Assembly (NCBI GenBank): GCA_000432595.1
Contig: HF996867.1
Coordinates: forward strand, 72,522 to 136,521
Direction of reading: 5' to 3'
Length of the DNA: 64,000 nt
Source of the DNA: Clostridium sp. CAG:710
GTDB taxonomy: Bacteria > Bacillota_I > Bacilli_A > RF39 > UBA660
In this document: positions 1 to 64,000 of the stretch, in pieces
Position numbering within the stretch: position 1 is the stretch's first letter
Layout: every line of letters starts with the position of its first letter
Made by a program: the position numbers and the translations under genes
The notes under the pieces: model-generated
The model's database searches: none
Told to the model about the DNA's origin: nothing
The model's input: only the letters and a program-made list of their open reading frames with translations

Positions 1-512
1 CAGTATATGAATCTATTAAAGAAGTAGCAAAGTATATACTTCCGGAAAAACTTATGAATGCCATATATAGTATTGTAGATTTTAAGGTGTTAAATGATGG
101 AGATAAATATAATATTAACGGAATAGATTATACTTTCTTTGATATTCAAGCAAAAGGAACAAAACAATTTGGATTTGAATGTAGTTTAAATGATAAAAGA
201 TTAGCATTTCTTGGAGATGAAACTTTAAATCCAAATCTTTATGATAGAATTAAAGGTTTTGATTATGTTATGCACGAGGCTTTTTGTTTAGATTCAGAAG
301 AAAATATATTCCATGCCTATGAAAAAAATCATTCAACAACAAAAAGTGTTAGTGAAGTAATGAATACATTAGAGGTTAAAAATTTGATTTTATATCATAC
401 CGAAGAATCTCATAAAGAAAAAAGAAAAGAATTATACACAAAAGAAGCACAAGAATTTTTTAATGGTAATGTAATAGTACCAAATGATTTAGAAATTATA
501 GAAATAAATTAG
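1..512 (+). CDS. MBL-fold metallo-hydrolase, C-terminal part (5' end outside window)
   Basis: Frame is open from base 3 to the stop at 512, so the listed ORF starts at an internal Met. HEAFC...HSTT...LILYHTEE resembles the C-terminal metal-binding motifs of RNase Z-like MBL hydrolases. Confidence 0.5.
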   Translation, partial: VYESIKEVAKYILPEKLMNAIYSIVDFKVLNDGDKYNINGIDYTFFDIQAKGTKQFGFECSLNDKRLAFLGDETLNPNLYDRIKGFDYVMHEAFCLDSEENIFHAYEKNHSTTKSVSEVMNTLEVKNLILYHTEESHKEKRKELYTKEAQEFFNGNVIVPNDLEIIEIN

Positions 513-530
513 AAAGAGAGTGAATTATAT

Positions 531-962
531 ATGGGAATAGTAATTGTTGGTGGAGTAATTGAAAAAGATGGTAAATTTCTTTTAGTTCAAGAGGCACAAG
601 AAAAATGCAGAGGTAAATGGAATATACCGGCAGGGCGTTTAGATCCAAATGAAACAATTTTTGATGGAGCTAAAAGAGAAATTAAAGAAGAAACAGGATG
701 CAATGTTGAATTAACAGGTGTCCTACAAATAGGTAATCGAGTGTTAGAAGATGATGTATTTGTAAGTGTGATATTTTCAACTAAATTATTAGACGAAAAT
801 ATTACATACAACCCTAATGAAATACTAGATGTTAAATGGTTCACTTATGAAGAATTGCTTAATATGAAGGATGAATTAAGGTCATATAATTGGATTATTA
901 ACAGCATAACTGCTTTGATTGAAAACAAAGTCGCAGATATTGATTTGGTAAAAATGATGTAA
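531..962 (+). CDS. NUDIX hydrolase
   Basis: Nudix box GRLDPNETIFDGAKREIKEETG (GX5EX7REUXEEXGU pattern); RBS GAGAG upstream. Confidence 0.8.
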   Translation: MGIVIVGGVIEKDGKFLLVQEAQEKCRGKWNIPAGRLDPNETIFDGAKREIKEETGCNVELTGVLQIGNRVLEDDVFVSVIFSTKLLDENITYNPNEILDVKWFTYEELLNMKDELRSYNWIINSITALIENKVADIDLVKMM

Positions 963-981
963 TCAATGGAGTATATAATAA

Positions 982-1878
982 ATGAATAATAATTATAATC
1001 TATTAAGAAGCAAAGATATAATTACAATATTAGATGGAGATTTTCAAATAGAAGAAGTTGATGGTATAAGAATTGCTATGCCATATTTAAGTGGACCAAT
1101 GCTTTGTGAACTTTCCCAAAAATTTGGATACTATCAGGAATATTACTGGGGAAATAGTTCTAAACCAAATTTGAGTAGATGGCAGTATATGGATAATATT
1201 TTGGAATATGTTATTAAAGAAAATAAGACAAGCCAACTTTTGTCATATATGATGGAGAAAGAAAGATTTTCGGATAGTTTGAGAAACCTAAATAATGTAA
1301 ATGATATAGAAAAAATGTATAAATATATTATAAAAAAAGTTATAGATCAAATTAATTCTATATTGTATTTTGGTGGGCACGAATTAGTTATAATTAATAA
1401 TCAATATATCATCAAGAATATCGATGAGAAAATTAATATCGATGTTCCGAATATAAATATTGTTGATAGAGATTATATTAAAGATTTATCTGAACGTGCA
1501 ATGAAAGATATAGATGAAGGAAATTTAGATAGTGCCATTACAAAATCAAGAACCATTTTAGAAGAAACTTTTTGTTACGCTATTGAAATTAAAGGAGAAG
1601 AACCTTCTGATAGTGGTGATATTGGGAAGTTATATAAACAAGTAAAAGACTTGTATAATATGCATGCAAATAAAGATATGGATAAAAGAGTTAATAAGTT
1701 ATTATCTGGGCTTGAAAATATTGTTCAGTCAATTGCTGAAATGAGAAACAATGGAAGTGATTCGCACGGTCTTGGAAATAAGCGAGTAAATATTTCAGAC
1801 TACCATGCTAGATTAGCTGTAAATTCTTCTACCACTATGGCTGAATTTATTCTCTCTGTATCTCAGAATTCAAAATAA
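982..1878 (+). CDS. Abi_C-domain (abortive infection C-terminus-like) protein
   Basis: C-terminal AEMRNNGSDSHGLG followed by a helical tail matches my memory of the Abi_C family signature (R-N-x-x-x-HG). The N-terminal two thirds have no recognisable motif. Confidence 0.5.
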   Translation: MNNNYNLLRSKDIITILDGDFQIEEVDGIRIAMPYLSGPMLCELSQKFGYYQEYYWGNSSKPNLSRWQYMDNILEYVIKENKTSQLLSYMMEKERFSDSLRNLNNVNDIEKMYKYIIKKVIDQINSILYFGGHELVIINNQYIIKNIDEKINIDVPNINIVDRDYIKDLSERAMKDIDEGNLDSAITKSRTILEETFCYAIEIKGEEPSDSGDIGKLYKQVKDLYNMHANKDMDKRVNKLLSGLENIVQSIAEMRNNGSDSHGLGNKRVNISDYHARLAVNSSTTMAEFILSVSQNSK

Positions 1879-1895
1879 TAATTTGAAGTTAAGGG

Positions 1896-2029
1896 TATGG
1901 GAATTCCCATAATAGAATTTATGCGGGAGTATAAATTCAGTGCTGGCTAGACACGACTTTTACTCCCACATTGGAAAACATAGAAAAAGAGGATTAAATT
2001 ATTTTGATAATTTTTTCCTCTTTTTTTTT
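1896..2029 (+). repeat. 134-bp repeat, copy 1 (copy 2 at 62149-62281)
   Basis: Roughly 80 percent identical by eye to 62149-62281. Shared blocks: GGGAATTCCC palindrome, AAATTCAGTGCTGGCTAGACA, and the identical 3' hairpin AAGAGGATTAAATTATTTTGATAATTTTTTCCTCTT flanked by A- and T-runs. Confidence 0.75.
1987..2029. terminator. Bidirectional rho-independent terminator inside repeat copy 1
   Basis: AAGAGGA (1987-1993) pairs with TCCTCTT (2016-2022), with inner pairing AAATTAT/ATAATTT. An A-run precedes it and a T-run follows. Confidence 0.6.
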
Positions 2030-2037
2030 GAGATTAT

Positions 2038-2394
2038 TTATACAAAAACATATTCATTTAAGACAATTTCCTCAGCCATATTTTTGTAATTATTCATTAA
2101 CTTTGTCCACTCAATTGGATTTAATTCTTTACTTTTTTCAGACAGTCTTTCATCGCTTTTGATATAATCATCCATTAGTATTTTGTATAAACTTTCACAA
2201 GAATCACTGACTAAAAGAAGATGATGAGTAAGTTTATTTGTTATCAATAGTGTTTCATAAAGTGCTTGTTTGTTTTGTGCAATAAAGTGTAATCTTAGTA
2301 TTCCGTATTTGCCAATTCTTCCACATTCTTCCTCTTTTTCTAAATATAAATTTGGTATTAAATAATCTTCTTGTCTTGTATATTTTATTTCCAT
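2038..2394 (-). CDS. tnpV: TnpV-family transposon protein
   Basis: Collinear with the 15151-15504 paralogue (DYLIPNLYL...; LSEKSKELNPIEWTKLMNNYKNMAEEIVLNEYV). This pattern matches the TnpV proteins of Tn4451-type elements. Confidence 0.8.
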   Translation of the reverse strand: MEIKYTRQEDYLIPNLYLEKEEECGRIGKYGILRLHFIAQNKQALYETLLITNKLTHHLLLVSDSCESLYKILMDDYIKSDERLSEKSKELNPIEWTKLMNNYKNMAEEIVLNEYVFV

Positions 2395-2418
2395 AGTTTT
2401 ATCAATCCTTTCTTAATT

Positions 2419-4190
2419 TTAAACATTTATTAGTTCTGTTTTTGGTATAAGAATTAAAGTATCAACTATATTGTTGCCTTCAATATAAGGACAATTTATT
2501 ATTCCATCTACATAGAAATGTTCTTTCATTAAATTAATATAGTTGTTTAATTCTTCTCCAGAATATAGATTATTTTCCATTTTTTCTAATGACATAATGG
2601 TATAATCTTTTTGTAATTCTAATAATTTTTCTTTATTAATTTGTTCTTTATAAGTTATACCAATATTATTATTAGTTAGTAGTTCATTTAAATAATCAAT
2701 ATAATCTTGTGTACTTTTTGAGATAAATCCTTCAGTAAATTTGATATTTTTAATCTCAATATTGTAGTTATCATCTCTAATTATTTCAATAGAAGATATT
2801 AATCTATTAATTAATTCTTTTTATGCTTTTCTATTTAAACTATCAAATAAATAAGCAAAACTTAAATTATTTTTAAATATAAAATCTCCATTATCTTCTT
2901 CATAATCTAATTTTTTTAGAAGTTCTACTGTGTATTCTTTAAAGTCATTATCTGGATCAAGAGTAGTTTTCTTTTTAGTTAGTTTATCAATCTCTTTTTT
3001 AATAACATCATTTTTATGATTAATAGTTTCTACATCAAGAGTAGAACTTAAATATAAGTCAACTAATCTTTTTTCTTGAACTTTTAATTTTTCAATGGCT
3101 TTGTCTATTTCCTTTACTTCTTTACTTTTGGTAGAACTACAAGTAATTATTTCGTTAGAATTATCATACATAAATCTAGTTAATTCATTTAAAATTCTTT
3201 TTAATTTATCTTCAATTTTATCTGAATTATAATGATAACCATAACCTTTGCAATTAGAGTTTTTACATCTTAAATGATAATAAATTTTAGTTTCATTCTT
3301 ATACTTTTTAAATGATTCACTAGCAGCAAGTATTTCATTACATATTGGACATTTTACTAATCCTGCAAATAAATGAATATGCTCTCCATAGTTTGGATGT
3401 TTATTTTTTTCTAAATTTGCTCTTGTGTGTTCCAAGTAGTTATATCAATAATTGGCTCACAATAGTCTTCAACTCTTAAAACATCCTGTGGTTTTCTTTT
3501 ATACTTTCCATACTCAAATACACCAATATAAATAGAATTAGTAAGTATCTTATAAACTCTATCTGCTTTCCATTTGCCTAGTTTTAAATAAGCGTTATTA
3601 TCTTTCATAATAGTTGCAATATTTCTAGTAGAATGTCCTTTTTTACATAGTTCAAATATCTCTTTAACAACTTGTGATTCAATAGGTTCTACTTCTAAAT
3701 GACCAGTTTCTTTGTTTCTAATATAGCCATAAGGTGCTTTACTTGGGTGTATTTTTTCAAGTGCCATTTCTTCCATTGCTCATTTAGTTCTTGCCCCAAT
3801 TTCTTTCCCTTCACGTTGACCAAATACTAAATTCATACCAAATATCATTTCACCATTAGCAGTAGATACATCATAAGGTTCAAGTATTAATTCAATCTTA
3901 ACATCGTGTTCTTCACAGTAATTAAGTAGCCAGAATCCATCATAATTATTTCTAGTTAATCTATCTACTTTAATAGCAATCAACTTATCAATTTTCTTTG
4001 ATTTGATATCTTTTAATAATCTTTGCATTTCAGGTCTCATTAAATCTTTACCAGAATGTCCTGCATCATTATAGACATCCATAATATCATAATTATTCTT
4101 TTCACAATATTCTTTTATCATTCGAAGTTGTGAATCAATAGAATAGCCATTATCTCTTTGATCATCAGTAGATACTCCTATGGAACGCAT
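2419..4190 (-). pseudogene. Large serine recombinase (TnpX-like), disrupted by frameshifts
   Basis: Three listed ORFs (3780-4190, 3411-3776, 2821-3435) plus an unlisted C-terminal frame (2419-2820) together give resolvase domain (GVSTDDQ, VDRLTR), recombinase domain and a Cys-rich zinc ribbon (CPICNE...RCKNSNC). They lie in different frames. Confidence 0.8.
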
Positions 4191-4423
4191 ATACCGTATT
4201 ATTTTAAAACATTAGATTTAATAAATTTTGATTATAAAATAAATACCAGTATCACTATTGTTACTGGCATGAAACAAGAGAAAGTTAGTATTGATAAATT
4301 AAATATTACAATCTCTTTTGGTATATAAAATAGCATGTTTCAAATTAAAATAATGATTGTTAAATAAAAAGGAAAAAGAATATTGACTATATGAATTATC
4401 AATATCCTTTTTTATAATGTGAA

Positions 4424-5218
4424 TTATAGTTTTTTTGATTTGTTAATTGACTCAAATATCATATTAATATTGTCATTAGCATTTTGGTTATTACTGGTAG
4501 TTATGTCTCTTTTGATTTGAGCTAAGATATCTAAATCCAATTTTTCTTTTCCTACTAACATTTCTGAAAGTCTACTAGAAATTGTTTCAATAGGATATAT
4601 TGAACTTACTGCACTTATTAATGGTTGTAAATCTAATAAACATCTACTATAATCTCCTAATTGTTTATCAATTATCTTTTTCTTTCTTTCTTCGTCAATT
4701 AATTTTTGTGTTGTATTTTGTATGGCCTGAATATGTCCAATCGTTTGTAATAGCTTAAAACCTATGATATCTATTGGATTAGGTACTATTATGCTTTTAC
4801 CATTAGAAGTTAATTTAACAAGATTAATTCCTAATTCACAATCTCTCGGATCACTTATATGTAGAACAGATTTCCCTTTTGATGAGATTTTATCAAAATC
4901 TGGGATAATATCATATAAATTATAAATAAATGCTTTACTTGGTTCACCAGAAACATAAACATAATCAGTGTCATTAATTTGTCTTCTAAATTGAGAAAAA
5001 TTATTTTTTGCTTCAACTGGAATATCATAAATAGAACCCATTCCAATTATCTTTCCATTATCAACCATTATTTCTTGCATACTGTCTGCACAAATAAATG
5101 GCAGTGTTGCTAAAGAACCAGCCATATAATATAGTACATTTCCATTTTTATTAATAGGTGGTTTTGTTTTATAATATAATTCACATAAATCCCACGCAAT
5201 TTCTTCTATATTTCTCAT
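4424..5218 (-). CDS. Hypothetical protein, last gene of the cargo operon
   Basis: The ATG at 5218 sits 6 nt after GAGAGGA; the upstream TTG of the listed ORF overlaps the pnuC-like stop. No motif recognised. Confidence 0.5.
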   Translation of the reverse strand: MRNIEEIAWDLCELYYKTKPPINKNGNVLYYMAGSLATLPFICADSMQEIMVDNGKIIGMGSIYDIPVEAKNNFSQFRRQINDTDYVYVSGEPSKAFIYNLYDIIPDFDKISSKGKSVLHISDPRDCELGINLVKLTSNGKSIIVPNPIDIIGFKLLQTIGHIQAIQNTTQKLIDEERKKKIIDKQLGDYSRCLLDLQPLISAVSSIYPIETISSRLSEMLVGKEKLDLDILAQIKRDITTSNNQNANDNINMIFESINKSKKL

Positions 5219-5229
5219 ACTCATTCCTC

Positions 5230-5877
5230 TCAATTTTGTCTTTCAAATTTAATCCATTTTATTAGGCCATAAACGTTAATTAATAAGTATCCTATTGATA
5301 CTAACAACATCATTACTGCATTAGGACTTTTATTAAAAACATTAATAATCCAAATTGATAAATCAAAAGTATTATTAAATAACCATATTATCCAACATTC
5401 TTTAAATCTTAAATTCATAAGAATAATTCCGCACAAGTTTATAACATTACTGCTTGAATCTAGAAATGCTAATTGTTGACCTGGTATTTTTGTCAAAAGA
5501 AAACCTAATAGTAAGCTTCCAAGTATACAACTAGTAATTATTATAATTGAGTTTTTTAATGTAAAACCTCTAATACTTACCTCATTGCTACTATTCTTGT
5601 TTTTAATCCAACTAACATATCCTTGTATTTGTGATGGAAAGAATACAATTACTGATAATATAGCAATACCATATAATCCATTTATATAAGAAATGTAAGC
5701 ATTTAACAAGCAAAAAGCGGCTCCAAATATATAGTTATAAGTCTTACCAATACTTGCATAATATGCATTTAATAATCCACAAGTAAGTGTTAGAGTTCCT
5801 AAAAAATAATCTTTAGTAATAATTCCACATAGTATAGAAAATAATACAATTATAATAGTATAAATTTTATTTCTCAT
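5230..5877 (-). CDS. pnuC: PnuC-family (nicotinamide riboside type) membrane transporter
   Basis: 215 aa with about 7 hydrophobic segments and a C-terminal YGLIKWIK, consistent with the PnuC family size and tail. Confidence 0.55.
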   Translation of the reverse strand: MRNKIYTIIIVLFSILCGIITKDYFLGTLTLTCGLLNAYYASIGKTYNYIFGAAFCLLNAYISYINGLYGIAILSVIVFFPSQIQGYVSWIKNKNSSNEVSIRGFTLKNSIIIITSCILGSLLLGFLLTKIPGQQLAFLDSSSNVINLCGIILMNLRFKECWIIWLFNNTFDLSIWIINVFNKSPNAVMMLLVSIGYLLINVYGLIKWIKFERQN

Positions 5878-5887
5878 AAACTTACCT

Positions 5888-6370
5888 CTAAATCACATTT
5901 TCTTTTCCAATTAATCTTTTCAAATTATTGATAAAAATATTATGAAGTTCTAATCCTTTATGACTCATTGTATAATTCTCTAAAACATAAATATTATAAT
6001 TGTTTTCAAATAAATCTAATGCAGTTTTATATACACAGGCGTCAGTATCAAATCCACACAAAAATATTTCATCAATATTATTTTCATCAATAAATTGTTT
6101 TAATTCATCATTTAGTGCTGTATAGGTATTTTTATTAATAATTTTATGATAGTTTGTATTTATTGCAATTTCTTGTCCATTACTTAAAAGACAACCTTTG
6201 TAATCTAATCTCTTATACCATATACTATTCTCGTTATTTATAAATTTTGTAAAAACTATATAATTGTATTCTTTAGAATTAACTAGTTCACTTATTCTAT
6301 CTTTTACATCTTTTGTATTATTGTTTATGAAATCATTTTGAACATCTATGACTAATAAAAGTTTATTCAT
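5888..6370 (-). CDS. Isochorismatase-family cysteine hydrolase (nicotinamidase-like)
   Basis: N-terminal LLLVIDVQNDF and catalytic-Cys context LCGFDTDACV. Confidence 0.75.
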   Translation of the reverse strand: MNKLLLVIDVQNDFINNNTKDVKDRISELVNSKEYNYIVFTKFINNENSIWYKRLDYKGCLLSNGQEIAINTNYHKIINKNTYTALNDELKQFIDENNIDEIFLCGFDTDACVYKTALDLFENNYNIYVLENYTMSHKGLELHNIFINNLKRLIGKENVI

Positions 6371-6381
6371 CTTTTCACCAA

Positions 6382-7386
6382 CTATCTTTTAATTAATATA
6401 TTTGTAATTTTTTCATTACAACTATAAGAATAACCAATTTTACCTTCATTTAACCAATACTGATTTTCTTCGGAGTCTTCTTCTGTTTTAGCAATAAATA
6501 TGGGTTGTAAAATATGCATTGCGTTTGCTAATTTATAAAAAGTCCAAAATGTTTGAAGTTCATATTCAGTTAATTGATTATATTTATTATACTCGGTTAA
6601 CAATGTTGTAATATTATCAATTGTTGTTTGCTCTGAGCTTTCATCTAAACACATATTACAAGATATAACTGCTAAATCTATTATTCTTGGTAAATAGTTA
6701 GAAACAGCAAAATCTATAATCCATATTTTTGAATTGTTATCTTTCATTACATTTGTATTGATTATATCTCCGTGAACAAATGCTTTTGGCAATTTATCAA
6801 AATCAATGTTTTGTAATTCTTTTAATAGATTATCAAATTCTTTCTGATAATATTTTTCAAGATAAATTCTCTTTTGTTTATATTCTTCTTCAAAATTTAT
6901 TATCGCCCATGTATCATATATAAAATTAGGCTTAATATCTAAATTATTTATCATAGCGGTTTGTCTAGCTAATTCTTCGATTTCGTATTTACTGGTTTTT
7001 TGTTTTAATTCAAAAAAGTTTTTACCATTAATATACTCAAATACGCAAATATCATAGTGATTATTTTCATAATCTAAAGATAATGAGATGTCTCCATCAA
7101 CAAGCAAAGGTTTTGGTGCATTAATATTACTATTTGCAACAACTCTAATTCGATTTAGATAATTATTTATATCTTCATTAGTTCTAAATTTATTAAAAAT
7201 TTTAACACAATATTTACCTTTTGAAGTGGTTAAGTAATAATTATAATCCTCATAACCAATAGTAATTAATTCATTTGAAACAAAATTCCCCAAATTATAT
7301 TTATTACATATTTGTTCTGATATATTTTTCAAATCTGTATTTAATCCTATTCTTTTATTAAAATCTTGTAGTTCAAAAGTATTCAT
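6382..7386 (-). CDS. APH/choline-kinase-family phosphotransferase
   Basis: Brenner motif HGDIINTNVM followed by WIIDFAVS (DFG-like), 334 aa. Confidence 0.7.
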   Translation of the reverse strand: MNTFELQDFNKRIGLNTDLKNISEQICNKYNLGNFVSNELITIGYEDYNYYLTTSKGKYCVKIFNKFRTNEDINNYLNRIRVVANSNINAPKPLLVDGDISLSLDYENNHYDICVFEYINGKNFFELKQKTSKYEIEELARQTAMINNLDIKPNFIYDTWAIINFEEEYKQKRIYLEKYYQKEFDNLLKELQNIDFDKLPKAFVHGDIINTNVMKDNNSKIWIIDFAVSNYLPRIIDLAVISCNMCLDESSEQTTIDNITTLLTEYNKYNQLTEYELQTFWTFYKLANAMHILQPIFIAKTEEDSEENQYWLNEGKIGYSYSCNEKITNILIKR

Positions 7387-7597
7387 TTTATTGCCTCTCT
7401 TTCAAAAGTTTTTATCTAATATAATTATATCATTAAATCATAATTTATCATATATTTTGGTCATTAAAAAATTTAATATGTTAATTAATATACTTATACA
7501 CCGTCAAATATCTAACTCAAAACTTATAGTGTTTACAATAGTTCACAAAGATTTTATAAAACATTTTTGGCATATAACATTCAATATTTTATCCTTA

Positions 7598-7703
7598 TTG
7601 ACTTAAAACAAATGAGTGATACAATAAGGTAGAATATGAAATAATTAGGTGTAGACGCATCTATTAAAAGTACTAATTACACGAAAAGATTAGTATCTTT
7701 TTT
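7598..7703 (+). ncRNA. Candidate about 70-nt small RNA: promoter plus terminator with no ORF
   Basis: TTGACT (7598-7603), a 16-nt spacer, then extended -10 TGATACAAT (7617-7625). Terminator AGTACTAAT/ATTAGT(A)TCT (7669-7698) is followed by a T-run to 7703. Only a 3-codon ORF lies inside. Confidence 0.3.
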
Positions 7704-7734
7704 CATATTCAACCAATTCCCCAATATTAGGATT

Positions 7735-8128
7735 TTATGGCTGTAAGTTAGGCAATAAATAATGAAAAAAATAACTTGATTTTAGCCGAAAATAGCATTT
7801 TTTACTATCTAAAAAGTGTGTACGATTGTTATACACCCCTTATTTTATAAGGAACAAAAGTTAACGGTTGTATAACAAATCTTTCAAATGTAAACACTTA
7901 TATTTTTACTAAACCCTTATGAAATAAGGGAAAACTCACTACTGGTGAGTTGTTTGTAAACAGGTTTATCCTGCTTTATATAGAGTATTAAATTATGGTC
8001 AAAGATTTTAAAAAAACACTTGTTTTAATGGTCGAAGTTATGGCCGTAAATTATATTATTTTTAATAATTTTATGGCCAATAGTTTTATTAGATTTATAG
8101 CTATATCACTAGCTATTTTTTTATGGGC
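7735..8128 (+). repeat. Six dispersed copies of TTATGGYC in an ORF-free region
   Basis: Copies at 7735, 7993, 8026 (TAATGGTC), 8038, 8071 and 8121 (TTATGGGC), all in the same orientation. They are GC-containing words in very AT-rich DNA. Confidence 0.5.
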
Positions 8129-8233
8129 TGTATTAAAAAATAAAGTGCGTTATAATTTTTAAAGAAGTTTAAAGAAAGTTGGTGCTTAACTATGAAATGA
8201 ATTGTTTAAGAATTTAAAGGGGGTAATAAAATT

Positions 8234-8419
8234 ATGATGAAAGAAAGTGATAAACATTATGAATATTTAAGAGCTTATATAGCTGAACTTGCTATGTTAG
8301 AATTTATAAAAGATAATAACTTAATTAATGATATTGAATACAAAAAGATTAAAAATAAAATTGAAAATGAATATGCAAAACGTAATAAATTAAACAATTC
8401 TAATTATAGTTTTGCATAA
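8234..8419 (+). CDS. Small hypothetical protein preceding the recombinase
   Basis: RBS AAAGGGGG lies 8 nt upstream. 61 aa and helical (LINDIEYKKIKNKIENEY). Function unknown. Confidence 0.4.
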   Translation: MMKESDKHYEYLRAYIAELAMLEFIKDNNLINDIEYKKIKNKIENEYAKRNKLNNSNYSFA

Positions 8420-8470
8420 TAAAAATATTATTTGAAATATGCTATTATTCAACAATTAGGAAAGGAATAA

Positions 8471-10255
8471 ATGAATAATAACAATGTAGAAATAATAAAA
8501 CCAACTTTAAAAACTATATGTATAAAACAAAATAGAGAAATAAAATTAATACGTGCTTGTGCTTATTGTAGAGTTTCGACTGATAACGAAGATCAAAAAA
8601 CAAGTTATAAATCTCAACGAATACATTATAAAAATATGATTGAAGAAAATCCAAATTATGAGTTCGTAGGAATATATGCAGATGAAGGTATAACTGGTAC
8701 ACAAACTAAAAAAAGAGAACAATTTAATCAAATGATGAATGACACTATTAATGGAAAAATAGATTTAATAATTGCAAAATCTATTTCAAGATTTGCAAGA
8801 AATACTGTTGATACTTTAAATTGTGTAAGACTACTTAGAGAACATAAAGTTGATGTATTTTTCGAAAAAGAAAATATCCATACACTAGGTTTATCTAATG
8901 AATTGTTTTTAACTTTATATAGTGCATTTGCTCAAGCTGAGAGTGAATCTATATCAGAAAATGTTAAAGCCGGTGTTAGAATGAAAATGAAACGTGGTTG
9001 TATGGTTGGTAAATATGCACCATTTGGTTATTTATATGATAAAGAAAAAGATATAATATACCCAGATGAAAGCAAAAAAGATATTATTATCTATATCTTT
9101 GAAGAATACTCTAAAGGAATTGGTTTTAGAACTATTACACTTAATTTAAATGAACTTGGAATACCTAGTCCAACCGGTAGAAAATGGTGCCATGCATCGG
9201 TAAGAAGAATAATAACAAACGAAAAATATGTTGGCGATTTAAGAAGTGGTAAATATTATTCTGATAATGTAATATCTCATAAAAGAAAAGTTAATTATGG
9301 CGAGAAAGAACAATATTTTACCTCTAATCATCACGAGGCTATTGTATCTCGTGAGTTATGGAATAAGTGTCAAGAAATATTAGAAAAAAGAAGTAAGATA
9401 GTTAAACATGATGGCAATAGAGATAAATTCAGTAGAAAGTATCCGTTTAGTAGTAAAATCTATTGTGGTATATGTGGAGAAAGATTTATAAGACGTTCAT
9501 ATAAAATTAGAAGTAATAATAAAGAAATAGCTTATTGGGTTTGCAGAAGTCATAGAAATCAAATTGAGTGTTCTAATTTACTTCATTATAAACAAGAAGA
9601 ATTAGAAGATATATTTATTAAAGTTTATAATGAATTGTTTGAAAATAAAGATAAATATATTAATACTTTTATTAAGAAAATTGATGAAGTAATTAATGAA
9701 AATAACAACTTCAATTCGGATAAAATAAAAGAGGATATTTTAAATCTTCAAAATAGATTATCTAATTTAATTGACTTAAAATTAGATAATAAAATATCAC
9801 AAGAAATACTAAATAATAAAGAAATAGAAATAACTAATAAAATTAAAGAGTTAGAAAATAAACTTGCTGATAATAAAGATTTAGAATTATCTCGTAAAGA
9901 AAAGTTAGAACAAATAAATAATATTACAAAGATTTTAAAACAATATAAAGGATTAACTAAATTTAATGAAGATATATTTAATAATTTAGTAGATAGAATT
10001 ATTATTGGCGAAAAGTTAGATAATGGCAAAGAAGATTTATATAAAATAAAATTCATTCTTAAAACTGGCGAAATGATTAAAGACAATCTACCAAATAGCA
10101 AATTAAAAATTGGTAGTGATATGGGACATTATGGTTTTAGTATAAATAAGCAATCACTTGAAATAAAAGAAGATAATGTGTCTGCCTATGTATTACGTAA
10201 GAACTCTTACATAAACTCCACATCTCATAATTTTCCTCCTTTCCTCAAATTTTGA
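8471..10255 (+). CDS. Large serine recombinase, a different subfamily from the TnpX-like copies
   Basis: YCRVSTDNEDQ catalytic-Ser motif, SRFARNT, recombinase domain, zinc ribbon CGICGERF...WVCRSH, and a coiled-coil tail. Confidence 0.9.
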   Translation: MNNNNVEIIKPTLKTICIKQNREIKLIRACAYCRVSTDNEDQKTSYKSQRIHYKNMIEENPNYEFVGIYADEGITGTQTKKREQFNQMMNDTINGKIDLIIAKSISRFARNTVDTLNCVRLLREHKVDVFFEKENIHTLGLSNELFLTLYSAFAQAESESISENVKAGVRMKMKRGCMVGKYAPFGYLYDKEKDIIYPDESKKDIIIYIFEEYSKGIGFRTITLNLNELGIPSPTGRKWCHASVRRIITNEKYVGDLRSGKYYSDNVISHKRKVNYGEKEQYFTSNHHEAIVSRELWNKCQEILEKRSKIVKHDGNRDKFSRKYPFSSKIYCGICGERFIRRSYKIRSNNKEIAYWVCRSHRNQIECSNLLHYKQEELEDIFIKVYNELFENKDKYINTFIKKIDEVINENNNFNSDKIKEDILNLQNRLSNLIDLKLDNKISQEILNNKEIEITNKIKELENKLADNKDLELSRKEKLEQINNITKILKQYKGLTKFNEDIFNNLVDRIIIGEKLDNGKEDLYKIKFILKTGEMIKDNLPNSKLKIGSDMGHYGFSINKQSLEIKEDNVSAYVLRKNSYINSTSHNFPPFLKF

Positions 10256-10325
10256 GAAATATTAAATACCTCTCATATGTTTCCTCACTTAAATGCAAAA
10301 AGTGTACCCTAAATTTAAAAATTTC

Positions 10326-10592
10326 TTAAAAAGTTTTAATTTCTTTCAAATTATACTTTTCTTTACGCTCTTTAATGTAGAATAGTTTATTACTAATTTC
10401 ATTTACTTTATATTCAAATATAGTAATAGTAATGGGATATATAATTAGATACTCAGTTGGTTCAATAAACTGCAAATTAGTATTTAGAAGAACTTTAACT
10501 TTTCCTTTTTTAGTTTTATAAGTAAATTCTTTAATAAGTTCTAGTAGTTTAGGATTAGGTTTGAGTTCTTGGGTAATTTTAAATTCAAGCAT
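10326..10592 (-). CDS. Conserved small ORF found at element right ends (family of 3 in this window)
   Basis: Strong RBS GGAAGGAGGA precedes MLEFK. NTNLQFIEPTEYLIIY aligns with HTNLAYVEPHKVIINN (17485-17757) and GTNVAYVMPHIIVIKN (59547-59883). Confidence 0.45.
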   Translation of the reverse strand: MLEFKITQELKPNPKLLELIKEFTYKTKKGKVKVLLNTNLQFIEPTEYLIIYPITITIFEYKVNEISNKLFYIKERKEKYNLKEIKTF

Positions 10593-10678
10593 AAAAAATG
10601 TCCTCCTTCCTAGAAAGAGAACATTATCTTTATATTTGGTAGAACAAGCCTTCAAGCCTGACTACGGACAAAATAAAA

Positions 10679-10724
10679 ACTTACGAACTTTAATTAGTCC
10701 GTAAGTTGTCTTCAAATGGAGCGA
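10679..10724. repeat. Element-end module: hairpin plus CAAATGGAGCGA motif
   Basis: ACTTACG (10679-10685) pairs with CGTAAGT (10700-10706) after an A-run, followed by CAAATGGAGCGA (10713-10724). About 85 percent identical by eye to 62301-62350. Confidence 0.65.
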
Positions 10725-10948
10725 TAACTTTACTTATATTCGAAAAATTATACTCTCAAAGTTGTAACGATTAAATCAACTAAATAAATTATATATTATT
10801 TTAATAATAAAATCAATAGAAAAAAGCATAAAATGTATTGACTTTTTATAAAAATGGTATAAAATATAACAAAAGCGAAAAAAATATTTTAAAAAATGGT
10901 ATCATTTAGTTCGTTTTATGATATAATACTATTGAAAGGATGATTATT

Positions 10949-12271
10949 ATGATAAGATATGTTAAACTAGTTAATTATAAGTCACTTGTTAATCTATATG
11001 TTGACTTTATGAAAACTAAAACAAAACCTAAAAATCTAGTACTTATTTATGGTGAGAATGGAATAGGAAAATCAAATTTTGCAAATTCATTTTACACACT
11101 TAATGAGACAATGAGAACTATGTCTTCTATTGAAATGTTTAAAAAGATAATTGAAAAATCAGAAGCTAAACCTAATCAATATAAAAATTTTATTGAAAAA
11201 CATATAAAAGATAGATTTAAAGATGTCAAAATGATTATAAATGATTGTAAAACTATTGATTCAAACGGTAACATGCTAATGGAATATGGTTTTATTTGCA
11301 ATAAAAAAAATGGTATTTATCATATTGAGATGAATAATGAAGAAATTGTATCTGAAAAACTAGAATATGTTATTAATAAAAATCAAACTTATTTTTTTGA
11401 TATAGATAAAAATAATGTTAAAATTAATGCAAGCATTTTTACTGATAAAAATTATTATAATGAATTCCTCGAATTAATTGATAAATATTGGGGCAAGCAT
11501 TCTTTTCTTTCTATTTTGTCTTATGAGATTGAAGATAAGAAAAGAGAATATATGAATAAAAAAATTTCAAAAAGTTTGCATGATGTATTATTATATTTGA
11601 AAATGATGTGCACAAAAATTAAAGGTGGTAATCATAGCGAATTTGGCATCATAGGAACTCAACATATTTTAATGGATGATTTAGAAGAAGGCAAAATATC
11701 TATAAAATATGAAAAAGAACTTGATAAAAATGAGTATTTAATTAATGAAATATTTACTACTTTGTATACTGATATAAAAAATGTTTACTATAAAAGAACT
11801 ATTGAGGACAATTATATAAAATATAAACTTTTTAGTAAGAAAATGATATATGGAAAAATAATGGATGTAGATTTTTCTCTTGAATCTACAGGAACGCAAA
11901 ATATTTTAACATTAGTACCTTATCTAATATCTGCGTGTGAAGGTCAGACAGTAATAATTGATGAGTTGGATACTGGAATACATGATTTACTAGTAAAAAA
12001 CTTGTTAGAATGTATTGCGAGATATGTTAAAGGTCAACTAATTATTACTACACACAATACAATGCTAATAGATTCATCAATACCATCTGAAAATATTTAT
12101 ATTTTTAATGCAAATAGTAAAGCTGAAAAAGAACTAATTGCAATAACTGACTTCGAAGGAAGAATTCATAAAAATAATAGTCCGAGAAAAAGATATCTTA
12201 ATGGAGTATATGGTGGAATACCTATGTTTACTGATATAGATTTTGAGGAATTAATAGAAAATTTAAAATAA
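10949..12271 (+). CDS. ABC/OLD-type AAA ATPase (AbiLi-like)
   Basis: Walker A GENGIGKS near the N-terminus, Walker B VIIDELDTGIHD and ITTHNT near the C-terminus. The ATG at 10949 is better spaced from AAAGGA than the one at 10940. Confidence 0.75.
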   Translation: MIRYVKLVNYKSLVNLYVDFMKTKTKPKNLVLIYGENGIGKSNFANSFYTLNETMRTMSSIEMFKKIIEKSEAKPNQYKNFIEKHIKDRFKDVKMIINDCKTIDSNGNMLMEYGFICNKKNGIYHIEMNNEEIVSEKLEYVINKNQTYFFDIDKNNVKINASIFTDKNYYNEFLELIDKYWGKHSFLSILSYEIEDKKREYMNKKISKSLHDVLLYLKMMCTKIKGGNHSEFGIIGTQHILMDDLEEGKISIKYEKELDKNEYLINEIFTTLYTDIKNVYYKRTIEDNYIKYKLFSKKMIYGKIMDVDFSLESTGTQNILTLVPYLISACEGQTVIIDELDTGIHDLLVKNLLECIARYVKGQLIITTHNTMLIDSSIPSENIYIFNANSKAEKELIAITDFEGRIHKNNSPRKRYLNGVYGGIPMFTDIDFEELIENLK

Positions 12272-12285
12272 AGGATAAATGATTA

Positions 12286-12873
12286 ATGAAGTCGTTAAAT
12301 TATACAAAAGCAGTTGTAATTGTTCATGGCAAGTCTGAAAAACAAATTTGTCAATATATAAAAAATAAACTTAGATTAAAAATGGAAATATATAGTGATA
12401 AAAATGGTGAAAAAGCAATACAAATAACTAGTTTAAAAAATACACTTAATAATAAGATTTTTAAATCATTTAAGAATTTTATTAAAACATATGAAGATAT
12501 TAAATTAACTAATGACGAAAAAAATATAGACGATGAATTTAAAATATTCATTATTATGGATACTGATGATTGCACTGAAAAACAAAAAAAAGATTTTATT
12601 AATAAGGAAATATTTAAGGAACATTGGGCATATAAATATATTGTGCCTATATATAACATTCCAGAACTTGAATCAGTTTTAGAAATGGCAAAAATTCCGT
12701 TTACAAAAACAGGAGATAAAAGAAAAAAAGAATATATTAAATTATTTCCAACTGATCCAAGATATGAGAAAACTGATGAAATTCAGATTAAAGAATTACT
12801 AAATACTTTAAAAAAACAAAATAATACTAATTTAAATGAGTTTTTAGATTTTTGTCTAAAATCATCTAATTAA
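12286..12873 (+). CDS. RloB-like (Toprim-like) protein, partner of the ATPase (AbiLii-like)
   Basis: VVIVHGKSEKQ, IIMDTDD and IYNIPELESVL parallel the RloB pattern (CEGEKTE ... DRD ... NPCFE). It starts 14 nt after the ATPase stop. Confidence 0.6.
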   Translation: MKSLNYTKAVVIVHGKSEKQICQYIKNKLRLKMEIYSDKNGEKAIQITSLKNTLNNKIFKSFKNFIKTYEDIKLTNDEKNIDDEFKIFIIMDTDDCTEKQKKDFINKEIFKEHWAYKYIVPIYNIPELESVLEMAKIPFTKTGDKRKKEYIKLFPTDPRYEKTDEIQIKELLNTLKKQNNTNLNEFLDFCLKSSN

Positions 12874-13174
12874 TATACTTACAATACTTGATACTTTTAC
12901 CTCAATAATGACATTAATATTGCCTATTTGGATTTCAATAATTTTATTGTTAATAGTTGTTATAATTAAGTTAATGAATCAAATGGAGGAAAATATTATA
13001 AAAAATAATAGTGGTGTAAAAAACTGCGGTGTATGTAGGCAACCAAATTATTTATTATTGATGGTGTATTAAGTTTGTATAGATGCGCAGTTTGAGGTGC
13101 AAATCCTCAGCCTACACCTAATATTTGTTAAATAATAAAATATATGATATAATTTTAGTAGGAGGTAGATATTT

Positions 13175-13753
13175 ATGGATAATAAGTCGTCAGGAAGAGT
13201 AATGTTAGAAAGAGCAATAGAATCTGGAAAAGGAACTTTAAGATTATTTAGTGCATTTATTGAAGAAACTGTTTTAAAAGGGAAATCAATTAGTAAAATA
13301 GCAAATAGTACATATTTAGTTGCATTAAGTGAGTTAGCAAAGTCATATGCAAGTTTTGATTCTACAAGTGCTATAAATCAATTAGATAATTTCTTTGCTT
13401 TAGTTACAACTGTTTCAAGAGTTCAAAGCGGTATGCTTATGGAAGGAATAATTGATAAAGAATATAATTATACATATGGTCAAACTATTATAGAAAATTC
13501 AAAACCAATGAATAATTATCCTGGTGCAGTAGAAGATCATAATCAACAACTTTTAAGATTAAACCAACAACATGAAATAGATTTAGCATCATGTAAAAAG
13601 CAAATATATCCTGAATCATTGTTGAAATCAAAACGTGAGGCACCATTTGTTGCTAAAGATGGAGCAGAATATCCAACCATATTAGATTATGTAGCATATG
13701 TAACTAAATTACAAGAAGAGATGGAAAAGACATCTTCTGGTCCAAAAAAATAG
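13175..13753 (+). CDS. Hypothetical protein
   Basis: RBS GGAGG 8 nt upstream; 192 aa; no motif recognised. Convergent with the relaxase gene. Confidence 0.5.
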   Translation: MDNKSSGRVMLERAIESGKGTLRLFSAFIEETVLKGKSISKIANSTYLVALSELAKSYASFDSTSAINQLDNFFALVTTVSRVQSGMLMEGIIDKEYNYTYGQTIIENSKPMNNYPGAVEDHNQQLLRLNQQHEIDLASCKKQIYPESLLKSKREAPFVAKDGAEYPTILDYVAYVTKLQEEMEKTSSGPKK

Positions 13754-13770
13754 AAAAAGACAAAACTAGG

Positions 13771-15075
13771 TCATAAACTCCTAGAATTGTCTTTTTCTTT
13801 TTGTATGTCTTTATCAAAATTATTAATATTATCTTGCATAGATTTTGCTCTTTCTTTTATATCTTTACAATATTTGTCATACTTACGAAGTTTTTTAATT
13901 TTAGGTTGAATATCATTTATTTCAGCAAGTATTTTAGATTTATCTTCTTCATTTTTAACTTTATGATATTTTTTCCAAAGGCTTTCTCTTTTATCCATAA
14001 AAATTTTATATTCCTCATAATTGATTTTAGAAAAATGATTTAAGTCTTCTTCTGTTTCAATGTTATTCTTTTTCATAAATACTATTTGATTTGAATATTC
14101 ATCTAATTTTGTAATTTCTTTTCTAATTGAGTATGGTAGATATTGTTTAGGATGCTTCTTTGGAAATACGCCTAATAAATAACAATAGTATAAGTATAAG
14201 CCATAAATACCTTTATGCGATTTATTAGTCTTTAAGTATTCTTCAAAAATAGACTTTTGAGGTATAGGCTTAAATACAATTTGTCTTGATAAATATAATC
14301 TTTTGCTAATACCATCTTTAGAATATTCTTTACCAAATGCTTTTTCTATTCTAACCTTATCCTCATTATCTTTATAAATAGTTATAGTGTCATTTTTAGA
14401 GTATATTTTGTATCCTAACTCTCTCATTCTTTGAACAACTTGTTTAAGTGTTACTGAATAGCTAATAACATTATCTAAATCTTCTTTTAATATTCTATAA
14501 TAGTCATCACTTAATACTTTATTCTTGTAGGTGTTTTTGTAGCCTATATCTTCATCTAAAGTTGATAATCCATATTCAACACATAATGAGTCTGATATAT
14601 GTCTTAACTTAGCTAGATTAGTCCTATTGTTGTTATACTTTTTACCAGTTTTAAATGAAACAGAATTCACTATGAAATGATTATGAATATGATTAGTGTT
14701 TTGATGTGTTGCTACAACCACTTCAAAGTCCTTAAACATTTCTTCTGCAAACTTTACTCCAATCTCATGAGCAATATCAGAAGTAACTTCTCCTTCTTTA
14801 AAAGATTGATAACTATGAAACGCTAATATCCCATTTGTTTTTCCATATTCTTCTTTTGTAAAAAGCATATCTTCATAAGGATTTCTTTCAGAGCAGTTTA
14901 TTGAACTAACATAACATACTTTTTCGTTTTTATAATTGTTTTCTGTATTCTCAATTTCAAGATAACTATATAAGTTTTTTCCATAATCTTTATTGATGGT
15001 TTTTTCGGGATTAATGATATAATTTATTGACTGTTTTAAATTATTTTTAATACTCCAAATAGAAGTAGTCGCCAT
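13771..15075 (-). CDS. mob: MobA/VirD2-type relaxase (mobilisation nuclease)
   Basis: N-terminal MATTSIWSIKNNLKQSINYI and the histidine triad HQNTNHIHNHFIVN. Confidence 0.85.
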   Translation of the reverse strand: MATTSIWSIKNNLKQSINYIINPEKTINKDYGKNLYSYLEIENTENNYKNEKVCYVSSINCSERNPYEDMLFTKEEYGKTNGILAFHSYQSFKEGEVTSDIAHEIGVKFAEEMFKDFEVVVATHQNTNHIHNHFIVNSVSFKTGKKYNNNRTNLAKLRHISDSLCVEYGLSTLDEDIGYKNTYKNKVLSDDYYRILKEDLDNVISYSVTLKQVVQRMRELGYKIYSKNDTITIYKDNEDKVRIEKAFGKEYSKDGISKRLYLSRQIVFKPIPQKSIFEEYLKTNKSHKGIYGLYLYYCYLLGVFPKKHPKQYLPYSIRKEITKLDEYSNQIVFMKKNNIETEEDLNHFSKINYEEYKIFMDKRESLWKKYHKVKNEEDKSKILAEINDIQPKIKKLRKYDKYCKDIKERAKSMQDNINNFDKDIQKEKDNSRSL

Positions 15076-15102
15076 AATTAAGGTTTAGCCTTTCTATATA
15101 GT

Positions 15103-15129
15103 GGATTTTTGGGGTGGGAGTAAAAATCC
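15103..15129. promoter_or_regulatory. Candidate oriT hairpin upstream of the relaxase gene
   Basis: GGATTTTT (15103-15110) pairs with AAAAATCC (15122-15129) around the G-rich loop GGGGTGGGAGT. The core GTGGGAGTAAAA recurs in the 134-bp repeat. Confidence 0.3.
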
Positions 15130-15150
15130 GTTGCTTGCTTATAGAAAGAA

Positions 15151-15504
15151 TCAATCATAGATTAACTCTTTTAAAATAATTTCTTCAGTCATATTTCTAT
15201 AATTATTCATCAATTTAACCCATTCAATTTGATTATTATCTTTACTTTTTTCAGATAGTTTGTCGTCATTTTCAATATAGTTACTCATTAAAATATTGTA
15301 TCTTTTAGAGCATTCAATACTGACCGAAAGAAGATGATTTGTTAATTCATTTTTCATCAGTAATGACACATATAATCCTTTTTTATGATTTTTAATATAA
15401 TCTAATCTTAAATATCCATACTTATTAAGTTGTTTATAATTCTGTTTTTTAATTGTTAAATTTGGCAATAAATAGTCACCAATTTTTGTATATTCAATAT
15501 TCAT
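15151..15504 (-). CDS. tnpV: TnpV-family transposon protein
   Basis: GDYLLPNL..., LSEKSKDNNQIEWVKLMNNYRNMTEEIILKELIY. Lies directly downstream of the recombinase gene, as in Tn4451. Confidence 0.85.
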   Translation of the reverse strand: MNIEYTKIGDYLLPNLTIKKQNYKQLNKYGYLRLDYIKNHKKGLYVSLLMKNELTNHLLSVSIECSKRYNILMSNYIENDDKLSEKSKDNNQIEWVKLMNNYRNMTEEIILKELIYD

Positions 15505-15522
15505 AATTTTATTATTTCCTTT

Positions 15523-17364
<1,842 letters not shown>

Positions 17365-17377
17365 TTAGGGTAGTGAA

Positions 17378-17413
17378 AGGCACCAAAAAAGGTGTCACAT
17401 AACAAGGACACCT
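17378..17413. promoter_or_regulatory. Operator-like G(G/A)CACC half-sites upstream of tnpX
   Basis: AGGCACC (17378-17384), AGGTGTC (17390-17396) and GACACCT (17407-17413). The last two form a 7-bp inverted repeat just 5' of the tnpX RBS. Confidence 0.35.
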
Positions 17414-17484
17414 CTAGATTTTATTGATTATTTGTACGACAAAAACAACCAATATTATGGGAGTATCTAAACTCTCAAATCAAT

Positions 17485-17757
17485 TTAATGCCTTGCTATG
17501 TATTCTGATAATTCAGATAATGGAACTTTATTTTGTAAGTTTCCTAAATAAAAATATTTTTGTTCATTAAAGAACAAGTATAACTGGTTATTTATTATAA
17601 CCTTATGAGGTTCAACATACGCTAGATTAGTATGTTCAACAATTCGTAAGCAACCTTCGTAGATTTTATATTTCTGCTTACTAAATTTGCAAGACCAATC
17701 GATTTTGGTTTTGAGTTCATCACTCATATTGATTTTCTTCTTAATTATTTTAATCAT
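17485..17757 (-). CDS. Conserved small ORF at the element right end
   Basis: 90 aa with RBS AAAGGTG. Homologous to 10326-10592 and to the frameshifted 59547-59883. Confidence 0.45.
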   Translation of the reverse strand: MIKIIKKKINMSDELKTKIDWSCKFSKQKYKIYEGCLRIVEHTNLAYVEPHKVIINNQLYLFFNEQKYFYLGNLQNKVPLSELSEYIARH

Positions 17758-17789
17758 ATCACATCACACCTTTCTTTGCAATAACGCAC

Positions 17790-17814
17790 AAAAAAATCAA
17801 CTATTTCTAGTTGA
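17790..17814 (-). terminator. Rho-independent terminator downstream of tRNA-Gly
   Basis: TCAACTA-TTTC-TAGTTGA (17797-17814) with a T-run on the minus strand (17790-17796). A near copy lies at 59882-59906. Confidence 0.6.
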
Positions 17815-17855
17815 CTTAATCATTAACGTCACATTGGTGCGACGATTTTATCTTA

Positions 17856-17929
17856 TGGAGCGGACGATGGGAATCGGACCCACGTAGTTAGCTTGGAAGG
17901 CTAAGGTTCTACCATTAAACTACGTCCGC
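17856..17929 (-). tRNA. tRNA-Gly (anticodon UCC) with an unusual T-loop
   Basis: Hand-folded cloverleaf: acceptor GCGGACG/CGTCCGC, D-loop with GG, anticodon loop CTTCCAA, T-arm GTGGG-TCCGATT-CCCAT, encoded CCA. Position 55 is C rather than T. Confidence 0.85.
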
Positions 17930-17947
17930 ATCAAGTAGACATTTAAA

Positions 17948-17975
17948 ATTATAACATATATAAAATAGATGTCAA
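17948..17975 (-). promoter_or_regulatory. Sigma-A type promoter for tRNA-Gly
   Basis: On the minus strand: TTGACA (17970-17975), a 16-nt spacer, TATAAT (17948-17953), about 19 nt upstream of the tRNA 5' end. Confidence 0.45.
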
Positions 17976-18058
17976 TACTAAATTTTAAAAAATAACAAAA
18001 AAATTTGTTAAAAAGGTATATGTAAAATGTATTATCAAATTCTACCTACAAAGATAGT

Positions 18059-18580
18059 TTATCCCAAAATTCCATCAAATATACCGATTGATAAAATAGA
18101 CATAATAATACCAGCCATTAATACACCAATACAAGCAGCCAAGAAAGATTTCTTTTTATCCATTTCAAGCATTGCAGCAATAAGACATCCTGTCCAAGCA
18201 CCAGTTCCAGGTAATGGTATACCAACAAAAAGAACTAATCCCCAAAAACCATACTTTTCAATTTGTCCCTTTTTCTGTTCTACCTTTTTATCAAGCCAAA
18301 GTACAAATTTTTTGAAACGACCTACATTACTTGTACGCATCTTATCTATAATAGATTTAATTAACCAAAGTATAAAAGGAACAGGTAATATATTTCCGAT
18401 ATAACAAATTATAAAAGACACGACCGGATTCAAGCCAAGTGCTCTAGCTGCCAGTATTCCTCCACGAAGTTCCAAAATAGGTGCCATAGAAAGTAAAAAT
18501 GCAATCAACTCTCTTCCAAAAGGAATTGCCTTAATACCTCCCAAAACTCCTAATAAAAACGTTACTAATTTTTCTGTCAT
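18059..18580 (-). CDS. Small integral membrane protein (small multidrug-export-like family)
   Basis: 173 aa with 4-5 hydrophobic segments (PILELRGGI, GIPLPGTGAWTG). The family assignment is from memory. Confidence 0.5.
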   Translation of the reverse strand: MTEKLVTFLLGVLGGIKAIPFGRELIAFLLSMAPILELRGGILAARALGLNPVVSFIICYIGNILPVPFILWLIKSIIDKMRTSNVGRFKKFVLWLDKKVEQKKGQIEKYGFWGLVLFVGIPLPGTGAWTGCLIAAMLEMDKKKSFLAACIGVLMAGIIMSILSIGIFDGILG

Positions 18581-18809
18581 AATTATCCTCCACTAATTCT
18601 ATTCAATTATATTAAATAAATGCACAGTCATGTTGAAAAAAACATAACTGAAATTATCCTAATATTCCTATTTAATATAATATCATACGCAGATTAGTTT
18701 GTACATACCATTAATAATTTCACTCACGCTATATATAAATTCCATTGTTTCATGCCGTTTCATTGTATATAAAAAAAATAAAACAATATAATTTTATAGG
18801 TGATACTAT

Positions 18810-19415
18810 ATGGATCAATACGTTTTAAACTTAATAAATAATTATGGTTACTTCGGAATGTTTTTTGGAATGGTATTAGAAGCAGTAATTATAATAATAC
18901 CAAGCGAACTCATATTAGCAACAGGTGGAATACTAGCAGGGCAGGGAATCTTTACATTCTTTGGTGCTTTTTTAACCGGCCTTTTAGGAAGCGTTTTTTG
19001 TGCAATTGTAATATATGGAATGGGTTATTATGGCGGAAAAGGATTCGCAAAAAAATATGGAAAATATTTCTTTATGAAAGAAGAGGATTTAGATAAAACA
19101 GACACATGGTTTGAAAAATATGGATTACTAGCCGCATGCATCGGCCGAAACATCCCAATAATAAGAACATTAATTTCTCTACCAGTAGGAGTAACAAGAC
19201 TTTCTTTTAAAAAATTTTTGCTTTACACAACATTAGGAAGTATTCCATGGACATTTGTATTTGTATACTTTGGCTTTTCCCTAGGAAAAAACTGGACAAT
19301 ATTAACTAAAATAACTTCAAGAATGAAAGTTCCAATAAGAATACTGTTAATAATATTTGTAATAAGTTTCATATATGTAAAAGTAAAAAAAATAATAAAA
19401 AAAAGAAAATCCTAG
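18810..19415 (+). CDS. DedA-family membrane protein
   Basis: YGYFGMFFGMVLE...IPSE..., GRNIPIIRTLISLPVG; 201 aa. Confidence 0.75.
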   Translation: MDQYVLNLINNYGYFGMFFGMVLEAVIIIIPSELILATGGILAGQGIFTFFGAFLTGLLGSVFCAIVIYGMGYYGGKGFAKKYGKYFFMKEEDLDKTDTWFEKYGLLAACIGRNIPIIRTLISLPVGVTRLSFKKFLLYTTLGSIPWTFVFVYFGFSLGKNWTILTKITSRMKVPIRILLIIFVISFIYVKVKKIIKKRKS

Positions 19416-19858
19416 TCAATATAGAATTTTCCACTTAAATAACACTCGATAGTTTTTTTACTTGCAGAAAATATATTAGTTGGAATTCTATCCTTATCAA
19501 ACCATTTCCAAGCAACGATTTCACCCGGCTCCATAACCTTTGCCTCACCAACAAAATCTCTTGATAGCATTCCAACAGAAACATAATGTGCAAATTGATT
19601 CATATCAGTTTGAACGCAAAAAACCTCTAAACTTCCAACATCAATATCAGCCTCTTCCTTTACTTCACGCCTACCAGCTTCATAAAAAGTTTCACCATAT
19701 TCAATGTTACCACCAGGGAGGCTCCAAGAACCTTCTTCATGCATTTCACTATCCGCAGTCAATGAATTATCACTTCGCTTACCCATAAGTATTTGATTTT
19801 TATCATTTATTAATATAACGCCACAACCAGCGCCAATAACTCTGTCTTTACCCATCAT
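19412..19858 (-). CDS. NUDIX hydrolase
   Basis: Nudix box GGNIEYGETFYEAGRREVKEEADI. Confidence 0.75.
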   Translation of the reverse strand: MMGKDRVIGAGCGVILINDKNQILMGKRSDNSLTADSEMHEEGSWSLPGGNIEYGETFYEAGRREVKEEADIDVGSLEVFCVQTDMNQFAHYVSVGMLSRDFVGEAKVMEPGEIVAWKWFDKDRIPTNIFSASKKTIECYLSGKFYID

Positions 19859-19890
19859 AAATCCTCCATAAGAAGATTATAATATTATTA

Positions 19891-21381
19891 CTATTTTTTA
19901 TCAACGCTTATATTATATAAACTAGGACCCTTTACAACCCGACCCTTAATATCAAACCTAGAACCATGACAAGGACAATCCCAGGTTTTATCAATACTAT
20001 TAAAAACCAACCCACATCCTAAATGTGGACAAGTACTTTTAACAATGAATTCATTACCATTATCATCAGTGTAAATTCCATACTGAACTCCATCGATCTC
20101 CTTTATCATAGATTCCTTATAAAATGAGGGCTTTTTATTTATTTTTGACAAAATATAATGGTATCCATTTGACAGATTATAACTTAAATAGCTTGTCAGT
20201 TTGTTTACATTAAACTCTCTATTTGGATCAAAAAGAGTGGAATAGTTATTTTCTTTTTGCATAATTAAATCACTTATTATTTTTCCTGCAATAGTGCCAT
20301 TTGTCATACCCCATGAATTGTACCCTGTACCTATCAAAAGATTGGGGTTATCTTTTTCCAAGTATCCAATTAGTGGAAGATGATCACTAGTTTCAATATC
20401 ATAATTAAACCAATAATACTTAATATTTTCACTAAGTTGAGTCTTCATTACCCAAAATAAATTATCAAAGTTTTTCTCATTATCCATATTACTACCCAAA
20501 TCTCTTTCTTCTCCAGCATATATAATGTAATCCTTATAATCAGTGTGATATCTTAACGAATATATATTATCATCCTCACTAATTGAGTTAAATCTTCTAT
20601 TTTTATCAATAGTTGCTGCACAAAGATATCCTTTTTTAATTTTAGTTTTAAATGGGAAAAAAAATGGTTTTAAAAAGAAAGGATAGAAACAGGCAAGAAC
20701 AACTTTTTTAGTTGTAATTTTATATTTATCCGTAAAAGCAATATAACCATCATCAGTACGTTCTAATTTAACAATTTTAGTTTTCTCATATATTTTAATA
20801 TTATTATCCTTAATAATTTCTTTAAGCCCCATCATATATTTTACAGGATTAAAAACCGCAGTATCATTAACTTTAATCGCATTAATACACGGAAACTTAA
20901 TAGGTAAGCTATTAAATATCTTATATTTTAAATTATTATAATCTAATAACTTAACAATAGCCTCAATTCTACTAAATTCACCCTTTTTATTAGTAAAAAC
21001 AAAAGAATTATTACTTTCAAAATCACATTTAATGTTGTTCTCAATAATTATATCCTTAATAAGTTCAATTGCATCTACTTGAGAAGATAAATATTTTGAC
21101 GCCGTATCAATATCATATATATCAGAAATTTTTTCATATATTGATCCCTGCAGATATGTCAACTTCCCAGTGGAATTAGAACTCTGACCATAACAAGTTC
21201 TAGATGAATCAACCAAAGTAACATCATATCCAGAATCCTTCAAAAAATATGCAGAAGAAAGCCCAGTTATTCCACCCCCAATTATTAAGATGTCAGTCTT
21301 AATATCATTTTTAAGTGTATTACACTTTTTATTCCTTATGCCTTTTAACCAAATACTTTTATTTATCATTTCCTTCACCAT
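19891..21381 (-). CDS. FAD-dependent oxidoreductase with C-terminal Rieske [2Fe-2S] domain
   Basis: N-terminal dinucleotide fold ILIIGGGITGLSSA; C-terminal CPHLGC...CPCHGSRF. Confidence 0.75.
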   Translation of the reverse strand: MVKEMINKSIWLKGIRNKKCNTLKNDIKTDILIIGGGITGLSSAYFLKDSGYDVTLVDSSRTCYGQSSNSTGKLTYLQGSIYEKISDIYDIDTASKYLSSQVDAIELIKDIIIENNIKCDFESNNSFVFTNKKGEFSRIEAIVKLLDYNNLKYKIFNSLPIKFPCINAIKVNDTAVFNPVKYMMGLKEIIKDNNIKIYEKTKIVKLERTDDGYIAFTDKYKITTKKVVLACFYPFFLKPFFFPFKTKIKKGYLCAATIDKNRRFNSISEDDNIYSLRYHTDYKDYIIYAGEERDLGSNMDNEKNFDNLFWVMKTQLSENIKYYWFNYDIETSDHLPLIGYLEKDNPNLLIGTGYNSWGMTNGTIAGKIISDLIMQKENNYSTLFDPNREFNVNKLTSYLSYNLSNGYHYILSKINKKPSFYKESMIKEIDGVQYGIYTDDNGNEFIVKSTCPHLGCGLVFNSIDKTWDCPCHGSRFDIKGRVVKGPSLYNISVDKK

Positions 21382-21541
21382 TACATAATGTTAAATAATT
21401 ATAAAAAATAAACTAAAAATAATAAAATTATAAAAAATGGTTGATTTTTAATAGAATTTACTTTTTAAATTATTTACTTTTTATTGAATTTTTTAGAAAA
21501 TGTGGTATAATGTAGAAAGTTTGTTTAAGGAAGTGTACGTT

Positions 21542-23350
21542 ATGAAGAAAAGAAATATCGCAATTATTGCCCATGTTGACCATGGTAAAACTACATTAGT
21601 TGATGAAATATTAAAATCAAGTGGAACATTTAGAGAAAATGAAGATGTAAGTAATATCTCAATGGATTCAAACCAACTAGAAAAAGAAAGAGGTATCACT
21701 ATATTAGCTAAAACTACCGCTATAGATTACAATGGTTATAGAATTAATATATTAGATACTCCAGGACATGCTGACTTTGGTGGTGAAGTAGAGCGTATCA
21801 TGAATATGGTTGATGGAGTATTACTAGTTGTAGATGCTTATGAGGGAACAATGCCTCAAACTAGATTCGTATTAAAAAAAGCATTAGAAGCACATGTTAA
21901 ACCAATAGTAGTAGTTAATAAAGTAGATAAACCAAGTGCAAGATGCTTAGAGGTTGTTGATGAAGTACTAGATTTATTTATAGAATTAGGAGCTGAAGAA
22001 GATTGGTTAGACTTTAAAGTTGTTTACGCATCAGCACTAAATGGTACATCAAGCCTAGATCCAGATATTTCCACTCAAACAAAGGGCTTTAAAGAATTAT
22101 TAGACTTAATAATAGATGAAATTCCAGCACCTAGTGGAGATCCTAATGCACCGCTTCAATTCCAACCAGCATTATTAGATTACAATGAATATGTAGGCAG
22201 AATTGGTGTAGGACGTGTACACAATGGTAAAATAAAAGTAGGTCAAATGGTAGATTGTATAAGACTAGATGGCTCTGTAAAACAATTTAGAGTACAAAAA
22301 TTGTTTGGTTACCTTGGCCTTAAGAGAATAGAAATAGAAGAAGCAGAAGCAGGAGATATTTGCGCAGTCGCAGGACTTAGTGATATATCAGTAGGTGAAA
22401 CACTATGCGATCCAAATAAAAGAGAACCACTTCCAGTATTACACGTAGATGAACCTACTTTGCAAATGACAATAGGAGTTAATACATCTCCATTTGTAGG
22501 AAAAGATGGTAAACTTCTAACTGCAAGAAAGATAGAAGAAAGACTTAACAAAGAGTTACAAAAAGATGTTAGTTTAAGAGTAGAACCAAATGATAGCGAA
22601 TCGTGGATTGTATCAGGCCGTGGAGAACTTCACTTATCTATATTAATTGAAAATATGCGTCGTGAAGGATTTGAGCTTCAAGTAAGTAAACCAGCAGTAA
22701 TTATAAAAGAAATAGATGGCGTTAAAATGGAACCATATGAGGAACTTCAAATTGAATGTCCTGATGATACAGTAGGTAGTGTTATTGAACAACTAGGAAC
22801 ACGTGGAGCTATAATGGAATCAATGTCTAACCTAAATGGACAAACAAGACTTATATATACAATTCCATCACGTGGATTAATTGGATTTACAACTAACTTC
22901 ATGACTTTAACTAAAGGATACGGAATTATAAACCATTCATTTAAAGAATATAGACCTATGGCAACTGTTGATGTTGGTGAACGTCCGCTAGGAGTTCTAG
23001 TATCAATGGAAAATGGTAAAGCAACTGCTTATGCATTAGGTGGACTAGAAGACCGTGGAGTTATGTTTATAGAACCAGGTGTAGAAGTATATGAAGGTAT
23101 GATAGTTGGTGAACATACAAGAGGAAACGACCTTGCGGTAAATGTTGTTAAAGGTAAAAACCTTACAAATGTAAGAGCATCTGGTTCAGATCATACAGTT
23201 GTATTAAAAAGACCTAGACCAATCACACTTGAATATGCACTCGACTATATAAATAGTGATGAATTAGTAGAAGTTACACCACACAATATAAGACTTCGTA
23301 AAAGAATTTTAGCATATGTTGAAAGAAAGAAATTTGATGCAAAAAACTAA
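21542..23350 (+). CDS. typA: Translational GTPase TypA/BipA
   Basis: [36 protein letters not shown]; full-length collinear pattern. The start is set at MKKRN. Confidence 0.95.
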
Positions 23351-23397
23351 TTTCTTTTTTTCTTGCATTGATGTATAATTAATCTAGGAGTGATAAA

Positions 23398-23916
23398 ATG
23401 GAAAAGAAAAACATAGAAGAAGAAAAACAAATACCTTTAAAAAACTATATATATGTAATAGTTATGTTTATACTAGTAATACTTGCAGTTCTAGGATTGA
23501 GTACTTGGTATAGAAATTATAAAAAATATGAGTTTAGTACACCAGTAATAAGCGGCAAAGTTCAAGAAATTAGTAAAAATGAATTCAAAGAATATGTAAA
23601 TAGTCATGATAATTTCTATTTATATATAGGTACAGCAGATAATAAAGCATGTCGTGATCTAGAGATGAATCTAGTTGATTTGCTTAATAAATATAATGTG
23701 AAAAATGATACAGTATACTTAAATGCAAGCAACGCAAGTAAAGATGAGATAACAGAATTATTAAAAGAATATGGTTATAATGGTAAAAAAATAACTTATC
23801 CAGCATTCTTAGTAGTAAAAGATAATTACGTAATCGCATATCAAATGAAAGATGCTAATAGCTTAACAATTAGAGATATAGAAAAATTAATACAAGCAAG
23901 CGGAGTAGTAAAGTAA
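23398..23916 (+). CDS. Membrane-anchored thioredoxin-fold-like protein
   Basis: One N-terminal TM segment. Size and layout resemble 44262-44759, but the CxxC motif is absent. Confidence 0.4.
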   Translation: MEKKNIEEEKQIPLKNYIYVIVMFILVILAVLGLSTWYRNYKKYEFSTPVISGKVQEISKNEFKEYVNSHDNFYLYIGTADNKACRDLEMNLVDLLNKYNVKNDTVYLNASNASKDEITELLKEYGYNGKKITYPAFLVVKDNYVIAYQMKDANSLTIRDIEKLIQASGVVK

Positions 23917-23917
23917 A

Positions 23918-24427
23918 ATGATAAATATAGTTTTATATGAACCAGAAATACCAACCAATACTGGTAATATTATGCGTACTTGCGTCGCAACTAACACAAG
24001 ACTTCATTTAATTGAACCTCTTGGATTTTCGCTGGATGAGAAAAGTGTAAAGAGAAGTGGAGTAAACTATATTGATAAATTAGAGTATTATGTATATAAG
24101 AACTGGGAAGACTTTACTTCAAAAAATAATGGGGAGTATTACTTCTTTACAAGATATGGTCATAAGCCTCATTCCTCATTCAATTATAGTGATACTTCAA
24201 AAGATATATATTTAATATTTGGCAAAGAATCAACTGGTATTCCAAAAGAAATATTAAGACCCAATATAGATAGATGCATGAGAATACCTATGACTAAAAA
24301 TGTACGTGCTCTAAACTTATCAAATTGTTGTGCAATAGTAGTCTATGAAGTGCTAAGACAAAGAAATTATGAAGGATTATTGTTTGATGAGCCTCATAAA
24401 GATAAAGATTTTATAAATTTAGATTAA
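23918..24427 (+). CDS. trmL: tRNA (cytidine/uridine-2'-O)-methyltransferase TrmL (SpoU family)
   Basis: IVLYEPEIPTNTGNIMRTC and LIFGKESTGIP...RIPM...RALNLSN. Confidence 0.8.
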   Translation: MINIVLYEPEIPTNTGNIMRTCVATNTRLHLIEPLGFSLDEKSVKRSGVNYIDKLEYYVYKNWEDFTSKNNGEYYFFTRYGHKPHSSFNYSDTSKDIYLIFGKESTGIPKEILRPNIDRCMRIPMTKNVRALNLSNCCAIVVYEVLRQRNYEGLLFDEPHKDKDFINLD

Positions 24428-24493
24428 AATATAAAAAAAGTGCTTGACAATAAAATAACTATAGTGATATTATTAATTCACTGAGTTATTTAT

Positions 24494-24569
24494 GGGGCAT
24501 TAGCTCAGCTGGGAGAGCGCCACGTTTGCACCGTGGAGGTCAGCGGTTCGATCCCGCTATGCTCCACCA
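24494..24569 (+). tRNA. tRNA-Ala (anticodon UGC)
   Basis: GGGGCAT acceptor with the G3:U70 identity pair, anticodon loop TTTGCAC, T-loop TTCGATC, encoded CCA. Terminator hairpin at 24580-24603. Confidence 0.95.
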
Positions 24570-24791
24570 TAATGTAATTAACCTTGATTTATCAAGGTTT
24601 TTATTTGTAAAAAATAATGTTTTATTTAACCAATACTATTGAGTATTGGTTATTTTTAGTTTATATAATTTTTTTGAGGATTGTATAATTGAGTTAATAA
24701 ATCTTTTTTTCCTTTAAAAAAGTTGACATAAAGTTAAAAAAAATTTATACTTAAATAGTATTAAGATATTAAAATAAGGAGTGAGTATAAA

Positions 24792-26165
24792 GTGAGAAAA
24801 GCAAAATTTAAATTTTCGGAAGTAAATGAAGAAACACCAGAAGAGAAAAAAGAAAAGAAATGGGAAATAATAGGAGTTACAGTTACACTAGTAGTACTTG
24901 TAATAGCAATTCTTTATGTTTGGGTAATTAAACCTAAAAAGGATTTACAAGCAAAAGATCAACAGGCATTATTAACTCCATCAATATTCTTTACAGATAC
25001 AATTAATGGAGATAGGGTGTATATAAATGGTAAAATTGTATATTTTGGTAATAAAGATTTTTATTATGTTACCAAAGTTTATCAAAATGGTAAAAACACA
25101 AAAACATACCCTTGTGTATCTATAAATTGTAAGACATGTAATCCAGCAACATATAATTTTACACAAACAAAAGCACCAACATATTATGAAATAACAACAT
25201 ATAAAGACAACAAATGTAAAAACAAATCAAGAACATTTAGAACAAAAACTTATCAAAAAACAAATTCAAGTTCAGGGACTTCTCCAAGTAGCCCAAAAGC
25301 AGCACTAACAATAACACAACCATCACAAACAACATATACAAAAGATAAATCAGTAGCTGATATTTATTTTAAACATAATCAAAATAAAACAATGTATTAT
25401 ACATTTATGGCATTTAATAATGGCAGTCAAGGGTATACAGATACTTGTCATACAATTGCCAAAGGAGAATCTAAACACTATACCCTTGAGGTTAAACAAA
25501 CTTCTCCTAAAAGATATGCGATTATAAAATTGTATAGTGATAATAAGTGCAGTAAACTTGTTGATTCAAAACAAACTAAAACATTTACGTATCAAGCACC
25601 AAGTAAAGTATATAATAATAATGGGTTTATAATGTTAAAAAGCTATAATTGGAATATTATTCATGACCATTTTGTTGCACAAAAGAGTGGATCAAGTAAT
25701 TGTATGGATCTAGCATTATCATATGCAGTTACAATGTTAAGAATAGGAAATGGATATTCAAGCAATAATTTAGGAAGTGGCCCTAAAAATCCATATTGTA
25801 GGAACTATAAATCTTATGGAGCAACAGAAAATCTCCTATTAAATGCAAAAACAAACAAAAAACCAAGAGATACACATGATTTATATGAAAAAATAATTCA
25901 AGAAATAAATGCAGGTAGACCATCAGTTGTTTATATTAATGGATCTCACGGACAACATTATGTAACAATAATTGGATATAGATCAGGTGTAAATGCAAGA
26001 ACAATCACATGGAAAGATGTTATGGTACTAGATCCAACAGGAATGAAGAGACTTACGCTATATGAAATTACCTCAAAAGGATCATTTAGAAAATATAATG
26101 GGAAATATAGACTATTTACATGGCCGGCAAATAGCAATGGTAAATTCTGTAACGGGAAATTCTAA
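24792..26165 (+). CDS. Membrane-anchored secreted protein with C-terminal papain/C39-like cysteine peptidase domain
   Basis: GTG start after AAGGAG and an N-terminal TM segment. Two Cys-containing repeat modules. C-terminal SSNCMDLALSYA ... HGQHYVTIIGY ... VLDP gives the Cys/His/Asp order. Confidence 0.45.
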   Translation: MRKAKFKFSEVNEETPEEKKEKKWEIIGVTVTLVVLVIAILYVWVIKPKKDLQAKDQQALLTPSIFFTDTINGDRVYINGKIVYFGNKDFYYVTKVYQNGKNTKTYPCVSINCKTCNPATYNFTQTKAPTYYEITTYKDNKCKNKSRTFRTKTYQKTNSSSGTSPSSPKAALTITQPSQTTYTKDKSVADIYFKHNQNKTMYYTFMAFNNGSQGYTDTCHTIAKGESKHYTLEVKQTSPKRYAIIKLYSDNKCSKLVDSKQTKTFTYQAPSKVYNNNGFIMLKSYNWNIIHDHFVAQKSGSSNCMDLALSYAVTMLRIGNGYSSNNLGSGPKNPYCRNYKSYGATENLLLNAKTNKKPRDTHDLYEKIIQEINAGRPSVVYINGSHGQHYVTIIGYRSGVNARTITWKDVMVLDPTGMKRLTLYEITSKGSFRKYNGKYRLFTWPANSNGKFCNGKF

Positions 26166-26260
26166 TAATACATAAATTATTGGCAAAGCAAGTGTAAACA
26201 CGCTTGCTTTTAGTTTACATAAAAATAAGAAAATGATATTATAAAATTGAAGGTGATAAT

Positions 26261-27736
26261 ATGAATGATAAAAACAAAAATGAAGTAATTAAGTGGTCTA
26301 CTAGAATAACAAGCTTATTTCTAAGTACAGTAACCGCAGTAACAATGGCTGGTTGTAAATTAAATAAAAATAAGAATAATAATGAAAACACAATTACAAC
26401 CACTTCAATATCAATGGAGTCAGAAAACACTTCACCTATAAGTGAATCATTACCAGATACAGACACAGTTGAAATTACAAAATTAGAAGCTGAGCAAAGA
26501 AGGAAAATACAAGATGAAAAAGAATACAAAAAATTAAAACCAGAACTAGATAATGCTATAAAAAAATATCCGAGTGAGGTTCAAAAAGAATTAAAGGAAC
26601 TTTTCGATACAGTGTATACAAATTATGATGATATTTATAATTTATTAAAATTCAGTAAAATACCCAAGAAGGAGGAACTGATAAACAATTTATTAATAAA
26701 CCCACTAAAAAATAATATTAAAACAATTAAATTTACAAATACAGGATCAAGTAGTTATTTTGATTATGATAAGAAAGAAATTTGTATTGCAAAGGAAAAT
26801 GAAAAAGTAAGAAAAAATGTACTTTTTGAAGAAATAATTCATTCAACACAAATGAATGTAATAAACAAATTAGATTCAACAACTGCTGAATATTGTAACT
26901 GGGGTGAAGGTGAGGCAAATGCATGGGCATATATGTTAACTTATCCAACTATAGAAAATGAATCCGATGTGCTTTTCTATCCTGAAAAAGGAAATGAAGA
27001 TAAGATGTATACTTTCTTTGGCACAGGTAATTCATTTTACACTCTAGCAACTAGATACTATATGCAATTGTTAACGTTAGTTGGATATGATGCTGTAGAA
27101 GAATTTAAAAAGAATCCAGACTCATCAAAAATTGTAGAAATATTATCTTCCAAATATGGAATAGATGGAAAAACATATTATGATAATATGCAAAAAGTAA
27201 CTGAGTCAGCTATGAATTATGAAGACTCAAAAAATATAGATTTATTGGTAAGAAATGAAGAAATCTATTTTGAATGCTTAGAAAAAGAATTATCTTGTGC
27301 AAACAGTAATGATGAAGTCTTAGAACAATTTAATTATTCTAGATATTATAATAGTCAATATGCTGGACTATATCAGACATATAAAGGTGGAAGATACGTT
27401 AGCGAAAAATATATGAGTGCTAAAGAAAACTATTTAAAAAATTTGTTTTTAAAAGTAGAAGATACAGGAGCATTGAATGGATTGGCATCTGATTCAGATG
27501 AACGATTTAAAATATTTTATGCTATAATGAATCCTGAAGTTGATATACATAATGAAGGTAAGCAACCAGTATCATTAGCAACATCTAAAATAACATATGA
27601 TGGAACTTATGTAGGAATAAGCAATTCAAAATCTTCAGTAAATATTAATACTGAAACAAGAATAATTACACCTGCTAGTAAAAACACGATTGGATACAAT
27701 ATTTTTAGTACTCAAAGTGAACAAAAAGTAAGATAA
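26261..27736 (+). CDS. Lipoprotein, function unknown
   Basis: Lipobox-like VTMAGC at residues about 27-32. Confidence 0.55.
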   Translation: MNDKNKNEVIKWSTRITSLFLSTVTAVTMAGCKLNKNKNNNENTITTTSISMESENTSPISESLPDTDTVEITKLEAEQRRKIQDEKEYKKLKPELDNAIKKYPSEVQKELKELFDTVYTNYDDIYNLLKFSKIPKKEELINNLLINPLKNNIKTIKFTNTGSSSYFDYDKKEICIAKENEKVRKNVLFEEIIHSTQMNVINKLDSTTAEYCNWGEGEANAWAYMLTYPTIENESDVLFYPEKGNEDKMYTFFGTGNSFYTLATRYYMQLLTLVGYDAVEEFKKNPDSSKIVEILSSKYGIDGKTYYDNMQKVTESAMNYEDSKNIDLLVRNEEIYFECLEKELSCANSNDEVLEQFNYSRYYNSQYAGLYQTYKGGRYVSEKYMSAKENYLKNLFLKVEDTGALNGLASDSDERFKIFYAIMNPEVDIHNEGKQPVSLATSKITYDGTYVGISNSKSSVNINTETRIITPASKNTIGYNIFSTQSEQKVR

Positions 27737-27802
27737 TAATTAAGGTTCTTTTTTACAAATAGATTAATATAATTTAGTGTAGAAAGGAATGAGTTAATAA
27801 TT

Positions 27803-28063
27803 ATGGAAACACTTAAAGTATCCAGCAAATCAAATCCTAATAGTGTTGCGGGAGCACTAGCTAATGTATTTAGAGAAAAAGGAACTGTAGAAATACAAGC
27901 AATAGGTGCAGGAGCTCTTAATCAAGCAATTAAAGCAATTGCTATCGCAAGAGGATTTGTTGCACCATCAGGTAAAAACTTAATATGCATACCAGCATTC
28001 TCTGATATAACAATAGAAGGAGAAGAAAGAACTGCAATAAAATTAATAGTAGAGGCAAGATAG
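27803..28063 (+). CDS. spoVS: Stage V sporulation protein S
   Basis: LKVSSKSNPNSVAGALA...IQAIGAGALNQAIKAIAIARGF...ERTAIKLIVE is nearly collinear with Bacillus SpoVS. Confidence 0.9.
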   Translation: METLKVSSKSNPNSVAGALANVFREKGTVEIQAIGAGALNQAIKAIAIARGFVAPSGKNLICIPAFSDITIEGEERTAIKLIVEAR

Positions 28064-28141
28064 CCTCTTTTTCTTTTAAAAAAATTGATTTTGCTAAAAA
28101 TGTGTGCTATTATCTTTATAGGATAAAGAGGAGTGATACAA

Positions 28142-28384
28142 ATGGAAAATCAAAAATTTGAAATTGAAATAGATGGAATTTTAAAAGAAGCAACAGTATT
28201 AAAAGTAGTAAATATAGATGATAGAAAGTATGTAGTTTATACAGTAGACAGTTCTATAGAAAACGCAGATGTATATGCATCTGAAGTAATAAAAGATCAA
28301 GAAGGATATGATAAATTAATAGATATTGAGGATCCTAAGATCAGACAAAATATCTTTGAAATAGTAAATATTATATTTTCGTAA
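28142..28384 (+). CDS. DUF1292-like small protein
   Basis: RBS AGAGGAG. Small and acidic (EIDGILKEATVLKVV...KYVVY). Confidence 0.45.
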   Translation: MENQKFEIEIDGILKEATVLKVVNIDDRKYVVYTVDSSIENADVYASEVIKDQEGYDKLIDIEDPKIRQNIFEIVNIIFS

Positions 28385-28398
28385 TAGGATGTGATAAA

Positions 28399-29319
28399 AT
28401 GAACATTAGGGACACATTAAATGAAGAAATAGAAAAAATAAATGCCGAAAAAGAAGAATCAGAAAAGAGAATAGCCGAATTACAAGCACAGATAGAAAGC
28501 CTTAGTAAGGAATTAGAAAAGAAAAGAAGAATGACTGACATACTTAAACAAGCACTTGCAAATATAGACGCATTAGAAGAAGAAATAAAAGAAACTTCAA
28601 AAGAAGAAGAAATTGTAGAAGAAAAGCAACCTATACAAGAAGAAAAGGATTCTAAATTAAAATTTAATACAGTACAGAAAGCAAAAGCAAGGCTATGTCA
28701 ATTAGGAGTTGCAGTTAAAAGTAAAATTCCTACTGCTACAGATATAAAAGAAAAATTAGCTTCTGCTGCAATAAGTGCCGGTTATATGCTTGAAACAACA
28801 AGAGACAATATAGAAAATTTTACATCCGAATTGATAGAAAGATTTACAGAAAAAAGAGAAAAGTATGAACAAAAAATAACGGAATCTAAAAAAGCCAAAG
28901 AAACCAAAAGAACTGTTGAAGAAGCCCAGTATGAAAGTGATAACATACTAAACTTTAATCCTAGACAACCAGAAGCAACAAAATCATCAAAACTGGGAAT
29001 AGTATCAAAAAAAGTAATAGATACGCTAAAACTAACTAATATAGATTTAAAAATAGAAAAAGCATTCTTAGAAGCAGGCATATCAGTAAAAAATTATGTA
29101 GAAAAAACAACAGATATAATTAATAACAAAGTAGAAAAAATTAGAAGTATTCCATCTAATGCAATAGAAAAATATCAACAGTGGCAACAAGGAAGAATAG
29201 ATAAAAGGACTGAATTACAAAATCAAATTAACAGTCTAAAAGGAATGAAAGCACAAGTACTTAATGCACAAGATCCTATAGCTGAACAGCTAGTTGAACA
29301 ACCTGCAAAAACAATGTAA
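28399..29319 (+). CDS. Coiled-coil protein, function unknown
   Basis: Heptad-rich, E/K-rich sequence, 306 aa. Confidence 0.5.
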   Translation: MNIRDTLNEEIEKINAEKEESEKRIAELQAQIESLSKELEKKRRMTDILKQALANIDALEEEIKETSKEEEIVEEKQPIQEEKDSKLKFNTVQKAKARLCQLGVAVKSKIPTATDIKEKLASAAISAGYMLETTRDNIENFTSELIERFTEKREKYEQKITESKKAKETKRTVEEAQYESDNILNFNPRQPEATKSSKLGIVSKKVIDTLKLTNIDLKIEKAFLEAGISVKNYVEKTTDIINNKVEKIRSIPSNAIEKYQQWQQGRIDKRTELQNQINSLKGMKAQVLNAQDPIAEQLVEQPAKTM

Positions 29320-29486
29320 TAGTAACAATAGTAAAGGCATACTTTACTATTTTTTTCATATAATAAAAGTAAGAAGTTAAAAAAATCAAACAAAGATTTG
29401 ACAAAGTTCGATTTTTATGTTATAATACAGACACATTTGGAAAATAGGGGTTCCAGTAATAAAAGAATTTAGGGGGTTGAATACAA

Positions 29487-29906
29487 ATGAAACAAGGATA
29501 TATTTTTGAATACCTTAATGAGAATGATTTTAGAAAAAAAGAAAGAACAGTAAGAAAGTATAACATGCTTGCTTATAAAAAATTAACATTTGAATATTAT
29601 CCAGAAATGAGAAATGGTAATTTCTTAGGAGAAGTAGTAAGTGTAAATAAAAAAGAGAAAACTAAAGACTATGAATTAAAACTTCCTACAGATGAATTAT
29701 TTGCAAAAGTTCATGGTGAAATAAGACTTCATTACACTGTATATGATGACAAAAACATTATATTACTTACAAATATAACTCCAGAAGGAATATTAGATGA
29801 AGCTCATAGAGCAGAATTATCTACTTATAAAGGTGTTATGATTTCTAAATCAAATCCAGAAAAAGATATGTTTAAAATAAATTTATTAAATATGTTACAA
29901 AAATAG
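29487..29906 (+). CDS. Hypothetical protein
   Basis: TTGACA-17-TATAAT promoter at about 29399-29430 and RBS AGGGGG; no motif recognised. Confidence 0.45.
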   Translation: MKQGYIFEYLNENDFRKKERTVRKYNMLAYKKLTFEYYPEMRNGNFLGEVVSVNKKEKTKDYELKLPTDELFAKVHGEIRLHYTVYDDKNIILLTNITPEGILDEAHRAELSTYKGVMISKSNPEKDMFKINLLNMLQK

Positions 29907-29954
29907 CCAATTATGACTATTTTTTTTTATTTAAAAATTGTATAATTATACTAG

Positions 29955-30359
29955 GTGATGATAGTGAAAAATAATAAAGGATTTACATTAGTAGAAACAA
30001 TAGCGGTTATTATTATATTAGGAGTTGTATTGTCAATAGCAGTACCCTCTATAACAAACGTAGTAAAAAGTACAAATAAAAACAGAATGATATCAGATGC
30101 AGAAACATTTATTTCAGAAGTAAAAGAATATGTTGAAAGTGATACAATAGGGAATACTCCAAGTGACAACAAATATACATTGGAAGATATTAAAGGTAAA
30201 ACCAAATTAAGTAAGTCTCCATATGGCGAGGAATATAAAAAAAATTCATATGTAGATATTACTAATTACAGTGTATGCTTAACAGATGGTGAATACAAAG
30301 CTACTACTGAGACAGAAGGAAGTATTAAAGTAGAGAAAGGAAACTGCTCAAATGGATAA
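29955..30359 (+). CDS. Type IV pilin / pseudopilin-like protein
   Basis: Prepilin leader and methylation motif KG-FTLVETIAVIIILGV. Confidence 0.75.
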   Translation: MMIVKNNKGFTLVETIAVIIILGVVLSIAVPSITNVVKSTNKNRMISDAETFISEVKEYVESDTIGNTPSDNKYTLEDIKGKTKLSKSPYGEEYKKNSYVDITNYSVCLTDGEYKATTETEGSIKVEKGNCSNG

Positions 30360-30771
30360 AAAAGGGTTTACACTAATTGAGTTAATATTAGTAATAGGAA
30401 TAATAGGAGTAATACTAGCCTTTGCAATACCAAATGTAACAACAACATTAGAAAAAAATAAAAAGGATCAAATGATCGCAGATGCAAAAGATATGGCAGA
30501 AAAAGCTAAGAACTGCCTCTTAACAAAAGGCTACGATGCTTGCCAAAGTCAAAGTCTTAATGATCTAGACACACGAAATGAAATAAAAGATTCACCTTAT
30601 GGTGCTCAATATAATAGAAATGATTCAAAAGTAGTTATTAGAAAGAATGAAAAAGAAAATAAATACGAATACCATATCACATTAACAGATGGAAAAATGG
30701 AAATTAGTAAGGTTGAATTAAACGAGTTAAATGGAAATGATAAATATAATAAAATAACTGAAGTAAACTAG
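30352..30771 (+). CDS. Type IV pilin / pseudopilin-like protein
   Basis: MDKKG-FTLIELILVIGIIGV; overlaps the previous stop by 8 nt. Confidence 0.75.
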   Translation: MDKKGFTLIELILVIGIIGVILAFAIPNVTTTLEKNKKDQMIADAKDMAEKAKNCLLTKGYDACQSQSLNDLDTRNEIKDSPYGAQYNRNDSKVVIRKNEKENKYEYHITLTDGKMEISKVELNELNGNDKYNKITEVN

Positions 30772-30874
30772 CACAACAAAATAATGTAAATATTGTCAAT
30801 TTATTAATTGTTGCAATTGACTGAAAAACTTTTTTGTGATAGTATTAATACATAAGATAGAAAGGAAGATAGAG

Positions 30875-31378
30875 ATGAAAAAAACAAATAAAAAAGGATT
30901 CACATTAGTTGAATTATTAGCCGTTATAGTTATATTAGGTGTATTACTAATGATTGCAGTACCAGCAGTTCAAAATGTAATTAAGTCGTCAAGAAAGAAA
31001 GCATTTGAAAGTGCTGCGAAGCTAGCAATTGAAAATGCTGAAACAATGGCATCTTCATATAATATTTCGGGTTCAGCAGGACAATGTATTGTTTTTATTA
31101 ATGACCAAAACTATACACCTAAAGGGGGTACTGCTACTAACTATAAAGGAATGGAATTGGAAAGAGGAGATTTTGGAACTAACGCAATCGGGTATATTCG
31201 TATAGACACAGAAGGTAAGGGAACAATTTATATACAAAATGATGCATATGCTATTCTTGAAAAAACTCTTAAAAATTCTGCTGACCTTGGAACTACGGCT
31301 AGTAGTGGTAGTACTAAAACACAAGCAACCCCAAAAAGTGGAGAATATGCTGTTTGCCAATGGGTAGAAACAAAATAG
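30875..31378 (+). CDS. Type IV pilin / pseudopilin-like protein
   Basis: MKKTNKKG-FTLVELLAVIVILGV. The start is set at the Met after RBS AAAGGAAG. Confidence 0.75.
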   Translation: MKKTNKKGFTLVELLAVIVILGVLLMIAVPAVQNVIKSSRKKAFESAAKLAIENAETMASSYNISGSAGQCIVFINDQNYTPKGGTATNYKGMELERGDFGTNAIGYIRIDTEGKGTIYIQNDAYAILEKTLKNSADLGTTASSGSTKTQATPKSGEYAVCQWVETK

Positions 31379-31444
31379 TGATCAGGTCTAATTTAGACCT
31401 TTTTCTTTTGCCAAAATTTTGATATACTTTTATTGGTGGTAAAT

Positions 31445-32338
31445 ATGTTAATAATAGGATCTCATGTATCTTTCAATAAAGAAACACAACTACTAGGTAG
31501 TTTAAAAGAAGCTCTTGGATATGGAGAAAATACATTTATGTTTTATACAGGGGCACCACAAAATACTAATAGATGTAGTATTAATGATGGATTAACTTTA
31601 GAAGCATTAACTTTAATGAAATCAAATAATATTGATTATTCAAAAGTAATAGTACATGCTCCATATATAATAAATCTTGCTAATAGAAAAGAAGAAGATA
31701 AGTTCAATTTTTCAATAAGATTTTTGACTGAAGAGGTAGAACGCTGTGATAAGTTAGGTATTAAATACATGGTTCTTCATCCAGGGAGTCATGTTGGATG
31801 TGGAATAGATACTGGTATAGAAAACATAATAAATGGTTTAAATACTATTTTAGATAATATTTCATTTGAAGATAATAATGTGATAATACTTCTTGAAACA
31901 ATGGCAGGAAAAGGTACTGAAGTAGGCAGTAACTTTAATGAAATTAAAAGAATAATAAATGGTGTCAATAATAAAAATAGAATTGGTGTATGTATGGATA
32001 CATGTCATTTAAATGATGCTGGTTATGATGTTACAGATTTTGATTTATTACTTGATGAATTTGATAAAGAAGTAGGACTTTCTTATTTAAAATGTATTCA
32101 CATTAATGATAGTAAGAATCCTAAAGGAGCTAGAAAAGATAGACACGAAAATATAGGATTTGGTTACATTGGTTTTGATGCCTTAATAAATATTATTTAT
32201 AATAAAAGAATTGAAGATATTCCAAAAATACTTGAAACACCATGGGTAGGAGAATATCCACCATATAAAGAAGAAATAGAAATGATTAAAAATAAAGAGT
32301 TTGATCCAGAATTAAAGGAGAAACTAGAAAACATCTAA
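31445..32338 (+). CDS. nfo: Deoxyribonuclease IV (endonuclease IV)
   Basis: IGSHVS, VHAPYIINL, LHPGSH, ETMAGKG, CMDTCH, HINDS motifs in canonical order. Confidence 0.9.
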   Translation: MLIIGSHVSFNKETQLLGSLKEALGYGENTFMFYTGAPQNTNRCSINDGLTLEALTLMKSNNIDYSKVIVHAPYIINLANRKEEDKFNFSIRFLTEEVERCDKLGIKYMVLHPGSHVGCGIDTGIENIINGLNTILDNISFEDNNVIILLETMAGKGTEVGSNFNEIKRIINGVNNKNRIGVCMDTCHLNDAGYDVTDFDLLLDEFDKEVGLSYLKCIHINDSKNPKGARKDRHENIGFGYIGFDALINIIYNKRIEDIPKILETPWVGEYPPYKEEIEMIKNKEFDPELKEKLENI

Positions 32339-32389
32339 AGCGCTTAAAAAGTGCTTTTTTTTTGAACTTTTTTAGGAAAAAATAAATAT

Positions 32390-33400
32390 ATGTGTAATAT
32401 TTATAATAGAAGTAATAGAAAAGGAGAAAAAAGCACGAGAGAAAACAAAATAATATTATTTGAAAATCAAGAAGTAAAATTAGAAGTAAATATGAAAGAT
32501 GAAACCGTATGGTTATCACTAGAGCAAATGGCAGAGTTGTTTAGCAGGGATAGAACGGTTATTGCTAGACATATAAACAATATTTTTAAAGATAATGAAT
32601 TAGATAAAAATGAGGTATGTGCAAAATTTGCACATACCACTAAACATGGTGCAATATCGGACAAAAGTCAAACCAGAGAATTAATTTATTATAATCTTGA
32701 TATGATAATCAGCGTTGGTTATCGTGTAAAATCTAAAAATGGTATTATATTTAGAAAATGGGCAACAAAAGTTTTAAAAGATTATATGATTAAAGGATAT
32801 GCAGTTAATCAAAAAAGATTAGAATATCTTGAAGAAACAATTAAATTAATAGATATTGCAGGAAGAATGGATGCCGAATTAAAAGGTAGTGAAGCCTGGG
32901 AAATAATTAAAGTAATAAATAACTATTCAAGTGCCCTAAGTTTACTTGACGATTATGATCATAAAAGAATAACCAAACCAATGGGTACTAAAAATGATAA
33001 ACAAGTTACCTATGAAGATTGTATGAATATAATTGGTAAACTTAAATTTAATAGTGATAGCAATTTATTTGCGTTAGAAAGAAATGAAGGTTTAAAAGAG
33101 ATTATAGGTACCATATATCAATCTTTTGATGGTAAAGATTTATATTCTACTATAGAGGAAAAAGCAGCTAATTTCTTATATTTAATTACAAAAAATCATA
33201 CTTTTATTGATGGCAATAAAAGAATAGCTGCCACACTATTTATATATTTTCTAGAATTCTACAATATTCTTTATAATGAAAATGGACAAGTTATAGATAA
33301 TAATACACTTGTTGCAATTACACTACTTATAGCGCAGTCTAATCCTAAAGAAAAGGAAATATTAATTGCTTTAGTAATGAACTTCTTAAATAATAAATAA
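32390..33400 (+). CDS. RhuM-family N-terminal domain fused to a Fic/Doc-type domain
   Basis: The N-terminus (ETVWLSLEQMAELFSRDRTVIARHINNIF...VGYRVKSKNGIIFRKWATKVLKDY) is RhuM-like. The C-terminus has HTFIDGNKRIAATLF, a Doc-type HxFxDGNKR motif. Confidence 0.8.
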   Translation: MCNIYNRSNRKGEKSTRENKIILFENQEVKLEVNMKDETVWLSLEQMAELFSRDRTVIARHINNIFKDNELDKNEVCAKFAHTTKHGAISDKSQTRELIYYNLDMIISVGYRVKSKNGIIFRKWATKVLKDYMIKGYAVNQKRLEYLEETIKLIDIAGRMDAELKGSEAWEIIKVINNYSSALSLLDDYDHKRITKPMGTKNDKQVTYEDCMNIIGKLKFNSDSNLFALERNEGLKEIIGTIYQSFDGKDLYSTIEEKAANFLYLITKNHTFIDGNKRIAATLFIYFLEFYNILYNENGQVIDNNTLVAITLLIAQSNPKEKEILIALVMNFLNNK

Positions 33401-33427
33401 TTAATAAATTGCAATAAAAAAGATAAA

Positions 33428-33682
33428 TCAATTCAATTTATCTTTTAAATCTGTATAAATTTTATATAAAGAATCAAACACTTGAGGTCTTAATTTTTCT
33501 TTTAATTCTAGAATTAAATCATTAGGATTTCCCTTATAAAACTCTCTCCAATAATTTTTTGCATATAAATATAATACTTTAACTTCATCATCATTTAAAC
33601 TAATATTTTTTCTTTTTGAATATTGAATTATATCATCCTCAGTTAACTTATTTACATAATCTCTTATTATAATTTCGTACAT
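33428..33682 (-). CDS. Small DUF2624-like protein
   Basis: 84 aa; NKLTEDDIIQYSKRKNISLNDDEVKVLY pattern. Family assignment is from memory. Confidence 0.4.
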   Translation of the reverse strand: MYEIIIRDYVNKLTEDDIIQYSKRKNISLNDDEVKVLYLYAKNYWREFYKGNPNDLILELKEKLRPQVFDSLYKIYTDLKDKLN

Positions 33683-33751
33683 AAAATTCCTCCTATAAAA
33701 TTATATGAAATAACTTTTAAAATATTAGGCAAACTAATAGTGGTGAATAAT

Positions 33752-35794
33752 ATGTTTAGAAAAAATAAATTAAAAAAGAATAATAAATCTATAGAAGATA
33801 AAAGATTTACATTTTTAGGGGTGATAGTTGTATTATCATTTGTCTTTATAGCAATCAATCTCTTTAGAATAATAATAGTTGATAAAGAAATATATACAAA
33901 AAACTTATCGGTTTTAACATCTTCAACAGTATATGGTGATACTCCACCTAGAGGAAGAATATATGATAGAAACCATAAGCTATTAGTAGATAATAAATCT
34001 ATTCCAGTTATTTTATATAAAAAACCTAAAAAAATAACTTCTAAGGAAGAAATAGATCTAGCATATAAAATATCTAAAGTAATAGACGTTGATTACTCTA
34101 AATTAGATAAAATTAATCTTAAAGAGTTTTGGATAGAGCAAAACAAGACTCTTGCGAATAAAAAAATCACAGATGAAGAGTGGAATAAATTAAAAAATAG
34201 AAAATTAAATATGGAAGAAATAAGAAAGATAAAACTAGATAGAATTACAGATGAGGAATTATCTTCATACAATGATTTGGATAAAGAATCTGCATATATT
34301 TACTACCTAATGAATAAGGGATATTCTTATCAAGAAAAAATAATAAAAAAAGAAAACATAACAGATGAAGAAATGGCATACATCGCAGAACACAAAGATA
34401 AATTATCTGGATTTGATGTATCATATAAATGGACAAGAGTTTATCCATATGGAGATATTTTTAGAACTATTTTAGGAAATGTTTCAACAATAAGTGCAGA
34501 AGACAAAAAAGAATATTTAAGTAAAGGCTATTTGTTAAGTGATGAAGTAGGAGTAAGTTATCTAGAAAAACAATATGAAGATATATTAAAGGGTGAGAAA
34601 GCAACTTATAAACTAGAGAATAACAACCTAGTTTTAAAAACCGAAGGCAAAAGAGGTAATGACATTGTACTAACAATAGATATAGAGCTTCAAAAAGAAA
34701 TAGAAGCTATATTAGAAGAAGAGGTTGTAAAAGCAAAAAAAGAGCCTGCGACTGATTACTATAATAGAAGTTATGTTGTAATACAACAACCAAATACAGG
34801 TGAAATACTTGCGATGAGTGGGAAACAAGTAGTTAAAAGTGGAAAAGAATATAAAGTATATGATGTTACTAGTGGTATAGTAACTAATCCGATGACACCA
34901 GGGAGTGTAGTTAAGGGTGCATCTATGTTAGTAGGATACAATACATCTGCCATAAAGATGGGAGAGAGAATGAATGATTCTTGTATTAAAATATATATGA
35001 AACCAAAAAAATGCTCATGGAAGACTCTAGGAAGAATTAATGATATAGATGCTCTTGCATATTCTTCAAATATTTATCAGTTTAAAACCGCGATGAAGGT
35101 AGATGGTTATAACTATACATATAATGGAAAATGGCAAGCAAAAAAAGAATCATTTGATGCATATAGAGATATATTTAAACAATTTGGTTTGGGGGTAAAA
35201 ACAGGAATAGACTTACCAGTAGAAAGTGTTGGTAACATAGGAAAAAACTATAGTTCAGACTTATTACTTAACTTTGCGATAGGTCAATATGATACCTATA
35301 CCGCAATGCAGTTATCTCAATATATTAATACATTTGCATCAAATGGAGTAAGGTATCAACCCCATTTATTAAAAAGCGTTTATTCTAGTAGTAGTAATAA
35401 TGAACTAGGTGAATTAATGTATGAAGTTGATCCAATTGTACTAAACAAGGTAAATGTTAAAGATGAATACATAGAAAGGGTACAAAAAGGTCTAAGGGCA
35501 GTTATAAAATATGGACTTGGTAAAAATATAATGGGAAATATGAAAGATGGTAGTGGTAAAACAGGAACCAGTGAATCATTCCTAGATACAGATTTAGATG
35601 GTAAAGTCGATACAGAAACACTATCAAATGCATTTGTTGGATATGCACCTACAAAAGATCCTGTTATGAGTATTACAGTAACATCTCCAGATTTGGTAAA
35701 TCCAAACAGTAAATCTAGGGGAAGAAGCTACCTAAATCATCGCTTAACTAGGCTAATTTCCAATAAATTCTTCGAAATATACAATAATAGTTAA
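33752..35794 (+). CDS. Penicillin-binding protein 2-type transpeptidase
   Basis: N-terminal TM segment and dimerisation domain. Transpeptidase motifs: SVVK (SxxK), SSN (SxN), KTGT (KTG). Confidence 0.85.
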   Translation: MFRKNKLKKNNKSIEDKRFTFLGVIVVLSFVFIAINLFRIIIVDKEIYTKNLSVLTSSTVYGDTPPRGRIYDRNHKLLVDNKSIPVILYKKPKKITSKEEIDLAYKISKVIDVDYSKLDKINLKEFWIEQNKTLANKKITDEEWNKLKNRKLNMEEIRKIKLDRITDEELSSYNDLDKESAYIYYLMNKGYSYQEKIIKKENITDEEMAYIAEHKDKLSGFDVSYKWTRVYPYGDIFRTILGNVSTISAEDKKEYLSKGYLLSDEVGVSYLEKQYEDILKGEKATYKLENNNLVLKTEGKRGNDIVLTIDIELQKEIEAILEEEVVKAKKEPATDYYNRSYVVIQQPNTGEILAMSGKQVVKSGKEYKVYDVTSGIVTNPMTPGSVVKGASMLVGYNTSAIKMGERMNDSCIKIYMKPKKCSWKTLGRINDIDALAYSSNIYQFKTAMKVDGYNYTYNGKWQAKKESFDAYRDIFKQFGLGVKTGIDLPVESVGNIGKNYSSDLLLNFAIGQYDTYTAMQLSQYINTFASNGVRYQPHLLKSVYSSSSNNELGELMYEVDPIVLNKVNVKDEYIERVQKGLRAVIKYGLGKNIMGNMKDGSGKTGTSESFLDTDLDGKVDTETLSNAFVGYAPTKDPVMSITVTSPDLVNPNSKSRGRSYLNHRLTRLISNKFFEIYNNS

Positions 35795-35857
35795 AAAACT
35801 TTTGGCAAAATTCAAATTATCTGGTATAATACCAATAGAAAACGAGGAGGGATAATA

Positions 35858-36022
35858 ATGGCAAAGGTAGGAAATAGACAAAATAAAACTCTAGTATGTA
35901 CAGTTTGTAGTTCAGAAAACTATCGTACAGACAAGAATGTAAAAAATACAACTGATCGTTTAGAATTAAACAAATATTGTCCAAAATGTCAAAAACATAC
36001 AACACATAAAGAAAAGAAATAG
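35858..36022 (+). CDS. rpmG: 50S ribosomal protein L33
   Basis: Not in the ORF track (54 aa). [54 protein letters not shown]; RBS GAGGAGG. Confidence 0.9.
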
Positions 36023-36047
36023 TTATAAAAATTCAGGGAGTTTATAA

Positions 36048-36188
36048 GTGGAAAAAATAACTAATGTAAGACTAAGAGAATCGACAATAAAAAAATTAAA
36101 CACAAGTGAATCAAAAGATTCAAATAAAAAAGAAAAAACGAAAATAAGAAATAATCCCAAAAGAAAGGGGAGAATATACAATGATTAA
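36048..36188 (+). CDS. Possible 46-aa lysine-rich ORF overlapping the efp start
   Basis: GTG start 7 nt after AGGGAG. The stop TAA (36186-36188) overlaps the efp ATG in ATGATTAA. No homology known to me. Confidence 0.25.
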   Translation: MEKITNVRLRESTIKKLNTSESKDSNKKEKTKIRNNPKRKGRIYND

Positions 36189-36738
36189 TGTAAATGATAT
36201 AAAAAATGGAATGACAGTTAAAATAGACAACAATATCTATACAGTAGTAGAATTTCAACATGTTAAACCAGGTAAAGGTTCAGCCTTTGTTAGAACTAAA
36301 TTAAAAAATATAAGAACTGGTGCAACTACAGAAATTACATTTAATGCTGGAGTAAAAATAGAAACTGCACGTGTTGAAAAACAAAACATGCAATTCTTAT
36401 ATAGTCAAGGTGATACATATTACTTTATGAATATGCAAACTTATGACCAAATTGAACTTAATAAATCTTCACTTGGAGATAATGCTAAATTCTTAAAAGA
36501 AAACTTAGAAGTAATTATCTCTTTCTATGAGGGAGAAGTTGTAGGAGTAATTTTACCAGATAAAATAGAATACCTTATAACTAAATCAGATCCAGGTGTT
36601 AAAGGAAATACTACATCAACTGCAATGAAAGATGCTGAACTAGAAACAGGAATGGTTATAAAAGTTCCAATGTTTATTAGTGAAGGTGAAAGAATTCTTG
36701 TATCAACTGCAGATGGAAAATATGTATCAAGAGCGTAA
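36181..36738 (+). CDS. efp: Elongation factor P
   Basis: VVEFQHVKPGKGSAFVRTKLKN...VSTADGKYVSRA is collinear with Bacillus Efp. Confidence 0.95.
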   Translation: MINVNDIKNGMTVKIDNNIYTVVEFQHVKPGKGSAFVRTKLKNIRTGATTEITFNAGVKIETARVEKQNMQFLYSQGDTYYFMNMQTYDQIELNKSSLGDNAKFLKENLEVIISFYEGEVVGVILPDKIEYLITKSDPGVKGNTTSTAMKDAELETGMVIKVPMFISEGERILVSTADGKYVSRA

Positions 36739-36767
36739 GCTCTTTTTTTGTTTATAAGAATAATAGC

Positions 36768-37262
36768 TTATTTTACTAAATACGGACTAAATGTTAAAAA
36801 AGCATCTATTGTAAAAAGGGTTATTAAAACATAGCTTACAGGTCTAGGAATTTTTGTTATAAATTTATCTAAAATTGGCTTAATTATATAGATAATTAAA
36901 AGTGAAGATATTCCCCAAATAAAAGACATTTTTAATGAAGTATATCTAAATATTGAAAAGGGTCCATTACTATAATCCCAAAAAGTAACTCTAAATAACT
37001 TTTCTATTAAAATACCGCTAATAAGTTCCATAAAAGATAATATTATAAAACCAATTAAAAATACAATAATAGGTTTAGAAATTTTATTTAATTTAAATAT
37101 TTTATTTACAAGTTTATATAAATATATAACAATACAAACACCAATTCCATAAATAGGAGTCCACCATCCAAAGAAAATTCCACTATCTTTTGTAACGTAA
37201 AAGAAGTCTTCTATAAAATGTCCAAGGATAGAAAATAAAAAGAAAGTATTTACATAATACAT
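36768..37262 (-). CDS. Polytopic membrane protein (putative ABC-transporter type IV / DUF1113-like)
   Basis: FFLFSILGHFIED N-terminus and 4-5 TM segments. Family assignment is from memory. Confidence 0.45.
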   Translation of the reverse strand: MYYVNTFFLFSILGHFIEDFFYVTKDSGIFFGWWTPIYGIGVCIVIYLYKLVNKIFKLNKISKPIIVFLIGFIILSFMELISGILIEKLFRVTFWDYSNGPFSIFRYTSLKMSFIWGISSLLIIYIIKPILDKFITKIPRPVSYVLITLFTIDAFLTFSPYLVK

Positions 37263-37359
37263 ATAATCACCATTAATATAATGTATATTAGTAACAAAAA
37301 TTATTCTTGTTAAATATAAATATTTGTGGTATTCTAACTAACATGAAGGAGAATATCAT

Positions 37360-37587
37360 ATGGAAAATTTAGAAAATATAAATTTAGGAAAATATACAGG
37401 TGAGTTCCTATGCTTAGACAAAATGCATATTAATGATAAAGACTACCTATATTTAATAGGTTATAACACACCAGAATTATTAGTTGTAGAACAAAGAAAT
37501 GATGAACTAATACAGTCAAGTAAAGAAACAACTAAAGTAATGATGAAAGAATTCACAAAAAGACTAATTTCTAAGCAGAATGATTAA
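37360..37587 (+). CDS. Hypothetical small protein
   Basis: RBS AAGGAG; 75 aa; no motif recognised. Confidence 0.4.
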   Translation: MENLENINLGKYTGEFLCLDKMHINDKDYLYLIGYNTPELLVVEQRNDELIQSSKETTKVMMKEFTKRLISKQND

Positions 37588-37639
37588 TAAAATAACCTAA
37601 ATTATTGAAATACTAAAATAATTATGCTATATTTAATAA

Positions 37640-37857
37640 TGTTGAAAGCAAATGCGAAAGACGTAATTAAGTAATTCTTTAAAAGAGAGTCTAGTATGGT
37701 GAAAATAGACAAAGATAGCTTAATTAAGATCACTTTCAAGTGCGTTTTATGGATAAGATAAAAACGGTAACGCGTTATAGTTTTAAGTGCATAGTTTAAC
37801 TATGAATTAAGGTGGTAACACGGTAACTCGTCCTTTTGCAAGGAACGAGTTTTTTTA
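37640..37857 (+). promoter_or_regulatory. T-box leader (Ile specifier) controlling ileS
   Basis: AGAGAGT and GGTGAAA boxes, ATC specifier at 37739-37741, T-box sequence AATTAAGGTGGTAACACGG (37805-37823), terminator CTCGTCCTT/AAGGAACGAG plus T-run (37826-37856). Promoter TTGAAA-17-TATATT at 37605-37633. Confidence 0.8.
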
Positions 37858-37873
37858 ATTTAAGGAGGGAATT

Positions 37874-40800
37874 ATGAAGGAAATATTTAAAGAACTTTCA
37901 AAAGAAAAAGTAAGCAGAGTAGAAGATGAAATCAATGAAAATTGGAAAAAAATGGACATTCTAGATAAATGTATAGAAGGAAGAACTAAAGACTTTGTCT
38001 TCTATGATGGACCTGCAACTGCGAATGGTATGCCTGGACTTCATCATATGGTAGCAAAATTCTTAAAAGATGCATTTTGTAAATACCATACAATGAAGGG
38101 TGAAAGAGTTCTAAGAAAAATAGGTTGGGATACTCATGGTTTACCAGTAGAAGTGCAAGTAGAAAAGAAACTAGGATTTAAAGATAAAACTGATATTGAA
38201 AAATTCGGAATTAAAGAATTTAATGAAGAATGCCGTAAAACTGTTTGGGAAAATGAAAAAGCTTTCGCAGATCTTACAACTAAAATGGGACAATTCATTG
38301 ACCTAGAAAATAGATATATAACATATGATAATAATTATATTGAAACAGAGTGGTGGATATTAAAGAAATTCTTTGATGAAGGATTATTCTATGAGGGTGC
38401 TAAAATACTTCCATATTGTACAAGATGTGGAACAGGACTTGCTTCTCATGAAGTAGCGCAAGGATATAAAGAAATATCTGTTGATACAGTAATAGTTCCA
38501 ATGAAGAAAAAAGATGAAGAAAATACATACTTCTTAGTATGGACAACAACACCTTGGACATTGATAGCAAACGTTGCGCTTTGTGTTAATCCAAACGAAG
38601 AATATATTAAAGCCTCATCACAAGGTTATAATTTTATAGTCGCAAAAAAACTTGCAAATAAAGTTTTAGGTGATGACTATGAAATACTTGAAACATATAA
38701 GGGTAGTGATCTAGAATATACTGAATATGAACAATTACTACCATTCTTAAGTGTAGATAAACATGCTTTCTATGTTACATGTGATAATTATGTAACTATG
38801 GAAGATGGTACTGGTATAGTGCACTTAGCTCCTGCGTTTGGTGCAGATGATGCAAATGTTGGTAAAAAATATGGATTACCTTACTTAAATCCAGTTGGAG
38901 AAGATGGATGTTATACAGATGGTCCATGGAAAGGTATGAGAGTATTTGATGCCGACGAAGTAGTAATTAAATACTTAAAGGAAAATGATAAACTATTTAA
39001 AAAGCAAAGAATGGTACACAACTATCCACATTGTTGGAGATGTGATACACCACTTCTATATTATTCAAAACCAAGTTTCTATTTAGAAGTGACTAAAATA
39101 AAAGATAAAATAATAGAAGCAAATAAAACTGTTCATTGGTTTCCAGAATATGTTGGAGAAAAAAGATTTGGTAATTGGCTAGAAAATTTAAATGATTGGG
39201 CAATTTCAAGAAGTAGATATTGGGGTACACCACTTCCATTATGGAGATGTAGTTGTGGTCATGATGAAATGATAGGTTCACGTAAAGAATTAGCAGAAAA
39301 AGCAATTGAAAACATTGATGAATCAATAGAACTTCATAGACCATATGTTGATGATGTACATATAAAATGTCCAGAATGTGGTGGAGTAATGACTCGTGTT
39401 AAAGATGTAATTGACTGTTGGTTTGACTCAGGTTCAATGCCTTTTGCACAATATCATTATCCATTTGAGAACAAAGAACTATGGAAAACACAATTCCCTG
39501 CAGATTTTATTGCAGAAGGAATAGATCAAACACGTGGTTGGTTCTATTCACTTTTAGTAATTTCAGTATTTGTAACAGGAAAATCTCCATATAAAAATGT
39601 ATTAGTAAACGAATTACTACTTGATAAGTATGGAAAGAAAATGCATAAATCAAAAGGTAATTCAGTTGAACCATTTAGCTTAATTGAAGAATATGGCGCA
39701 GATACAATTAGATGGTATCTACCATATGTATCACCTGTATGGACACCAATTAAATTTGATGAAGACGGATTAAAAGAAGTTTATTCTAAATTCTTCAATA
39801 CATTAAAAAATACATATAATTTCTTTGCACTATATGCAAATACAGATGAAGTTGATGCAAGAAGCTTAAAAGTTAAATATGATGATTTAGAAGAAATAGA
39901 TAAATGGTTATTATCTAAATATAATAAATTAGTAAAATACACAACAGATGCATATGAAGAGTATGACTTAAATAAAGTTGTAAGAAGTATTACTGACTTT
40001 GTCTCAGAAGACTTATCAAATTGGTATATAAGAAGAAATAGAAGAAGATTCTGGGCACATGACTTAGATACTAGTAAAAAAGCAGTTTATAAAACAACAT
40101 ACGATGTATTAGTAGGACTTACAAAACTGATAGCACCAGTAGTACCTTTCATATCAGAAGAAATCTATACTGCACTTACTAATAAAGAAAGTGTTCATCT
40201 AGCAAAATTCCCTAAATGTGATGATAAATTAATAGATGAAAAAATAGAAGAAAAAATGGATTTAGTAAGAGATTTAATATCACTTGGAAGAAATGTAAGG
40301 GAAGAAGCAAAAATTAAAGTAAGACAACCAATAAGTGAAGCTATATTAGATGGTAAAAATAAAAATATAATTGGAGACTTAACAGAACTAATTAAAGAAG
40401 AATTAAATGTTAAAGAAATTAAGTTTGTAGATGACTTATCCATTTATATGAATTATGAAGTAAAACCTAACTTTAAAGTATGTGGACCACTATTAGGTTC
40501 TTCAATAAAGTCATTCCAAGGTTATGTTAAGAACTTTAATTATGGTGATATAAAGAATCTTGAAGAAGGAAACGAAGTTAAAATTAATTTAGATGGTAAA
40601 GAAATTACAATTACTTATGACATGTTAGATGTTAGAATAACTTCAAAAGAAGGATTCAATTCAACACATGAAGGAAATAACTTCATAGTACTTAATACAA
40701 CATTAAATAAAGATTTAATTAATGAAGGAATTGCAAGAGAATTAATAAGCAAAATACAACAACTAAGAAAGAATAAAGACTTTAACATAGTAGATAGAAT

Positions 40801-40966
40801 AAACATCTATTATAGTCATAATGATGAAATTGAAGAAGCAATAGAAGAGTACAGAGATATGATTATGAAAGATACTCTTGCAGAACAAATAGATGAAAGA
40901 AATGACTTAACTGAAGAATTCAATATTAATGGAATAGAAGTAAAATTAGATGTTGCAAGAAGATAA
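37874..40966 (+). CDS. ileS: Isoleucine--tRNA ligase (type 2, long form)
   Basis: HMVAKF-type HIGH region (GLHHMVAK), KMHKSKGN (KMSKS), CP1 editing domain; 1030 aa. Confidence 0.95.
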   Translation: MKEIFKELSKEKVSRVEDEINENWKKMDILDKCIEGRTKDFVFYDGPATANGMPGLHHMVAKFLKDAFCKYHTMKGERVLRKIGWDTHGLPVEVQVEKKLGFKDKTDIEKFGIKEFNEECRKTVWENEKAFADLTTKMGQFIDLENRYITYDNNYIETEWWILKKFFDEGLFYEGAKILPYCTRCGTGLASHEVAQGYKEISVDTVIVPMKKKDEENTYFLVWTTTPWTLIANVALCVNPNEEYIKASSQGYNFIVAKKLANKVLGDDYEILETYKGSDLEYTEYEQLLPFLSVDKHAFYVTCDNYVTMEDGTGIVHLAPAFGADDANVGKKYGLPYLNPVGEDGCYTDGPWKGMRVFDADEVVIKYLKENDKLFKKQRMVHNYPHCWRCDTPLLYYSKPSFYLEVTKIKDKIIEANKTVHWFPEYVGEKRFGNWLENLNDWAISRSRYWGTPLPLWRCSCGHDEMIGSRKELAEKAIENIDESIELHRPYVDDVHIKCPECGGVMTRVKDVIDCWFDSGSMPFAQYHYPFENKELWKTQFPADFIAEGIDQTRGWFYSLLVISVFVTGKSPYKNVLVNELLLDKYGKKMHKSKGNSVEPFSLIEEYGADTIRWYLPYVSPVWTPIKFDEDGLKEVYSKFFNTLKNTYNFFALYANTDEVDARSLKVKYDDLEEIDKWLLSKYNKLVKYTTDAYEEYDLNKVVRSITDFVSEDLSNWYIRRNRRRFWAHDLDTSKKAVYKTTYDVLVGLTKLIAPVVPFISEEIYTALTNKESVHLAKFPKCDDKLIDEKIEEKMDLVRDLISLGRNVREEAKIKVRQPISEAILDGKNKNIIGDLTELIKEELNVKEIKFVDDLSIYMNYEVKPNFKVCGPLLGSSIKSFQGYVKNFNYGDIKNLEEGNEVKINLDGKEITITYDMLDVRITSKEGFNSTHEGNNFIVLNTTLNKDLINEGIARELISKIQQLRKNKDFNIVDRINIYYSHNDEIEEAIEEYRDMIMKDTLAEQIDERNDLTEEFNINGIEVKLDVARR

Positions 40967-41019
40967 AATATAAAGTAGAAATTAATTTTTCTACTTTTTT
41001 AATGCATATTTTGTCAAAT

Positions 41020-41046
41020 TTAGCACTCTCTATTGACAAGTGCTAA
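41020..41046 (+). promoter_or_regulatory. CIRCE (HrcA operator) overlapping the clpB promoter
   Basis: TTAGCACTC-N9-AAGTGCTAA, one mismatch to the consensus TTAGCACTC-N9-GAGTGCTAA. TTGACA (41033-41038) lies inside the spacer and TATAAT is at 41055-41060. Confidence 0.7.
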
Positions 41047-41081
41047 AAAATGAGTATAATTATACTTAAGAGGTGAGAAAT

Positions 41082-43175
41082 ATGTATCAAGAACAAAAAG
41101 AAGAAAATGTACTTAGTAAATATGGTAGAAATATTACTGAGGACGTTAAAAAAGGAAAAATTGATCCAGTAATAGGACGTGATGAAGAAATCAGAAGTAT
41201 TACTAGGATTTTATCTAGAAAAACAAAAAATAATCCAGTACTAATCGGTGAACCAGGTGTTGGTAAAACTGCAATAGTAGAAGGTCTTGCCCTAAGAATA
41301 GTAAAAGGAGATGTACCAAGTAGCCTAAAAGGTAAAACAATATGGGAACTAGATATGGCTAGCTTAGTAGCGGGAGCCAAATACCGTGGTGAGTTTGAGG
41401 AAAGATTAAAAAATGTTTTAAATGAAATTAAAAAAAGCAATGGAGATATAATCATGTTTATTGATGAAATACACATGATTGTAGGTACAGGTGCAGAAGG
41501 AGCAATGGATACATCTAATATATTAAAGCCAATGCTTGCTCGTGGTGAAATTCATGTTGTAGGAGCAACTACATTAAATGAATATAGAAAATATATTGAA
41601 AAAGATGGAGCACTAGAAAGACGTTTTCAAAAAATTAAAGTCTCAGAACCAACAGTAGAAGATACAATTACAATACTTAGGGGATTAAAGGAAAGATTTG
41701 AAATACATCATGGTGTTACTATCCAAGATAAAGCGTTAATTGCCGCAACAACATTATCTAATAGATATATCACAGATAGATTTTTACCAGATAAAGCAAT
41801 AGACTTAGTAGATGAAGCCTGCGCAACTATAAGAGTTCAAATGGATTCAGTTCCAACTGAACTAGATAAATTAACACGTGATATCATGAGATTACAAATA
41901 GAAAAACAAGCACTAAAAAAAGAAAAAGATGATATTTCTATTAAAAGAGTAAATGATATTAGTGAAAAACTTGTTAATATGCAAGCAAAAGAGAAAGAAC
42001 TAAAAGAAGCTTGGGATAAAGAAAAAAACATCAATGATAAAATAAAAGCTAAAAAAAGAGAAATAGAAAAAGCTAAGTTTGAATTAGACCAAGCAGAAAA
42101 TGAATATGATCTAGAAACTGCTGCTAGATTAAGACATGGTGATATACCTAGACTAGAAAAAGAATTAGAGGAATTAACTAATCTAGAGAAAAATAAAATA
42201 CTTAGTGATACAGTAACAGCTAATGACATCGCTACAGTTATATCTAAATGGACTAACATTCCAGTAAGTAAATTAATAAGTAGTGAAAAAGAGAAATTAC
42301 TTCACTTAAAAGAAAATATGGAAAAACGTGTTATGGGACAAGATGAAGCACTAACATTAGTTAGTGATGCCATAATAAAAAGTAGGAGTGGAATAAAAGA
42401 TCCTAATAGACCAATTGGTTCATTTATATTCCTAGGACCAACTGGTGTAGGTAAAACTGAAGTTGCTAGAACACTAGCATATGAATTATTTGATGATGAA
42501 AAACATATGATAAGAATTGATATGAGTGAATATATGGAAAAATTCAGTGTATCAAGACTTATAGGTTCTCCACCAGGATATGTAGGATATGAAGAAGGTG
42601 GTCAACTAACAGAGGCAGTAAGAAGAAATCCATACAGTATAGTACTATTTGACGAAATAGAAAAAGCACATCCAGAGGTTTTAAACTTATTACTTCAAAT
42701 ACTAGATGACGGTAGAGTAACTGATTCAAATGGTAGAACAGTAGACTTCAAAAATACAATTATAATAATGACATCTAACCTTGGTAGTGAACATATACTA
42801 GATGGTCATAAAGAGGAAGTTATGAATGAAGTAAAACATCACTTTAGACCAGAATTTATAAATAGGGTAGATGAAATAATTGTATTTAATCCACTTGATA
42901 AAGAAGCTATTTCTAAGATATTAATAAAAATAATTAAAGATATAGAAAAAAGACTAAAAGATGATAATATTAAATTAGATATTAGCGACAGTGCAAAAGA
43001 TTATCTAGTAGAAAATGGATATGATCCTGCGTTTGGTGCAAGACCACTTAAAAGATTAGTAGGTAGAACAGTAGAAGTGCTTCTATCTAACATGATAATA
43101 AATAATGAAATTAAACCTAACTCTACATATTTAATAGATTATAAAAATGATAAATTTGTAATCGAAAAAGAATAG
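41082..43175 (+). CDS. clpB: ClpB-type AAA+ disaggregase lacking the N-terminal domain
   Basis: Two AAA+ modules ([13 protein letters not shown]; [12 protein letters not shown]) separated by a long coiled-coil middle domain. The protein starts about 15 residues before the [13 protein letters not shown] motif. Confidence 0.9.
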
Positions 43176-43343
43176 TAAATAAGTGTAAAGTACTAAAACA
43201 AAACTTTTACATATAATATTATAATATGATATAATTAATATGTGATTTATCACTGGTCTTGATTTGACAATTATTCTCTCTTAATTAATATTTAATAGAA
43301 ATAACTAGTTCAAGAAGATCTAATATTAAGTAAGGAGGAAAAT

Positions 43344-43511
43344 ATGCCAGAATACAAAGACAAAGTTATTAAATGTACTGACTGTGGAGAAGAATTCATC
43401 TTTACAGCTGGGGAACAAGCTTTCTATGCTGAAAAAGGTTTCAATAATGAACCTAAAAGATGTAAACCATGTCGTGAAAAAAGAAAACAAGAAAAAAAAG
43501 AGAATAAGTAA
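43344..43511 (+). CDS. Small zinc-ribbon protein
   Basis: Not in the ORF track (55 aa). RBS AAGGAGG; CTDCGEEF...RCKPCR gives two CxxC pairs. Confidence 0.6.
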   Translation: MPEYKDKVIKCTDCGEEFIFTAGEQAFYAEKGFNNEPKRCKPCREKRKQEKKENK

Positions 43512-43574
43512 TTATATAGAGATGAAAATCTCTTTTTTTCGTGGTATAATTTAATTAGAATAGGTGTTGATAGT

Positions 43575-44231
43575 ATGAAAAAGAAATTATATATGTTAAT
43601 AACAATATTATGTATGTTACTAACTCTATATCCAACCTCTATATTTGCCTTATCAAAAAAAGAAGTGAAATTAAGCAAATGTGTAGATGGTGATACTGCA
43701 AGGTTTATATTAAATAAGGAAGAAATAAAAGCAAGGTTTCTAGCTATAGATACTCCAGAGTCTGTTCATCCAACCAAGAAAGTAGAACCATATGGAAAAG
43801 AAGCAAGTGAATATACTTGTAATGCCCTTAAAAACGCAAAAAAAATCACTATAGAGTATGATTCGGGTAGTGATAAAACAGATAAATATAAAAGACATTT
43901 AGTTTGGGTTTATGTAGATGATGTACTATTACAGAAGACCCTAATAGAAAAAGGATATGCTAAAGTTGCTTATCTATATGGAAAATATCAATATACAGAT
44001 GAATTAAAAGATGTAGAAGAAAAAGCAAAAACATCAAAAAAAGGCATTTGGTCACTTGATAATACCGAAACCGAAGCAAAAAAAGAAAATACTTCAAAAA
44101 GTAAAACCTCAAAAAAGAGTACGAAAAAAAATAAAAATACCAACAGTATAGATAAATTATTAACTGATTTCTGTGAAATTTTAGAGAAAATATTAGATTT
44201 TTTCACTGATTTAGCAAATGCTATGGTATAA
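43575..44231 (+). CDS. Secreted thermonuclease (micrococcal nuclease family)
   Basis: Signal peptide, CVDGDTARF, RFLAIDTPE, RHLVWVY, EKGYAKV. Confidence 0.85.
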   Translation: MKKKLYMLITILCMLLTLYPTSIFALSKKEVKLSKCVDGDTARFILNKEEIKARFLAIDTPESVHPTKKVEPYGKEASEYTCNALKNAKKITIEYDSGSDKTDKYKRHLVWVYVDDVLLQKTLIEKGYAKVAYLYGKYQYTDELKDVEEKAKTSKKGIWSLDNTETEAKKENTSKSKTSKKSTKKNKNTNSIDKLLTDFCEILEKILDFFTDLANAMV

Positions 44232-44261
44232 TTAATTTATAAGTTTTTAGGAGGGTTTGTT

Positions 44262-44759
44262 ATGAAAGAACAAAATGGAACAAAAAAAGAAAAAATACAA
44301 GGAATCATTATAGCGGTATTAGCAATAATTATAGTTATTGGAGGATCATTCTTTGCTTCTGAATTAAAATATTGTAAATCAAATAGTAAAGATGTAGAAT
44401 TAGAAGAAATTGGTATGACTGAATTTACTACATTATTAAATGGAGAATCTGCAGAAATTATTTATCTTGCAAGACCTGGATGTGCTTTCTGTCAAAAACA
44501 AGAGCCAATAGTAAAACAAATTATTGCTGAACACGATGTAGTATTCCATTATTTAAATACTGATAATTTAACACAAGATCAATTTAATGCAATTATTGAT
44601 TTAGATGAAGATGAAAGTCTATTTGGTGAGAATGGTAAAAACTTTGGAACACCTACTGTATTAATTGTAAAAGAAGGAAAAATTGTTGATGCACAGGTAG
44701 GTTATACTGAAAAAGCAGAATTTGAAAAATTCTTACAAAATAATGGTTTTATATCATAA
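44262..44759 (+). CDS. Membrane-anchored thioredoxin-like protein
   Basis: N-terminal TM segment, CAFC redox motif, GTPT cis-Pro region. Confidence 0.6.
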   Translation: MKEQNGTKKEKIQGIIIAVLAIIIVIGGSFFASELKYCKSNSKDVELEEIGMTEFTTLLNGESAEIIYLARPGCAFCQKQEPIVKQIIAEHDVVFHYLNTDNLTQDQFNAIIDLDEDESLFGENGKNFGTPTVLIVKEGKIVDAQVGYTEKAEFEKFLQNNGFIS

Positions 44760-44838
44760 GAGGTAATACCTCTTTTTCTTTTTGTAAAAAAATGATATAA
44801 TGTATGCATATAAAATATTATTATAGAGGTGTATCTTT

Positions 44839-45528
44839 ATGAAAGAATATTGTAAATATTGTGGTAGAAAAATCACAAAAAGTGATAATGTATGTCCAGG
44901 ATGTGGAGGAAGGCTAGAAGAGGAATCTACTTCATCAATTAATCAAAATAATATAAATAGACCATATACTTCAAGTAAAAAGAAAGATTTTAGAATAGTG
45001 TTACTTTTAATGATACCAGCATTTCTATTTGTAGTATTTCCATTTTTAATTGCCTTTATTGTAGGAATGGCAGATTTAGATACTGAAATATCATCACTAA
45101 AAGAAAAAACAAAAGAAGAAATAGAAAAAAGTGAAGATGTAATTGGATTTGATGAGAAGTTTGTATTTGATGATTTAGTAATTAGTTTTGGCAGTGAATA
45201 TGAATTTGTCCCAGTAGAAAATACTATTACAGGCATCAATGAAACACAAGCAATAAAAATACCAATAACTATTACTAATATAGGTAACAAATCTTCTAAA
45301 TTAAGTCCACTAGTATATGAAGTTTATACTCCTTTTAACAAGACGGCAAAAAATATAAATGCATATTTTGAAGATAATATAGATTCTGCACAAGAACTAA
45401 AAGCAGGAGAGTCATATACAAAATATATTTATGTCTTATATGATGGTGATGGTGCTTATAAAATAAAATTTACTAATCAAAATAAAGAAATAATCATAAA
45501 ATTAGAAATTAGTAAAAACAAAGTATAA
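44839..45528 (+). CDS. Zinc-ribbon / DUF4352-like membrane protein
   Basis: CKYCG...CPGCG, one TM segment, and a C-terminal beta-rich domain. Confidence 0.45.
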   Translation: MKEYCKYCGRKITKSDNVCPGCGGRLEEESTSSINQNNINRPYTSSKKKDFRIVLLLMIPAFLFVVFPFLIAFIVGMADLDTEISSLKEKTKEEIEKSEDVIGFDEKFVFDDLVISFGSEYEFVPVENTITGINETQAIKIPITITNIGNKSSKLSPLVYEVYTPFNKTAKNINAYFEDNIDSAQELKAGESYTKYIYVLYDGDGAYKIKFTNQNKEIIIKLEISKNKV

Positions 45529-45604
45529 AAAAATTGACAATAAAAGTCAATTTTTTTTATGAATATCTTTTCTTCTTGCATATAATCTAATAGGAGGTAT
45601 ATGT

Positions 45605-46048
45605 ATGGACACTTATATAGTTAAACAAAATGAACAACTATCAGATATTGCTGGGAAATTTGGAATAAGCGTTGAAGATATATTAAAGGTTAATAATTAT
45701 AACTTAACTAACTTGAAACCAGGAGATAAAATAAATGTACCAATCAGAGTAAATGAAAATTTTGATTCTTATGTTGTTAAAAAAGGAGACACACTATATA
45801 AAATAGCTAGTATACATAATGTAGATGCAAATACATTAGCAGAAGTAAATGGAATAAAAACATATGATTATTTATATCCAGATCAAATACTTATAATTCC
45901 AAGAAGCAATGTAGAAGTGTATGTAACACAACTAGGGGATACATTAGATGCAGTAGCAATAAAACTAGGAAGTTCTAAAGAAACACTAATTGAAGAGAAC
46001 AAAACAATATATTTATTGCCAGAACAACTAATTGTATATAGAAAATAA
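45605..46048 (+). CDS. LysM-repeat protein
   Basis: Three LysM-like units (YIVKQNEQLSDIAGKFG; YVVKKGDTLYKIASIHN; YVTQLGDTLDAVAIKLG). Confidence 0.8.
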   Translation: MDTYIVKQNEQLSDIAGKFGISVEDILKVNNYNLTNLKPGDKINVPIRVNENFDSYVVKKGDTLYKIASIHNVDANTLAEVNGIKTYDYLYPDQILIIPRSNVEVYVTQLGDTLDAVAIKLGSSKETLIEENKTIYLLPEQLIVYRK

Positions 46049-46059
46049 TTACACGCAGA

Positions 46060-46923
46060 TTATATCTGCTTTTTTTTAACAAATTCATATATTACTTTTG
46101 CGGCATTTTCATTTCCAATTTGAGAACCTATACATAAATCATAGTTAGATTTATCACCCCAAACTTTGTTAGTGATTACACTATAATAATTTGATCTTGA
46201 AGAATCAGATTTTTTAATTTGCTTAATAGCATCTTCATAACTATCATTATAATTTTTCATTATATTTTGAACCCTATAATTAACAGGAGCATAAATAAAG
46301 ATTTTTACTAAATTCTTATTATTTTTTAATATATAATCAGATGCTCTTCCTATAATAACAGCATCATGTAGAAGTGCAATTTCATTAATTACTTTTGATT
46401 GATTAATTATTGCTTCTTTATTAACATCTAATGCTAAAAAGTTACTATATAATTCTTCATCCATAAGATTTGAAGCTAAACTATTACCAACAGCAAAATC
46501 CTTAATTTCTTCTTTATCATAAAAAGCAATATTAAGCATTCCATTAGTACCATGTTCTCTAGATATAGAAATAATTAAATTGTTAGAAGTTTTTTCTTCT
46601 CTGATACATTTAATTTTAGCGTTATATGAACTCTTAAGTATAAGCATAGAAATAATTGCAGTTAATAGTTCGCTTATTGGAAAAGCAAACCATACTAAAG
46701 TTAGTACATCATTAGATAAAGTGAATACATATACTAGTGGAAAAACAAATATAACCAATCTAAGTAGTGAAATAATTAAAGGTCTTAATGCATAATTAAT
46801 AGATTGTAATATACCTTGAACACTAATAGAAAATCCCATAAATATAAATCCAATGCTTGCAATTCTAAGTGAGGTTGTACAAACATTTATTATTTCACTA
46901 GTACTAGAACCAAGAGCAAACAA
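46060..46923 (-). pseudogene. Chimeric ORF: MATE-transporter C-terminal fragment fused to a cytidylate-kinase-like fragment
   Basis: The first about 100 aa are 3 TM helices typical of a MATE C-terminus. ISISREHGTNG then starts a cytidylate-kinase-like family domain with an apparent internal deletion. Confidence 0.5.
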
Positions 46924-47032
46924 ACTAGATAATGGCTTAGCAAATACCTCAAATAATATAGTTATTATTAATGTAGTTACTAAAGTATCAATTTATCCAG
47001 TAAGTATAGAGATAAGCTTATTAAAATTTCAA

Positions 47033-47329
47033 ATGACAAATGATTATCCATATGAATGTACTGCTGGAAAAACACTTTTGACAGTTATGGAAAATGGCGA
47101 TTTAGTTTCATGTAGGAGAATGCCAATATTTGTAGGAAATTTATTAGAAGAAAATATGTATGACTTATATAAAAAAAGTAAAATAATAAAAGGACTTCAA
47201 AAAGATACAACTCCCACAGAGTGTAGGAGTTGTGAACATTCTAAATTATGTGCCGGAGGATTAAAATGTCTTACATATGCCATTTATAGAGATTTAAACC
47301 ATAAAGATGTAGGATGTAATATAAACTAA
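47033..47329 (+). pseudogene. 3' fragment of a radical SAM/SPASM-domain gene
   Basis: CTAGKTLLTVMENGDLVSCRRMP...CRSCEHSKLCAGGLKC is a SPASM-type Cys pattern. No radical SAM core lies upstream. Confidence 0.5.
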
Positions 47330-47340
47330 AAACAAAACAT

Positions 47341-47853
47341 TCATCGTTTTGTTTTTATTTTAACCTCTTTAATATATAAATCTTTTCCTATGTCTTCTTC
47401 AACTTTTTTAGCTATTAGTATAGGATCAACTTTAGTTATTTCATTAAAAGCCCCACTAAATATAAAACCATTTAAATATGAAGTGAAATTATATGGGGTA
47501 CATTCTATATAACCTTGATTTAATATTTTATTAGAAAAATCCTCATAGTTGTCAATCATATAATTATAAAAAGCAGTATTAGAATAAAATTGCCCATAAG
47601 TAGGGTCAACAATAAACCATTTTGCTCCATTTGTAGTATTGAAGCCTATTAAACTACTTCTATGAAAAGGAGCTCCCGGTATCAAATCATGAACTCTTAT
47701 TTGTTCGTAACCTAAATTATTAACAATTGCGAATTTAAAGTTCTCTTTATCACATTCATTACATAACTTTTCCACTTCTTCTGGGAATATTTTAATATTA
47801 TATCCCTTACGTAATAAATCAACTTGTGTTTTAATAACTTCATCTAATTTCAT
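47341..47853 (-). CDS. Hypothetical protein
   Basis: 170-aa uninterrupted ORF; no motif recognised. Confidence 0.4.
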   Translation of the reverse strand: MKLDEVIKTQVDLLRKGYNIKIFPEEVEKLCNECDKENFKFAIVNNLGYEQIRVHDLIPGAPFHRSSLIGFNTTNGAKWFIVDPTYGQFYSNTAFYNYMIDNYEDFSNKILNQGYIECTPYNFTSYLNGFIFSGAFNEITKVDPILIAKKVEEDIGKDLYIKEVKIKTKR

Positions 47854-48373
47854 AGTTCACCTCAAATTTATATATATTATACCACTTTTTTAATAAGTAT
47901 AGAATTATATAAATTATTTTATAAATATACTTTAAAATGACATGACAAGCATGATAAAATTAAAAAAATATGTAATTACGAAAAAAGAAAAGAAATATAT
48001 GATTTATATTAGTATTTTGCGTGTGAGAGACAAATATTTTTGCAAAGAAAAAAGTGAAAAATCATATTCCTGACAAATGATATTATTCTGTAAGAATATA
48101 AGGCTTGCAATAGTTATAGGGTGGCAGTAAACATTTATAAAAAAGTATTATATATAATCGTAAGATATATTATTTAGAATAATTCTTTTTAAACTATTTA
48201 ACAAAAAAAATATAAGTTATGGTATAATTATACATAGAAATAGCAAACTGATTATTAATTTTACACAATGGAGGCACAGAAAATATATAAAGCAATTGTT
48301 ATAGAATATTTTAAAAAGGCAGGCACCATGGCAAAAAAATAGAAGAAAAATCTAATTTAATAAGGGGAAGATT

Positions 48374-48577
48374 ATGAAAAAATTAAGAGTAGGAACAATA
48401 TTAATTGCATTAGGAAATTTATTATATTTATCCTATATATTTTTCTGTGGAAGCAAAACAAGTGATTTTGGTAATTTTAGTAGTGGACTATTATTAGGAC
48501 TATCAATTGGTTGCAACTTCATAGGTATAATTTTGACTGTAGCATATATCACTAAAAACAATAAATCAAAAAATTAA
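48374..48577 (+). CDS. Small two-TM membrane protein
   Basis: RBS AGGGGAAG; two hydrophobic segments. Confidence 0.4.
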   Translation: MKKLRVGTILIALGNLLYLSYIFFCGSKTSDFGNFSSGLLLGLSIGCNFIGIILTVAYITKNNKSKN

Positions 48578-48639
48578 AAAATAGTTAAAAAAAGAATTAT
48601 CAAAATAATAATTATTCTACAAATTGGAGATGAAAAGGA

Positions 48640-51189
48640 ATGTATTCTAAAAATGAAGAAGAAATATTTAAATCTTTAAATAGTAATATTAATGGACTAG
48701 ATAGTAAAGAAGCAAAGAAAAGATTAAGCAATTATGGACAAAACATTATATTGAGCAAGAAGAAAAAACCATGGATTTTAAGATTCTTAAAACAATTTAA
48801 TGATACTATGATCATCATATTATTAGTAGTTGCACTACTTTTATATTTTTATGGATATTTTTATTCTCACGAGTATACTGATACTATTGTCATACTTTTT
48901 GTAGTCTTTATAAATGCTATTGTTGGATTTATACAAGAGGAAAAAGCCACTTTAATATTAAGAGATTTAAAAAAATATGAAACTAGTACTTGTAAAGTTA
49001 AAAGAAATGACAAAATAATAGTAATAAACACCAAAGAATTAGTTCCAGGAGATATAATTTATTTAGAATCTGGAGAAACTGTACCTGCTGATATCAGAAT
49101 CCTTTCATGTGAGAATTTAAAAGTAGATGAATCAGCACTAACCGGAGAAAGTGTTCCGATTCAAAAAAGTTCAGATGTTTTAAAAGAAAACTTAATTCTT
49201 CAAGAACAAAAAAATATGTTGTTTTTAGGGACAAACATTACCAATGGAAAATGCACTGGTATAGTTGTAAGCACAGGGAAAAATAGTGAGTTAGGTAAAA
49301 TTGCATTATCATTAAATGAAATTGATAGAATAGAAACTCCATTGCAATTAAAGATAAAAGAACTATCTAAAAAAATAACATTAATAGTATTTATTATTTT
49401 AATCTTTATATTTATTTTAGCATTGATTAATAAATATACGATATTAGAAATTATAATGCTATGTTCATCACTAGCAGTAGCAGCCATTCCTGAAGGATTA
49501 CCAACCGTAATTACAATAACTTTATCTGTCGGTATATCTAACTTGGCAAAAAAGAAAACAGTAGTAAAACAAATGCAAGCAGTTGAAACTTTAGGAGCAA
49601 TAGATATTATTTGTTCAGATAAAACAGGGACTATAACTCAAAATAAAATGTCTGTTAATGAAGAATATATTTTAGATGAGAATATGCTTAATTATATATG
49701 TGCTCTTTGCAATGATGGACTTATTTATAAAGATAAATATGTTGGAGATCCTACAGAAACTTGTTTATATGATTACTTATATAATAAAAAGCTTGATCCA
49801 CTTAAAATAAGAAAAAAATGCGAGAGAATATTGGATATCCCATTTGATAGTGAAAGAAAGATGTTCACTACTTTAAATAAAATTGATAACGATATATATA
49901 TACTATGTAAAGGTAGTATGGATTCTTTAATAGAAAAAGTAAATTTAACTAAAAGCGAGAAAAAGAATGTTCTAGATAAGGTTAAAACGTTATCTAAAGA
50001 TGCTTTGAGAACCCTGGGGTTTGCTTATAAAAAAATAAATTATATACCAAAAGATATTAAAGAGCTAGAAAAAGAAGAAAATAATTTATCATTTGCAGGT
50101 ATATTAGGGATGATAGACCCACCAAGGGAAAGTGTTAAGAAAAGCGTTCTTTTATGTAAAAATGCTGGAATTAGACCTATCATGATTACAGGAGACTCTA
50201 TAGATACAGCAACAGCTATTGCCAAAAATGTTGGAATTATAGATAATGACAACGAAGCAATGCTTGGAAGCGAACTTGACAAATATAATGATAAAGAACT
50301 AAAAGATATTGTGAAAAAGTATTCAGTATTTGCAAGAGTTAATCCATCTCACAAGGAAAGAATTGTTTTTGCGCTTCAAAATAGTGGAAAAATAGTAGCA
50401 ATGACTGGAGATGGAGTAAATGATGCTCCTGCTATTAAAGATGCCCATGTTGGCGTAGGAATGGGTATTACCGGGACCGATGTTACAAAGTCAGCTTCGG
50501 ATATAGTATTAATGGATGATTCTTTTTCAACAATCGTTGTAGCAGTTGAAGAAGGAAGAAGAATATATAATAATATTAGAAATAATATAGTATTTTCATT
50601 ATCAAGTAATTTTGCTGAGATATTTACTATTGTTATAGGTCTTCTTACTAAAACAACAATTTTATTACCCATTTACATTTTATTTATTGATTTGGTGACA
50701 GATTCTATTCCTAGCATATGTTTATCTTTTGAAAAGAGTGAAGATGGCATAATGAATAAAAAACCAAGAGGTATTAATAAGCCATTATTTACATCATTTA
50801 TTAAATCTTGCATTGCATCTTCTGCTATAATAGAAACTATATTTGTAGTTATTACTTATTTTATTAGTTTAAAAATATATGGACAAGAAACAGCTATGTC
50901 ATTAGCACTTCTTTCAATGGTAGTTCAAGAAATTGTTTATTCGGTATCTTGCAGAAATTTAAAACAATCTGTTATTAGGCAAGGACTATTTTCAAACAAA
51001 ACAATGAATTATGGACTATTATTAATACTTTTAATTGAATTTATAGTGTTCGTTACACCACTTGGTAAATTAATAAGTATAACATCAATAGATTTCGCTT
51101 TAATACTAGTAGTATTTTTAATAAATTTAATGTCAATTTTTATTTATGAGTTAATTAAACCATTGTTAGTTAGATATTTTAAAGATTAA
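48640..51189 (+). CDS. P-type ATPase, type IIA (Ca2+-transporter-like)
   Basis: TGES, CSDKTGTITQNKM, MITGD, TGDGVNDAPAIK, PEGLP in TM4. Confidence 0.9.
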   Translation: MYSKNEEEIFKSLNSNINGLDSKEAKKRLSNYGQNIILSKKKKPWILRFLKQFNDTMIIILLVVALLLYFYGYFYSHEYTDTIVILFVVFINAIVGFIQEEKATLILRDLKKYETSTCKVKRNDKIIVINTKELVPGDIIYLESGETVPADIRILSCENLKVDESALTGESVPIQKSSDVLKENLILQEQKNMLFLGTNITNGKCTGIVVSTGKNSELGKIALSLNEIDRIETPLQLKIKELSKKITLIVFIILIFIFILALINKYTILEIIMLCSSLAVAAIPEGLPTVITITLSVGISNLAKKKTVVKQMQAVETLGAIDIICSDKTGTITQNKMSVNEEYILDENMLNYICALCNDGLIYKDKYVGDPTETCLYDYLYNKKLDPLKIRKKCERILDIPFDSERKMFTTLNKIDNDIYILCKGSMDSLIEKVNLTKSEKKNVLDKVKTLSKDALRTLGFAYKKINYIPKDIKELEKEENNLSFAGILGMIDPPRESVKKSVLLCKNAGIRPIMITGDSIDTATAIAKNVGIIDNDNEAMLGSELDKYNDKELKDIVKKYSVFARVNPSHKERIVFALQNSGKIVAMTGDGVNDAPAIKDAHVGVGMGITGTDVTKSASDIVLMDDSFSTIVVAVEEGRRIYNNIRNNIVFSLSSNFAEIFTIVIGLLTKTTILLPIYILFIDLVTDSIPSICLSFEKSEDGIMNKKPRGINKPLFTSFIKSCIASSAIIETIFVVITYFISLKIYGQETAMSLALLSMVVQEIVYSVSCRNLKQSVIRQGLFSNKTMNYGLLLILLIEFIVFVTPLGKLISITSIDFALILVVFLINLMSIFIYELIKPLLVRYFKD

Positions 51190-51210
51190 AAGTATGTAAG
51201 GAGTAAAAAT

Positions 51211-52050
51211 ATGTTTAAATGGATTAAAGAAAATAAAATTATGTTAATAACGATGTTGATATTTGAAATTGTAGCAATATCATTATTCATTTCAACAAAA
51301 AACATATTTTATTTATTAAATTTTAATTATATAGGAATTTGTATATCAATTGGAATGTATTTAATGCAGCATAAAGTTAAATTTGCAAGAGGTTTCGTAC
51401 AATTAGCAGTTGGACTTTATATGCTTGTATACTTAGGTATTATATGTAGAGAAAACATGCAAATAGAAGGCTTTTGGTACTATTTGTTCTTAGGCGTTTT
51501 TGAAGCCGCAACAATACATTATTTTGTAGCTAAAATAGCTGGACCATTATTCTTTGGGAGAGGGTGGTGCGGTTATGCATGTTGGACTGGAATGATACTA
51601 GACTTATTGCCATATAAAATTCCTAAAAGTAATAGAAAAAAACTAGGATGGATTAGATATATTGTCTTTTTATTATCATTAACGTTTGTATCAGCATTGT
51701 TTATATTTAAGATAGATAATTTAGAGAATATAATGTTTTGGTCATTTATTATAGGAAATATAGTATATTATTTGCTAGGTATATTACTTGCATTTATATT
51801 TAAAGATAATAGAGCTTTTTGCAAGTATATATGTCCTATAACTGTTTTTCTAAAGCCAACTAGTTACTTTTCTTATTTAAGGGTTAAGTGTGATCACAAT
51901 AAATGTATTAATTGTCATAAATGTATAAAAAACTGTCCAATGAATGTAGATATGTTAGATAATTCAAGAAAAAGAAAAAATGGTACTGAATGTATACTTT
52001 GTTGCAACTGTGTTAAAGAATGTCCTAAAAAGGCTTTAGAATTAAAATAA
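51211..52050 (+). CDS. Membrane-bound 4Fe-4S ferredoxin-domain protein
   Basis: Multiple TM segments, CGYAC, CKYICP, CINCHKCIKNCP, CILCCNCVKECP. Confidence 0.6.
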   Translation: MFKWIKENKIMLITMLIFEIVAISLFISTKNIFYLLNFNYIGICISIGMYLMQHKVKFARGFVQLAVGLYMLVYLGIICRENMQIEGFWYYLFLGVFEAATIHYFVAKIAGPLFFGRGWCGYACWTGMILDLLPYKIPKSNRKKLGWIRYIVFLLSLTFVSALFIFKIDNLENIMFWSFIIGNIVYYLLGILLAFIFKDNRAFCKYICPITVFLKPTSYFSYLRVKCDHNKCINCHKCIKNCPMNVDMLDNSRKRKNGTECILCCNCVKECPKKALELK

Positions 52051-52158
52051 TTAAAAGTAAATACCATTATATTCTAAAAGAAGATAGTACGATTACTAAT
52101 CATATTTATTTTTTATTCATAGTAATAAATATTAATTGTTATATATAGAGGTGTTAAA

Positions 52159-52578
52159 ATGAAAAAATATAATGTAATAGTGGTTTTTGAAAAAGACTTA
52201 AATAGAACTTTAATGTGTAAAAGGACGAAAGAACCTTACAAAGGAATGTTTAATTTAGTTGGTGGAAAAATTGATAAAGAAAATGATGGATTAAATGAAG
52301 CGTATAGAGAGTTGCGGGAAGAAACAAATATTAACTGTGATGATATTTCCTTGATTCATTTTATGAATATTGAATATGTTACTATGGGTAAATTAATTGA
52401 AGTATATTATGGTATATTGAATAAAGATGTATGCCTAGTTGAAGAAGTTAATAAACTTGAATGGGTTGATATAAACGATAACTTTTTTGATATGAATAAA
52501 TATGCTGGAGAAGGTAATATAGGACACATCATTGAGGAGATAAAAATCGAGTTGAATAATAAAAACATTAATTTATAA
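52159..52578 (+). CDS. NUDIX hydrolase
   Basis: Nudix box GGKIDKENDGLNEAYRELREETNI. Confidence 0.75.
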   Translation: MKKYNVIVVFEKDLNRTLMCKRTKEPYKGMFNLVGGKIDKENDGLNEAYRELREETNINCDDISLIHFMNIEYVTMGKLIEVYYGILNKDVCLVEEVNKLEWVDINDNFFDMNKYAGEGNIGHIIEEIKIELNNKNINL

Positions 52579-52707
52579 CTTTTGATTTTGTTTCATATTT
52601 AATTTTAGCAGGACAGGAGAATAAGCACGTTCAATGCGAAAATCCTTATTTTAAAAGTAAAAAGCATTTTTGCACTTGAGTTAATGAATATAATAATATA
52701 AAAAAAC

Positions 52708-52755
52708 CTCACACACTAGTATTTAAGTGTACGAGTATTAATTAAAATGGAGTGA
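52708..52755. repeat. Element-end module: hairpin plus AAAATGGAGTGA motif
   Basis: A-run (52701-52706), imperfect hairpin CTCACACACT/AGTGTACGAG (52708-52735), then AAAATGGAGTGA (52744-52755). Same architecture as 10679-10724. Confidence 0.45.
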
Positions 52756-52926
52756 TAGATAAGATAATTTGAAACCATCACTATATAACTAATTTCTATA
52801 AACATATGACTATATTTTATATGTTTTCAAAACAATTTAATAAAATTGATAAAAATAATGTTATAATTAATGCGTAAGGATAAATAATCTGAATTTATTT
52901 TAGACTATTTGGAAGCAGGTGAATAA

Positions 52927-54558
52927 ATGGAAGTAGTAGATTTTAATAAAGTATTATCAAAATCCCTCGATGTAGTTGATGTTGGAATAAACAAGGGTTA
53001 TTTTGATGAGAATAAAAAAGAAGAACTAAACAATAAGTTAGTTACTATATTTAATAATGGCATAGTTTATGATTTACCTGGTACATCAGTATATGGAATG
53101 TATTCTTCTAGTGAAAAAAAATTGTATTTTAATGCTAAAGTTTTTAAAACTGAAGAAGAAGCATTAGTTTATATATTACATGAGATTAAACATGGATTAG
53201 ATCATTATGATGAATCGATTGGTTTTGAATATGAAGATAAAGGTGTTGGCATGAATGAAGGTGCTACTCAAAGGTTTGCGACTGATTTAGCAGAAGAAAT
53301 GTTGCAGACTGAATTTCCTAGAAATATTCAATCTTCATTAGGAATACAATTTAATACATATTTAGACGAATATCAGATTGAAGATAAATTGAATGAATTG
53401 TTTTGTATAGCAACAGGAATAAGTATAAACGAATTTATTAAAATGCAAAATGACCCACAAAAAGAAGAATTTAAAAGATTAATTGATAAATTCAATCAAC
53501 ATGCTAGTTATGAAGTATTTAGAGAACTGCTAGATCAAATATATATGATTCAAGAAGAAACATGGCTTGATGAAAATCGCAATATGTTAGATAAAGAAAA
53601 AGAACCAACTGCTGAGCAAACAAAAAGAGCAATGAATCTAATAAGTCGTTGTAAAAAATTATTATTGAAATATGCAAAAAGAGCAAATATAACTGCTGTA
53701 GATAAAATTAAGGAGGTATCTTTTATGTCAATAGATGAGTATGGTCACATTATTAAAGATAGTTATGATGAACCAACTATACACACAAATTCAGAAGAAA
53801 ATGATATAATGTCTGAAGAAAATATAGTTATGCAAGCAGATTATATCAATTATCAGCAAAACATTTTAAATCAAATTGGAAGTAATGCTTTTAATAATGA
53901 ATGTGCTGTTGTTTTCGTTACCGAATTTAAATATGATAACTGTGAAAAAAATGTCTTTCTAAGAAAAGGAAACGACTATCAAAAAATTATAATTCCAATG
54001 AAGAATGATAAAACAATGGACATTGCTAATATTAGTGTTCAAAAAGTTGATGATATAAATGAGATAAAACTTTCAATTGAAGATTGTGAAACAGAATTTG
54101 GCGTTATTGCAAACGCTCCAGAATATGCAAGAGTTTTAAGTATGTCAGGTGATGATGGCAAAGCCCAAAGTATTTTAAATAAATGGAATTATTTTTTAAG
54201 TAGACAAAATGAATTAGATCAAATTAGACAAAGGGTTGAAGAACAGGATATAACATTTAGGAATAACATGGAAAGATTAAGAAGTTCATTAGGAGATAAT
54301 GGGGAAACAACACCTCAGCAATCTTATTTTGATACCTTATTTAATAAAACCATTAAATATGGAAATATTGTAGTAAATGAAGATGGAATTAATATTGTAA
54401 ATCCAGATGGTTCAATAAAATTTGCTACAGCTGAAGAAGAAGAACAATATATATCACAAATAAGAAGAGCTGTAGAGAATGGTGAAATATTATTAAATAG
54501 AGCTCAATTAGGAGTATTAGATTTATATACAAATGGTGATACTCATAAAAAAATGTAG
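52927..54558 (+). CDS. HExxH zincin-like protein with a long uncharacterised C-terminal region
   Basis: LHEIKHGLDH with a downstream MNEGATQ as a possible third ligand; 543 aa. Confidence 0.45.
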   Translation: MEVVDFNKVLSKSLDVVDVGINKGYFDENKKEELNNKLVTIFNNGIVYDLPGTSVYGMYSSSEKKLYFNAKVFKTEEEALVYILHEIKHGLDHYDESIGFEYEDKGVGMNEGATQRFATDLAEEMLQTEFPRNIQSSLGIQFNTYLDEYQIEDKLNELFCIATGISINEFIKMQNDPQKEEFKRLIDKFNQHASYEVFRELLDQIYMIQEETWLDENRNMLDKEKEPTAEQTKRAMNLISRCKKLLLKYAKRANITAVDKIKEVSFMSIDEYGHIIKDSYDEPTIHTNSEENDIMSEENIVMQADYINYQQNILNQIGSNAFNNECAVVFVTEFKYDNCEKNVFLRKGNDYQKIIIPMKNDKTMDIANISVQKVDDINEIKLSIEDCETEFGVIANAPEYARVLSMSGDDGKAQSILNKWNYFLSRQNELDQIRQRVEEQDITFRNNMERLRSSLGDNGETTPQQSYFDTLFNKTIKYGNIVVNEDGINIVNPDGSIKFATAEEEEQYISQIRRAVENGEILLNRAQLGVLDLYTNGDTHKKM

Positions 54559-54880
54559 TAAATACTCAATTAAAGTTCATATCACTTATGTTTGCACAAA
54601 CTCTCAAAACAGATATAACTATTATCCTTATTCTAAATATAAATATGATGCTTCTAAATCACAAGAAAAAGTTAATATATTTATGTAATTATAAAAATAT
54701 TGTTTTATAAAGAAAAAATCGAACTAAATAGTTGGACAATTTTTATAAATGTAGCGATACCAAAGGTTATTTGAAACTCTTAGTAATAAAAGCTGATAAA
54801 CGACTAATTCCTAAAACAATAATACATATTTTTTTAGATATTAAATAGATTTAAAGAAAATTGAGTAAATAAAAGGTATA

Positions 54881-55530
54881 ATGTATTTAGAAATTCATTC
54901 AGGGAATGATAATATGCTTAAAGAGTTAAAAATAGAATTAACTAATAAATGTTCTAGAATAATTAAAGAAGCAAAACTAATGGGTGCTGAAACTATAGTT
55001 TTTACTGGTGGAGAGACTTTAATGTATGATAGACTTCCTGGACTCGTAGAATTGACTTCAAAATTAGGAATGAAATCAACTATTTATATTTTTGCATATA
55101 GAACCGATGAAACTTTAAATAAATACAAACAATTAATTGATTTAGGGTTAAATAAAATAGTTTATTCACTTGCTGATTAACTATCTGATGAAGAAGATAT
55201 TTCAATTTATGATAAGGCTGAATTCTTTGATAAAGTATCTGAAAACAATTATGCAAGATTATGATTTCATTATACTGTTTCAAAAGATTCTTTTACTAGA
55301 TTAGAACAAGTAGTAAATGGACCTACTGATATGGATTTATCAAAAGGAAAATTATTAGAAATTAAAAAACTTTATTTAAACTCAAATGATAAAGATAGAA
55401 TTAGATTAGGTATTAGTGAAAATATATAATCCAGAGTATTTTAGCAATAATAGAAAATTTAATACTGATGATTCTTGTTCTTCTTGTGAACAAACTATAT
55501 ATATAAAAGTGGTTGTATTGGACAAAATAT
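54881..55530 (+). pseudogene. Decayed radical SAM gene
   Basis: LKIELTNKCS (the CxxxCxxC cluster is missing) and ETIVFTGGETLMYDRL. The reading frame breaks at about 55180 and continues in other frames; a Cys-rich remnant CSSCEQ lies at about 55480. Confidence 0.45.
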
Positions 55531-55618
55531 AATTGCTAATTATATTGAAAATAAGAATGAAGTTTTAACGTTAAAAAGGTGTATTAATTCAAGCAATCAA
55601 AGTGTATGAGGTAGATAT

Positions 55619-56554
55619 ATGAAGAAAAGACAAGAAGTATATGATTTATATTGGTATTTTGCTTGTGAAAGGCAAAATATATTTTGGAAAAAAATAAATG
55701 GAGAATCTGCTCCATGGACTGAAGATAAAATTTTACAAGAATATAAGTTTTGTAATAGTTATAGAGTCAATGACAGAGTTAGCCAATACTTATTAAAGAA
55801 TGTTATTTATAATGGTAAAAGATATACTGATGAAGATATGTTATTTAGAATATTAATATTTAAACTATTTAATAAAGAATCTACTTGGGAATTATTATTA
55901 AATAGTTTTGATGATATTACTTTAAAAACATTTAATATTAAAGATTATTCAATAGTATTGGAAAATGCTATATCTAGTGGTATTAAAATATATAATGATG
56001 CCTATATAAGTTGTGCTAATAAAGCATTTGGATATGATAGAAAACACGATAATCATTTAGCATTACTTAATAAAATGTTTAATGAAGATAGAATACAAGA
56101 TAAAATAGTAAAGTGCAAAAATATGGAAGAAGCATTTAATATAATTAAAAGCTATCCATTAATTGGAAACTTCATGGCCTATCAATTAGTAACTGATATA
56201 AATTATAGTGAAGTGGTAGACTGGAAAGAAGATGAATTTACTATTGCTGGACCTGGATCACTTCGTGGAATAAAAAAATGTTTTATTGATAAAGGCAAAA
56301 TGAGTAATGAAGATATAATTAGATATATGTATGAACATCAAGATGAAGAATTTAAAAGACTTAATTTAGATTTTAAAAGAATTTACAATAGACCATTGCA
56401 ACTTATAGATTGTCAAAATATATTTTGTGAATTAGATAAATATTGTAGACAAGCATTACCGGATTTAAAATCGAATAGAACTAAAATAAAAAAGCACTAC
56501 ATACCGAAGAAAGAAAAAATAGAATATGTTTATCCAAAAAAGTGGAAGTTTTAA
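55619..56554 (+). CDS. Putative DNA base hypermodification protein (alpha-glutamyl/putrescinyl thymine pyrophosphorylase-like)
   Basis: N-terminal YWYFACERQNIFWKK...APWTEDKILQEYKFCNSYRVNDRVSQYL matches my memory of the aGPT-Pplase family signature (ER..I...PWT.D.IL..Y+F.N.YR..DR). Confidence 0.5.
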   Translation: MKKRQEVYDLYWYFACERQNIFWKKINGESAPWTEDKILQEYKFCNSYRVNDRVSQYLLKNVIYNGKRYTDEDMLFRILIFKLFNKESTWELLLNSFDDITLKTFNIKDYSIVLENAISSGIKIYNDAYISCANKAFGYDRKHDNHLALLNKMFNEDRIQDKIVKCKNMEEAFNIIKSYPLIGNFMAYQLVTDINYSEVVDWKEDEFTIAGPGSLRGIKKCFIDKGKMSNEDIIRYMYEHQDEEFKRLNLDFKRIYNRPLQLIDCQNIFCELDKYCRQALPDLKSNRTKIKKHYIPKKEKIEYVYPKKWKF

Positions 56555-57100
56555 GGCTGGTAAGCTAGTAATTTATGATAATAGCGGATTTTAATGGATT
56601 TTTAGAGTTTAAAGAAGAAACTTATCCTTTTTCGCTTTCAAAAAACAAAATTACAATACACCCATACTCACTAGATAAATGAAATAGATTACTTGAAGAA
56701 TGATTTCATCGTACTTCCAATAAAAAGAATAAATGGTTAGATAAAATAATTATTGAGGGTATAACCGATACAGAAAGGGTGTAAAATTTTTTGTTACGAC
56801 AGTCCCACGTATTATAATGGATATTATACTTTTATAGTTGATTATATGTATATATATGATATAAATCACGAAACAAATGATACGTATGATATTAAAGACA
56901 TAAGATTTAAAGGACCAGAAATAAATTATTTTTATAATGTATTTGATTACGTCAAAACTCGAAAAGTTCGAGCAGACTCGTCAATGGAACCTTAAAGGTT
57001 GAAGTCGGACAACCTTTATTTTTTATATAATAGGTAGTAATAAACTACTAACTGATGTAAGTATACCATGAAAATACGAATATAGTACAAAAATATAAAT

Positions 57101-57124
57101 ACAGTGACATTTACAGTGACATTT
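57101..57124 (+). repeat. Perfect tandem 2 x 12 bp (ACAGTGACATTT) upstream of the Fic gene
   Basis: 57101-57112 and 57113-57124 are identical. TATACT lies at 57129-57134 and RBS GAGGAG at 57146-57151. Confidence 0.7.
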
Positions 57125-57159
57125 GTGGTATACTTTTATTAGTACGAGGAGTGATATAG

Positions 57160-58128
57160 GTGAAATTATTTGATGAAATAAAACCAGTGTTTTTTATTGA
57201 CAATAAAATGAATAATCTATTAAATGATATAAATGTTAAACTTAAAAATATAAATGTTAATGATAAACAAAAAAGAAAATATATGATTTCAAAATCTAAA
57301 ATAAGGTCAATTCATTCTTCACTTGCAATTGAAGCTAATTCATTATCTTTATTTGATGTAGAAAGTATATCAGAAAATAAACTAATATTAGGTAAAAAAG
57401 ATGAAGTACAAGAAGTAAAAAATGCAATTGAAGCATATAATCATATAAATGAATATAATTATAAAAGTGAAAATGATTTATTAAAGTTACATAGGTTAAT
57501 GATGAAATACTTTGATGAAGATAATGGTAATTATAGAAATCATGGAGAAGGAGTAAAAAGAAAAGATGAAATAATATATATGGCACCTGAATCAATTTTG
57601 GTTCCATCATTAATGAAAAGTTTATTTGAATATATAAGTAGTAGTGATTTAAATATTATTATTTTATCTGCAATTTTTCATTATTATTTTGTTTTTATTC
57701 ATCCTTTTTCAGATGGAAACGGAAGATGTGCTAGATTTTGGGTAACATTAATGCTAATAAATTATGATAAAAATTTTGAATTTATACCGTTAGAAGAAGA
57801 GATATACTTAAATCAGGAAAACTACTACTTAGCTATAGCAGAATGTCATAATAATGGAAATGCAAATGTATTTATAAAGTTTATTTTACAGACAATTAAT
57901 TCATCATTAGATAAATTGATAAAAAATAGTAATTTTGTTTGTAATGATATTCAAAATAAAATTATAGAACTAATAGCAAATAATAATAGAATTACGCAAA
58001 ATGAAATAGCTAATATAACTAATGTTAATGTAAGAACCATTAAAAGAAATTTTAAAATATTAATAGATAATTTAATAATTGAAAGAATTGGTTCTGACAA
58101 AGCGGGATATTGGCAAATACTAAAATAA
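57160..58128 (+). CDS. Fic-family protein with C-terminal winged-helix domain
   Basis: Fic motif HPFSDGNGRCARFW; C-terminal ELIANNNRITQNEIANITNVNVRTIKRNF is HTH-like; GTG start. Confidence 0.85.
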   Translation: MKLFDEIKPVFFIDNKMNNLLNDINVKLKNINVNDKQKRKYMISKSKIRSIHSSLAIEANSLSLFDVESISENKLILGKKDEVQEVKNAIEAYNHINEYNYKSENDLLKLHRLMMKYFDEDNGNYRNHGEGVKRKDEIIYMAPESILVPSLMKSLFEYISSSDLNIIILSAIFHYYFVFIHPFSDGNGRCARFWVTLMLINYDKNFEFIPLEEEIYLNQENYYLAIAECHNNGNANVFIKFILQTINSSLDKLIKNSNFVCNDIQNKIIELIANNNRITQNEIANITNVNVRTIKRNFKILIDNLIIERIGSDKAGYWQILK

Positions 58129-58457
58129 TTATTAAGCAGGATAAAGAAATTGATAACACCACTATATTTAAAGTCTTATAAACAAAGAATTTATAGTGCT
58201 ATCATTTCTTATTTTGCACTTGCAAAATTGAATTAAAAATATGTAAGAACTCTACCATACTTTTTATTTATTCTTTTTGATTAAAGGTATTATGGAACTA
58301 TAATTTATTTCCAACAGTTGGAATGTGTTTAAAAATATTGGATGACTCTTGGATGTTTTAGGTTAGTGATAAAATTGGCAAAAATGATGGTATAATTATA
58401 TATAGAAGTGACAGATAAATAGTAATTTAATAATTTAAAAAATTTCATTAAAAGATA

Positions 58458-58488
58458 TTGACTCTCCCCTTAGAGTAGGTTGTATAAA
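58458..58488 (+). promoter_or_regulatory. MerR-type promoter with 19-nt spacer and internal dyad
   Basis: TTGACT (58458-58463), a 19-nt spacer containing ACTCT-N6-AGAGT, then TATAAA (58483-58488). Confidence 0.55.
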
Positions 58489-58507
58489 TAATTTGAGGAG
58501 GCAAGAT

Positions 58508-59305
58508 ATGTATAAAATAGGAGATTTTTCTAAAATGTCTAAAACCACCATAAAGGCATTAAGATACTATGAAAAAGAAGGATTATTAAAACCTGTTTTT
58601 ATAGACCAAAATACGAGTTATAGGTATTATGAAAGTAGTCAGTTAGTTGATATTTCAAAGATAATATCCTTAAGGCAAATAGGCTTATCAATTAAAGACA
58701 TTAAAAAAGTTTTAGATGGACAAGATATGTCGTTAATTCTTAATAAAAGAAAAAATGAAATTGAGAAAAATATTTCTAATTTTAATATTGAGCTTTCTAA
58801 AATAAATTATTTATTGGAGGAAAACAATATGAAAAATGAGATTTTTATCAAAGACATTCCAAGTTACATTATTTATTATCGTGATGGAATGATAGAGGAT
58901 TTTAGTAAAATTACAGAATTTGTTTTACAAGCAGGAACAGAATGTGCAAAAGCAAATCCAAACTTAAAGTGCATAAACCCAGATTATTGTTATATCAGTT
59001 ATTTAGATGGAGAATACAAAGAAAAAGATATCAAGATTAGATATGCACAAGCAGTTGAAAAATTAGGAAACGAAACTGATAAAGTTAAATTTATGAAATC
59101 AAATCCTATTACAGCAGTATGTATTTATCACAAAGGAGCTTATAATAATTTAAGAGATTCTTATAATATTATTTTAAAATACATTGAAGATAATGGATAT
59201 GAGATAATAGATAATGCGAGAGAATGTTATATTGATGGATGTTGGAATAAAGAAAATGAAGAAGATTATTTAACAGAGATTCAATTTCCTGTTAAGAAAA
59301 GATAA
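58508..59305 (+). CDS. MerR-family regulator with GyrI-like effector-binding domain
   Basis: MYKIGDFSKMSKTTIKALRYYEKEGLL (MerR HTH), a coiled-coil linker and a C-terminal domain of about 150 aa. The ATG at 58508 follows GAGGAGG. Confidence 0.85.
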   Translation: MYKIGDFSKMSKTTIKALRYYEKEGLLKPVFIDQNTSYRYYESSQLVDISKIISLRQIGLSIKDIKKVLDGQDMSLILNKRKNEIEKNISNFNIELSKINYLLEENNMKNEIFIKDIPSYIIYYRDGMIEDFSKITEFVLQAGTECAKANPNLKCINPDYCYISYLDGEYKEKDIKIRYAQAVEKLGNETDKVKFMKSNPITAVCIYHKGAYNNLRDSYNIILKYIEDNGYEIIDNARECYIDGCWNKENEEDYLTEIQFPVKKR

Positions 59306-59546
59306 ATACAAATTACAATTTATTAGTTAGATTAGTTTGAAATATAACTAGTCTTTTTATTTTGAAAGAAAAATTTATTTGATGTCTAGTGTAGATGATT
59401 TTGACCATCTAGGGTAGATGAAAATTTCCATCCAAGATGGACAAAAATGTCTAACATAATATAATAAGTTAATATAAAGAATTAATATAACAAGAATATA
59501 AATAATAATTTAAATTAGTATAAATATTTATATTAAAAAACAAGTA

Positions 59547-59883
59547 TTAAGTTGGTACTTTACTTGTTTTAAAAATATTTTTATATAGCTGTGTTCTATC
59601 TGGATTTCTTATATTTGATAAATTAATAGTGATTATTCCGAGTTCTAATTTGTTACTTTTAAACTTATCATTATCTTGTATAGGTATTATTCTTAATAAC
59701 AATGATATGTGGCATAACATAAGCAACATTAGTACCTGTTACATTTTTAATTGAGCCATTATTTATAATTGGAGTAGTATTTGTAAATCTTCCAATTATT
59801 TCAATTTTTCTTTTTAATTTATCATTTATTTTTAATTCTTTTGTTTCTATATTTAACATAAAAAGGGCTCTTTTACATAACAA
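59547..59883 (-). pseudogene. Frameshifted copy of the element-end small ORF
   Basis: Two overlapping frames (59671-59883 and 59547-59729). GTNVAYVMPHIIVIKNN aligns with the intact copies. Confidence 0.45.
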
Positions 59884-59959
59884 AAAAACTAACTATTTCT
59901 AGTTAGCATTTATTGCTCCCAGAAGTTAATTTCCGAGCTTCCTATCAATTTGGAGCGAA
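59882..59959. repeat. Element-end module: terminator-like hairpin plus CAATTTGGAGCGAA motif
   Basis: AAAAAAACTAACTATTTCTAGTTAG (59882-59906) is a near copy of 17790-17814. The motif lies at 59946-59959. Confidence 0.6.
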
Positions 59960-60103
59960 TAAACAACAAGTTACGAACCAAGTTCCCTTTCTAAAAATAT
60001 TATATATGTATTGTTATTAAATTCCAATAGGCATATGGAAAAAAATACGTTTATATAGTATAATTTTTATAGTTTAAAATTAGTAAAAGTTAGGAAGTTA
60101 TAT

Positions 60104-61531
60104 ATGAAAATAGGAATAGATATAGACAATGTAATATCAAATTTTAACGATACTTTATTAAATGAATATTTGCTACATGATAAAAAAATAAGAAATTCGG
60201 GTGTTATAAATAAAAATGCTGATTATATTAGAAAAGGAATGTTTGATTGGAATGAAGATGAAGAAACCAATTTTTATAAAAATAATATAGAAAGAATAGC
60301 AAAAAAATTAGGTGTTATTGAAGGAGCTAAAGAATATATAGATAAGCTTCATGATGATGGTCATGTTATTTGTATTATCACAGGAAGAAATAATGGAGAA
60401 TATACAGAACCATATAATATGACAAAAAAGTGGCTTGATGAAAATAATATTTATTATGATAACTTGATTTTAACAGATGCCTATGATAAACACGCTAAAA
60501 CTAAGCAATGTTTAGAGCATAATATTGATATTATGATTGATGACTCTGTTCGGATATGTAATGATTGTATTGAAAATGGAATAACAACAGTTTTAATGGA
60601 TACACCTTATAACAAATCTTCTAATATCCAAAGAGTTAAAAGTTGGGAAGAATTTTATAGATATGTCTCAAATTATAAAAAAGATAAAATTAATATAATA
60701 TTAGATACTGATACTTATAATGAATGTGATGATCAATTTGCATTATCATATTTAATAAAATCGAAAGACTTATTTAATATTGAAGCAATAACAATTGCAC
60801 CATATTCTCATACAAAAAGAGATGTAAAAGTAAGGGATAGCCAAGAGTTAAGTTATAATGAAATTTTAAAGATATGTAATTGGTTAAACTTTGATACAGA
60901 TAATAAGGTGTTTAAAGGTTCGGTGGATTACATTCAAAACGGTTATGATGAAAAAAATGTTGCTGTAAATAAAATTATAGAAATAGCTTTAAAAAATAAT
61001 AAAACTTATATATTAGGGATTGGCGCTATTACTAATATTGCTTTAGCAATAAAAAAAGAACCAAAAATAGTAAACAAAATAGAAATTATTTGGTTAGGTG
61101 GCAATGAACTTGGCTACAAAGATAACCTTGAATATAATTTTAGACAAGATGTTGAAGCTGTAAAAATAGTATTTGAATCAAAAGTGAAGTTAACTATACT
61201 TCCTTGTAAAAATGTTGTTTCAGAATTAAGAATTGATATTAATACTCTAAAAAAACATTTAGAGAACAAATCAGACTTATGTAATTATTTAATTGAAAGA
61301 TTTTATAATGATGGATATCATGGTGTGCAAGAATCAAGAGTAATATGGGATATATCAGTAATAGCTTATATGATAAATAAAAATTGGTTTGAAACGGAAC
61401 AAATAAGTTGTCCTAATATAAGAAAGGATACTTCTTATGAAGTAACGTACAATAGACATAATATTATTTTTGTTACTAAATTAGATAGAAATAAAATATA
61501 TGATGATTTATTTAAAAAGATAGGAGAATGA
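60104..61531 (+). CDS. Fusion of a HAD/NT5C-type 5'(3')-deoxyribonucleotidase domain and a nucleoside hydrolase (IUNH-like) domain
   Basis: N-terminus: IGIDIDNVISNF (DxDxV), ITGRN, MIDDS. C-terminus: IILDTDTYNECDDQFAL (aspartate cluster of inosine-uridine nucleoside hydrolases). Confidence 0.6.
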   Translation: MKIGIDIDNVISNFNDTLLNEYLLHDKKIRNSGVINKNADYIRKGMFDWNEDEETNFYKNNIERIAKKLGVIEGAKEYIDKLHDDGHVICIITGRNNGEYTEPYNMTKKWLDENNIYYDNLILTDAYDKHAKTKQCLEHNIDIMIDDSVRICNDCIENGITTVLMDTPYNKSSNIQRVKSWEEFYRYVSNYKKDKINIILDTDTYNECDDQFALSYLIKSKDLFNIEAITIAPYSHTKRDVKVRDSQELSYNEILKICNWLNFDTDNKVFKGSVDYIQNGYDEKNVAVNKIIEIALKNNKTYILGIGAITNIALAIKKEPKIVNKIEIIWLGGNELGYKDNLEYNFRQDVEAVKIVFESKVKLTILPCKNVVSELRIDINTLKKHLENKSDLCNYLIERFYNDGYHGVQESRVIWDISVIAYMINKNWFETEQISCPNIRKDTSYEVTYNRHNIIFVTKLDRNKIYDDLFKKIGE

Positions 61532-62142
61532 AGATGAAATTAACAAGTAAAGAAGCAAGAACATTATTAGAAACAGAAAGAAAAAACACAACAGATGATA
61601 GATGGATAGAACACTGTATATCTGTAGGTGATAGTGCTTTTAGAATTGCTAAAGCATTATGTGAAAAAGGAATAAATGTAGATATAGACAAAGCAACTAC
61701 TCTAGGATATTTACATGATATTGGTAAGTATAATGGTGAGTCACATGGACATGTTATGAGGGGATATGAATACTTAAAAAACAAAGGATATGATGATGAA
61801 TATGCAAATATATGCTTAACTCATTCATACTTAAATAATGATATAGTGTGTACTGCCGGAGGAGTTCCAAATCCAAATGATAATCCTTTTTTAACAAATT
61901 TTATAAAAAATCATGAATATACTATAGAGGAAAAGATAATAAATTTATGTGATTTGATGTGTCCACAAGGAAATAAAGTATTTACAATTGATAAAAGGTT
62001 AATCGATATAATGATTAGAAGAGGTGTGTATTCTAACACCCAGTATCATATTAAAGAAACATATAAATTAAAAGAATATTTTGATAATTTATTAGGATAT
62101 AATTTGTATGACTTGTTTCCAGAAGTAAAAGAAAATTTATAA
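61528..62142 (+). CDS. HD/HDIG-domain phosphohydrolase
   Basis: HCISVGDSAFRIA...GYLHDIGK...HGHVMRG...LTHS. The start overlaps the previous stop (ATGA). Confidence 0.75.
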   Translation: MKMKLTSKEARTLLETERKNTTDDRWIEHCISVGDSAFRIAKALCEKGINVDIDKATTLGYLHDIGKYNGESHGHVMRGYEYLKNKGYDDEYANICLTHSYLNNDIVCTAGGVPNPNDNPFLTNFIKNHEYTIEEKIINLCDLMCPQGNKVFTIDKRLIDIMIRRGVYSNTQYHIKETYKLKEYFDNLLGYNLYDLFPEVKENL

Positions 62143-62148
62143 AATGAA

Positions 62149-62281
62149 TTGGGAATTTCCCATGGACGAATTTATACGAGAGTACAAATTCAGTGCTGGC
62201 TAGACATAGATTTAATTCCCATATTCAAAAAAATATGCAAAAAGAGGATTAAATTATTTTGATAATTTTTTCCTCTTTTTT
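62149..62281 (+). repeat. 134-bp repeat, copy 2
   Basis: See copy 1 (1896-2029). Here no tnpV or recombinase follows. Confidence 0.75.
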
Positions 62282-62304
62282 GAAAATCATTTATATAAAA
62301 TAAA

Positions 62305-62350
62305 AACTCACGAACAATTAAGTCCGTAAGTTGATTTCAAATGGAGCGAA
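62305..62350. repeat. Element-end module: hairpin plus CAAATGGAGCGAA motif
   Basis: ACTCACGAAC...GTCCGTAAGT hairpin, then CAAATGGAGCGAA (62338-62350). Near copy of 10675-10724. Confidence 0.65.
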
Positions 62351-62557
62351 TGTCGTAGGTATCTACAACTTTTCACTTCTTAACGATTTGATACATAAAA
62401 TTTTAATCTATAATAAAATTGTACCACAAATTATAAAAAATAGTTTAAAAAACCGATAATATTGCAATAATTGCTTTATATTCAAATGAAAATATGATAG
62501 AATTAAGATAGTTGAGTATCTAAAATGATACTCTTTTCTTTTGGAAAGAAGGTACAT

Positions 62558-63979
62558 ATGAAGAAAAAGCGATTTAGCGAATATAATAACTATAAATATG
62601 ACTTATCTAAAGATACATGGTTTAATCCTGTTGTAGAATGGGATTCTAAACTCTTTATTGATCCTTTATTACTAAAAAGAACTAATATTAAAGAGCTAAA
62701 AAATTGTTATCAAGAGTTAATTAAATTCTTTAAAAATGCTTGTGTTGCATTAAAAACAAAATCAATACCAAAAACATTAGTAGAAAATATGTTAAATTTT
62801 AGAGAGGTTGAAGAAGCACAACTAGGATACTCTTATAATAGCAATAAAGGTAGTGGCTTTTCTGGTTTAACTGCTTTAAAATTTTTTGAAAACTTTTCTA
62901 AATATATAGATTTAAAAATATTTAATTACGATGAACTGGAAGAAATTACTCTATTTGAAGAAAATGTTGATCTTGATAGGATAACTGATATGATATTGTC
63001 TATAACAAAACGCTATTTTATAGCATATAGTTGTAGTATTGCAGAAAAAGAGGGATTTCCTTTAGATAAATTTAATATATTAACTCATTTTAATTTTGAC
63101 GAAATGAGTTGGATATCTGAGATAGTTAAATTACCTTACATAATTAACAATGAGAATAAAAAAGTCCCTGTATTATTGGTTCCACATTCTATCTTAGTTG
63201 GAGAATTACATTATAATTCTGAAAACTTTATTACTTGGTTATGGAATAATGAAACAGACTATGTAAAAGATACATTTGAATATAATATAAAAAAAGAATT
63301 AGAGTCCAACAAAAAGGAAATTATAGAAAAAATTATAGAAAATAACGATACTGACCTTTTTAAAAGGTTTGGTAATGAACCTGTTGAACCATATGATTTA
63401 CAAAAAGATAAAGATATAATTAACAAAGTTTATGATTTTGTTAAAGATATAAAAATATCAAATAAAGATAGCGAAATTTCTGTGCTAGAAATGGCTGATG
63501 ATTTAATAAATGATATCGAACATGCTGTACAAGATGAAAGAGGATGGTCCTTACTATTAAGTGATACAAGTATTAAATTTAGAGCCGAACCAATTATATC
63601 AAAGTTTTCCCACCTAATTATAGAAAGAAAATCTGAGAGTTTGGGATTTAATTTAGATATTTCCCCTGAAACAAATAAAGGTAGAGGTCCTGTTGATTTT
63701 AAACTATCTAGAGGTAGAGAAAAAGTGTTAATTGAAATAAAAACTTCTACACATCCAGATTTAATGACTTGTATAGAAGATCATAAACAATTGCATCAAT
63801 ATATGAAACAAGAAAGTTGCAAAGATGCAATTTTATTAGTTTTTTATAATAAAGAATCTGATTTAGAAAAAATAAATGAACTGCATACTAAAGTAGCAGA
63901 GTCTAATAAAAGAAATAACCATAATATGATGATAAGGACAATAAATTGCATACCTGGTCCGTCAGCTTCTAATTTATAA
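62558..63979 (+). CDS. Hypothetical protein with C-terminal PD-(D/E)xK nuclease-like motif
   Basis: GRGPVDFKLSRGREKVLIEIKTS gives the D ... E-x-K arrangement. The N-terminal 350 aa have no recognised motif. The ATG at 62558 follows GAAGG. Confidence 0.4.
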   Translation: MKKKRFSEYNNYKYDLSKDTWFNPVVEWDSKLFIDPLLLKRTNIKELKNCYQELIKFFKNACVALKTKSIPKTLVENMLNFREVEEAQLGYSYNSNKGSGFSGLTALKFFENFSKYIDLKIFNYDELEEITLFEENVDLDRITDMILSITKRYFIAYSCSIAEKEGFPLDKFNILTHFNFDEMSWISEIVKLPYIINNENKKVPVLLVPHSILVGELHYNSENFITWLWNNETDYVKDTFEYNIKKELESNKKEIIEKIIENNDTDLFKRFGNEPVEPYDLQKDKDIINKVYDFVKDIKISNKDSEISVLEMADDLINDIEHAVQDERGWSLLLSDTSIKFRAEPIISKFSHLIIERKSESLGFNLDISPETNKGRGPVDFKLSRGREKVLIEIKTSTHPDLMTCIEDHKQLHQYMKQESCKDAILLVFYNKESDLEKINELHTKVAESNKRNNHNMMIRTINCIPGPSASNL

Positions 63980-64000
63980 ATATGAAGATATGATTCTAAT

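Follow-up and report, generated by a model that had tools for sequence, protein, structure and literature searches.

What are the short sequences that recur in the accessory parts of this DNA, all on one strand and each next to a hairpin, and why do they look like the end of a tRNA gene? The stretch that we analysed (the window, 64 kb in length and with ~25% G+C) has its close matches, as found by look-ups in public assemblies, among contigs from uncultured human-gut bacteria. A preliminary description had taken the motif copies for att-type junctions that serine-recombinase elements left as they inserted one after another at the 3' end of a tRNA-Gly gene and at tRNA-like secondary sites. Comparison with related loci from other strains and species (labelled L002-L060) establishes the positions of the junctions, their polymorphism, and the linkage of a recombinase family to tRNA ends. 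We consider it very probable that the motif copies are recombination joints of integrative elements that are mobilized by large serine recombinases (LSRs) and stacked behind the CCA ends of tRNA genes. The window is laid out as follows:

1-17855: three serine-recombinase units to the left of a tRNA gene, one with an intact 609-aa recombinase, one with a 594-aa recombinase on the opposite strand, and one decayed, with TnpV
18-47 kb: core genome (BipA, a PBP, IleRS, ClpB)
48-64 kb: accessory-looking stretch, with no recombinase gene found (Pfam on ORFs)

Copies of the motif in the window

The copies are named here by their start positions: 10713, 52744, 59946 and 62338 are strong, 963 and 12980 weak. 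All six strings reported in the preliminary description do occur, the 12-mer CAAATGGAGCGA at 10713 and 62338 and its variants at the other positions, but only the four strong ones are real, the two weak ones being chance resemblances. Copy 963 is the ribosome-binding site (GGAG) of a gene starting at 982, and no break was seen there among related loci. Copy 12980 has CCTCCA as its core, has no hairpin, and lies inside the variable cargo of an element (element A, see below); no breakpoint was seen at it in the compared loci.

With two of six copies dismissed in this way, one may ask whether the remaining four are also chance matches in AT-rich intergenic DNA. The 12-mer itself is only weakly enriched: with up to two mismatches it has 8 matches in the window against 2.2 expected, and one of 100 shuffles reaches 8. 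The heptamer CGCTCCA, however, occurs 5 times against 0.51 expected, a count that none of 100 shuffles reaches, and four of the five occurrences, on the minus strand, are the tRNA gene and the three strongest motif copies. With one mismatch allowed, the 14-nt pattern TCGCTCCAWWTKRA picks out the four strong sites and nothing else (10711-10724, 52742-52755, 59945-59958 and 62336-62349); all four lie on the minus strand, and the number expected is 0.25. Since comparative breakpoints also coincide with all four strong copies, chance is already refuted for these, and we give it practically no credence.

Read on the minus strand, each strong copy consists of (N)CGCTCCA, a hairpin and a T-run. The first part imitates the 3' terminus of a tRNA-Gly gene, down to the encoded CCA; the resemblance to the acceptor end that had been pointed out earlier is there, as the tRNA at 17856-17929 ends in CCGCTCCA. 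The hairpin noticed beside each strong copy is likewise a stable fold followed by a U-run (fold z-scores -2.1 to -5.0), and such hairpins are predicted terminators. Strong folds of this kind, with z down to -5.0, together with the position of copy 10713 upstream of a minus-strand ORF with a good ribosome-binding site, would suit an RNA feature, such as the 3' end of a small RNA or a leader attenuator, whose coincidence with cassette boundaries is fortuitous. A search of the whole window against Rfam finds two tRNAs and nothing else, so that the combination of motif and hairpin belongs to no known RNA family; copy 62338 has no minus-strand gene downstream; the conserved stretch begins exactly where homology between strains breaks; and the 5' arm of the hairpin is at the same time a symmetric attP half-site (see below). 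Terminator activity is, moreover, compatible with the reading of the copies as recombination joints and is no competitor to it. We regard an RNA feature as improbable.

Junctions behind two tRNA-Gly genes

The left-hand part of the window, from the tRNA gene outward, contains the following features:

17856..17929, minus strand: tRNA-Gly(tcc) with encoded CCA, B arm of attB (ARAGORN and Rfam); its core CTCCA, in plus-strand reading TGGAG, is at 17856-17860
17785..17855, minus strand: P' arm of element A; the same arm is found behind tRNA-Gly in L043-L060
10722..17855, minus strand: element A, which is autonomous, integrative and mobilizable; its length is 7,139 bp with one repeat included
17485-17757: 90-aa ORF of element A
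15523-17352: large serine recombinase of element A, 609 aa, intact (Pfam)
15151-15504: TnpV of element A (Pfam)
13771-15075: relaxase (PF03432) of element A (Pfam)
10940-13753: cargo of element A, including an AbiLi-like ATPase (PADLOC)
10713..10724, minus strand: joint of A's P arm with D's P' arm, the index copy; core TGGAG at 10717-10721
10203..10712, minus strand: tRNA-proximal end of the older element D, with a small ORF at 10326-10655
4181..10202, plus strand: element E, an unrelated serine-recombinase element, missing from L024 and L004
8471-10255: 594-aa recombinase of element E
1..4180, minus strand: rest of element D, which runs past the left window end
2821-4190: decayed recombinase of element D (Pfam)
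2038-2394: TnpV of element D
982-1878: AbiJ of element D (PADLOC); further cargo of D includes a NUDIX gene and an MBL-fold gene

Ten related loci were obtained by look-up of the core gene next to tRNA-Gly(tcc) in public assemblies. In 10 of 10 the sequence is homologous to the window as far as 17856 (the A of the encoded CCA) and no further. Behind this base, five loci have an empty site, with CCGCTCCA continuing into ATTTGAATGTAACAGGC.. and then a terminator; two (L002/L006) have prophage-like DNA, one an array of two recombinase elements, and one an 889-bp cassette with a single gene, while one locus is identical to the window (100%) over 8059-18600. Empty sites, the prophage-like insert and three different recombinase or cassette inserts thus have a common start base behind tRNA-Gly(tcc). 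Two strains carry further recombinase elements at the CCA end of tRNA-Gly(gcc), with joints ACGCTCCA and GGGCTCCA. At least eight different DNAs begin at the same base behind the CCA of the two tRNA-Gly genes. LSR genes beside the joints are found also in L004, L016, L017 and L024.

A look-up that started to the left of element A yielded four loci (L023, L025, L026 and L030) in which A is absent: window sequence 1-10723 is joined to 17855 onward through the 8-bp repeat ATGGAGCG, which makes element A a discrete 7,139-bp insertion. Here the presence/absence polymorphism that the preliminary description had asked for in related strains breaks exactly at the motif. In these loci a real tRNA end is followed by what in the window follows the motif, namely TTTGAAGACAACTTACGGAC, the hairpin and the small ORF; in L023 in particular, the P' arm seen at copy 10713 follows a real tRNA end. 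Copy 10713 is the far joint of element A. The P' arm of A itself consists of the AATCGTCGCAC motif with a small hairpin (17827-17844), a predicted terminator hairpin (17797-17814) and a T-run.

The DNA beyond copy 10713 belongs to element D. Its type-1 P' arm, TTTGAAGACAACTTACGGAC, contains the hairpin at 10679-10706, which is predicted to act also as a terminator, and its tRNA-proximal end is 72% similar to the post-tRNA DNA of L004 and homologous to that of L024. In L024, D is intact and sits directly at a tRNA-Gly(tcc), and in both L024 and L023 its far end reads GGTTCGTAAGATGTTGCTTAACCGCTCCA and is followed by the native flank. Element E is inserted inside the recombinase gene of D and does not use the motif. 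The order behind tRNA-Gly(tcc) is A and then D, the latter split by the unrelated E.

Three of the strong copies lie on the other side of the core genome. A second tRNA gene, tRNA-Gly(gcc), is located just outside the window, at about 64513-64586 in window numbering, on the minus strand: L018, L019 and L022 match 62261-64000 at 100% identity, and in them tRNA-Gly(gcc) and tRNA-Cys follow 513 bp further on. Copies 52744, 59946 and 62338 are therefore downstream of this second tRNA-Gly in the correct orientation, and the tRNA-like secondary sites proposed before are unnecessary. The features of the right-hand island, again from the tRNA gene outward, are these:

62347..64000, minus strand: cassette C0, which continues ~0.5 kb past the window to tRNA-Gly(gcc); its gene is DUF8370/8371, PDC-M36A-like (PADLOC)
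62338..62349, minus strand: joint of C0's P arm with C1's P' arm; core TGGAG at 62342-62346, P' hairpin at 62305-62333
59956..62341, minus strand: cassette C1, period 2,391 bp, without recombinase, with two genes
61528-62142: HD gene of C1
60104-61531: nucleotidase/nucleoside-hydrolase gene of C1
59946..59959, minus strand: joint of C1's P arm with C2's P' arm; core TGGAG at 59951-59955
52753..59950, minus strand: cassette C2, ~7.2 kb, without recombinase (Pfam, PADLOC), with a 543-aa ORF, HMUDK, a SoFic-like gene, MerR and a decayed 90-aa ORF
59889-59906: predicted terminator in the type-2 P' arm of C2
52744..52755, minus strand: outermost junction of the island; core TGGAG at 52748-52752
52708..52747, minus strand: flank (B' side) common to every arrangement at tRNA-Gly(gcc), with a predicted terminator hairpin at 52708-52735

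The order here is C0, C1, C2. L012 and L019 lack precisely the DNA at 59961-62341 and keep a single copy of the 10-mer TGGAGCGAAT, which the window has at both 59951 and 62342; C1 is thus a 2,391-bp unit bounded by two motif copies. Like A, it is a present-or-absent unit with the motif at its edges, which bears out the earlier suggestion that the motif cuts the accessory DNA into cassettes. The ends of C1 are of type 1 and homologous to those of D, and a 130-nt internal module is common to both; judged by these similarities, C1 looks like a D-type element minus the small ORF, the recombinase and tnpV. An exact-protein look-up of its HD gene returned nothing on record; a look-up of its nucleotidase gene gave the same context in all 16 contigs read (10 places listed), hence no sign that C1 has moved to another site.

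Other parts of the island have matches elsewhere. A cassette in L023 ends in a sequence that matches the P arm of C0 (62347-62400); the stretch 59688-59957, at one end of C2, resembles (72%) the end of the L016 element next to its recombinase; and the P arm at 52753-52790, to the right of copy 52744, matches a P arm in L049, where it stands next to a proper CGCTCCA. A metagenome scan with the core and left flank of copy 52744 found three contigs in which other sequences, one of them the P arm of the tet(M)-like element of L017, are joined to this flank, so that together with the window four different DNAs meet one flank at CTCCA. The preliminary description had stated that the sequence to the left of the motif is conserved between copies and that to the right is not: the left sides of 10713 and 62338 are indeed alike, but the right sides are not free of conservation, as they recur elsewhere as element ends.

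No intact recombinase gene was found in the right-hand island (Pfam on island ORFs). C0, C1 and C2, like the mini cassettes of L010 and L023, are bounded by att-type sites and have neither recombinase nor transfer genes.

An indel at 52186-55486 in L016 and L018 was considered as support for copy 52744 and set aside: its ends are the 8-bp microhomology AAGTGGTT, not the motif, and it is a deletion through this microhomology. Such an event, and the fact that the repeats at A and C1 are just 8-10 bp long, raise the possibility that all polymorphisms are RecA-independent deletions between short repeats, for which the motif is a convenient microhomology. With at least eight DNAs starting at one base behind the two tRNA-Gly CCAs and four at copy 52744, insertion rather than deletion is indicated. 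The ends of A, D and C1 are, in addition, cognate and partly symmetric arms, conserved in other species. As a general explanation, deletion has in our judgement only a small probability. The polymorphism of C1 could represent either a never-inserted state or excision, and for that single case repeat-mediated deletion is also conceivable.

The exchange point and the recombinase family

The true junctions read TGGAGCGG (at the tRNA gene), TGGAGCGT, TGGAGCCC and TGGAGTGA. The repeats are 5-10 bp per joint, and the core common to all joints shrinks to CTCCA (TGGAG on the plus strand). The GA that follows TGGAGC had been taken for an invariant feature and, by comparison with TnpX of Tn4451, linked with the crossover; it is not conserved, and since the GA of GCGA is missing in the tRNA gene (GCGG) and in several joints, it is not the crossover. 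The GA inside TGGAGC (TC on the minus strand) may play this role. The better centred candidate is the neighbouring pair of positions. Among reconstructed attP sites of 18 elements, dyad symmetry has its best centre at tRNA positions 72-73 (summed score 180 vs 98-151 elsewhere, a moderate signal), and for D and C1 the score at 72-73 is 14-16 of 26 vs 2-8 elsewhere. The central pair is CT in the Gly elements, CA in Leu and CC in His, and is never palindromic. The predicted crossover dinucleotide is accordingly placed at 72-73, as CT (AG on the plus strand). Our first guess, TC (the discriminator plus C74), was dropped on two grounds: in the Asn and Gln relatives this pair would be GC, which is palindromic, and the symmetry has its centre at 72-73.

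In aligned arms, a GTTCGA-like hexamer is found at -23..-18 in P arms and at +22..+17 in P' arms. In the tRNA gene, the corresponding hexamer at -19..-14 is the T-loop itself. Thus, the hexamer, a putative binding motif of the recombinase, stands 3-5 bp further out in P and P' than in the tRNA gene. In the Listeria LI integrase system, the zinc-ribbon motif is 5 bp closer to the centre in attB than in attP (PMC3783163); the shift seen here, which is not exactly 5 bp, appears similar to this model of LSR attP and attB sites. At type-1 ends, the hairpin has the symmetric half-site of attP as its 5' arm, and it probably serves both as the predicted binding site and as a replacement for the displaced terminator of the tRNA.

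The recombinase encoded at 15523-17352, which adjoins the junction, has Resolvase (4e-32..1e-33), Recombinase and Zn_ribbon_recom domains (Pfam). Its gene is followed by tnpV (PF14198, 3e-30 and 1e-27, Pfam) and a mobilization gene; the latter is a PF03432 relaxase in A and Mob_Pre in the L016 and L004 elements. In NCBIfam, there are only sub-threshold matches to CcrB, XisF and CcrC, far under every equivalog cut-off, the best being CcrB (157 bits against a cut-off of 900). A tblastn search of the PLSDB plasmids gives a best identity of 33%, and hence no close plasmid relative and no tie to a Tn4451 record. DUF4368 has no Pfam match at E<=0.001 in either window recombinase. The likeness to TnpX that had been noticed therefore stands for the gene order (tnpV, mob) and for nothing else: with DUF4368 missing and less than 34% identity to any plasmid-borne recombinase, "TnpX-like" applies to gene order alone.

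For the 90-aa protein, whose ORF separates the P' arm from the recombinase gene, neither Pfam nor NCBIfam gives a match. Its AlphaFold model is confident (pLDDT 91.7) and has no match in PDB or BFVD at E<=0.001. The protein might be a directionality or targeting factor.

We scanned for the wider family with an alignment of six related recombinases, taking one genome per species, and retained 80 loci from at least 543 matches. All 80 are from uncultured gut Bacilli, Erysipelotrichaceae, 'Tenericutes' or Clostridia. In 49 of the 65 loci with enough upstream DNA (the informative set), the CCA end of a same-strand tRNA gene lies 390-1141 bp before the recombinase start, and element DNA begins directly after the CCA in every one of them. 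The tRNA is Gly(tcc) in 20 loci and Gly(gcc) in 9 (tRNA-Gly in total, 29/49), Leu in 8, Thr in 4, Gln, Asn and His in 2 each, and Met and Cys in 1 each. As to the 16 apparently tRNA-less loci, nine have an element arm plus CTCCA or CACCA before the P' arm, as an array would have, and the arm matches a P-arm type defined in the present analysis in six of these nine; four more do have a tRNA, which ARAGORN missed. Target specificity is therefore not low: 49 of 65 loci are at a tRNA CCA end and most of the others are in arrays.

An ORF of 88-95 aa is conserved almost always between the P' arm and the recombinase gene (motifs ..TNLAYVEPH..YLFFN..). In about 20 elements, the terminal 6-9 nt of the tRNA concerned recur at a candidate far end (GCTCCA, GCACCA, GAGCCA or TCGCCCCA). 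Near-identical P' arms are found behind tRNA-Gly(tcc), tRNA-Gly(gcc) and tRNA-Cys, all three of which end in CTCCA.

The copies stand downstream of tRNA genes, in the right orientation and with terminators, and a prophage-like insert occupies the same tRNA end in L002/L006. All this is what one would see if they were 3' fragments of tRNA-Gly displaced by classical tyrosine-integrase islands, which duplicate 15-50 nt. The identity to the tRNA at the copies, however, is limited to 5-8 nt, no tyrosine recombinase was found among the Pfam-scanned ORFs of either island, and it is serine recombinase genes that adjoin the joints, with the linkage extending across 80 loci. This makes an origin in tyrosine-integrase islands very improbable, and we return to joints made by LSRs.

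Proposed mechanism and relation to known systems

In the mechanism that we propose, the target of insertion is the extreme 3' end of a tRNA gene in which the CCA is encoded, and exchange would occur within CTCCA, i.e., position 72, discriminator U73 and CCA. The incoming element would bring a CCA of its own, the P' arm for recombinase binding and a hairpin as terminator, and would thereby keep the tRNA intact and its transcript terminated. The P arm of the element, ending in ..CGCT, would remain at the far side, where it would form a short fake tRNA end before the DNA that formerly followed the tRNA. The motif is not tRNA-derived DNA, as had been thought; it belongs to the element as its attP arm and mimics the tRNA end. 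The breakpoints between strains agree with the earlier view that serine-recombinase elements, inserted serially at the 3' end of tRNA-Gly, left the copies as att-type junctions.

As new elements would enter at the tRNA-proximal joint, older ones would be displaced outward. There they would lose their recombinase genes and persist as motif-bounded cassettes, the whole process being one of accretion and the cassettes being comparable to cis-mobilizable elements (CIMEs). We infer that such recombinase-less cassettes are moved in trans. The predicted circular joint of A is ...AAGTTATCGCTCCATAAGATAAAATCG... / GTTATCGCTCCATAAGATAAAATCG, and that of C1 is TGTTGTTTATTCGCTCCATTTGAAATCAAC; two scans of viral contigs for the predicted attP or circular joints of A and type-1 elements gave no match.

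Entry at a joint composed of tRNA and P' departs from canonical LSR behaviour, in which attL is normally inert.

The nearest precedent is the set of ssrA islands in Dehalococcoides, in which the serine recombinases DsiB/DsiA are associated with tandem elements behind the tmRNA gene (PMC3146451). There, too, a small stable-RNA gene is followed by a tandem series of elements, each bounded by a short repeat of the gene's 3' end, and many have no integration module and are read as cis-mobilizable and formed by accretion. The Dehalococcoides islands target the T-loop region of tmRNA, with a 20-bp repeat, whereas the present elements use tRNA position 72/73-CCA, with 5-10 bp. The Dehalococcoides module consists of a CcrB-like recombinase, a small PinR-like recombinase and four other genes, in contrast to one LSR and the conserved 90-aa protein, often with TnpV and a relaxase, in the present module; the hosts, gut Bacilli and Clostridia, are also different.

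Accretion and recombinase-less CIMEs are already established concepts, known from ICESt1/ICESt3 and from streptococcal IMEs (PMC5704250). As in ICESt1/ICESt3, residents decay to cassettes that keep attL and attR and line up in tandem where a single target gene ends; those systems differ in having tyrosine integrases and longer identical cores. Streptococcal IMEs with serine integrases integrate within protein-coding genes and disrupt them (PMC5704250). What is known in principle is here performed by LSRs that target tRNA.

Tn4451 and Tn4453 share with the present elements the terminal position of the LSR gene, with tnpV and a mobilization relaxase after it, the very short end repeats, and a target that resembles the joint of the circular form. 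TnpX, however, has low target specificity and a GA crossover, whereas the present elements are specific for tRNA ends and have no conserved GA at their joints. The multi-targeting TnpX/TndX clade typically carries DUF4368 at the C terminus (PMC10083194); unlike in that clade, this domain is not detected here, and the relaxase of A is PF03432 and not Mob_Pre. The present recombinases are not filed as Tn4451 members, despite the tnpV and mob neighbours that recall this family.

Integrative islands of the Islander type, which depend on tyrosine integrases, are similar in that they lie behind a tRNA, restore it with element DNA and have a fragment-like repeat at the far end; the present elements have another recombinase family and a repeat of 5-10 nt instead of at least ~15 nt. 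The cassettes of SCCmec, moved by the serine recombinases CcrAB, are inserted at the 3' end of rlmH (orfX) without inactivating it and form composite tandem arrays. Their target is a protein-coding gene and no tRNA is involved, and they use two recombinases or CcrC, unlike the present arrays; the likeness extends to CcrB being the best NCBIfam match of our recombinase, far under the cut-off. Integron attC cassettes were also considered and rejected: there is no tyrosine recombinase (Pfam, island ORFs), the core is CTCCA and not GTTRRRY, and the hairpins are simple predicted terminators.

Searchable literature yielded no tRNA-specific serine integrases, and large island databases may hold cases. 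The LSR atlas considered protein-coding targets only (PMC10083194). In island finders and reviews, tRNA genes belong to tyrosine integrases, and serine integrases figure as enzymes that disrupt protein-coding genes (PMC4383910, PMC5704250, PMC5357655). A large LSR clade that does the tRNA-end job, with a 5-base core that includes the encoded CCA, runs against that rule.

We may tentatively go further, to a broader proposal that we hold as possible but would not yet bet on: an apparently undescribed, widespread LSR clade of uncultured gut Bacilli and Clostridia, always accompanied by the conserved 90-aa partner, which would use the tRNA T-loop hexamer and CCA as attB, exchange strands at positions 72/73, and build integron-like arrays that can be excised in trans. 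If true, a single lineage could switch between tRNAs (Gly, Cys, Thr, Leu, Met, Asn, Gln, His) largely via two central bases, its elements would repair the tRNA with their own CCA and terminator, and the arrays would hold defence-gene cassettes, cut out in trans. As LSRs have no need of host factors, and as a tRNA-end attB is nearly universal, such enzymes could serve as portable integration tools. For the annotation of islands in metagenome-assembled genomes, the analysis suggests a simple rule: N-CGCTCCA, followed by a P' arm, followed by a terminator. In this poorly known human-gut group, the arrays explain how accessory genes, including homologues of the defence proteins AbiJ, AbiLi, SoFic and PDC-M36A, build up as exchangeable cassettes behind two tRNA-Gly genes.

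Element E and the recombinase gene of element D

Element D, one of the large serine recombinase (LSR) elements lying behind tRNA-Gly(tcc), has been entered in its own recombinase gene by a different serine-recombinase element, E, which splits D into two parts.

1-4180 and 10203-10712: the two parts of element D
4181-10202: element E, with junctions at 4180/4181 and 10202/10203
8471-10255: gene of the 594-aa LSR of element E

The point of entry falls in the codons of the YVRVST catalytic motif of the D recombinase, and the 594-aa ORF crosses the right junction, extending 53 nt beyond it. E also codes for APH, an isochorismatase and an NMN transporter. It looks as though element E targets other LSR genes in the conserved part that codes for the active site. 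A long region with few genes (7400-8470) lies upstream of the 594-aa recombinase gene. In three related loci (L025, L028 and L030) it lacks a 438-bp non-coding segment (7562-7999), and the sequences at the joint overlap by 16 bp.

A conserved small ORF and other DNA at the tRNA-Gly(tcc) end

In nearly all members of the family, a conserved ORF of ~90 aa separates the recombinase gene from the att arm. It carries the motifs TNLAYVEPH and YLFFN, and its database clusters (n = 549) are, every one, annotated as hypothetical.

17485-17757 and 10326-10655: ~90-aa ORF, found also in nearly all of the 80 loci of the wider recombinase family (L043-L122)

The ORF has no match in Pfam or NCBIfam; the AlphaFold model of the protein has a pLDDT of 91.7, and fold comparison of this model with PDB and BFVD gave no match.

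The CCA end of tRNA-Gly(tcc) is used by other kinds of DNA, namely prophage-like DNA (L002 and L006, from 10725 on, with the joint between CCGCTCCA and TAGAAATT) and mini cassettes with type-3 ends.

L010, 10725-11613: mini cassette of 889 bp, with one 192-aa ORF
L023, 5990-8010: mini cassette of ~2 kb, with a metallophosphatase gene

In element A (10722-17855), G+C-richer non-coding DNA at 13020-13130, between two cargo ORFs and with a relaxase gene nearby, is possibly structured, and could represent an oriT or a small RNA.

Deletion and repeats

The segment 52186-55486 is absent from L016 and L018. Gone with it are the bulk of the NUDIX gene, the 52744 junction (the outermost joint of the right-hand island) and the genes at the beginning of cassette C2. 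An 8-bp microhomology, AAGTGGTT, is found at the ends of the segment; the loss is an ordinary illegitimate deletion adjoining site-specific joints.

A ~130-nt repeat (1899-2026 and 62152-62281, 75-94% identity) has a bidirectional terminator at its end. In element D it follows the AbiJ gene, in cassette C1 the HD gene, and it is probably the reason for the assembly break in GCA_900520885.1 as well. The gene for 5-hmdU DNA kinase (HMUDK) has its 5' part duplicated (47983-48208 vs 55625-55879, 71-88% identity), with the duplicate lying upstream of the P-type ATPase gene and beyond the limits set here for the island.

Cargo of the cassettes

Most of the cargo is defence-related.

982-1878: AbiJ (PADLOC, 3e-84)
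10940-12271: AbiLi (PADLOC, 3e-43)
57160-58128: SoFic (PADLOC, 3e-37)
62558-63979: PDC-M36A (PADLOC, 3e-18)
54-962: metallo-beta-lactamase (MBL-fold) gene, adjoined by a NUDIX gene and annotated in related loci as Anti-Pycsar_Apyc1

Follow-up and report, generated by a model that had tools for sequence, protein, structure and literature searches.

Organisation of the locus

The window, meaning the whole stretch of 64,000 nucleotides of contig HF996867.1 that was analysed, contains towards its right-hand side a small unit whose sole open reading frames are two co-oriented genes overlapping by 4 nt, as the original prediction had described. Cargo gene 1 (60104-61531, + strand) encodes a 475-aa fusion of a 5'(3')-deoxyribonucleotidase (NT5C/HAD; Pfam PF06941) and a nucleoside hydrolase (IU_nuc_hydro; Pfam PF01156), with NCBIfam matches to RihC/UriH that stayed below cut-off, and cargo gene 2 (61528-62142, + strand) encodes a 204-aa HD/HDIG phosphohydrolase (Pfam PF01966; TIGR00277 HDIG). 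The two products most likely act in nucleotide degradation or salvage down to the base. A PADLOC search with the cargo returned no match, and the list of open reading frames together with a domain search revealed no recombinase, relaxase or TnpV domain within the unit.

The genes are enclosed by a direct repeat. The sequence TGGAGCGAA had been noted at both borders, and the window indeed contains exactly two copies of it (59951-59959 and 62342-62350); comparison with an empty site sets the repeat length at 10 bp (TGGAGCGAAT, 59951-59960 and 62342-62351, both + strand). The left copy, which is present as a single copy in the empty site, is assigned as the crossover core of attL, and the right copy, supported by repeat search and empty-site comparison, as the core of attR. 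Next to the left core follows the left end of the element, the P' arm (59961-60103, + strand), delineated by an nhmmer left-end model and a promoter scan. Its conserved block comprises the first ~70 nt (59951-60018, core included) and contains CAAGTTACGAAC, and the promoter scan places a promoter-like site at 60036-60064.

Downstream of the cargo lies a conserved backbone module (62143-62295, + strand), of which 13 copies with a mean column identity of 82% were aligned. It corresponds to the 134-bp repeat reported originally and matches 1890-2044 of the window (blastn, 86% over 114 nt) including a 43-nt identical terminator core. The module contains a bidirectional terminator hairpin at ~62239-62280 (fold z = -3.4), positioned between the cargo and the former recombination module. 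A role of the repeat as structured RNA was considered and rejected, as the consensus fold of 11 copies supports the terminator hairpin only and covariation elsewhere is unconvincing. Codon-like substitutions and a conserved stop are reminiscent of a small ORF, but the start codon is inconsistent and a frame-shifting indel is found upstream.

The remnant of a tnpV stop region that had been suspected at this place could be confirmed: the reverse complement of TCATTTATA (62287-62295) reads 'Y K stop', as judged against the stop of the 118-aa TnpV ORF at 2038-2040. These last two codons and the stop of tnpV are followed by the sole remaining copy of TTATATAAAA (62291-62300), and alignment with a recombinase-bearing relative, L110, identifies 62287-62300 (- strand) as a deletion junction. 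The right-end hairpin (62305-62332, - strand) is predicted by terminator scan and fold to be a rho-independent terminator with an 11-bp stem followed by a T run (-15.6 kcal/mol, z = -5.3) and forms part of the P arm. Its likeness to the other copy in the window, given originally as about 85%, amounts to 87.5% over 56 nt (62291-62350 versus 10670-10724), and it is homologous to a hairpin adjoining tRNA-Gly(GCC) in L022, an empty locus discussed below. Searches against Rfam, performed with the whole window at gathering scores and with 59800-62500 at E<=1, returned two tRNAs only, and thus no described structured element in the unit.

Empty site, tRNA-Gly target and tandem array

The boundaries of the unit are set by an empty site, known from a single metagenome assembly (contig L023). 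Its left flank of 7,794 bp and its right flank of 1,659 bp match the window with 100.000% identity; exactly 2,391 bp in between are absent, and one copy of TGGAGCGAAT is kept. The prediction of a discrete non-autonomous unit with both ends kept and a serine-recombinase parent is supported, and the unit is present or absent between otherwise identical strains. By its sequence, the segment 59951-62351 (2,391 bp) is what remains of a mobile element: a non-autonomous cassette of two genes that retains both attachment ends and has lost its recombinase. The interpretation of TGGAGCGAA as a transposon target duplication was rejected because the empty site already holds this sequence, within a conserved core matching the tRNA-Gly 3' end.

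The left-end nhmmer model matched 23 sites with varied upstream flanks and in addition 30 metagenome loci, and the right-end model gave 37 matches. Both models match the respective termini of the mini-element (E about 1e-18 to 1e-19), and conservation extends over about 70 nt at the left end and 60 nt at the right end. The junctions of the mini-element are hybrids with arms of other element types and not canonical attL/attR sites, and the reconstructed joint shows modest to weak dyad symmetry (16/30, P = 0.027). A megablast search with 59700-62700 against plasmid and phage collections gave no match.

TGGAGCG, the core, is complementary to the final 7 nt of tRNA-Gly. It is found five times in the window versus 0.41 copies expected, a number reached by 0/100 shuffles, and four of the five copies, all on the + strand, mark junctions of elements or tRNAs (10717, 17856, 59951 and 62342). 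Two minus-strand near-matches to the core and arm motifs, at 47621 and 47703, lie inside an ORF and were judged to be due to chance, and a strain-specific indel at 52.2-55.5 kb was dismissed as a core-bounded cassette, TGGAGCG being absent from its borders. Comparison of a filled locus (L021) with an empty one (L022) showed insertion of a recombinase element with a 7-bp TGGAGCG repeat. All resolved junctions read TGGAGC(G) and are situated either in a tRNA-Gly 3' end or in a copy of it at an element boundary; the crossover is narrowed no further than GGAGC, which includes GA. Within the window, tRNA-Gly(TCC) is encoded at 17856-17929 on the - strand, its last 7 nt, CGCTCCA, being the complement of the core. 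The nature of the originally noted repeat has to be corrected in this respect: TGGAGCGAA is a crossover core copied from the tRNA-Gly 3' end, and its left copy is also the tip of a decayed neighbour.

This left neighbour (59671-59950, - strand), recognised by tblastn, comparison with L021 and fold, is the decayed right end of an older element. It consists of a truncated homologue of the small ORF (59680-59859; in tblastn 37% identical to the 90-aa ORF of element A, described below, over 60 aa) and a terminator hairpin (59879-59908), followed by ~42 nt up to the core, and is near-identical to the right end of the L021 element, which carries Mob_Pre and a 622-aa recombinase. On the right, the mini-element is adjoined by a second recombinase-less unit, D (62352-64000, + strand), whose left end is of a separate type (AATGTCGTAGGTATCTACAAC) and which contains a single gene (62525-63979; DUF8370/8371, similar to PDC-M36A). 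Unit D extends to a tRNA-Gly(GCC) ~513 bp past the end of the window (in L024, tRNA-Gly gcc at 9956-10029), and the array in the window is ordered as decayed element, mini-element, unit D and tRNA-Gly(GCC). Further arrays are present in L028, L031, L044, L052 and L127.

Recombinase-bearing relatives

A recombinase-bearing counterpart with the ends and cargo of the mini-element exists in two loci. The first, L110 (5,079 bp), shares the ends and the two cargo genes (cargo 93.6% identical at the nucleotide level) and carries in addition tnpV and a recombinase; the second, L048, has the same gene order. The mini-element aligns to L110 with 93.6% identity over 1-2350 and 95% over 2340-2399, the overlap being the 10-bp repeat. 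The surplus of L110 amounts to 2,691 bp, is located between two copies of TTATATAAAA and encodes an intact 596-aa large serine recombinase (Resolvase + Recombinase + Zn ribbon) and a 121-aa TnpV. The alignment indicates that the mini-element arose when an autonomous element lost the 2,691 bp between its TTATATAAAA repeats. The statement that exactly the segment of tnpV, recombinase and small ORF is missing is confirmed against L110, not against the copy within the window, which is itself decayed.

Other loci represent further stages of loss. The recombinase alone is missing in L107, L108, L114, L116 and L121, and L029, a unit located directly in tRNA-Gly(TCC), arose by an independent deletion that kept 94 nt from the 3' end of tnpV and, towards the small ORF, 115 nt. 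The same unit at other loci, proposed originally as a check, was found in L113 and L117, which share the deletion junction of the mini-element and align with it end to end at 92-93% with differing neighbours. These forms are read as nested deletion products rather than empty insertion sites because tnpV codons are retained, the breakpoints of L029 differ and losses of the recombinase only exist.

Two relatives are present in the window itself. Element B (1890-10723, - strand) comprises the backbone repeat (1890-2044), tnpV (2038-2394), a C-terminal recombinase piece (2422-2679), a recombinase pseudogene of the type cognate to the mini-element with two in-frame stops and a frameshift (2701-4202), an inserted block of ~6 kb including a 594-aa recombinase (8471-10255), a small ORF (10326-10655), a hairpin (10678-10707) and the core (10717-10723). 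The element taken as intact in the original prediction is accordingly itself decayed, and the cognate recombinase type is represented in the window only by this pseudogene. Element A (10724-17862, - strand) is an integrative mobilizable element in tRNA-Gly(TCC) that encodes a MobA/VirD2 relaxase, TnpV, a 609-aa recombinase (15523-17352) and the 90-aa ORF. Its arms, GCGACGATTTTATCTTA preceding and ATAACTTTACTTATATTCG following the core, are unrelated to those of the mini-element, GTCCGTAAGTTGATTTCAAA and AATAAACAACAAGTTACGAAC, and the core is common to both. TnpV matches (PF14198) were obtained for the parent forms and the in-window relatives, and the enzymes of the relatives are built of Resolvase + Recombinase + Zn_ribbon. 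In tblastn comparisons with plasmids, a set that included no TnpX reference, the recombinases gave no close TnpX relative; their best matches were distant (identity <=33%) and annotated only as 'recombinase family protein'.

Census of units with the same ends

Among the loci gathered, 28 complete units with the ends of the mini-element were counted, 26 of them without a recombinase and 17 with other cargo. The resulting ratio of ~13 non-autonomous units to 1 autonomous unit applies to a biased sample, because loci were collected by the cargo gene and the left-end pattern. The units measure 1.5-5 kb and carry genes for nucleotide catabolism, abortive infection, transporters, peptidases and DNA modification. 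The mini-element may belong to a large, as yet undescribed family of recombinase-less cassettes in uncultured gut Bacilli that form arrays at tRNA-Gly genes and are moved about in trans by a few serine recombinases, although we regard this wider proposal as somewhat less probable than its opposite. Cassettes of such a family may be characterised by a promoter-bearing conserved left end and by a right end composed of the backbone repeat, a terminator hairpin and the tRNA-Gly core.

Proposed mechanism and alternative explanations

From sequence comparison we consider it probable that 59951-62351 is a non-autonomous integrative element that descends from a ~5.1-kb parent and is excised and re-integrated in trans by a cognate recombinase. 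The parent would have been ordered as left end, NT5C-nucleoside hydrolase, HD phosphohydrolase, backbone repeat, tnpV, 596-aa large serine recombinase, small ORF, terminator hairpin and core, and the deletion removed the recombinase, the small ORF and all of tnpV but the last two codons. Elements of this kind pile up in tandem at tRNA-Gly 3' ends, the right end bringing the core and a terminator hairpin on the strand of the tRNA. Integration would keep the tRNA intact and supply a replacement terminator. The cognate recombinase, supplied in trans, would excise and re-integrate the unit by crossover inside GGAGC. Since the cognate gene is dead in the window, this helper would have to lie elsewhere in the genome or be brought by an incoming element.

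A less favoured reading, to which we assign a low yet appreciable probability, is that the unit is an inert relic that is no longer mobile, and that its absence from L023 reflects slippage or microhomology deletion between the 10-bp repeats independent of a recombinase. The recombination module was lost in just such a way between the 10-bp TTATATAAAA repeats; this internal deletion shows that 10-bp repeats delete spontaneously in the lineage, and the loss in L023 could therefore be non-enzymatic. The lack of an intact cognate recombinase in the window and the hybrid, non-canonical junction arms would fit as well. However, the end-points of the deletion in L023 are exactly the crossover core of every element of the family, copies with the same internal junction have different left and right neighbours, and the 26 recombinase-less units, as compared with 2 bearing one, are intact with ends conserved at 7-25% divergence, which is unexpected for debris.

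The original prediction had proposed that the intact 609-aa recombinase of element A (10724-17862) moves the mini-element. No other recombinase in the window is both clearly intact and part of a complete element, the TGGAGCG core and the tRNA-Gly target are shared, and elements of its type often lie immediately to the left of the element with this cargo. Large serine recombinases read ~20 bp half-sites on either side of the core. Against this helper stand its identity of only ~27% to the cognate type and the unrelated arms of its element, which make it an improbable candidate.

Also the reverse direction was considered, in which the two-gene cassette came first and tnpV, recombinase and small ORF form a block that is mobile in its own right and becomes inserted into cassettes. 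The block is bounded in L110 by a 10-bp direct repeat, and the ends of the mini-element recur with many cargos in the absence of a recombinase. This history is nonetheless highly unlikely, given that the mini-element keeps the last two tnpV codons and the stop, that L029 has other breakpoints with 94 nt of tnpV and 115 nt on the small-ORF side, and that forms in which nothing but the recombinase is missing also occur. Finally, that ordinary chromosomal genes are surrounded by a 9-bp repeat by chance, as might be suggested by the widespread gene pair (279 homologous matches in species-representative genomes) and by the fact that DNA-level searches rarely detect element features in relatives <=70% identical, has a negligible probability and is refuted by L110 and by the empty site with its exact presence/absence polymorphism at the repeat, and likewise contradicted by both ends being conserved in dozens of loci and by the strong over-representation of the core.

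Significance

The exact empty site together with a full series of deletion intermediates documents how a small serine-recombinase element decays to a two-gene cassette that is seemingly still mobilisable. The tRNA-Gly genes act as loading docks for cassette arrays in a poorly studied group of small-genome gut Bacilli. If mobilisation in trans is confirmed, the compact ends would provide a tractable model for the action of serine recombinases on hybrid sites in tandem arrays, a route would be given for the spread of defence and salvage genes in uncultured gut bacteria, and new site-specific recombinase/att pairs might become available. The tentative cassette family, if true, would be the serine-recombinase counterpart of the integron.

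Comparison with known systems

The original prediction knew of no description of such a derivative for Tn4451-type elements. Recombinase-less, att-flanked derivatives in tandem are described elsewhere (PMC5704250; PMC11470126; PMC3146451), so that elements of this kind have precedents in other bacteria, and the present case conceptually extends CIMEs, SCC composite islands and ssrA islands.

The assignment as Tn4451-type rests only on the TnpV domain and a generic large serine recombinase, and integration in the present case is site-specific. With Tn4451/Tn4453 of clostridia (TnpX, TnpV, TnpZ) the parent forms share the large serine recombinase and the TnpV-domain protein (PF14198); moreover, neighbouring relatives carry a Mob/Pre or MobA relaxase, and a GA dinucleotide lies inside the core. 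However, the mini-element itself carries neither a TnpX nor a TnpV gene but only the last two tnpV codons, and Tn4451, as summarised in PMC5704250, has low target specificity and a 2-bp crossover, whereas the family of the mini-element is specific for tRNA-Gly with a common core of 7-10 bp. The label MITE-like likewise had to be given up: the parent is a serine-recombinase and not a DDE element, terminal inverted repeats with a target-site duplication are absent, the repeat pre-exists as a single copy in the empty site, and the end-to-end symmetry is weak. What the mini-element has in common with MITEs and integron cassettes is that they are short and non-autonomous with the enzyme encoded elsewhere. 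Integron cassettes furthermore resemble the units here in that small units with a conserved recombination end are strung together in one orientation, but attC, an IntI tyrosine recombinase and a promoter serving the whole array are absent here; the associated recombinases are of the serine type, and every unit brings its own promoter-like left end.

In structure and history the mini-element agrees with CIMEs (cis-mobilizable elements) and the tandem accretion of integrative elements as defined by Guedon et al. 2017 (PMC5704250). Like the mini-element, CIMEs have no genes for integration or transfer, keep both att ends of the parent (93-95% versus L110 for the mini-element) and originate by deletion. 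Common to both is also the position at a conserved target gene, at whose 3' end related and unrelated elements follow one another, and the same history of integration, decay and new integration at the regenerated site is proposed. The cases named in this connection, e.g., an IME at tRNA-Lys in S. agalactiae, use tyrosine integrases, whereas the parent of the mini-element uses a serine recombinase. Serine-recombinase IMEs, according to the same review (PMC5704250), usually integrate inside genes and disrupt them, in contrast to the family described here, which targets the extreme 3' end of the tRNA and leaves the tRNA intact.

In staphylococci, ccr-less SCC-like cassettes (pseudo-SCC, ACME, defence) with accessory or anti-phage cargo are found beside SCCmec (Hossain et al. 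2024, PMC11470126). As here, the recombinases are of the large serine type, and the cassettes are bounded by short direct repeats and follow one another at a single site of the chromosome. Recombinases of a neighbouring cassette have been shown to excise and circularise them (PMC11470126), and trans-mobilisation, demonstrated for them, is what we infer for the mini-element. SCC elements target rlmH (orfX) by means of CcrAB or CcrC and the mini-element targets tRNA-Gly, and the enzymes found here score 131-157 bits against NCBIfam Ccr models with a cut-off of 900. The tandem, repeat-bounded arrays shared with SCC and pseudo-SCC are a resemblance in working and not a membership. Finally, the ssrA islands of Dehalococcoides (McMurdie et al. 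2011, PMC3146451) involve a CcrB-like serine recombinase acting at the tmRNA 3' end, a structured-RNA target as in the present case, and here as there a direct repeat of the 3' end is found at each boundary and multiple islands lie in tandem; those without an integration module were suggested by the authors to be cis-mobilizable. The ssrA islands differ in phylum and target gene, in a 20-bp repeat, in a six-gene integration module and in a much larger size (PMC3146451), whereas the units described here measure 1.5-5 kb and possess very compact conserved left and right ends.

A two-gene unit present or absent as an exact segment

The mini-element (59951-62351), a recombinase-less unit, is delimited by TGGAGCGAA, of which the window holds exactly two copies starting at 59951 and 62342, and by the core TGGAGCG, a 7-mer that occurs five times in the window (0.41 expected) and reached this number in none of 100 shuffles. 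Inside the two repeat copies lie two co-oriented cargo genes overlapping by 4 nt, the first encoding a 475-aa fusion of an NT5C-type 5'(3')-deoxyribonucleotidase domain with a nucleoside hydrolase domain and the second a 204-aa HD/HDIG phosphohydrolase. They are followed 3' by a backbone repeat (the "134-bp repeat", 62143-62295, matching 1890-2044), by a remnant of the tnpV stop region (62287-62295) in which the last two codons and the stop are still legible, and, as the last interior feature, by a right-end hairpin. This hairpin is a terminator on the strand of the tRNA (minus), where an 11-bp stem precedes a T run (-15.6 kcal/mol, z = -5.3). The direct repeat, the two overlapping genes, the 134-bp repeat, the tnpV stop remnant and the hairpin were all listed in the original prediction, which put the hairpin at about 85% identity to 10675-10712, and we measured 87.5% to 10670-10724. 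Within the backbone repeat, the stretch GAATTT...GCTGGCTAG (62165-62205 and 1912-1953) shows codon-like substitutions in 13 copies, with changes at third positions and a stop conserved as TAG or TAA, which suggests a remnant either of a tiny ORF or of the C-terminal part of a coding sequence; the copies share no consistent start codon.

An exact-protein look-up with the genes neighbouring the mini-element retrieved many metagenome contigs sharing the arrangement of the window and one, L023 (ENA ERZ28810215, NODE_436), that lacks the mini-element. The flanks in this contig match the window with 100.000% identity, over 7,794 bp to the left (52167-59960) and 1,659 bp to the right (62342-64000); exactly 2,391 bp are absent and a single copy of TGGAGCGAAT stays, so that the flanking repeat comprises 10 bp. 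The mini-element is a discrete insertion/deletion with an exact presence/absence polymorphism, and since the 9.4 kb of flanks contain zero mismatches, its gain or loss was very recent.

Origin by deletion from a recombinase-bearing parent

Species-representative genomes scanned with the 475-aa protein yielded 279 relatives, hosted by uncultured gut MAGs of the "Bacilli / Tenericutes / Clostridium sp. CAG" kind, and 79 loci were fetched, while a left-end pattern scan of metagenomes gave 30 further loci. In locus L048 the left end is followed by the cargo, the backbone repeat, tnpV, the recombinase gene, the small ORF, the hairpin and the core, in this order. The corresponding element of L110, one of the metagenome loci, encodes an intact 596-aa recombinase with Resolvase, Recombinase and zinc-ribbon domains together with a 121-aa TnpV, and measures 5,079 bp from core to core. 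The mini-element aligns with it at 93.6% identity over positions 1-2350 and at 95% over 2340-2399, and both alignments overlap on TTATATAAAA, which is present at each border of the 2,691 bp absent from the mini-element (surviving copy at 62291-62300). It is therefore the product of a deletion between 10-bp direct repeats, which bears out the earlier reading of a deletion derivative that retained both ends.

Other deletion states exist. The recombinase alone is missing in L107, L108, L114, L116 and L121, and L029 carries a different deletion, with 94 nt left from the 3' end of tnpV and 115 nt left on the side of the small ORF, its unit lying directly between a native terminator and tRNA-Gly(TCC). 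The recombination module was thus lost at least twice. A search for the same unit at other loci had been suggested, and L113 and L117 possess the deletion junction of the window, align end to end at 92-93% and have other left and right neighbours. Judging from these sequences, one recombinase-less form, about 7% diverged, has persisted in several contexts.

Across the clade the gene pair occurs widely, and it was probably captured from a chromosomal operon. Closer relatives have the gene pair set within the same framework of left end, backbone repeat and hairpin; for distant relatives, DNA-level searches rarely detected recognisable element ends.

The tRNA-Gly target and the tandem array

The minus-strand tRNA-Gly(TCC) at 17856-17929 has a 3' end that reads TGGAGCG on the plus strand, and hence the core complements its last 7 nt, CGCTCCA. 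As the core equals the tRNA-Gly 3' end and the hairpin is a terminator of the tRNA strand, sequence comparison places the family elements at the extreme 3' end of tRNA-Gly, where their right end would provide the tRNA with its terminal nucleotides and a replacement terminator. In contigs identical to the window, a tRNA-Gly(GCC) follows just past the right window end, preceded by a hairpin of the same kind and TCAAATGGAGCG. At this tRNA-Gly(GCC), one strain (L021) carries a 4.56-kb element (9963-14522) with a Mob_Pre (Mob/Pre) protein, a 622-aa serine recombinase and a 91-aa small ORF, flanked by the 7-bp TGGAGCG repeat, and L022 represents the same site in its empty state. From 9962 onwards, L020/L001 hold another, larger element at the tRNA-Gly(GCC) site, containing an acyltransferase, a glyoxalase, PadR, a 640-aa EF-G/Tet(M)-like GTPase and a 609-aa recombinase; its left junction has only TGGAGC in common.

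Rather than ordinary chromosome, the left flank of the mini-element (59671-59950) comprises a truncated homologue (37% over 60 aa) of the small ORF found at the right end of these elements, together with a hairpin and a spacer that are almost identical to the L021 element's right end. To the right follows a recombinase-less unit, D (62352-64000, running about 513 bp past the window end), whose left-end type, AATGTCGTAGGTATCTACAAC, recurs in L052 and L088. Besides this end, it consists of a single DUF8370/8371 gene similar to the PADLOC candidate defence gene PDC-M36A, a 39-aa small-ORF remnant, a hairpin and the core, and it abuts tRNA-Gly(GCC) (9956-10029 in locus L024), with tRNA-Cys next. 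Since the left flank is a decayed right end and the right flank opens with another left-end type, the local order is decayed element, core, mini-element, core, unit D, and core-tRNA-Gly(GCC). In L029 (153-3123), three tRNA-Gly(TCC) genes stand in a row; a recombinase-less nucleotidase cassette separates the first from the second, and a 609-aa-type element has its right end before the first.

Recombinases and proposed mobilisation in trans

The window contains the cognate recombinase type, represented by L110 (596 aa) and L048, only as a pseudogene (2701-4202) inside relative B (1890-10723). It matches the cognate type in two pieces (88% and 66% identity) and is disrupted by two in-frame stops, one of them in the context ARTK*AMEEM, and by a frameshift near 3420. 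Relative B, which the original prediction took as the intact element, is decayed. The C-terminal ~87 aa form a separate piece of the pseudogene (2422-4202); the gene is likewise split (502 + 87 aa) in L048 and a single ORF in L110. Between this pseudogene and the small ORF, B harbours a ~6-kb block (4424-10255), probably a nested element, which has NAD-salvage-type genes and encodes a PnuC-type NMN transporter, an isochorismatase-family protein, an APH-like kinase, a 269-aa protein without assigned function and, on the opposite strand, a third, intact 594-aa serine recombinase.

Element A (10724-17862), situated in tRNA-Gly(TCC), is a complete integrative mobilizable element. It encodes a 443-aa AAA_21 ATPase, two further proteins of 195 and 192 aa, a MobA/VirD2 relaxase (13771-15075), TnpV and the 609-aa recombinase, and it also has a 90-aa ORF. 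In metagenomes, the nucleotidase element frequently has a related copy of element A as its left neighbour. The 609-aa recombinase had been proposed as helper, which is unlikely because it is only ~27% identical to the cognate type and the arms of element A beside the common core are unrelated to those of the mini-element. By sequence, any helper must be encoded beyond the window or be brought in by an incoming element.

The comparisons establish the deletion origin, the conserved ends, the tRNA-Gly target and the tandem array. A cognate serine recombinase acting in trans would excise and integrate the mini-element by crossover within GGAGC, the sole stretch common to all junctions compared. 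The main rival explanation is that the mini-element is an inert relic whose absence from L023 results from slippage. It draws on the hybrid nature of the mini-element junctions, in which arms from elements of other types take part, on the weak symmetry of the reconstructed joint (16/30, P = 0.027) and on 10-bp repeats evidently able to delete spontaneously in this lineage; we consider it rather improbable. The mini-element is real and its structural interpretation right, while the helper and the family label of the original prediction need correcting.

A family of cassettes with varied cargo

Profile models of the left end (~70 nt) and right end (~60 nt) delimited 28 complete units of 1.5-5.1 kb, of which 26 lack the recombinase, 18 lack both recombinase and TnpV, 11 carry the nucleotidase cargo and the remaining 17 carry other genes. 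These ratios are indicative only, because the cargo gene and the left-end pattern served to gather the loci (biased sampling). Including neighbouring array units, other cargo comprises an ABC-2 transporter, Abi_alpha with a metallophosphatase, aminopeptidase C, a MATE-like protein, a methyltransferase with a radical-SAM/HD protein, and a radical-SAM/SPASM protein with a 5-hmdU-kinase-like protein. Arrays of such units ending at tRNA-Gly were present on several contigs. These cassettes may form part of an integron-like system that is abundant in uncultured gut Bacilli and driven by serine recombinases.

The cargo proteins of the mini-element together suggest a stepwise nucleotide breakdown or salvage to bases. 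In many relatives an extra gene for a ~180-aa 2H phosphoesterase (LigT / 2'-5' RNA ligase superfamily; L052 9419-9952, L031 9431-9982, L036 9397-9960), which the window copy lacks, lies between the nucleotidase-hydrolase fusion and the HD gene. PADLOC returned no match for the mini-element cargo. A putative defence role via nucleotide depletion is possible, given that AbiJ, PDC-S07, PDC-M36A-like and Abi_alpha genes are found in sister cassettes. The cargo of relative B (531-1878) is anti-phage, with AbiJ (982-1878; PADLOC 281 bits; Pfam Abi_C) preceded by a PDC-S07-similar protein (531-962).

Further genes were observed to the left. SoFic (57160-58128) lies in the decayed region left of the mini-element. 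A strain-specific ~3.3-kb segment (52186-55486; a NUDIX protein, a 543-aa protein and a radical-SAM fragment) is found in the window, L001 and L004 and not in L002 and L003; its borders have no TGGAGCG core, implying a different mechanism. Finally, 54881-56554 and 47962-48210 constitute a decayed copy of a cassette intact elsewhere (e.g., L118, L111, L135, L109), which encodes a radical-SAM/SPASM protein and a 5-hmdU-DNA-kinase-like protein; the initial ~250 nt around the start of the kinase-like gene (55604-55880) recur at 47962-48210 with 76-88% identity.

Comparison with known systems

The element family shares TnpV with the Tn4451 family but differs in target specificity, and tblastn of the recombinases against plasmids found no close TnpX relative among plasmid-borne recombinases; membership in the Tn4451 type, as originally assigned, is therefore not established. 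A full-text literature search found neither a paper linking Tn4451 with non-autonomous derivatives nor a description of TnpV/serine-recombinase elements at tRNA-Gly. In concept, the mini-element agrees with CIMEs and tandem accretion (PMC5704250), with ccr-less SCC-like cassettes, which are mobilised in trans by Ccr serine recombinases (PMC11470126), and with the CcrB-like ssrA islands of Dehalococcoides, which are arranged in tandem, have a repeat of the 3' end of tmRNA at their boundaries and include putative cis-mobilizable units (PMC3146451). This kind of element is already known from other systems, and the mini-element is a further member.

Follow-up and report, generated by a model that had tools for sequence, protein, structure and literature searches.

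A predicted nucleotidase-nucleoside hydrolase fusion and its HD-domain partner on a small cassette bounded by tRNA-Gly-derived repeats in an uncultured gut bacterium

Nucleoside hydrolases of the IUNH family (PF01156), represented by RihA, RihB and RihC of E. coli, IU-NH of Crithidia and NRh of plants, bind their substrates through ligands of Ca2+ and of the ribose 2'- and 3'-hydroxyls, and retention of these ligands goes with ribonucleoside specificity. The 5'(3')-(deoxy)ribonucleotidases of the NT5C or cdN-mdN type (PF06941) belong to the HAD superfamily, and a third group of nucleotide-degrading proteins comprises small stand-alone HD enzymes, all-helical HD/HDIG proteins of about 200 amino acids such as the 5'-deoxynucleotidase YfbR, the NTP pyrophosphohydrolase YpgQ, the Ap4A hydrolase YqeK, the small alarmone hydrolase (SAH) and OxsA. 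Destruction of nucleotides is also exploited by depletion systems located in accessory regions (HD-domain dGTPases, dCTP deaminases, and the ATP nucleosidases of Detocs and CBASS Cap17). Among mobile DNA, non-autonomous integrative elements at tRNA genes include cis-mobilizable elements (CIMEs) that result from accretion of ICEs and IMEs, and cargo-only satellites, for example those of tycheposon arrays. For the fusion of an NT5C-type to an IUNH-type domain that is described here there is no curated family, and literature text searches found no published account of it.

The window, i.e. the whole stretch of DNA that was analysed, comprises 64,000 nucleotides of Clostridium sp. CAG:710 (GCA_000432595.1, contig HF996867.1, positions 72,522-136,521 of the forward strand), a member of an uncultured, low-GC gut lineage of Bacilli type. 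An earlier note on this DNA had singled out two open reading frames of the plus strand, both of which are present in the sequence: the fusion gene, here FUS (60104-61531, 475 aa, stop codon at 61529-61531), and a gene for an HD-domain protein, here HD, first called at 61528-62142 with 204 aa. The motifs quoted for FUS were also recovered, DIDNV at residues 6-10, MIDDS at residues 144-148 and DTDTYNECDD at residues 201-210. The proposed ATGA overlap of the two genes exists in the sequence, but it is probably not used for initiation, and HD probably begins at the ATG at 61534 (61534-62142, plus strand, 202 aa) rather than at the upstream alternative at 61528. This start is favoured because the AGGAG at 61522-61526 lies 7 nt before 61534 but only 1 nt before 61528, because Met3 is invariant among homologues, because recorded gene calls give 202 aa, and because the gap between FUS and HD is +2 nt in most species. 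The tight coupling of the two genes holds despite the shifted start.

The N-terminal domain of FUS (residues 1-190, positions 60104-60673, plus strand) is an NT5C-type HAD phosphatase of the 5'(3')-nucleotidase family that matches PF06941 over residues 3-188 (39.6 bits against a curated cut-off of 24.8). All four HAD motifs shared with the cdN-mdN enzymes (DxD, T/S, K and DD) are in place as D6xD8, T/S93, K132 and D146-D147 and are conserved in 79 full-length copies, among which D6, D8, T/S93, K132 and D147 are invariant. The AF2 model exceeds a pLDDT of 93 over the whole domain. FUS has no signal peptide, and its catalytic DxD sits at residues 6-8. Among phages, homologues of 25-29% identity bear the annotation phosphatase or 5' nucleotidase; they adjoin a dNMP kinase. 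The described enzymes differ from FUS in that its phosphatase is joined to a nucleosidase; in the host lineage the NT5C domain occurs also stand-alone beside membrane transporters, or fused to them. Since the hydrolase domain with which it is paired appears to be of the ribo-specific type, ribonucleotides are suggested as the substrates of the phosphatase.

The C-terminal domain (residues 196-475, positions 60689-61531, plus strand) is a divergent IUNH-like N-ribohydrolase whose match to IU_nuc_hydro (PF01156) covers residues 198-465 and profile positions 1-295 of 297, with 88.6 bits against a curated cut-off of 34.2. The fusion of the two enzyme types, as the earlier note had proposed, is thus borne out, with both domains above their curated Pfam cut-offs, full-length copies at many loci and a high-confidence two-domain structure prediction (AF2, pLDDT 95.3). 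Searching with this model, Foldseek matched RihA, YeiK, NRh and RihC (E ~1e-16, target TM 0.70-0.77), and with IU-NH included the matches range from E 1e-16 to 1e-13 and target TM from 0.63 to 0.77. While FUS shares the fold and a full-length Pfam match with the IUNH family, it is only 17-22% identical to its members and falls far under every NCBIfam Rih equivalog cut-off. In this domain D201, D203, N206, E207, D209, D210, T310, N311, N345, D349, W415 and D416 are invariant in 79/79 copies, and E343 is kept in 78/79. Alignment with IU-NH (1MAS) pairs T310/N311 with T126/N127, E343/N345 with E166/N168 and W415/D416 with H241/D242, and the Ca2+ and ribose ligands T126, E166, N168 and D242 (IU-NH numbering) accordingly have their equivalents in FUS. 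FUS also has an invariant N-terminal Asp cluster, D201-T-D203-x-x-N206-E207-x-D209-D210, a putative counterpart of D10/D14/D15 in the DxDxxxDD fingerprint of the family, which supplies Ca2+ ligands and the general base; the FUS pattern DTDxxNExDD is spaced differently, with two additional residues and an invariant Asn-Glu. His241, the leaving-group acid of group I enzymes, is absent from FUS, its place being taken by Trp415 in all 79 copies and by Phe or Tyr in distant fusions, and for this reason we do not class the domain among the Rih equivalogs. Tryptophan at this position we take to mark the Trp-type, purine-specific group II class rather than the RihA/B/C type. As far as sequence and model allow, FUS is a real NT5C/HAD phosphatase joined to an IUNH-like nucleoside hydrolase, both with predicted activities, and the retained ligands imply specificity for ribonucleosides rather than deoxynucleosides, making breakdown of deoxynucleosides by a dNTP route unlikely.

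The second protein matches PF01966 over residues 27-142 (40.4 bits against a curated cut-off of 22) and the HDIG model TIGR00277 (34.8 bits against 27.6). It shares the H...HD...H...D metal ligands of the small HD enzymes, with H29, D64, H99 and D142 invariant in 60 copies and H63 kept in 59/60, which agrees with its having been read as an HDIG-type phosphohydrolase. Neither sequence nor fold placed it in a characterised subfamily (YqeK, YfbR, YpgQ, SAH or TIGR00295). Its sub-cut-off NCBIfam scores are 53 bits against 172 for TIGR00295 and 23.8 bits against 70 for YqeK, the best PDB sequence match has E 0.11, and the small HD nucleotide phosphohydrolases that are its top fold matches were retrieved weakly by Foldseek (E >= 0.03, TM 0.37-0.48). 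With no specific relationship evident from these scores, specificity cannot be transferred to HD from these enzymes. The best fold match, 3ccg, was deposited as 'HD superfamily hydrolase involved in NAD metabolism', and weak NCBIfam matches point to YqeK and to NadD-HD fusions. These matches raise a NAD-related alternative, by which FUS would convert NMN or NaMN to the riboside and further to nicotinamide or nicotinate and ribose, with HD acting on a dinucleotide, NAD-related or Ap4A-type substrate. In its favour, NR and NMN are substrates of the yeast IUNH-family enzyme Urh1 and of HAD nucleotidases, CinA-type and NUDIX genes recur near FUS loci, and the window contains PnuC and isochorismatase genes. 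All of these family and fold matches lie, however, far below family cut-offs, the PnuC and isochorismatase genes are part of another element at a distance of 55 kb, and no NAD salvage gene is linked directly inside the cassette; we therefore regard this alternative as very improbable.

Full-length FUS was found at 79 loci in about 77 related gut MAG assemblies (64-99% identity), some of which carry paralogous second copies. Further fusions of this type form separate 50%-identity clusters and extend down to 27-30% identity, the catalytic residues being kept in fusions as distant as 27%. In 56/79 loci HD lies on the same strand no more than five genes downstream of FUS, and contigs bearing the HD gene reach sizes of 1.27-1.44 Mb. 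Where other species have genes interposed between FUS and HD, these code for His_Phos_1, HAD, PHP and 2H proteins, a P-loop kinase and GNAT proteins. An HD domain is also joined to an IUNH-like domain in P0137, whose HD domain has no detectable similarity to that of the window; the joining of a phosphohydrolase to an IUNH-like enzyme has arisen separately here. Stand-alone relatives of the hydrolase domain (30-34% identity) reside in operons of a PfkB kinase, nucleoside hydrolase, NupC-like transporter and OmpK-Tsx, and also in ABC importer/hydrolase operons.

Taken together, these data lead us to consider it somewhat probable that FUS and HD form a constitutively transcribed cytoplasmic operon of metabolic rather than immune function, which would recycle ribonucleotides to base and ribose or trim the nucleotide pool. 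In the proposed route, HD would hydrolyse NTP or NDP, a 2'- or 3'-phosphate, or dinucleoside or cyclic species to a monophosphate or nucleoside; the NT5C-type domain would strip the remaining phosphate through a phospho-enzyme intermediate at Asp6; the IUNH-like domain would then cleave the N-ribosidic bond with its Ca2+/Asp cluster, Trp415 standing at the place of the leaving-group His; and free base and ribose would be released for salvage or catabolism. The idea of consecutive steps from nucleotide to nucleoside to base had been put forward in the earlier note and is supported by the conserved active-site residues and by P0137. A metabolic role is further favoured by the uptake and catabolism operons of the stand-alone relatives, by the domain matches, the two-domain model, the nucleoside-hydrolase fold and the invariant catalytic residues, by the proximity of HD to FUS in most loci, by the interposed genes, which encode additional small phosphoesterases and enzymes of related kinds, and by the lack of a signal peptide on FUS together with the operon's own promoter-like site and terminator. 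The nature of the host fits as well, as genome reduction and auxotrophy have been reported for related uncultured gut Bacilli (PMC6784871). Against the metabolic reading speak the dispensability of the unit in at least one strain, its position amid accessory and mobile genes, some of which resemble defence candidates, and a distant fusion (35% identity) that has no HD linkage, its next gene being unrelated to HD. If the metabolic reading is right, FUS would be an uncharacterised bifunctional nucleotidase-nucleoside hydrolase of the Trp type, with an altered Ca2+-site fingerprint and a dedicated HD partner, common in a group of gut bacteria that is abundant but uncultured. Knowledge of it would aid reconstruction of the base and ribose supply of these organisms, and hence their culturing, and a large subfamily of IUNH-like proteins that is so far unannotated would receive a name.

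The membrane proteins encoded near related genes bear on a different metabolic role. Membrane proteins recur as partners of NT5C-like genes (clusters c13 and c4) or are fused to them, as in P0148, which combines NT5C with MFS. By family searches, none of the recurring membrane partners was recognisable as a nucleoside importer, and the best matches of the MFS/MATE partners are weak ones to MFS of the drug/H+ antiporter type, far below curated cut-offs; such partners count against uptake and salvage and agree better with export or detoxification. The enzymes might accordingly act in house-cleaning, preferring non-canonical, damaged or xenobiotic nucleotides or nucleoside analogues whose products are expelled by efflux-type transporters. 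GNAT acetyltransferases within the operon in several species, and the inclusion of YfbR, YpgQ and OxsA among the characterised small HD enzymes of closest fold, are in keeping with this role. A MerR/GyrI-type (drug-binding-type) regulator gene stands directly upstream in the window, but it is located outside the cassette and is present also in the empty-site strain. As no specificity determinant was identified, the transporter assignments score so low and the deeper relatives belong to uptake and catabolism operons, we judge a house-cleaning function unlikely.

The two genes are carried on a discrete unit. In a conspecific contig with an empty site (L091/L112) the flanks are identical, a single core copy is present and exactly 2391 bp (59961-62351) are missing, a segment in which FUS and HD are the only genes, so that their description as the sole cargo of a mini-element proved correct. 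About 7 resolved conspecific contigs carry the cassette and 1 lacks it. The insert is bounded by the 10-bp direct repeat TGGAGCGAAT, with an att-type left core at 59951-59960 (plus strand) and a right core at 62342-62351 (plus strand), where the insert ends; these two copies, 2391 bp apart, are the only ones in the window. The core count in the window is by itself at chance level, and the repeat gains meaning only through the empty site and its relation to tRNA. The reverse complement of the core, ATTCGCTCCA, resembles a tRNA 3' end. The resident left flank (59886-59950), outside the insert and identical in L091, contains the terminator hairpin of a small minus-strand ORF, homologous to a hairpin beside tRNA-Gly at 17796-17816, and a 'Bl' arm before the left core. 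Similarity between the flanks amounts to the 10-bp core and patchy matches, and no convincing inverted or long direct repeats that would indicate terminal inverted repeats, a MITE or a tandem repeat were found.

Within the insert, a 5' leader (C module, 59961-60103, plus strand) holds the ribosome-binding site of FUS and, at 60036-60064, a promoter-like site (TGGAAA-17-TATAAT). The leader is conserved upstream of FUS in L001, L003, L022, L023, L026 and L005. The first ~80 nt of it were found ahead of other genes as well. Behind HD, the A module (62143-62300, plus strand) comprises a structured stretch at about 62145-62227 (fold z = -4.7) and the intrinsic terminator of the operon at about 62239-62283. 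It occurs in 13 copies 3' of HD or of other genes, and it is found after an Abi_C gene as well, at 1898-2047 of the window; the copies covary slightly (3/26 pairs), which is too little to call an RNA, and no known RNA family matched the cassette flanks at gathering threshold or E <= 1. The B module (62290-62341, minus strand) contains a hairpin at 62305-62332 and a U-run (fold z = -3.8), flagged as a minus-strand terminator. It is the native terminator 3' of the lineage's tRNA-Gly genes, which it adjoins in L003, L005, L026, L014 and L116, and it adjoins tRNA-His in L010. An integron attC-like site was rejected on inspection, the B hairpin being accounted for by this terminator.

Carriage on mobile DNA was one of the grounds on which the genes had been proposed to be a depletion-type anti-phage system, in which infection would trigger three activities draining nucleotides to bases and starving phage replication. 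The unit is accessory and lies at an integration hotspot, the route would chemically suffice to empty a nucleotide pool, P0137 adjoins a serine recombinase and a T4SS coupling protein, and the claimed vicinity of defence-like cargo holds in a loose sense, with window neighbours matching the PADLOC candidate models SoFic, PDC-M36A and PDC-S07 and the Abi_C gene sharing the 3' module. The defence reading itself was not supported by our comparison, and we rate it as quite unlikely. The fusion has no PADLOC family and HD has only a generic Cas3-HD match (E 0.0035), profile searches revealed no sensor, regulator or trigger domain in either protein, and the promoter looks constitutive. Furthermore, the fusion was absent from isolated phages and plasmids and present in only 2 of 2.9 million viral contigs, and full-length copies occur in about 77 related genomes. 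Among 146 representatives of neighbour clusters, Pfam matches are mainly to MFS/ABC transporters, two-component regulators, tRNA synthetases and redox enzymes, and defence matches are scattered (a minority matching the PADLOC models mad2/3/8, one retron-type RT, AbiEii and AriA). The retained ribose ligands argue against the dNTP-depletion part in particular, and the stand-alone relatives were found in nucleoside operons, a setting that the earlier note had named as contrary evidence. Known depletion systems likewise destroy nucleotides from accessory regions, but FUS and HD show no detected homology to them and lack their sensing or regulatory partner; the FUS hydrolase is of the IUNH type and not of the PNP/MTA-nucleosidase type, its active site appears ribo-type, and it is conserved across the lineage. 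Among the defence papers listed by literature text search none mentioned a nucleoside hydrolase, and no account of an IUNH-type enzyme in phage defence was found. Salvage or clearance of unwanted nucleotides, which had been listed as alternatives, fit these observations better, and no new class of immunity or mechanism is opened by FUS-HD at present.

An opposite role, in counter-defence, would have HD and the accessory 2H phosphoesterases degrade cyclic-nucleotide immune signals while FUS clears the products. The cassette does lie beside serine-recombinase elements, 2H phosphoesterase genes occur within the operon in some species, and an Apyc1-like MBL gene is located in the mobile region of the window. 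Inactivation of a signal requires only the first cleavage, however, which would leave a conserved nucleotidase-nucleosidase fusion superfluous; no likeness to known anti-defence enzymes was found, and with its near-absence from phages, plasmids and viral contigs we hold this role to be extremely improbable.

As to mobility, the core repeats derive from the 3' end of tRNA-Gly: real tRNA-Gly genes are followed by the B arm as their terminator, and at their 3' ends they overlap with the core. Outside the cassette, on the minus strand (15523-17929), the end of a relaxase-bearing element with a large serine recombinase (15523-17352) abuts tRNA-Gly(TCC) at 17856-17929, whose 3' end reads TGGAGCG. 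A further B and core copy at 10670-10723 forms the far end of this element, and the same element-end sequence precedes core, C module and FUS in L003 and L117. The operon would thus travel on a recombinase-less cassette of promoter leader, two genes, terminator and tRNA-terminator arm, apparently seated in a tRNA-Gly hotspot at which serine-recombinase elements integrate. As in CIME-like elements, it is short, without a recombinase, flanked by tRNA-3'-end direct repeats and matched by a conspecific empty site, and it stands in tandem with recombinase-bearing elements on the same tRNA-Gly end, cassette arrays terminating at tRNA-Gly. It differs from them in its very small size (2.4 kb, a single operon) and in its standard 5' (C) and 3' (A-B) modules shared with cassettes of unrelated genes; its mobilisation is putative. 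Most BLAST breakpoints at the core stem from the two junctions of the window itself; independent evidence comes from the variety of partners, with B, Bl or a tRNA spacer to the left of the core and C, a tRNA body or other sequence to its right. Among eight short FUS contigs, none was a circular or tandem cassette and none showed terminal overlap.

The modular build invites the suggestion that FUS-HD is immune or counter-immune cargo acting on ribonucleotide, NAD-type or signalling-nucleotide pools and spread as a standardised cassette mobilised in trans by tRNA-Gly-targeting serine-recombinase elements, to which we give little credence. Were it true, the lineage would possess an integron-like, tRNA-anchored platform of cassettes built from C leader, gene or genes, A-B arm and core. 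The cassette may move by site-specific recombination in trans or may merely be lost by repeat-mediated deletion. A second strain-level indel (52160-55487), considered as a cassette junction, is a plain microhomology deletion truncating a NUDIX gene, and this event elsewhere in the same species makes repeat-mediated loss of the cassette a possible course. The cassette is a clean example of the gain or loss of a single operon at tRNA-Gly-derived repeats in these genomes.

The nucleotide-catabolic gene pair begins with an open reading frame of 475 aa (60104-61531), in which both domains of the nucleotidase-nucleoside hydrolase fusion proposed in the earlier note were confirmed by Pfam above cut-off: NT5C at residues 3-188 (39.6 bits, cut-off 24.8) and IU_nuc_hydro at residues 198-465 (88.6 bits, cut-off 34.2). 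The second reading frame, as first placed (61528-62142, 204 aa), encodes an HD-domain protein (40.4 bits, cut-off 22; Pfam) that also exceeds the cut-off of the NCBIfam HDIG domain model. Both frames and all motifs quoted for them are present in the sequence. The NCBIfam search reached no named equivalog for either protein, the models RihC (53 bits vs cut-off 382), TIGR00295 (53 vs 172) and YqeK (23.8 vs 70) remaining below threshold. The ATGA overlap previously described between the two genes exists, but it is probably not used in its literal form, since the second ATG at 61534 is the likely start of the HD gene: the AGGAG motif at 61522-61526 ends 7 nt upstream of it, Met3 is invariant and recorded gene calls are 202 aa long. 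Even so, a gap of just 2 nt separates the genes.

An AlphaFold2 model of the fusion protein, built with a 105-sequence alignment, confidently predicted the two domains (pLDDT 95.3). The C-terminal domain resembles the solved structures of RihA, YeiK, plant NRh, L. reuteri RihC and IU-NH (E 1e-16 to 1e-13, target TM 0.63-0.77) at an identity of only 17-22%. Equivalents of the Crithidia IU-NH residues T126/N127, E166/N168 and H241/D242 were located by HMMER alignment at T310/N311, E343/N345 and W415/D416. Conservation was scored over 79 species-level copies and over fusions down to 27% identity. The HAD motifs D6xD8, T/S93, K132 and D147 are invariant, and so are the hydrolase residues D201, D203, N206, E207, D209, D210, T310, N311, N345, D349, W415 and D416 in 79/79 copies; among the most divergent fusions T310 is not constant, and Phe or Tyr stands at the W415 position. 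Contrary to canonical nucleoside hydrolases with the Asp fingerprint DxDxxxDD and a leaving-group His, the fusion carries the fingerprint DTDxxNExDD, two residues longer, and an aromatic residue in place of the His. Such a replacement characterizes the Trp-type class of nucleoside hydrolases, which prefers purines. Because the ligands of the 2'/3'-OH and of Ca2+ are kept, the sequence implies ribosides rather than deoxyribosides as probable substrates. There are no more than weak hints of a function in NAD-riboside metabolism, which appears quite unlikely.

The residues H29, H63-D64, H99 and D142 of the HD protein were kept among the 60 copies compared. Its model (pLDDT 78.7) gave weak fold matches (E at least 0.03, TM 0.37-0.48), all of them to small nucleotide phosphohydrolases, namely the YqeK-like 3ccg, a small alarmone hydrolase, YpgQ, YfbR, PgpH and OxsA, and the best PDB sequence match had an E-value of 0.11. 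The fold class is clear, and no substrate would follow from these model-based matches. Together, the two proteins present three intact predicted hydrolytic active sites under purifying selection. Enzymes of this operon would convert nucleotides to nucleosides and these in turn to base and ribose, and we favour a metabolic role, in recycling and salvage or in trimming of nucleotide pools, as somewhat more likely than not.

Exact-protein look-ups revealed a stable gene order within the species: HMUDK_hel, Fic-HTH, MerR-GyrI, the fusion gene, the HD gene and DUF8370-8371. About seven resolved conspecific contigs are filled, the allele found for example in metagenome ERZ27229626, and one is empty; the others break at the repeats. 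In the empty site (ERZ28810215 NODE_436, loci L091/L112) MerR-GyrI is directly followed by DUF8370-8371, and its sequence, …CAATT-TGGAGCGAAT-GTCGTAGG…, is the same as the left and right junctions of the window with a single 10-bp core. The insert therefore spans 59961-62351 (2391 bp), and the mini-element recognized earlier around the two genes is real, as this conspecific site lacks exactly that segment. It comprises, in order, a 5' leader (module C) with a promoter-like site at 60036-60064, the fusion gene, the HD gene, a conserved structured stretch with terminator (module A), a 52-nt tRNA-Gly terminator arm (module B; a minus-strand hairpin and U-run) and the core. The pair is carried by a self-contained transcription unit that is accessory and cassette-borne. 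A service as counter-defence cargo, of which there are just weak hints, is very unlikely. A separate indel in the same species is a plain microhomology deletion and no circular form of the cassette was found, hence repeat-mediated deletion is as possible a route of its loss as site-specific excision.

The core derives from the 3' end of tRNA-Gly. In five loci (L003, L005, L026, L014 and L116) module B lies immediately next to genuine tRNA-Gly(TCC) genes, and the core comes from the 3' ends of these genes; in L010 the neighbour of B is a tRNA-His gene. In the window, a ~7-kb element that encodes a relaxase and a large serine recombinase lies between a copy of B with core (10670-10723) and a genuine tRNA-Gly gene at 17856. 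Locus L003 reads element end, tRNA-Gly#1, spacer, TGGAGC|GAAT, C, fusion gene, HD gene, A, B, tRNA-Gly#2, the same spacer again and tRNA-Gly#3, an arrangement that integration into a tRNA 3' end leaves behind. The C leader is also found upstream of other genes and A-B downstream of others, including Abi_C at 982-1878, and L005 contains several such units in series up to a tRNA-Gly gene. The cassette belongs to a family of cassettes that lack a recombinase and occupy a tRNA-Gly integration hotspot.

Lineage-wide, the intergenic modules A, B, core and C flank many unrelated genes in arrays ending at tRNA-Gly genes (window 59886-60103, 62143-62351, 1898-2047 and 10670-10723; L002, L003, L005, L008, L018, L026 and others), and these arrays look like a tRNA-anchored platform of cassettes without recombinases. 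Module A (62145-62227 and 12 further copies) is a conserved ~80-nt element that directly follows the HD, Abi_C and other genes at their stop codons. It has a fold z of -4.7, compensatory changes in only 3/26 pairs and no Rfam match, and may act as an RNA within 3' UTRs or as a DNA site. The mobile region 1-17929 adjoins tRNA-Gly and contains two large serine recombinases (8471-10255 and 15523-17352), a relaxase, TnpV genes and resolvase/recombinase fragments, with a cargo of Apyc1-like metallo-beta-lactamase, NUDIX, Abi_C, PnuC (NMN transporter) with isochorismatase and APH, and an AAA_21 ATPase.

Clustering of the ORFs called in all loci (1211 ORFs, 705 clusters) revealed variable gene content apart from the fusion-HD pair. 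The HD family was found in 60 of 80 loci, in 56 blocks on the same strand and at most five genes downstream of the fusion gene, and directly adjoining it in ~29, a tight operonic linkage in this lineage. The two genes are the bookends of an operon with zero to four small genes inserted by species: a histidine phosphatase whose nearest family, below cut-off, is CobC (11 cases), HAD-like and PHP/HisJ-like phosphatases, a P-loop kinase-like protein, a 2H phosphoesterase, GNAT acetyltransferases and the membrane protein YgjV. Stand-alone NT5C-like genes are followed by unannotated ~400-aa membrane proteins (clusters c13 and c4) in L027, L031, L035, L039, L040, L043, L045 and L047, which, along with an NT5C-MFS transporter fusion (P0148), suggests a phosphatase-transporter partnership. 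Such efflux-like partners, as well as the GNATs within the operon, would fit house-cleaning or detoxification, a close variant of the metabolic role that is possible at a distinctly lower probability.

Identities of the two proteins to the window copies were uncoupled in L011 (fusion 82%, HD 59%), L015 (78%, 94%), L022, L023, L034 and L042, with HD identities ranging from 56 to 100%. As HD identity does not follow fusion identity, this suggests recombination inside the operon or cross-species exchange of its 3' part.

A word-indexed search returned 3494 relatives, the best 120 of which were all at least 91% identical, and an exhaustive search of representatives gave 4117 matches. A scan of species-representative genomes confirmed 279 stretches; in the best 79 loci the fusion is full length at 64-99% identity, all of them from MAGs of uncultured low-GC gut bacteria that bear the labels Bacilli, 'Tenericutes', Clostridia or 'Clostridium sp. 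CAG', and two assemblies carry two copies each. Full-length fusions span several 50%-identity clusters (P0123, P0124, P0134, P0142, P0155, P0167, P0177 and P0242). Stand-alone proteins of ~300 aa make up a further large family that resembles just the C-terminal domain, at 30-50% identity, and no specific curated family was found for them either. Other architectures join the IUNH-like domain to SLH, apiosidase-like, DUF4185 or xylose-isomerase-like domains, or to an HD domain (P0137), so that an independent phosphohydrolase-nucleosidase fusion exists elsewhere. P0137 (520 aa, L102 6001-7563) belongs to another lineage; its gene lies at the border of an apparent conjugative element, immediately preceded by a large serine recombinase and a TraG/VirD4-type coupling protein.

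The depletion-type anti-phage module that the earlier note had put forward is, by contrast, unlikely. The cassette is dispensable and sits among accessory genes, as such a system might, but no catalogued defence family was matched: PADLOC returned nothing for the fusion and only a generic Cas3-HD match for HD (E 0.0035). Neither protein has a sensor domain, the active site is ribo-type, and the pair is conserved lineage-wide with paralogy. The fusion was not found among 50,697 phage records, which gave only NT5C-like matches of 25-29% beside dNMP kinase, or among 72,556 plasmids, which gave only stand-alone 'nucleoside hydrolase' genes; it occurs on two of 2.9 million viral contigs. The deeper relatives on plasmids occupy textbook nucleoside operons, in the order PfkB kinase, hydrolase, NupC-like transporter and OmpK/Tsx-type porin in Klebsiella, and an ABC importer followed by the hydrolase in Mesorhizobium. 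Judged from 146 cluster representatives, the flanking genes mostly encode MFS and ABC-2 transporters, two-component regulators, tRNA synthetases, thioredoxin-system enzymes and beta-lactamase-type, NUDIX, PHP, HD and GNAT proteins, and two encode resolvases; a minority match PADLOC models (mad2/3/8, one retron-type RT, AbiEii, AriA). Synteny is kept within sub-clades, e.g., c61-c63-c32-c62-SecA-like-fusion in L058, L064 and L076.

Both enzymatic steps, both folds and the nucleotidase-nucleosidase route are well known. The novelty lies in the fusion itself, in the modified fingerprint and Trp-type site of a large subfamily without annotation, in a dedicated HD partner, in an operon that can be expanded and in the cassette as vehicle. 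No curated family describes the fusion, and a full-text literature search found no paper on it.

Several genes near the cassette deserve mention. A stand-alone gene at 55619-56554 matches PF18723, the helical domain of 5-hmdU DNA kinase (E 8e-106), a family known from phage thymidine-hypermodification clusters; here it is chromosomal, between a radical-SAM fragment and the Fic-HTH gene. A 3327-bp block at 52160-55487 (NUDIX, an unannotated 543-aa protein and a 99-aa radical-SAM fragment) is missing in conspecific L081 and L082 through a microhomology deletion (TAA[T/A]AGTGGTT) that cuts the NUDIX gene short. The Fic-HTH protein (57160-58128; PADLOC SoFic, E 2.8e-37) and the MerR + GyrI-like regulator directly upstream of the cassette (58508-59305) are not parts of it, because both occur in the empty-site strain. 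Directly 3' of the cassette, the DUF8370/DUF8371 protein (62558-63979) matches the PADLOC candidate PDC-M36A (E 2.7e-18). A second strain-variable hotspot follows a 39-aa ORF 3' of this gene, past the right end of the window (L080 14169-21428, L081 14169-18878). It holds Mob_Pre and a serine recombinase in one strain, and acyltransferase, glyoxalase, PadR, a Tet(M)-like EF-G-family protein and a serine recombinase in another; other strains lead directly to ArsP_2-HSP20-SHMT.
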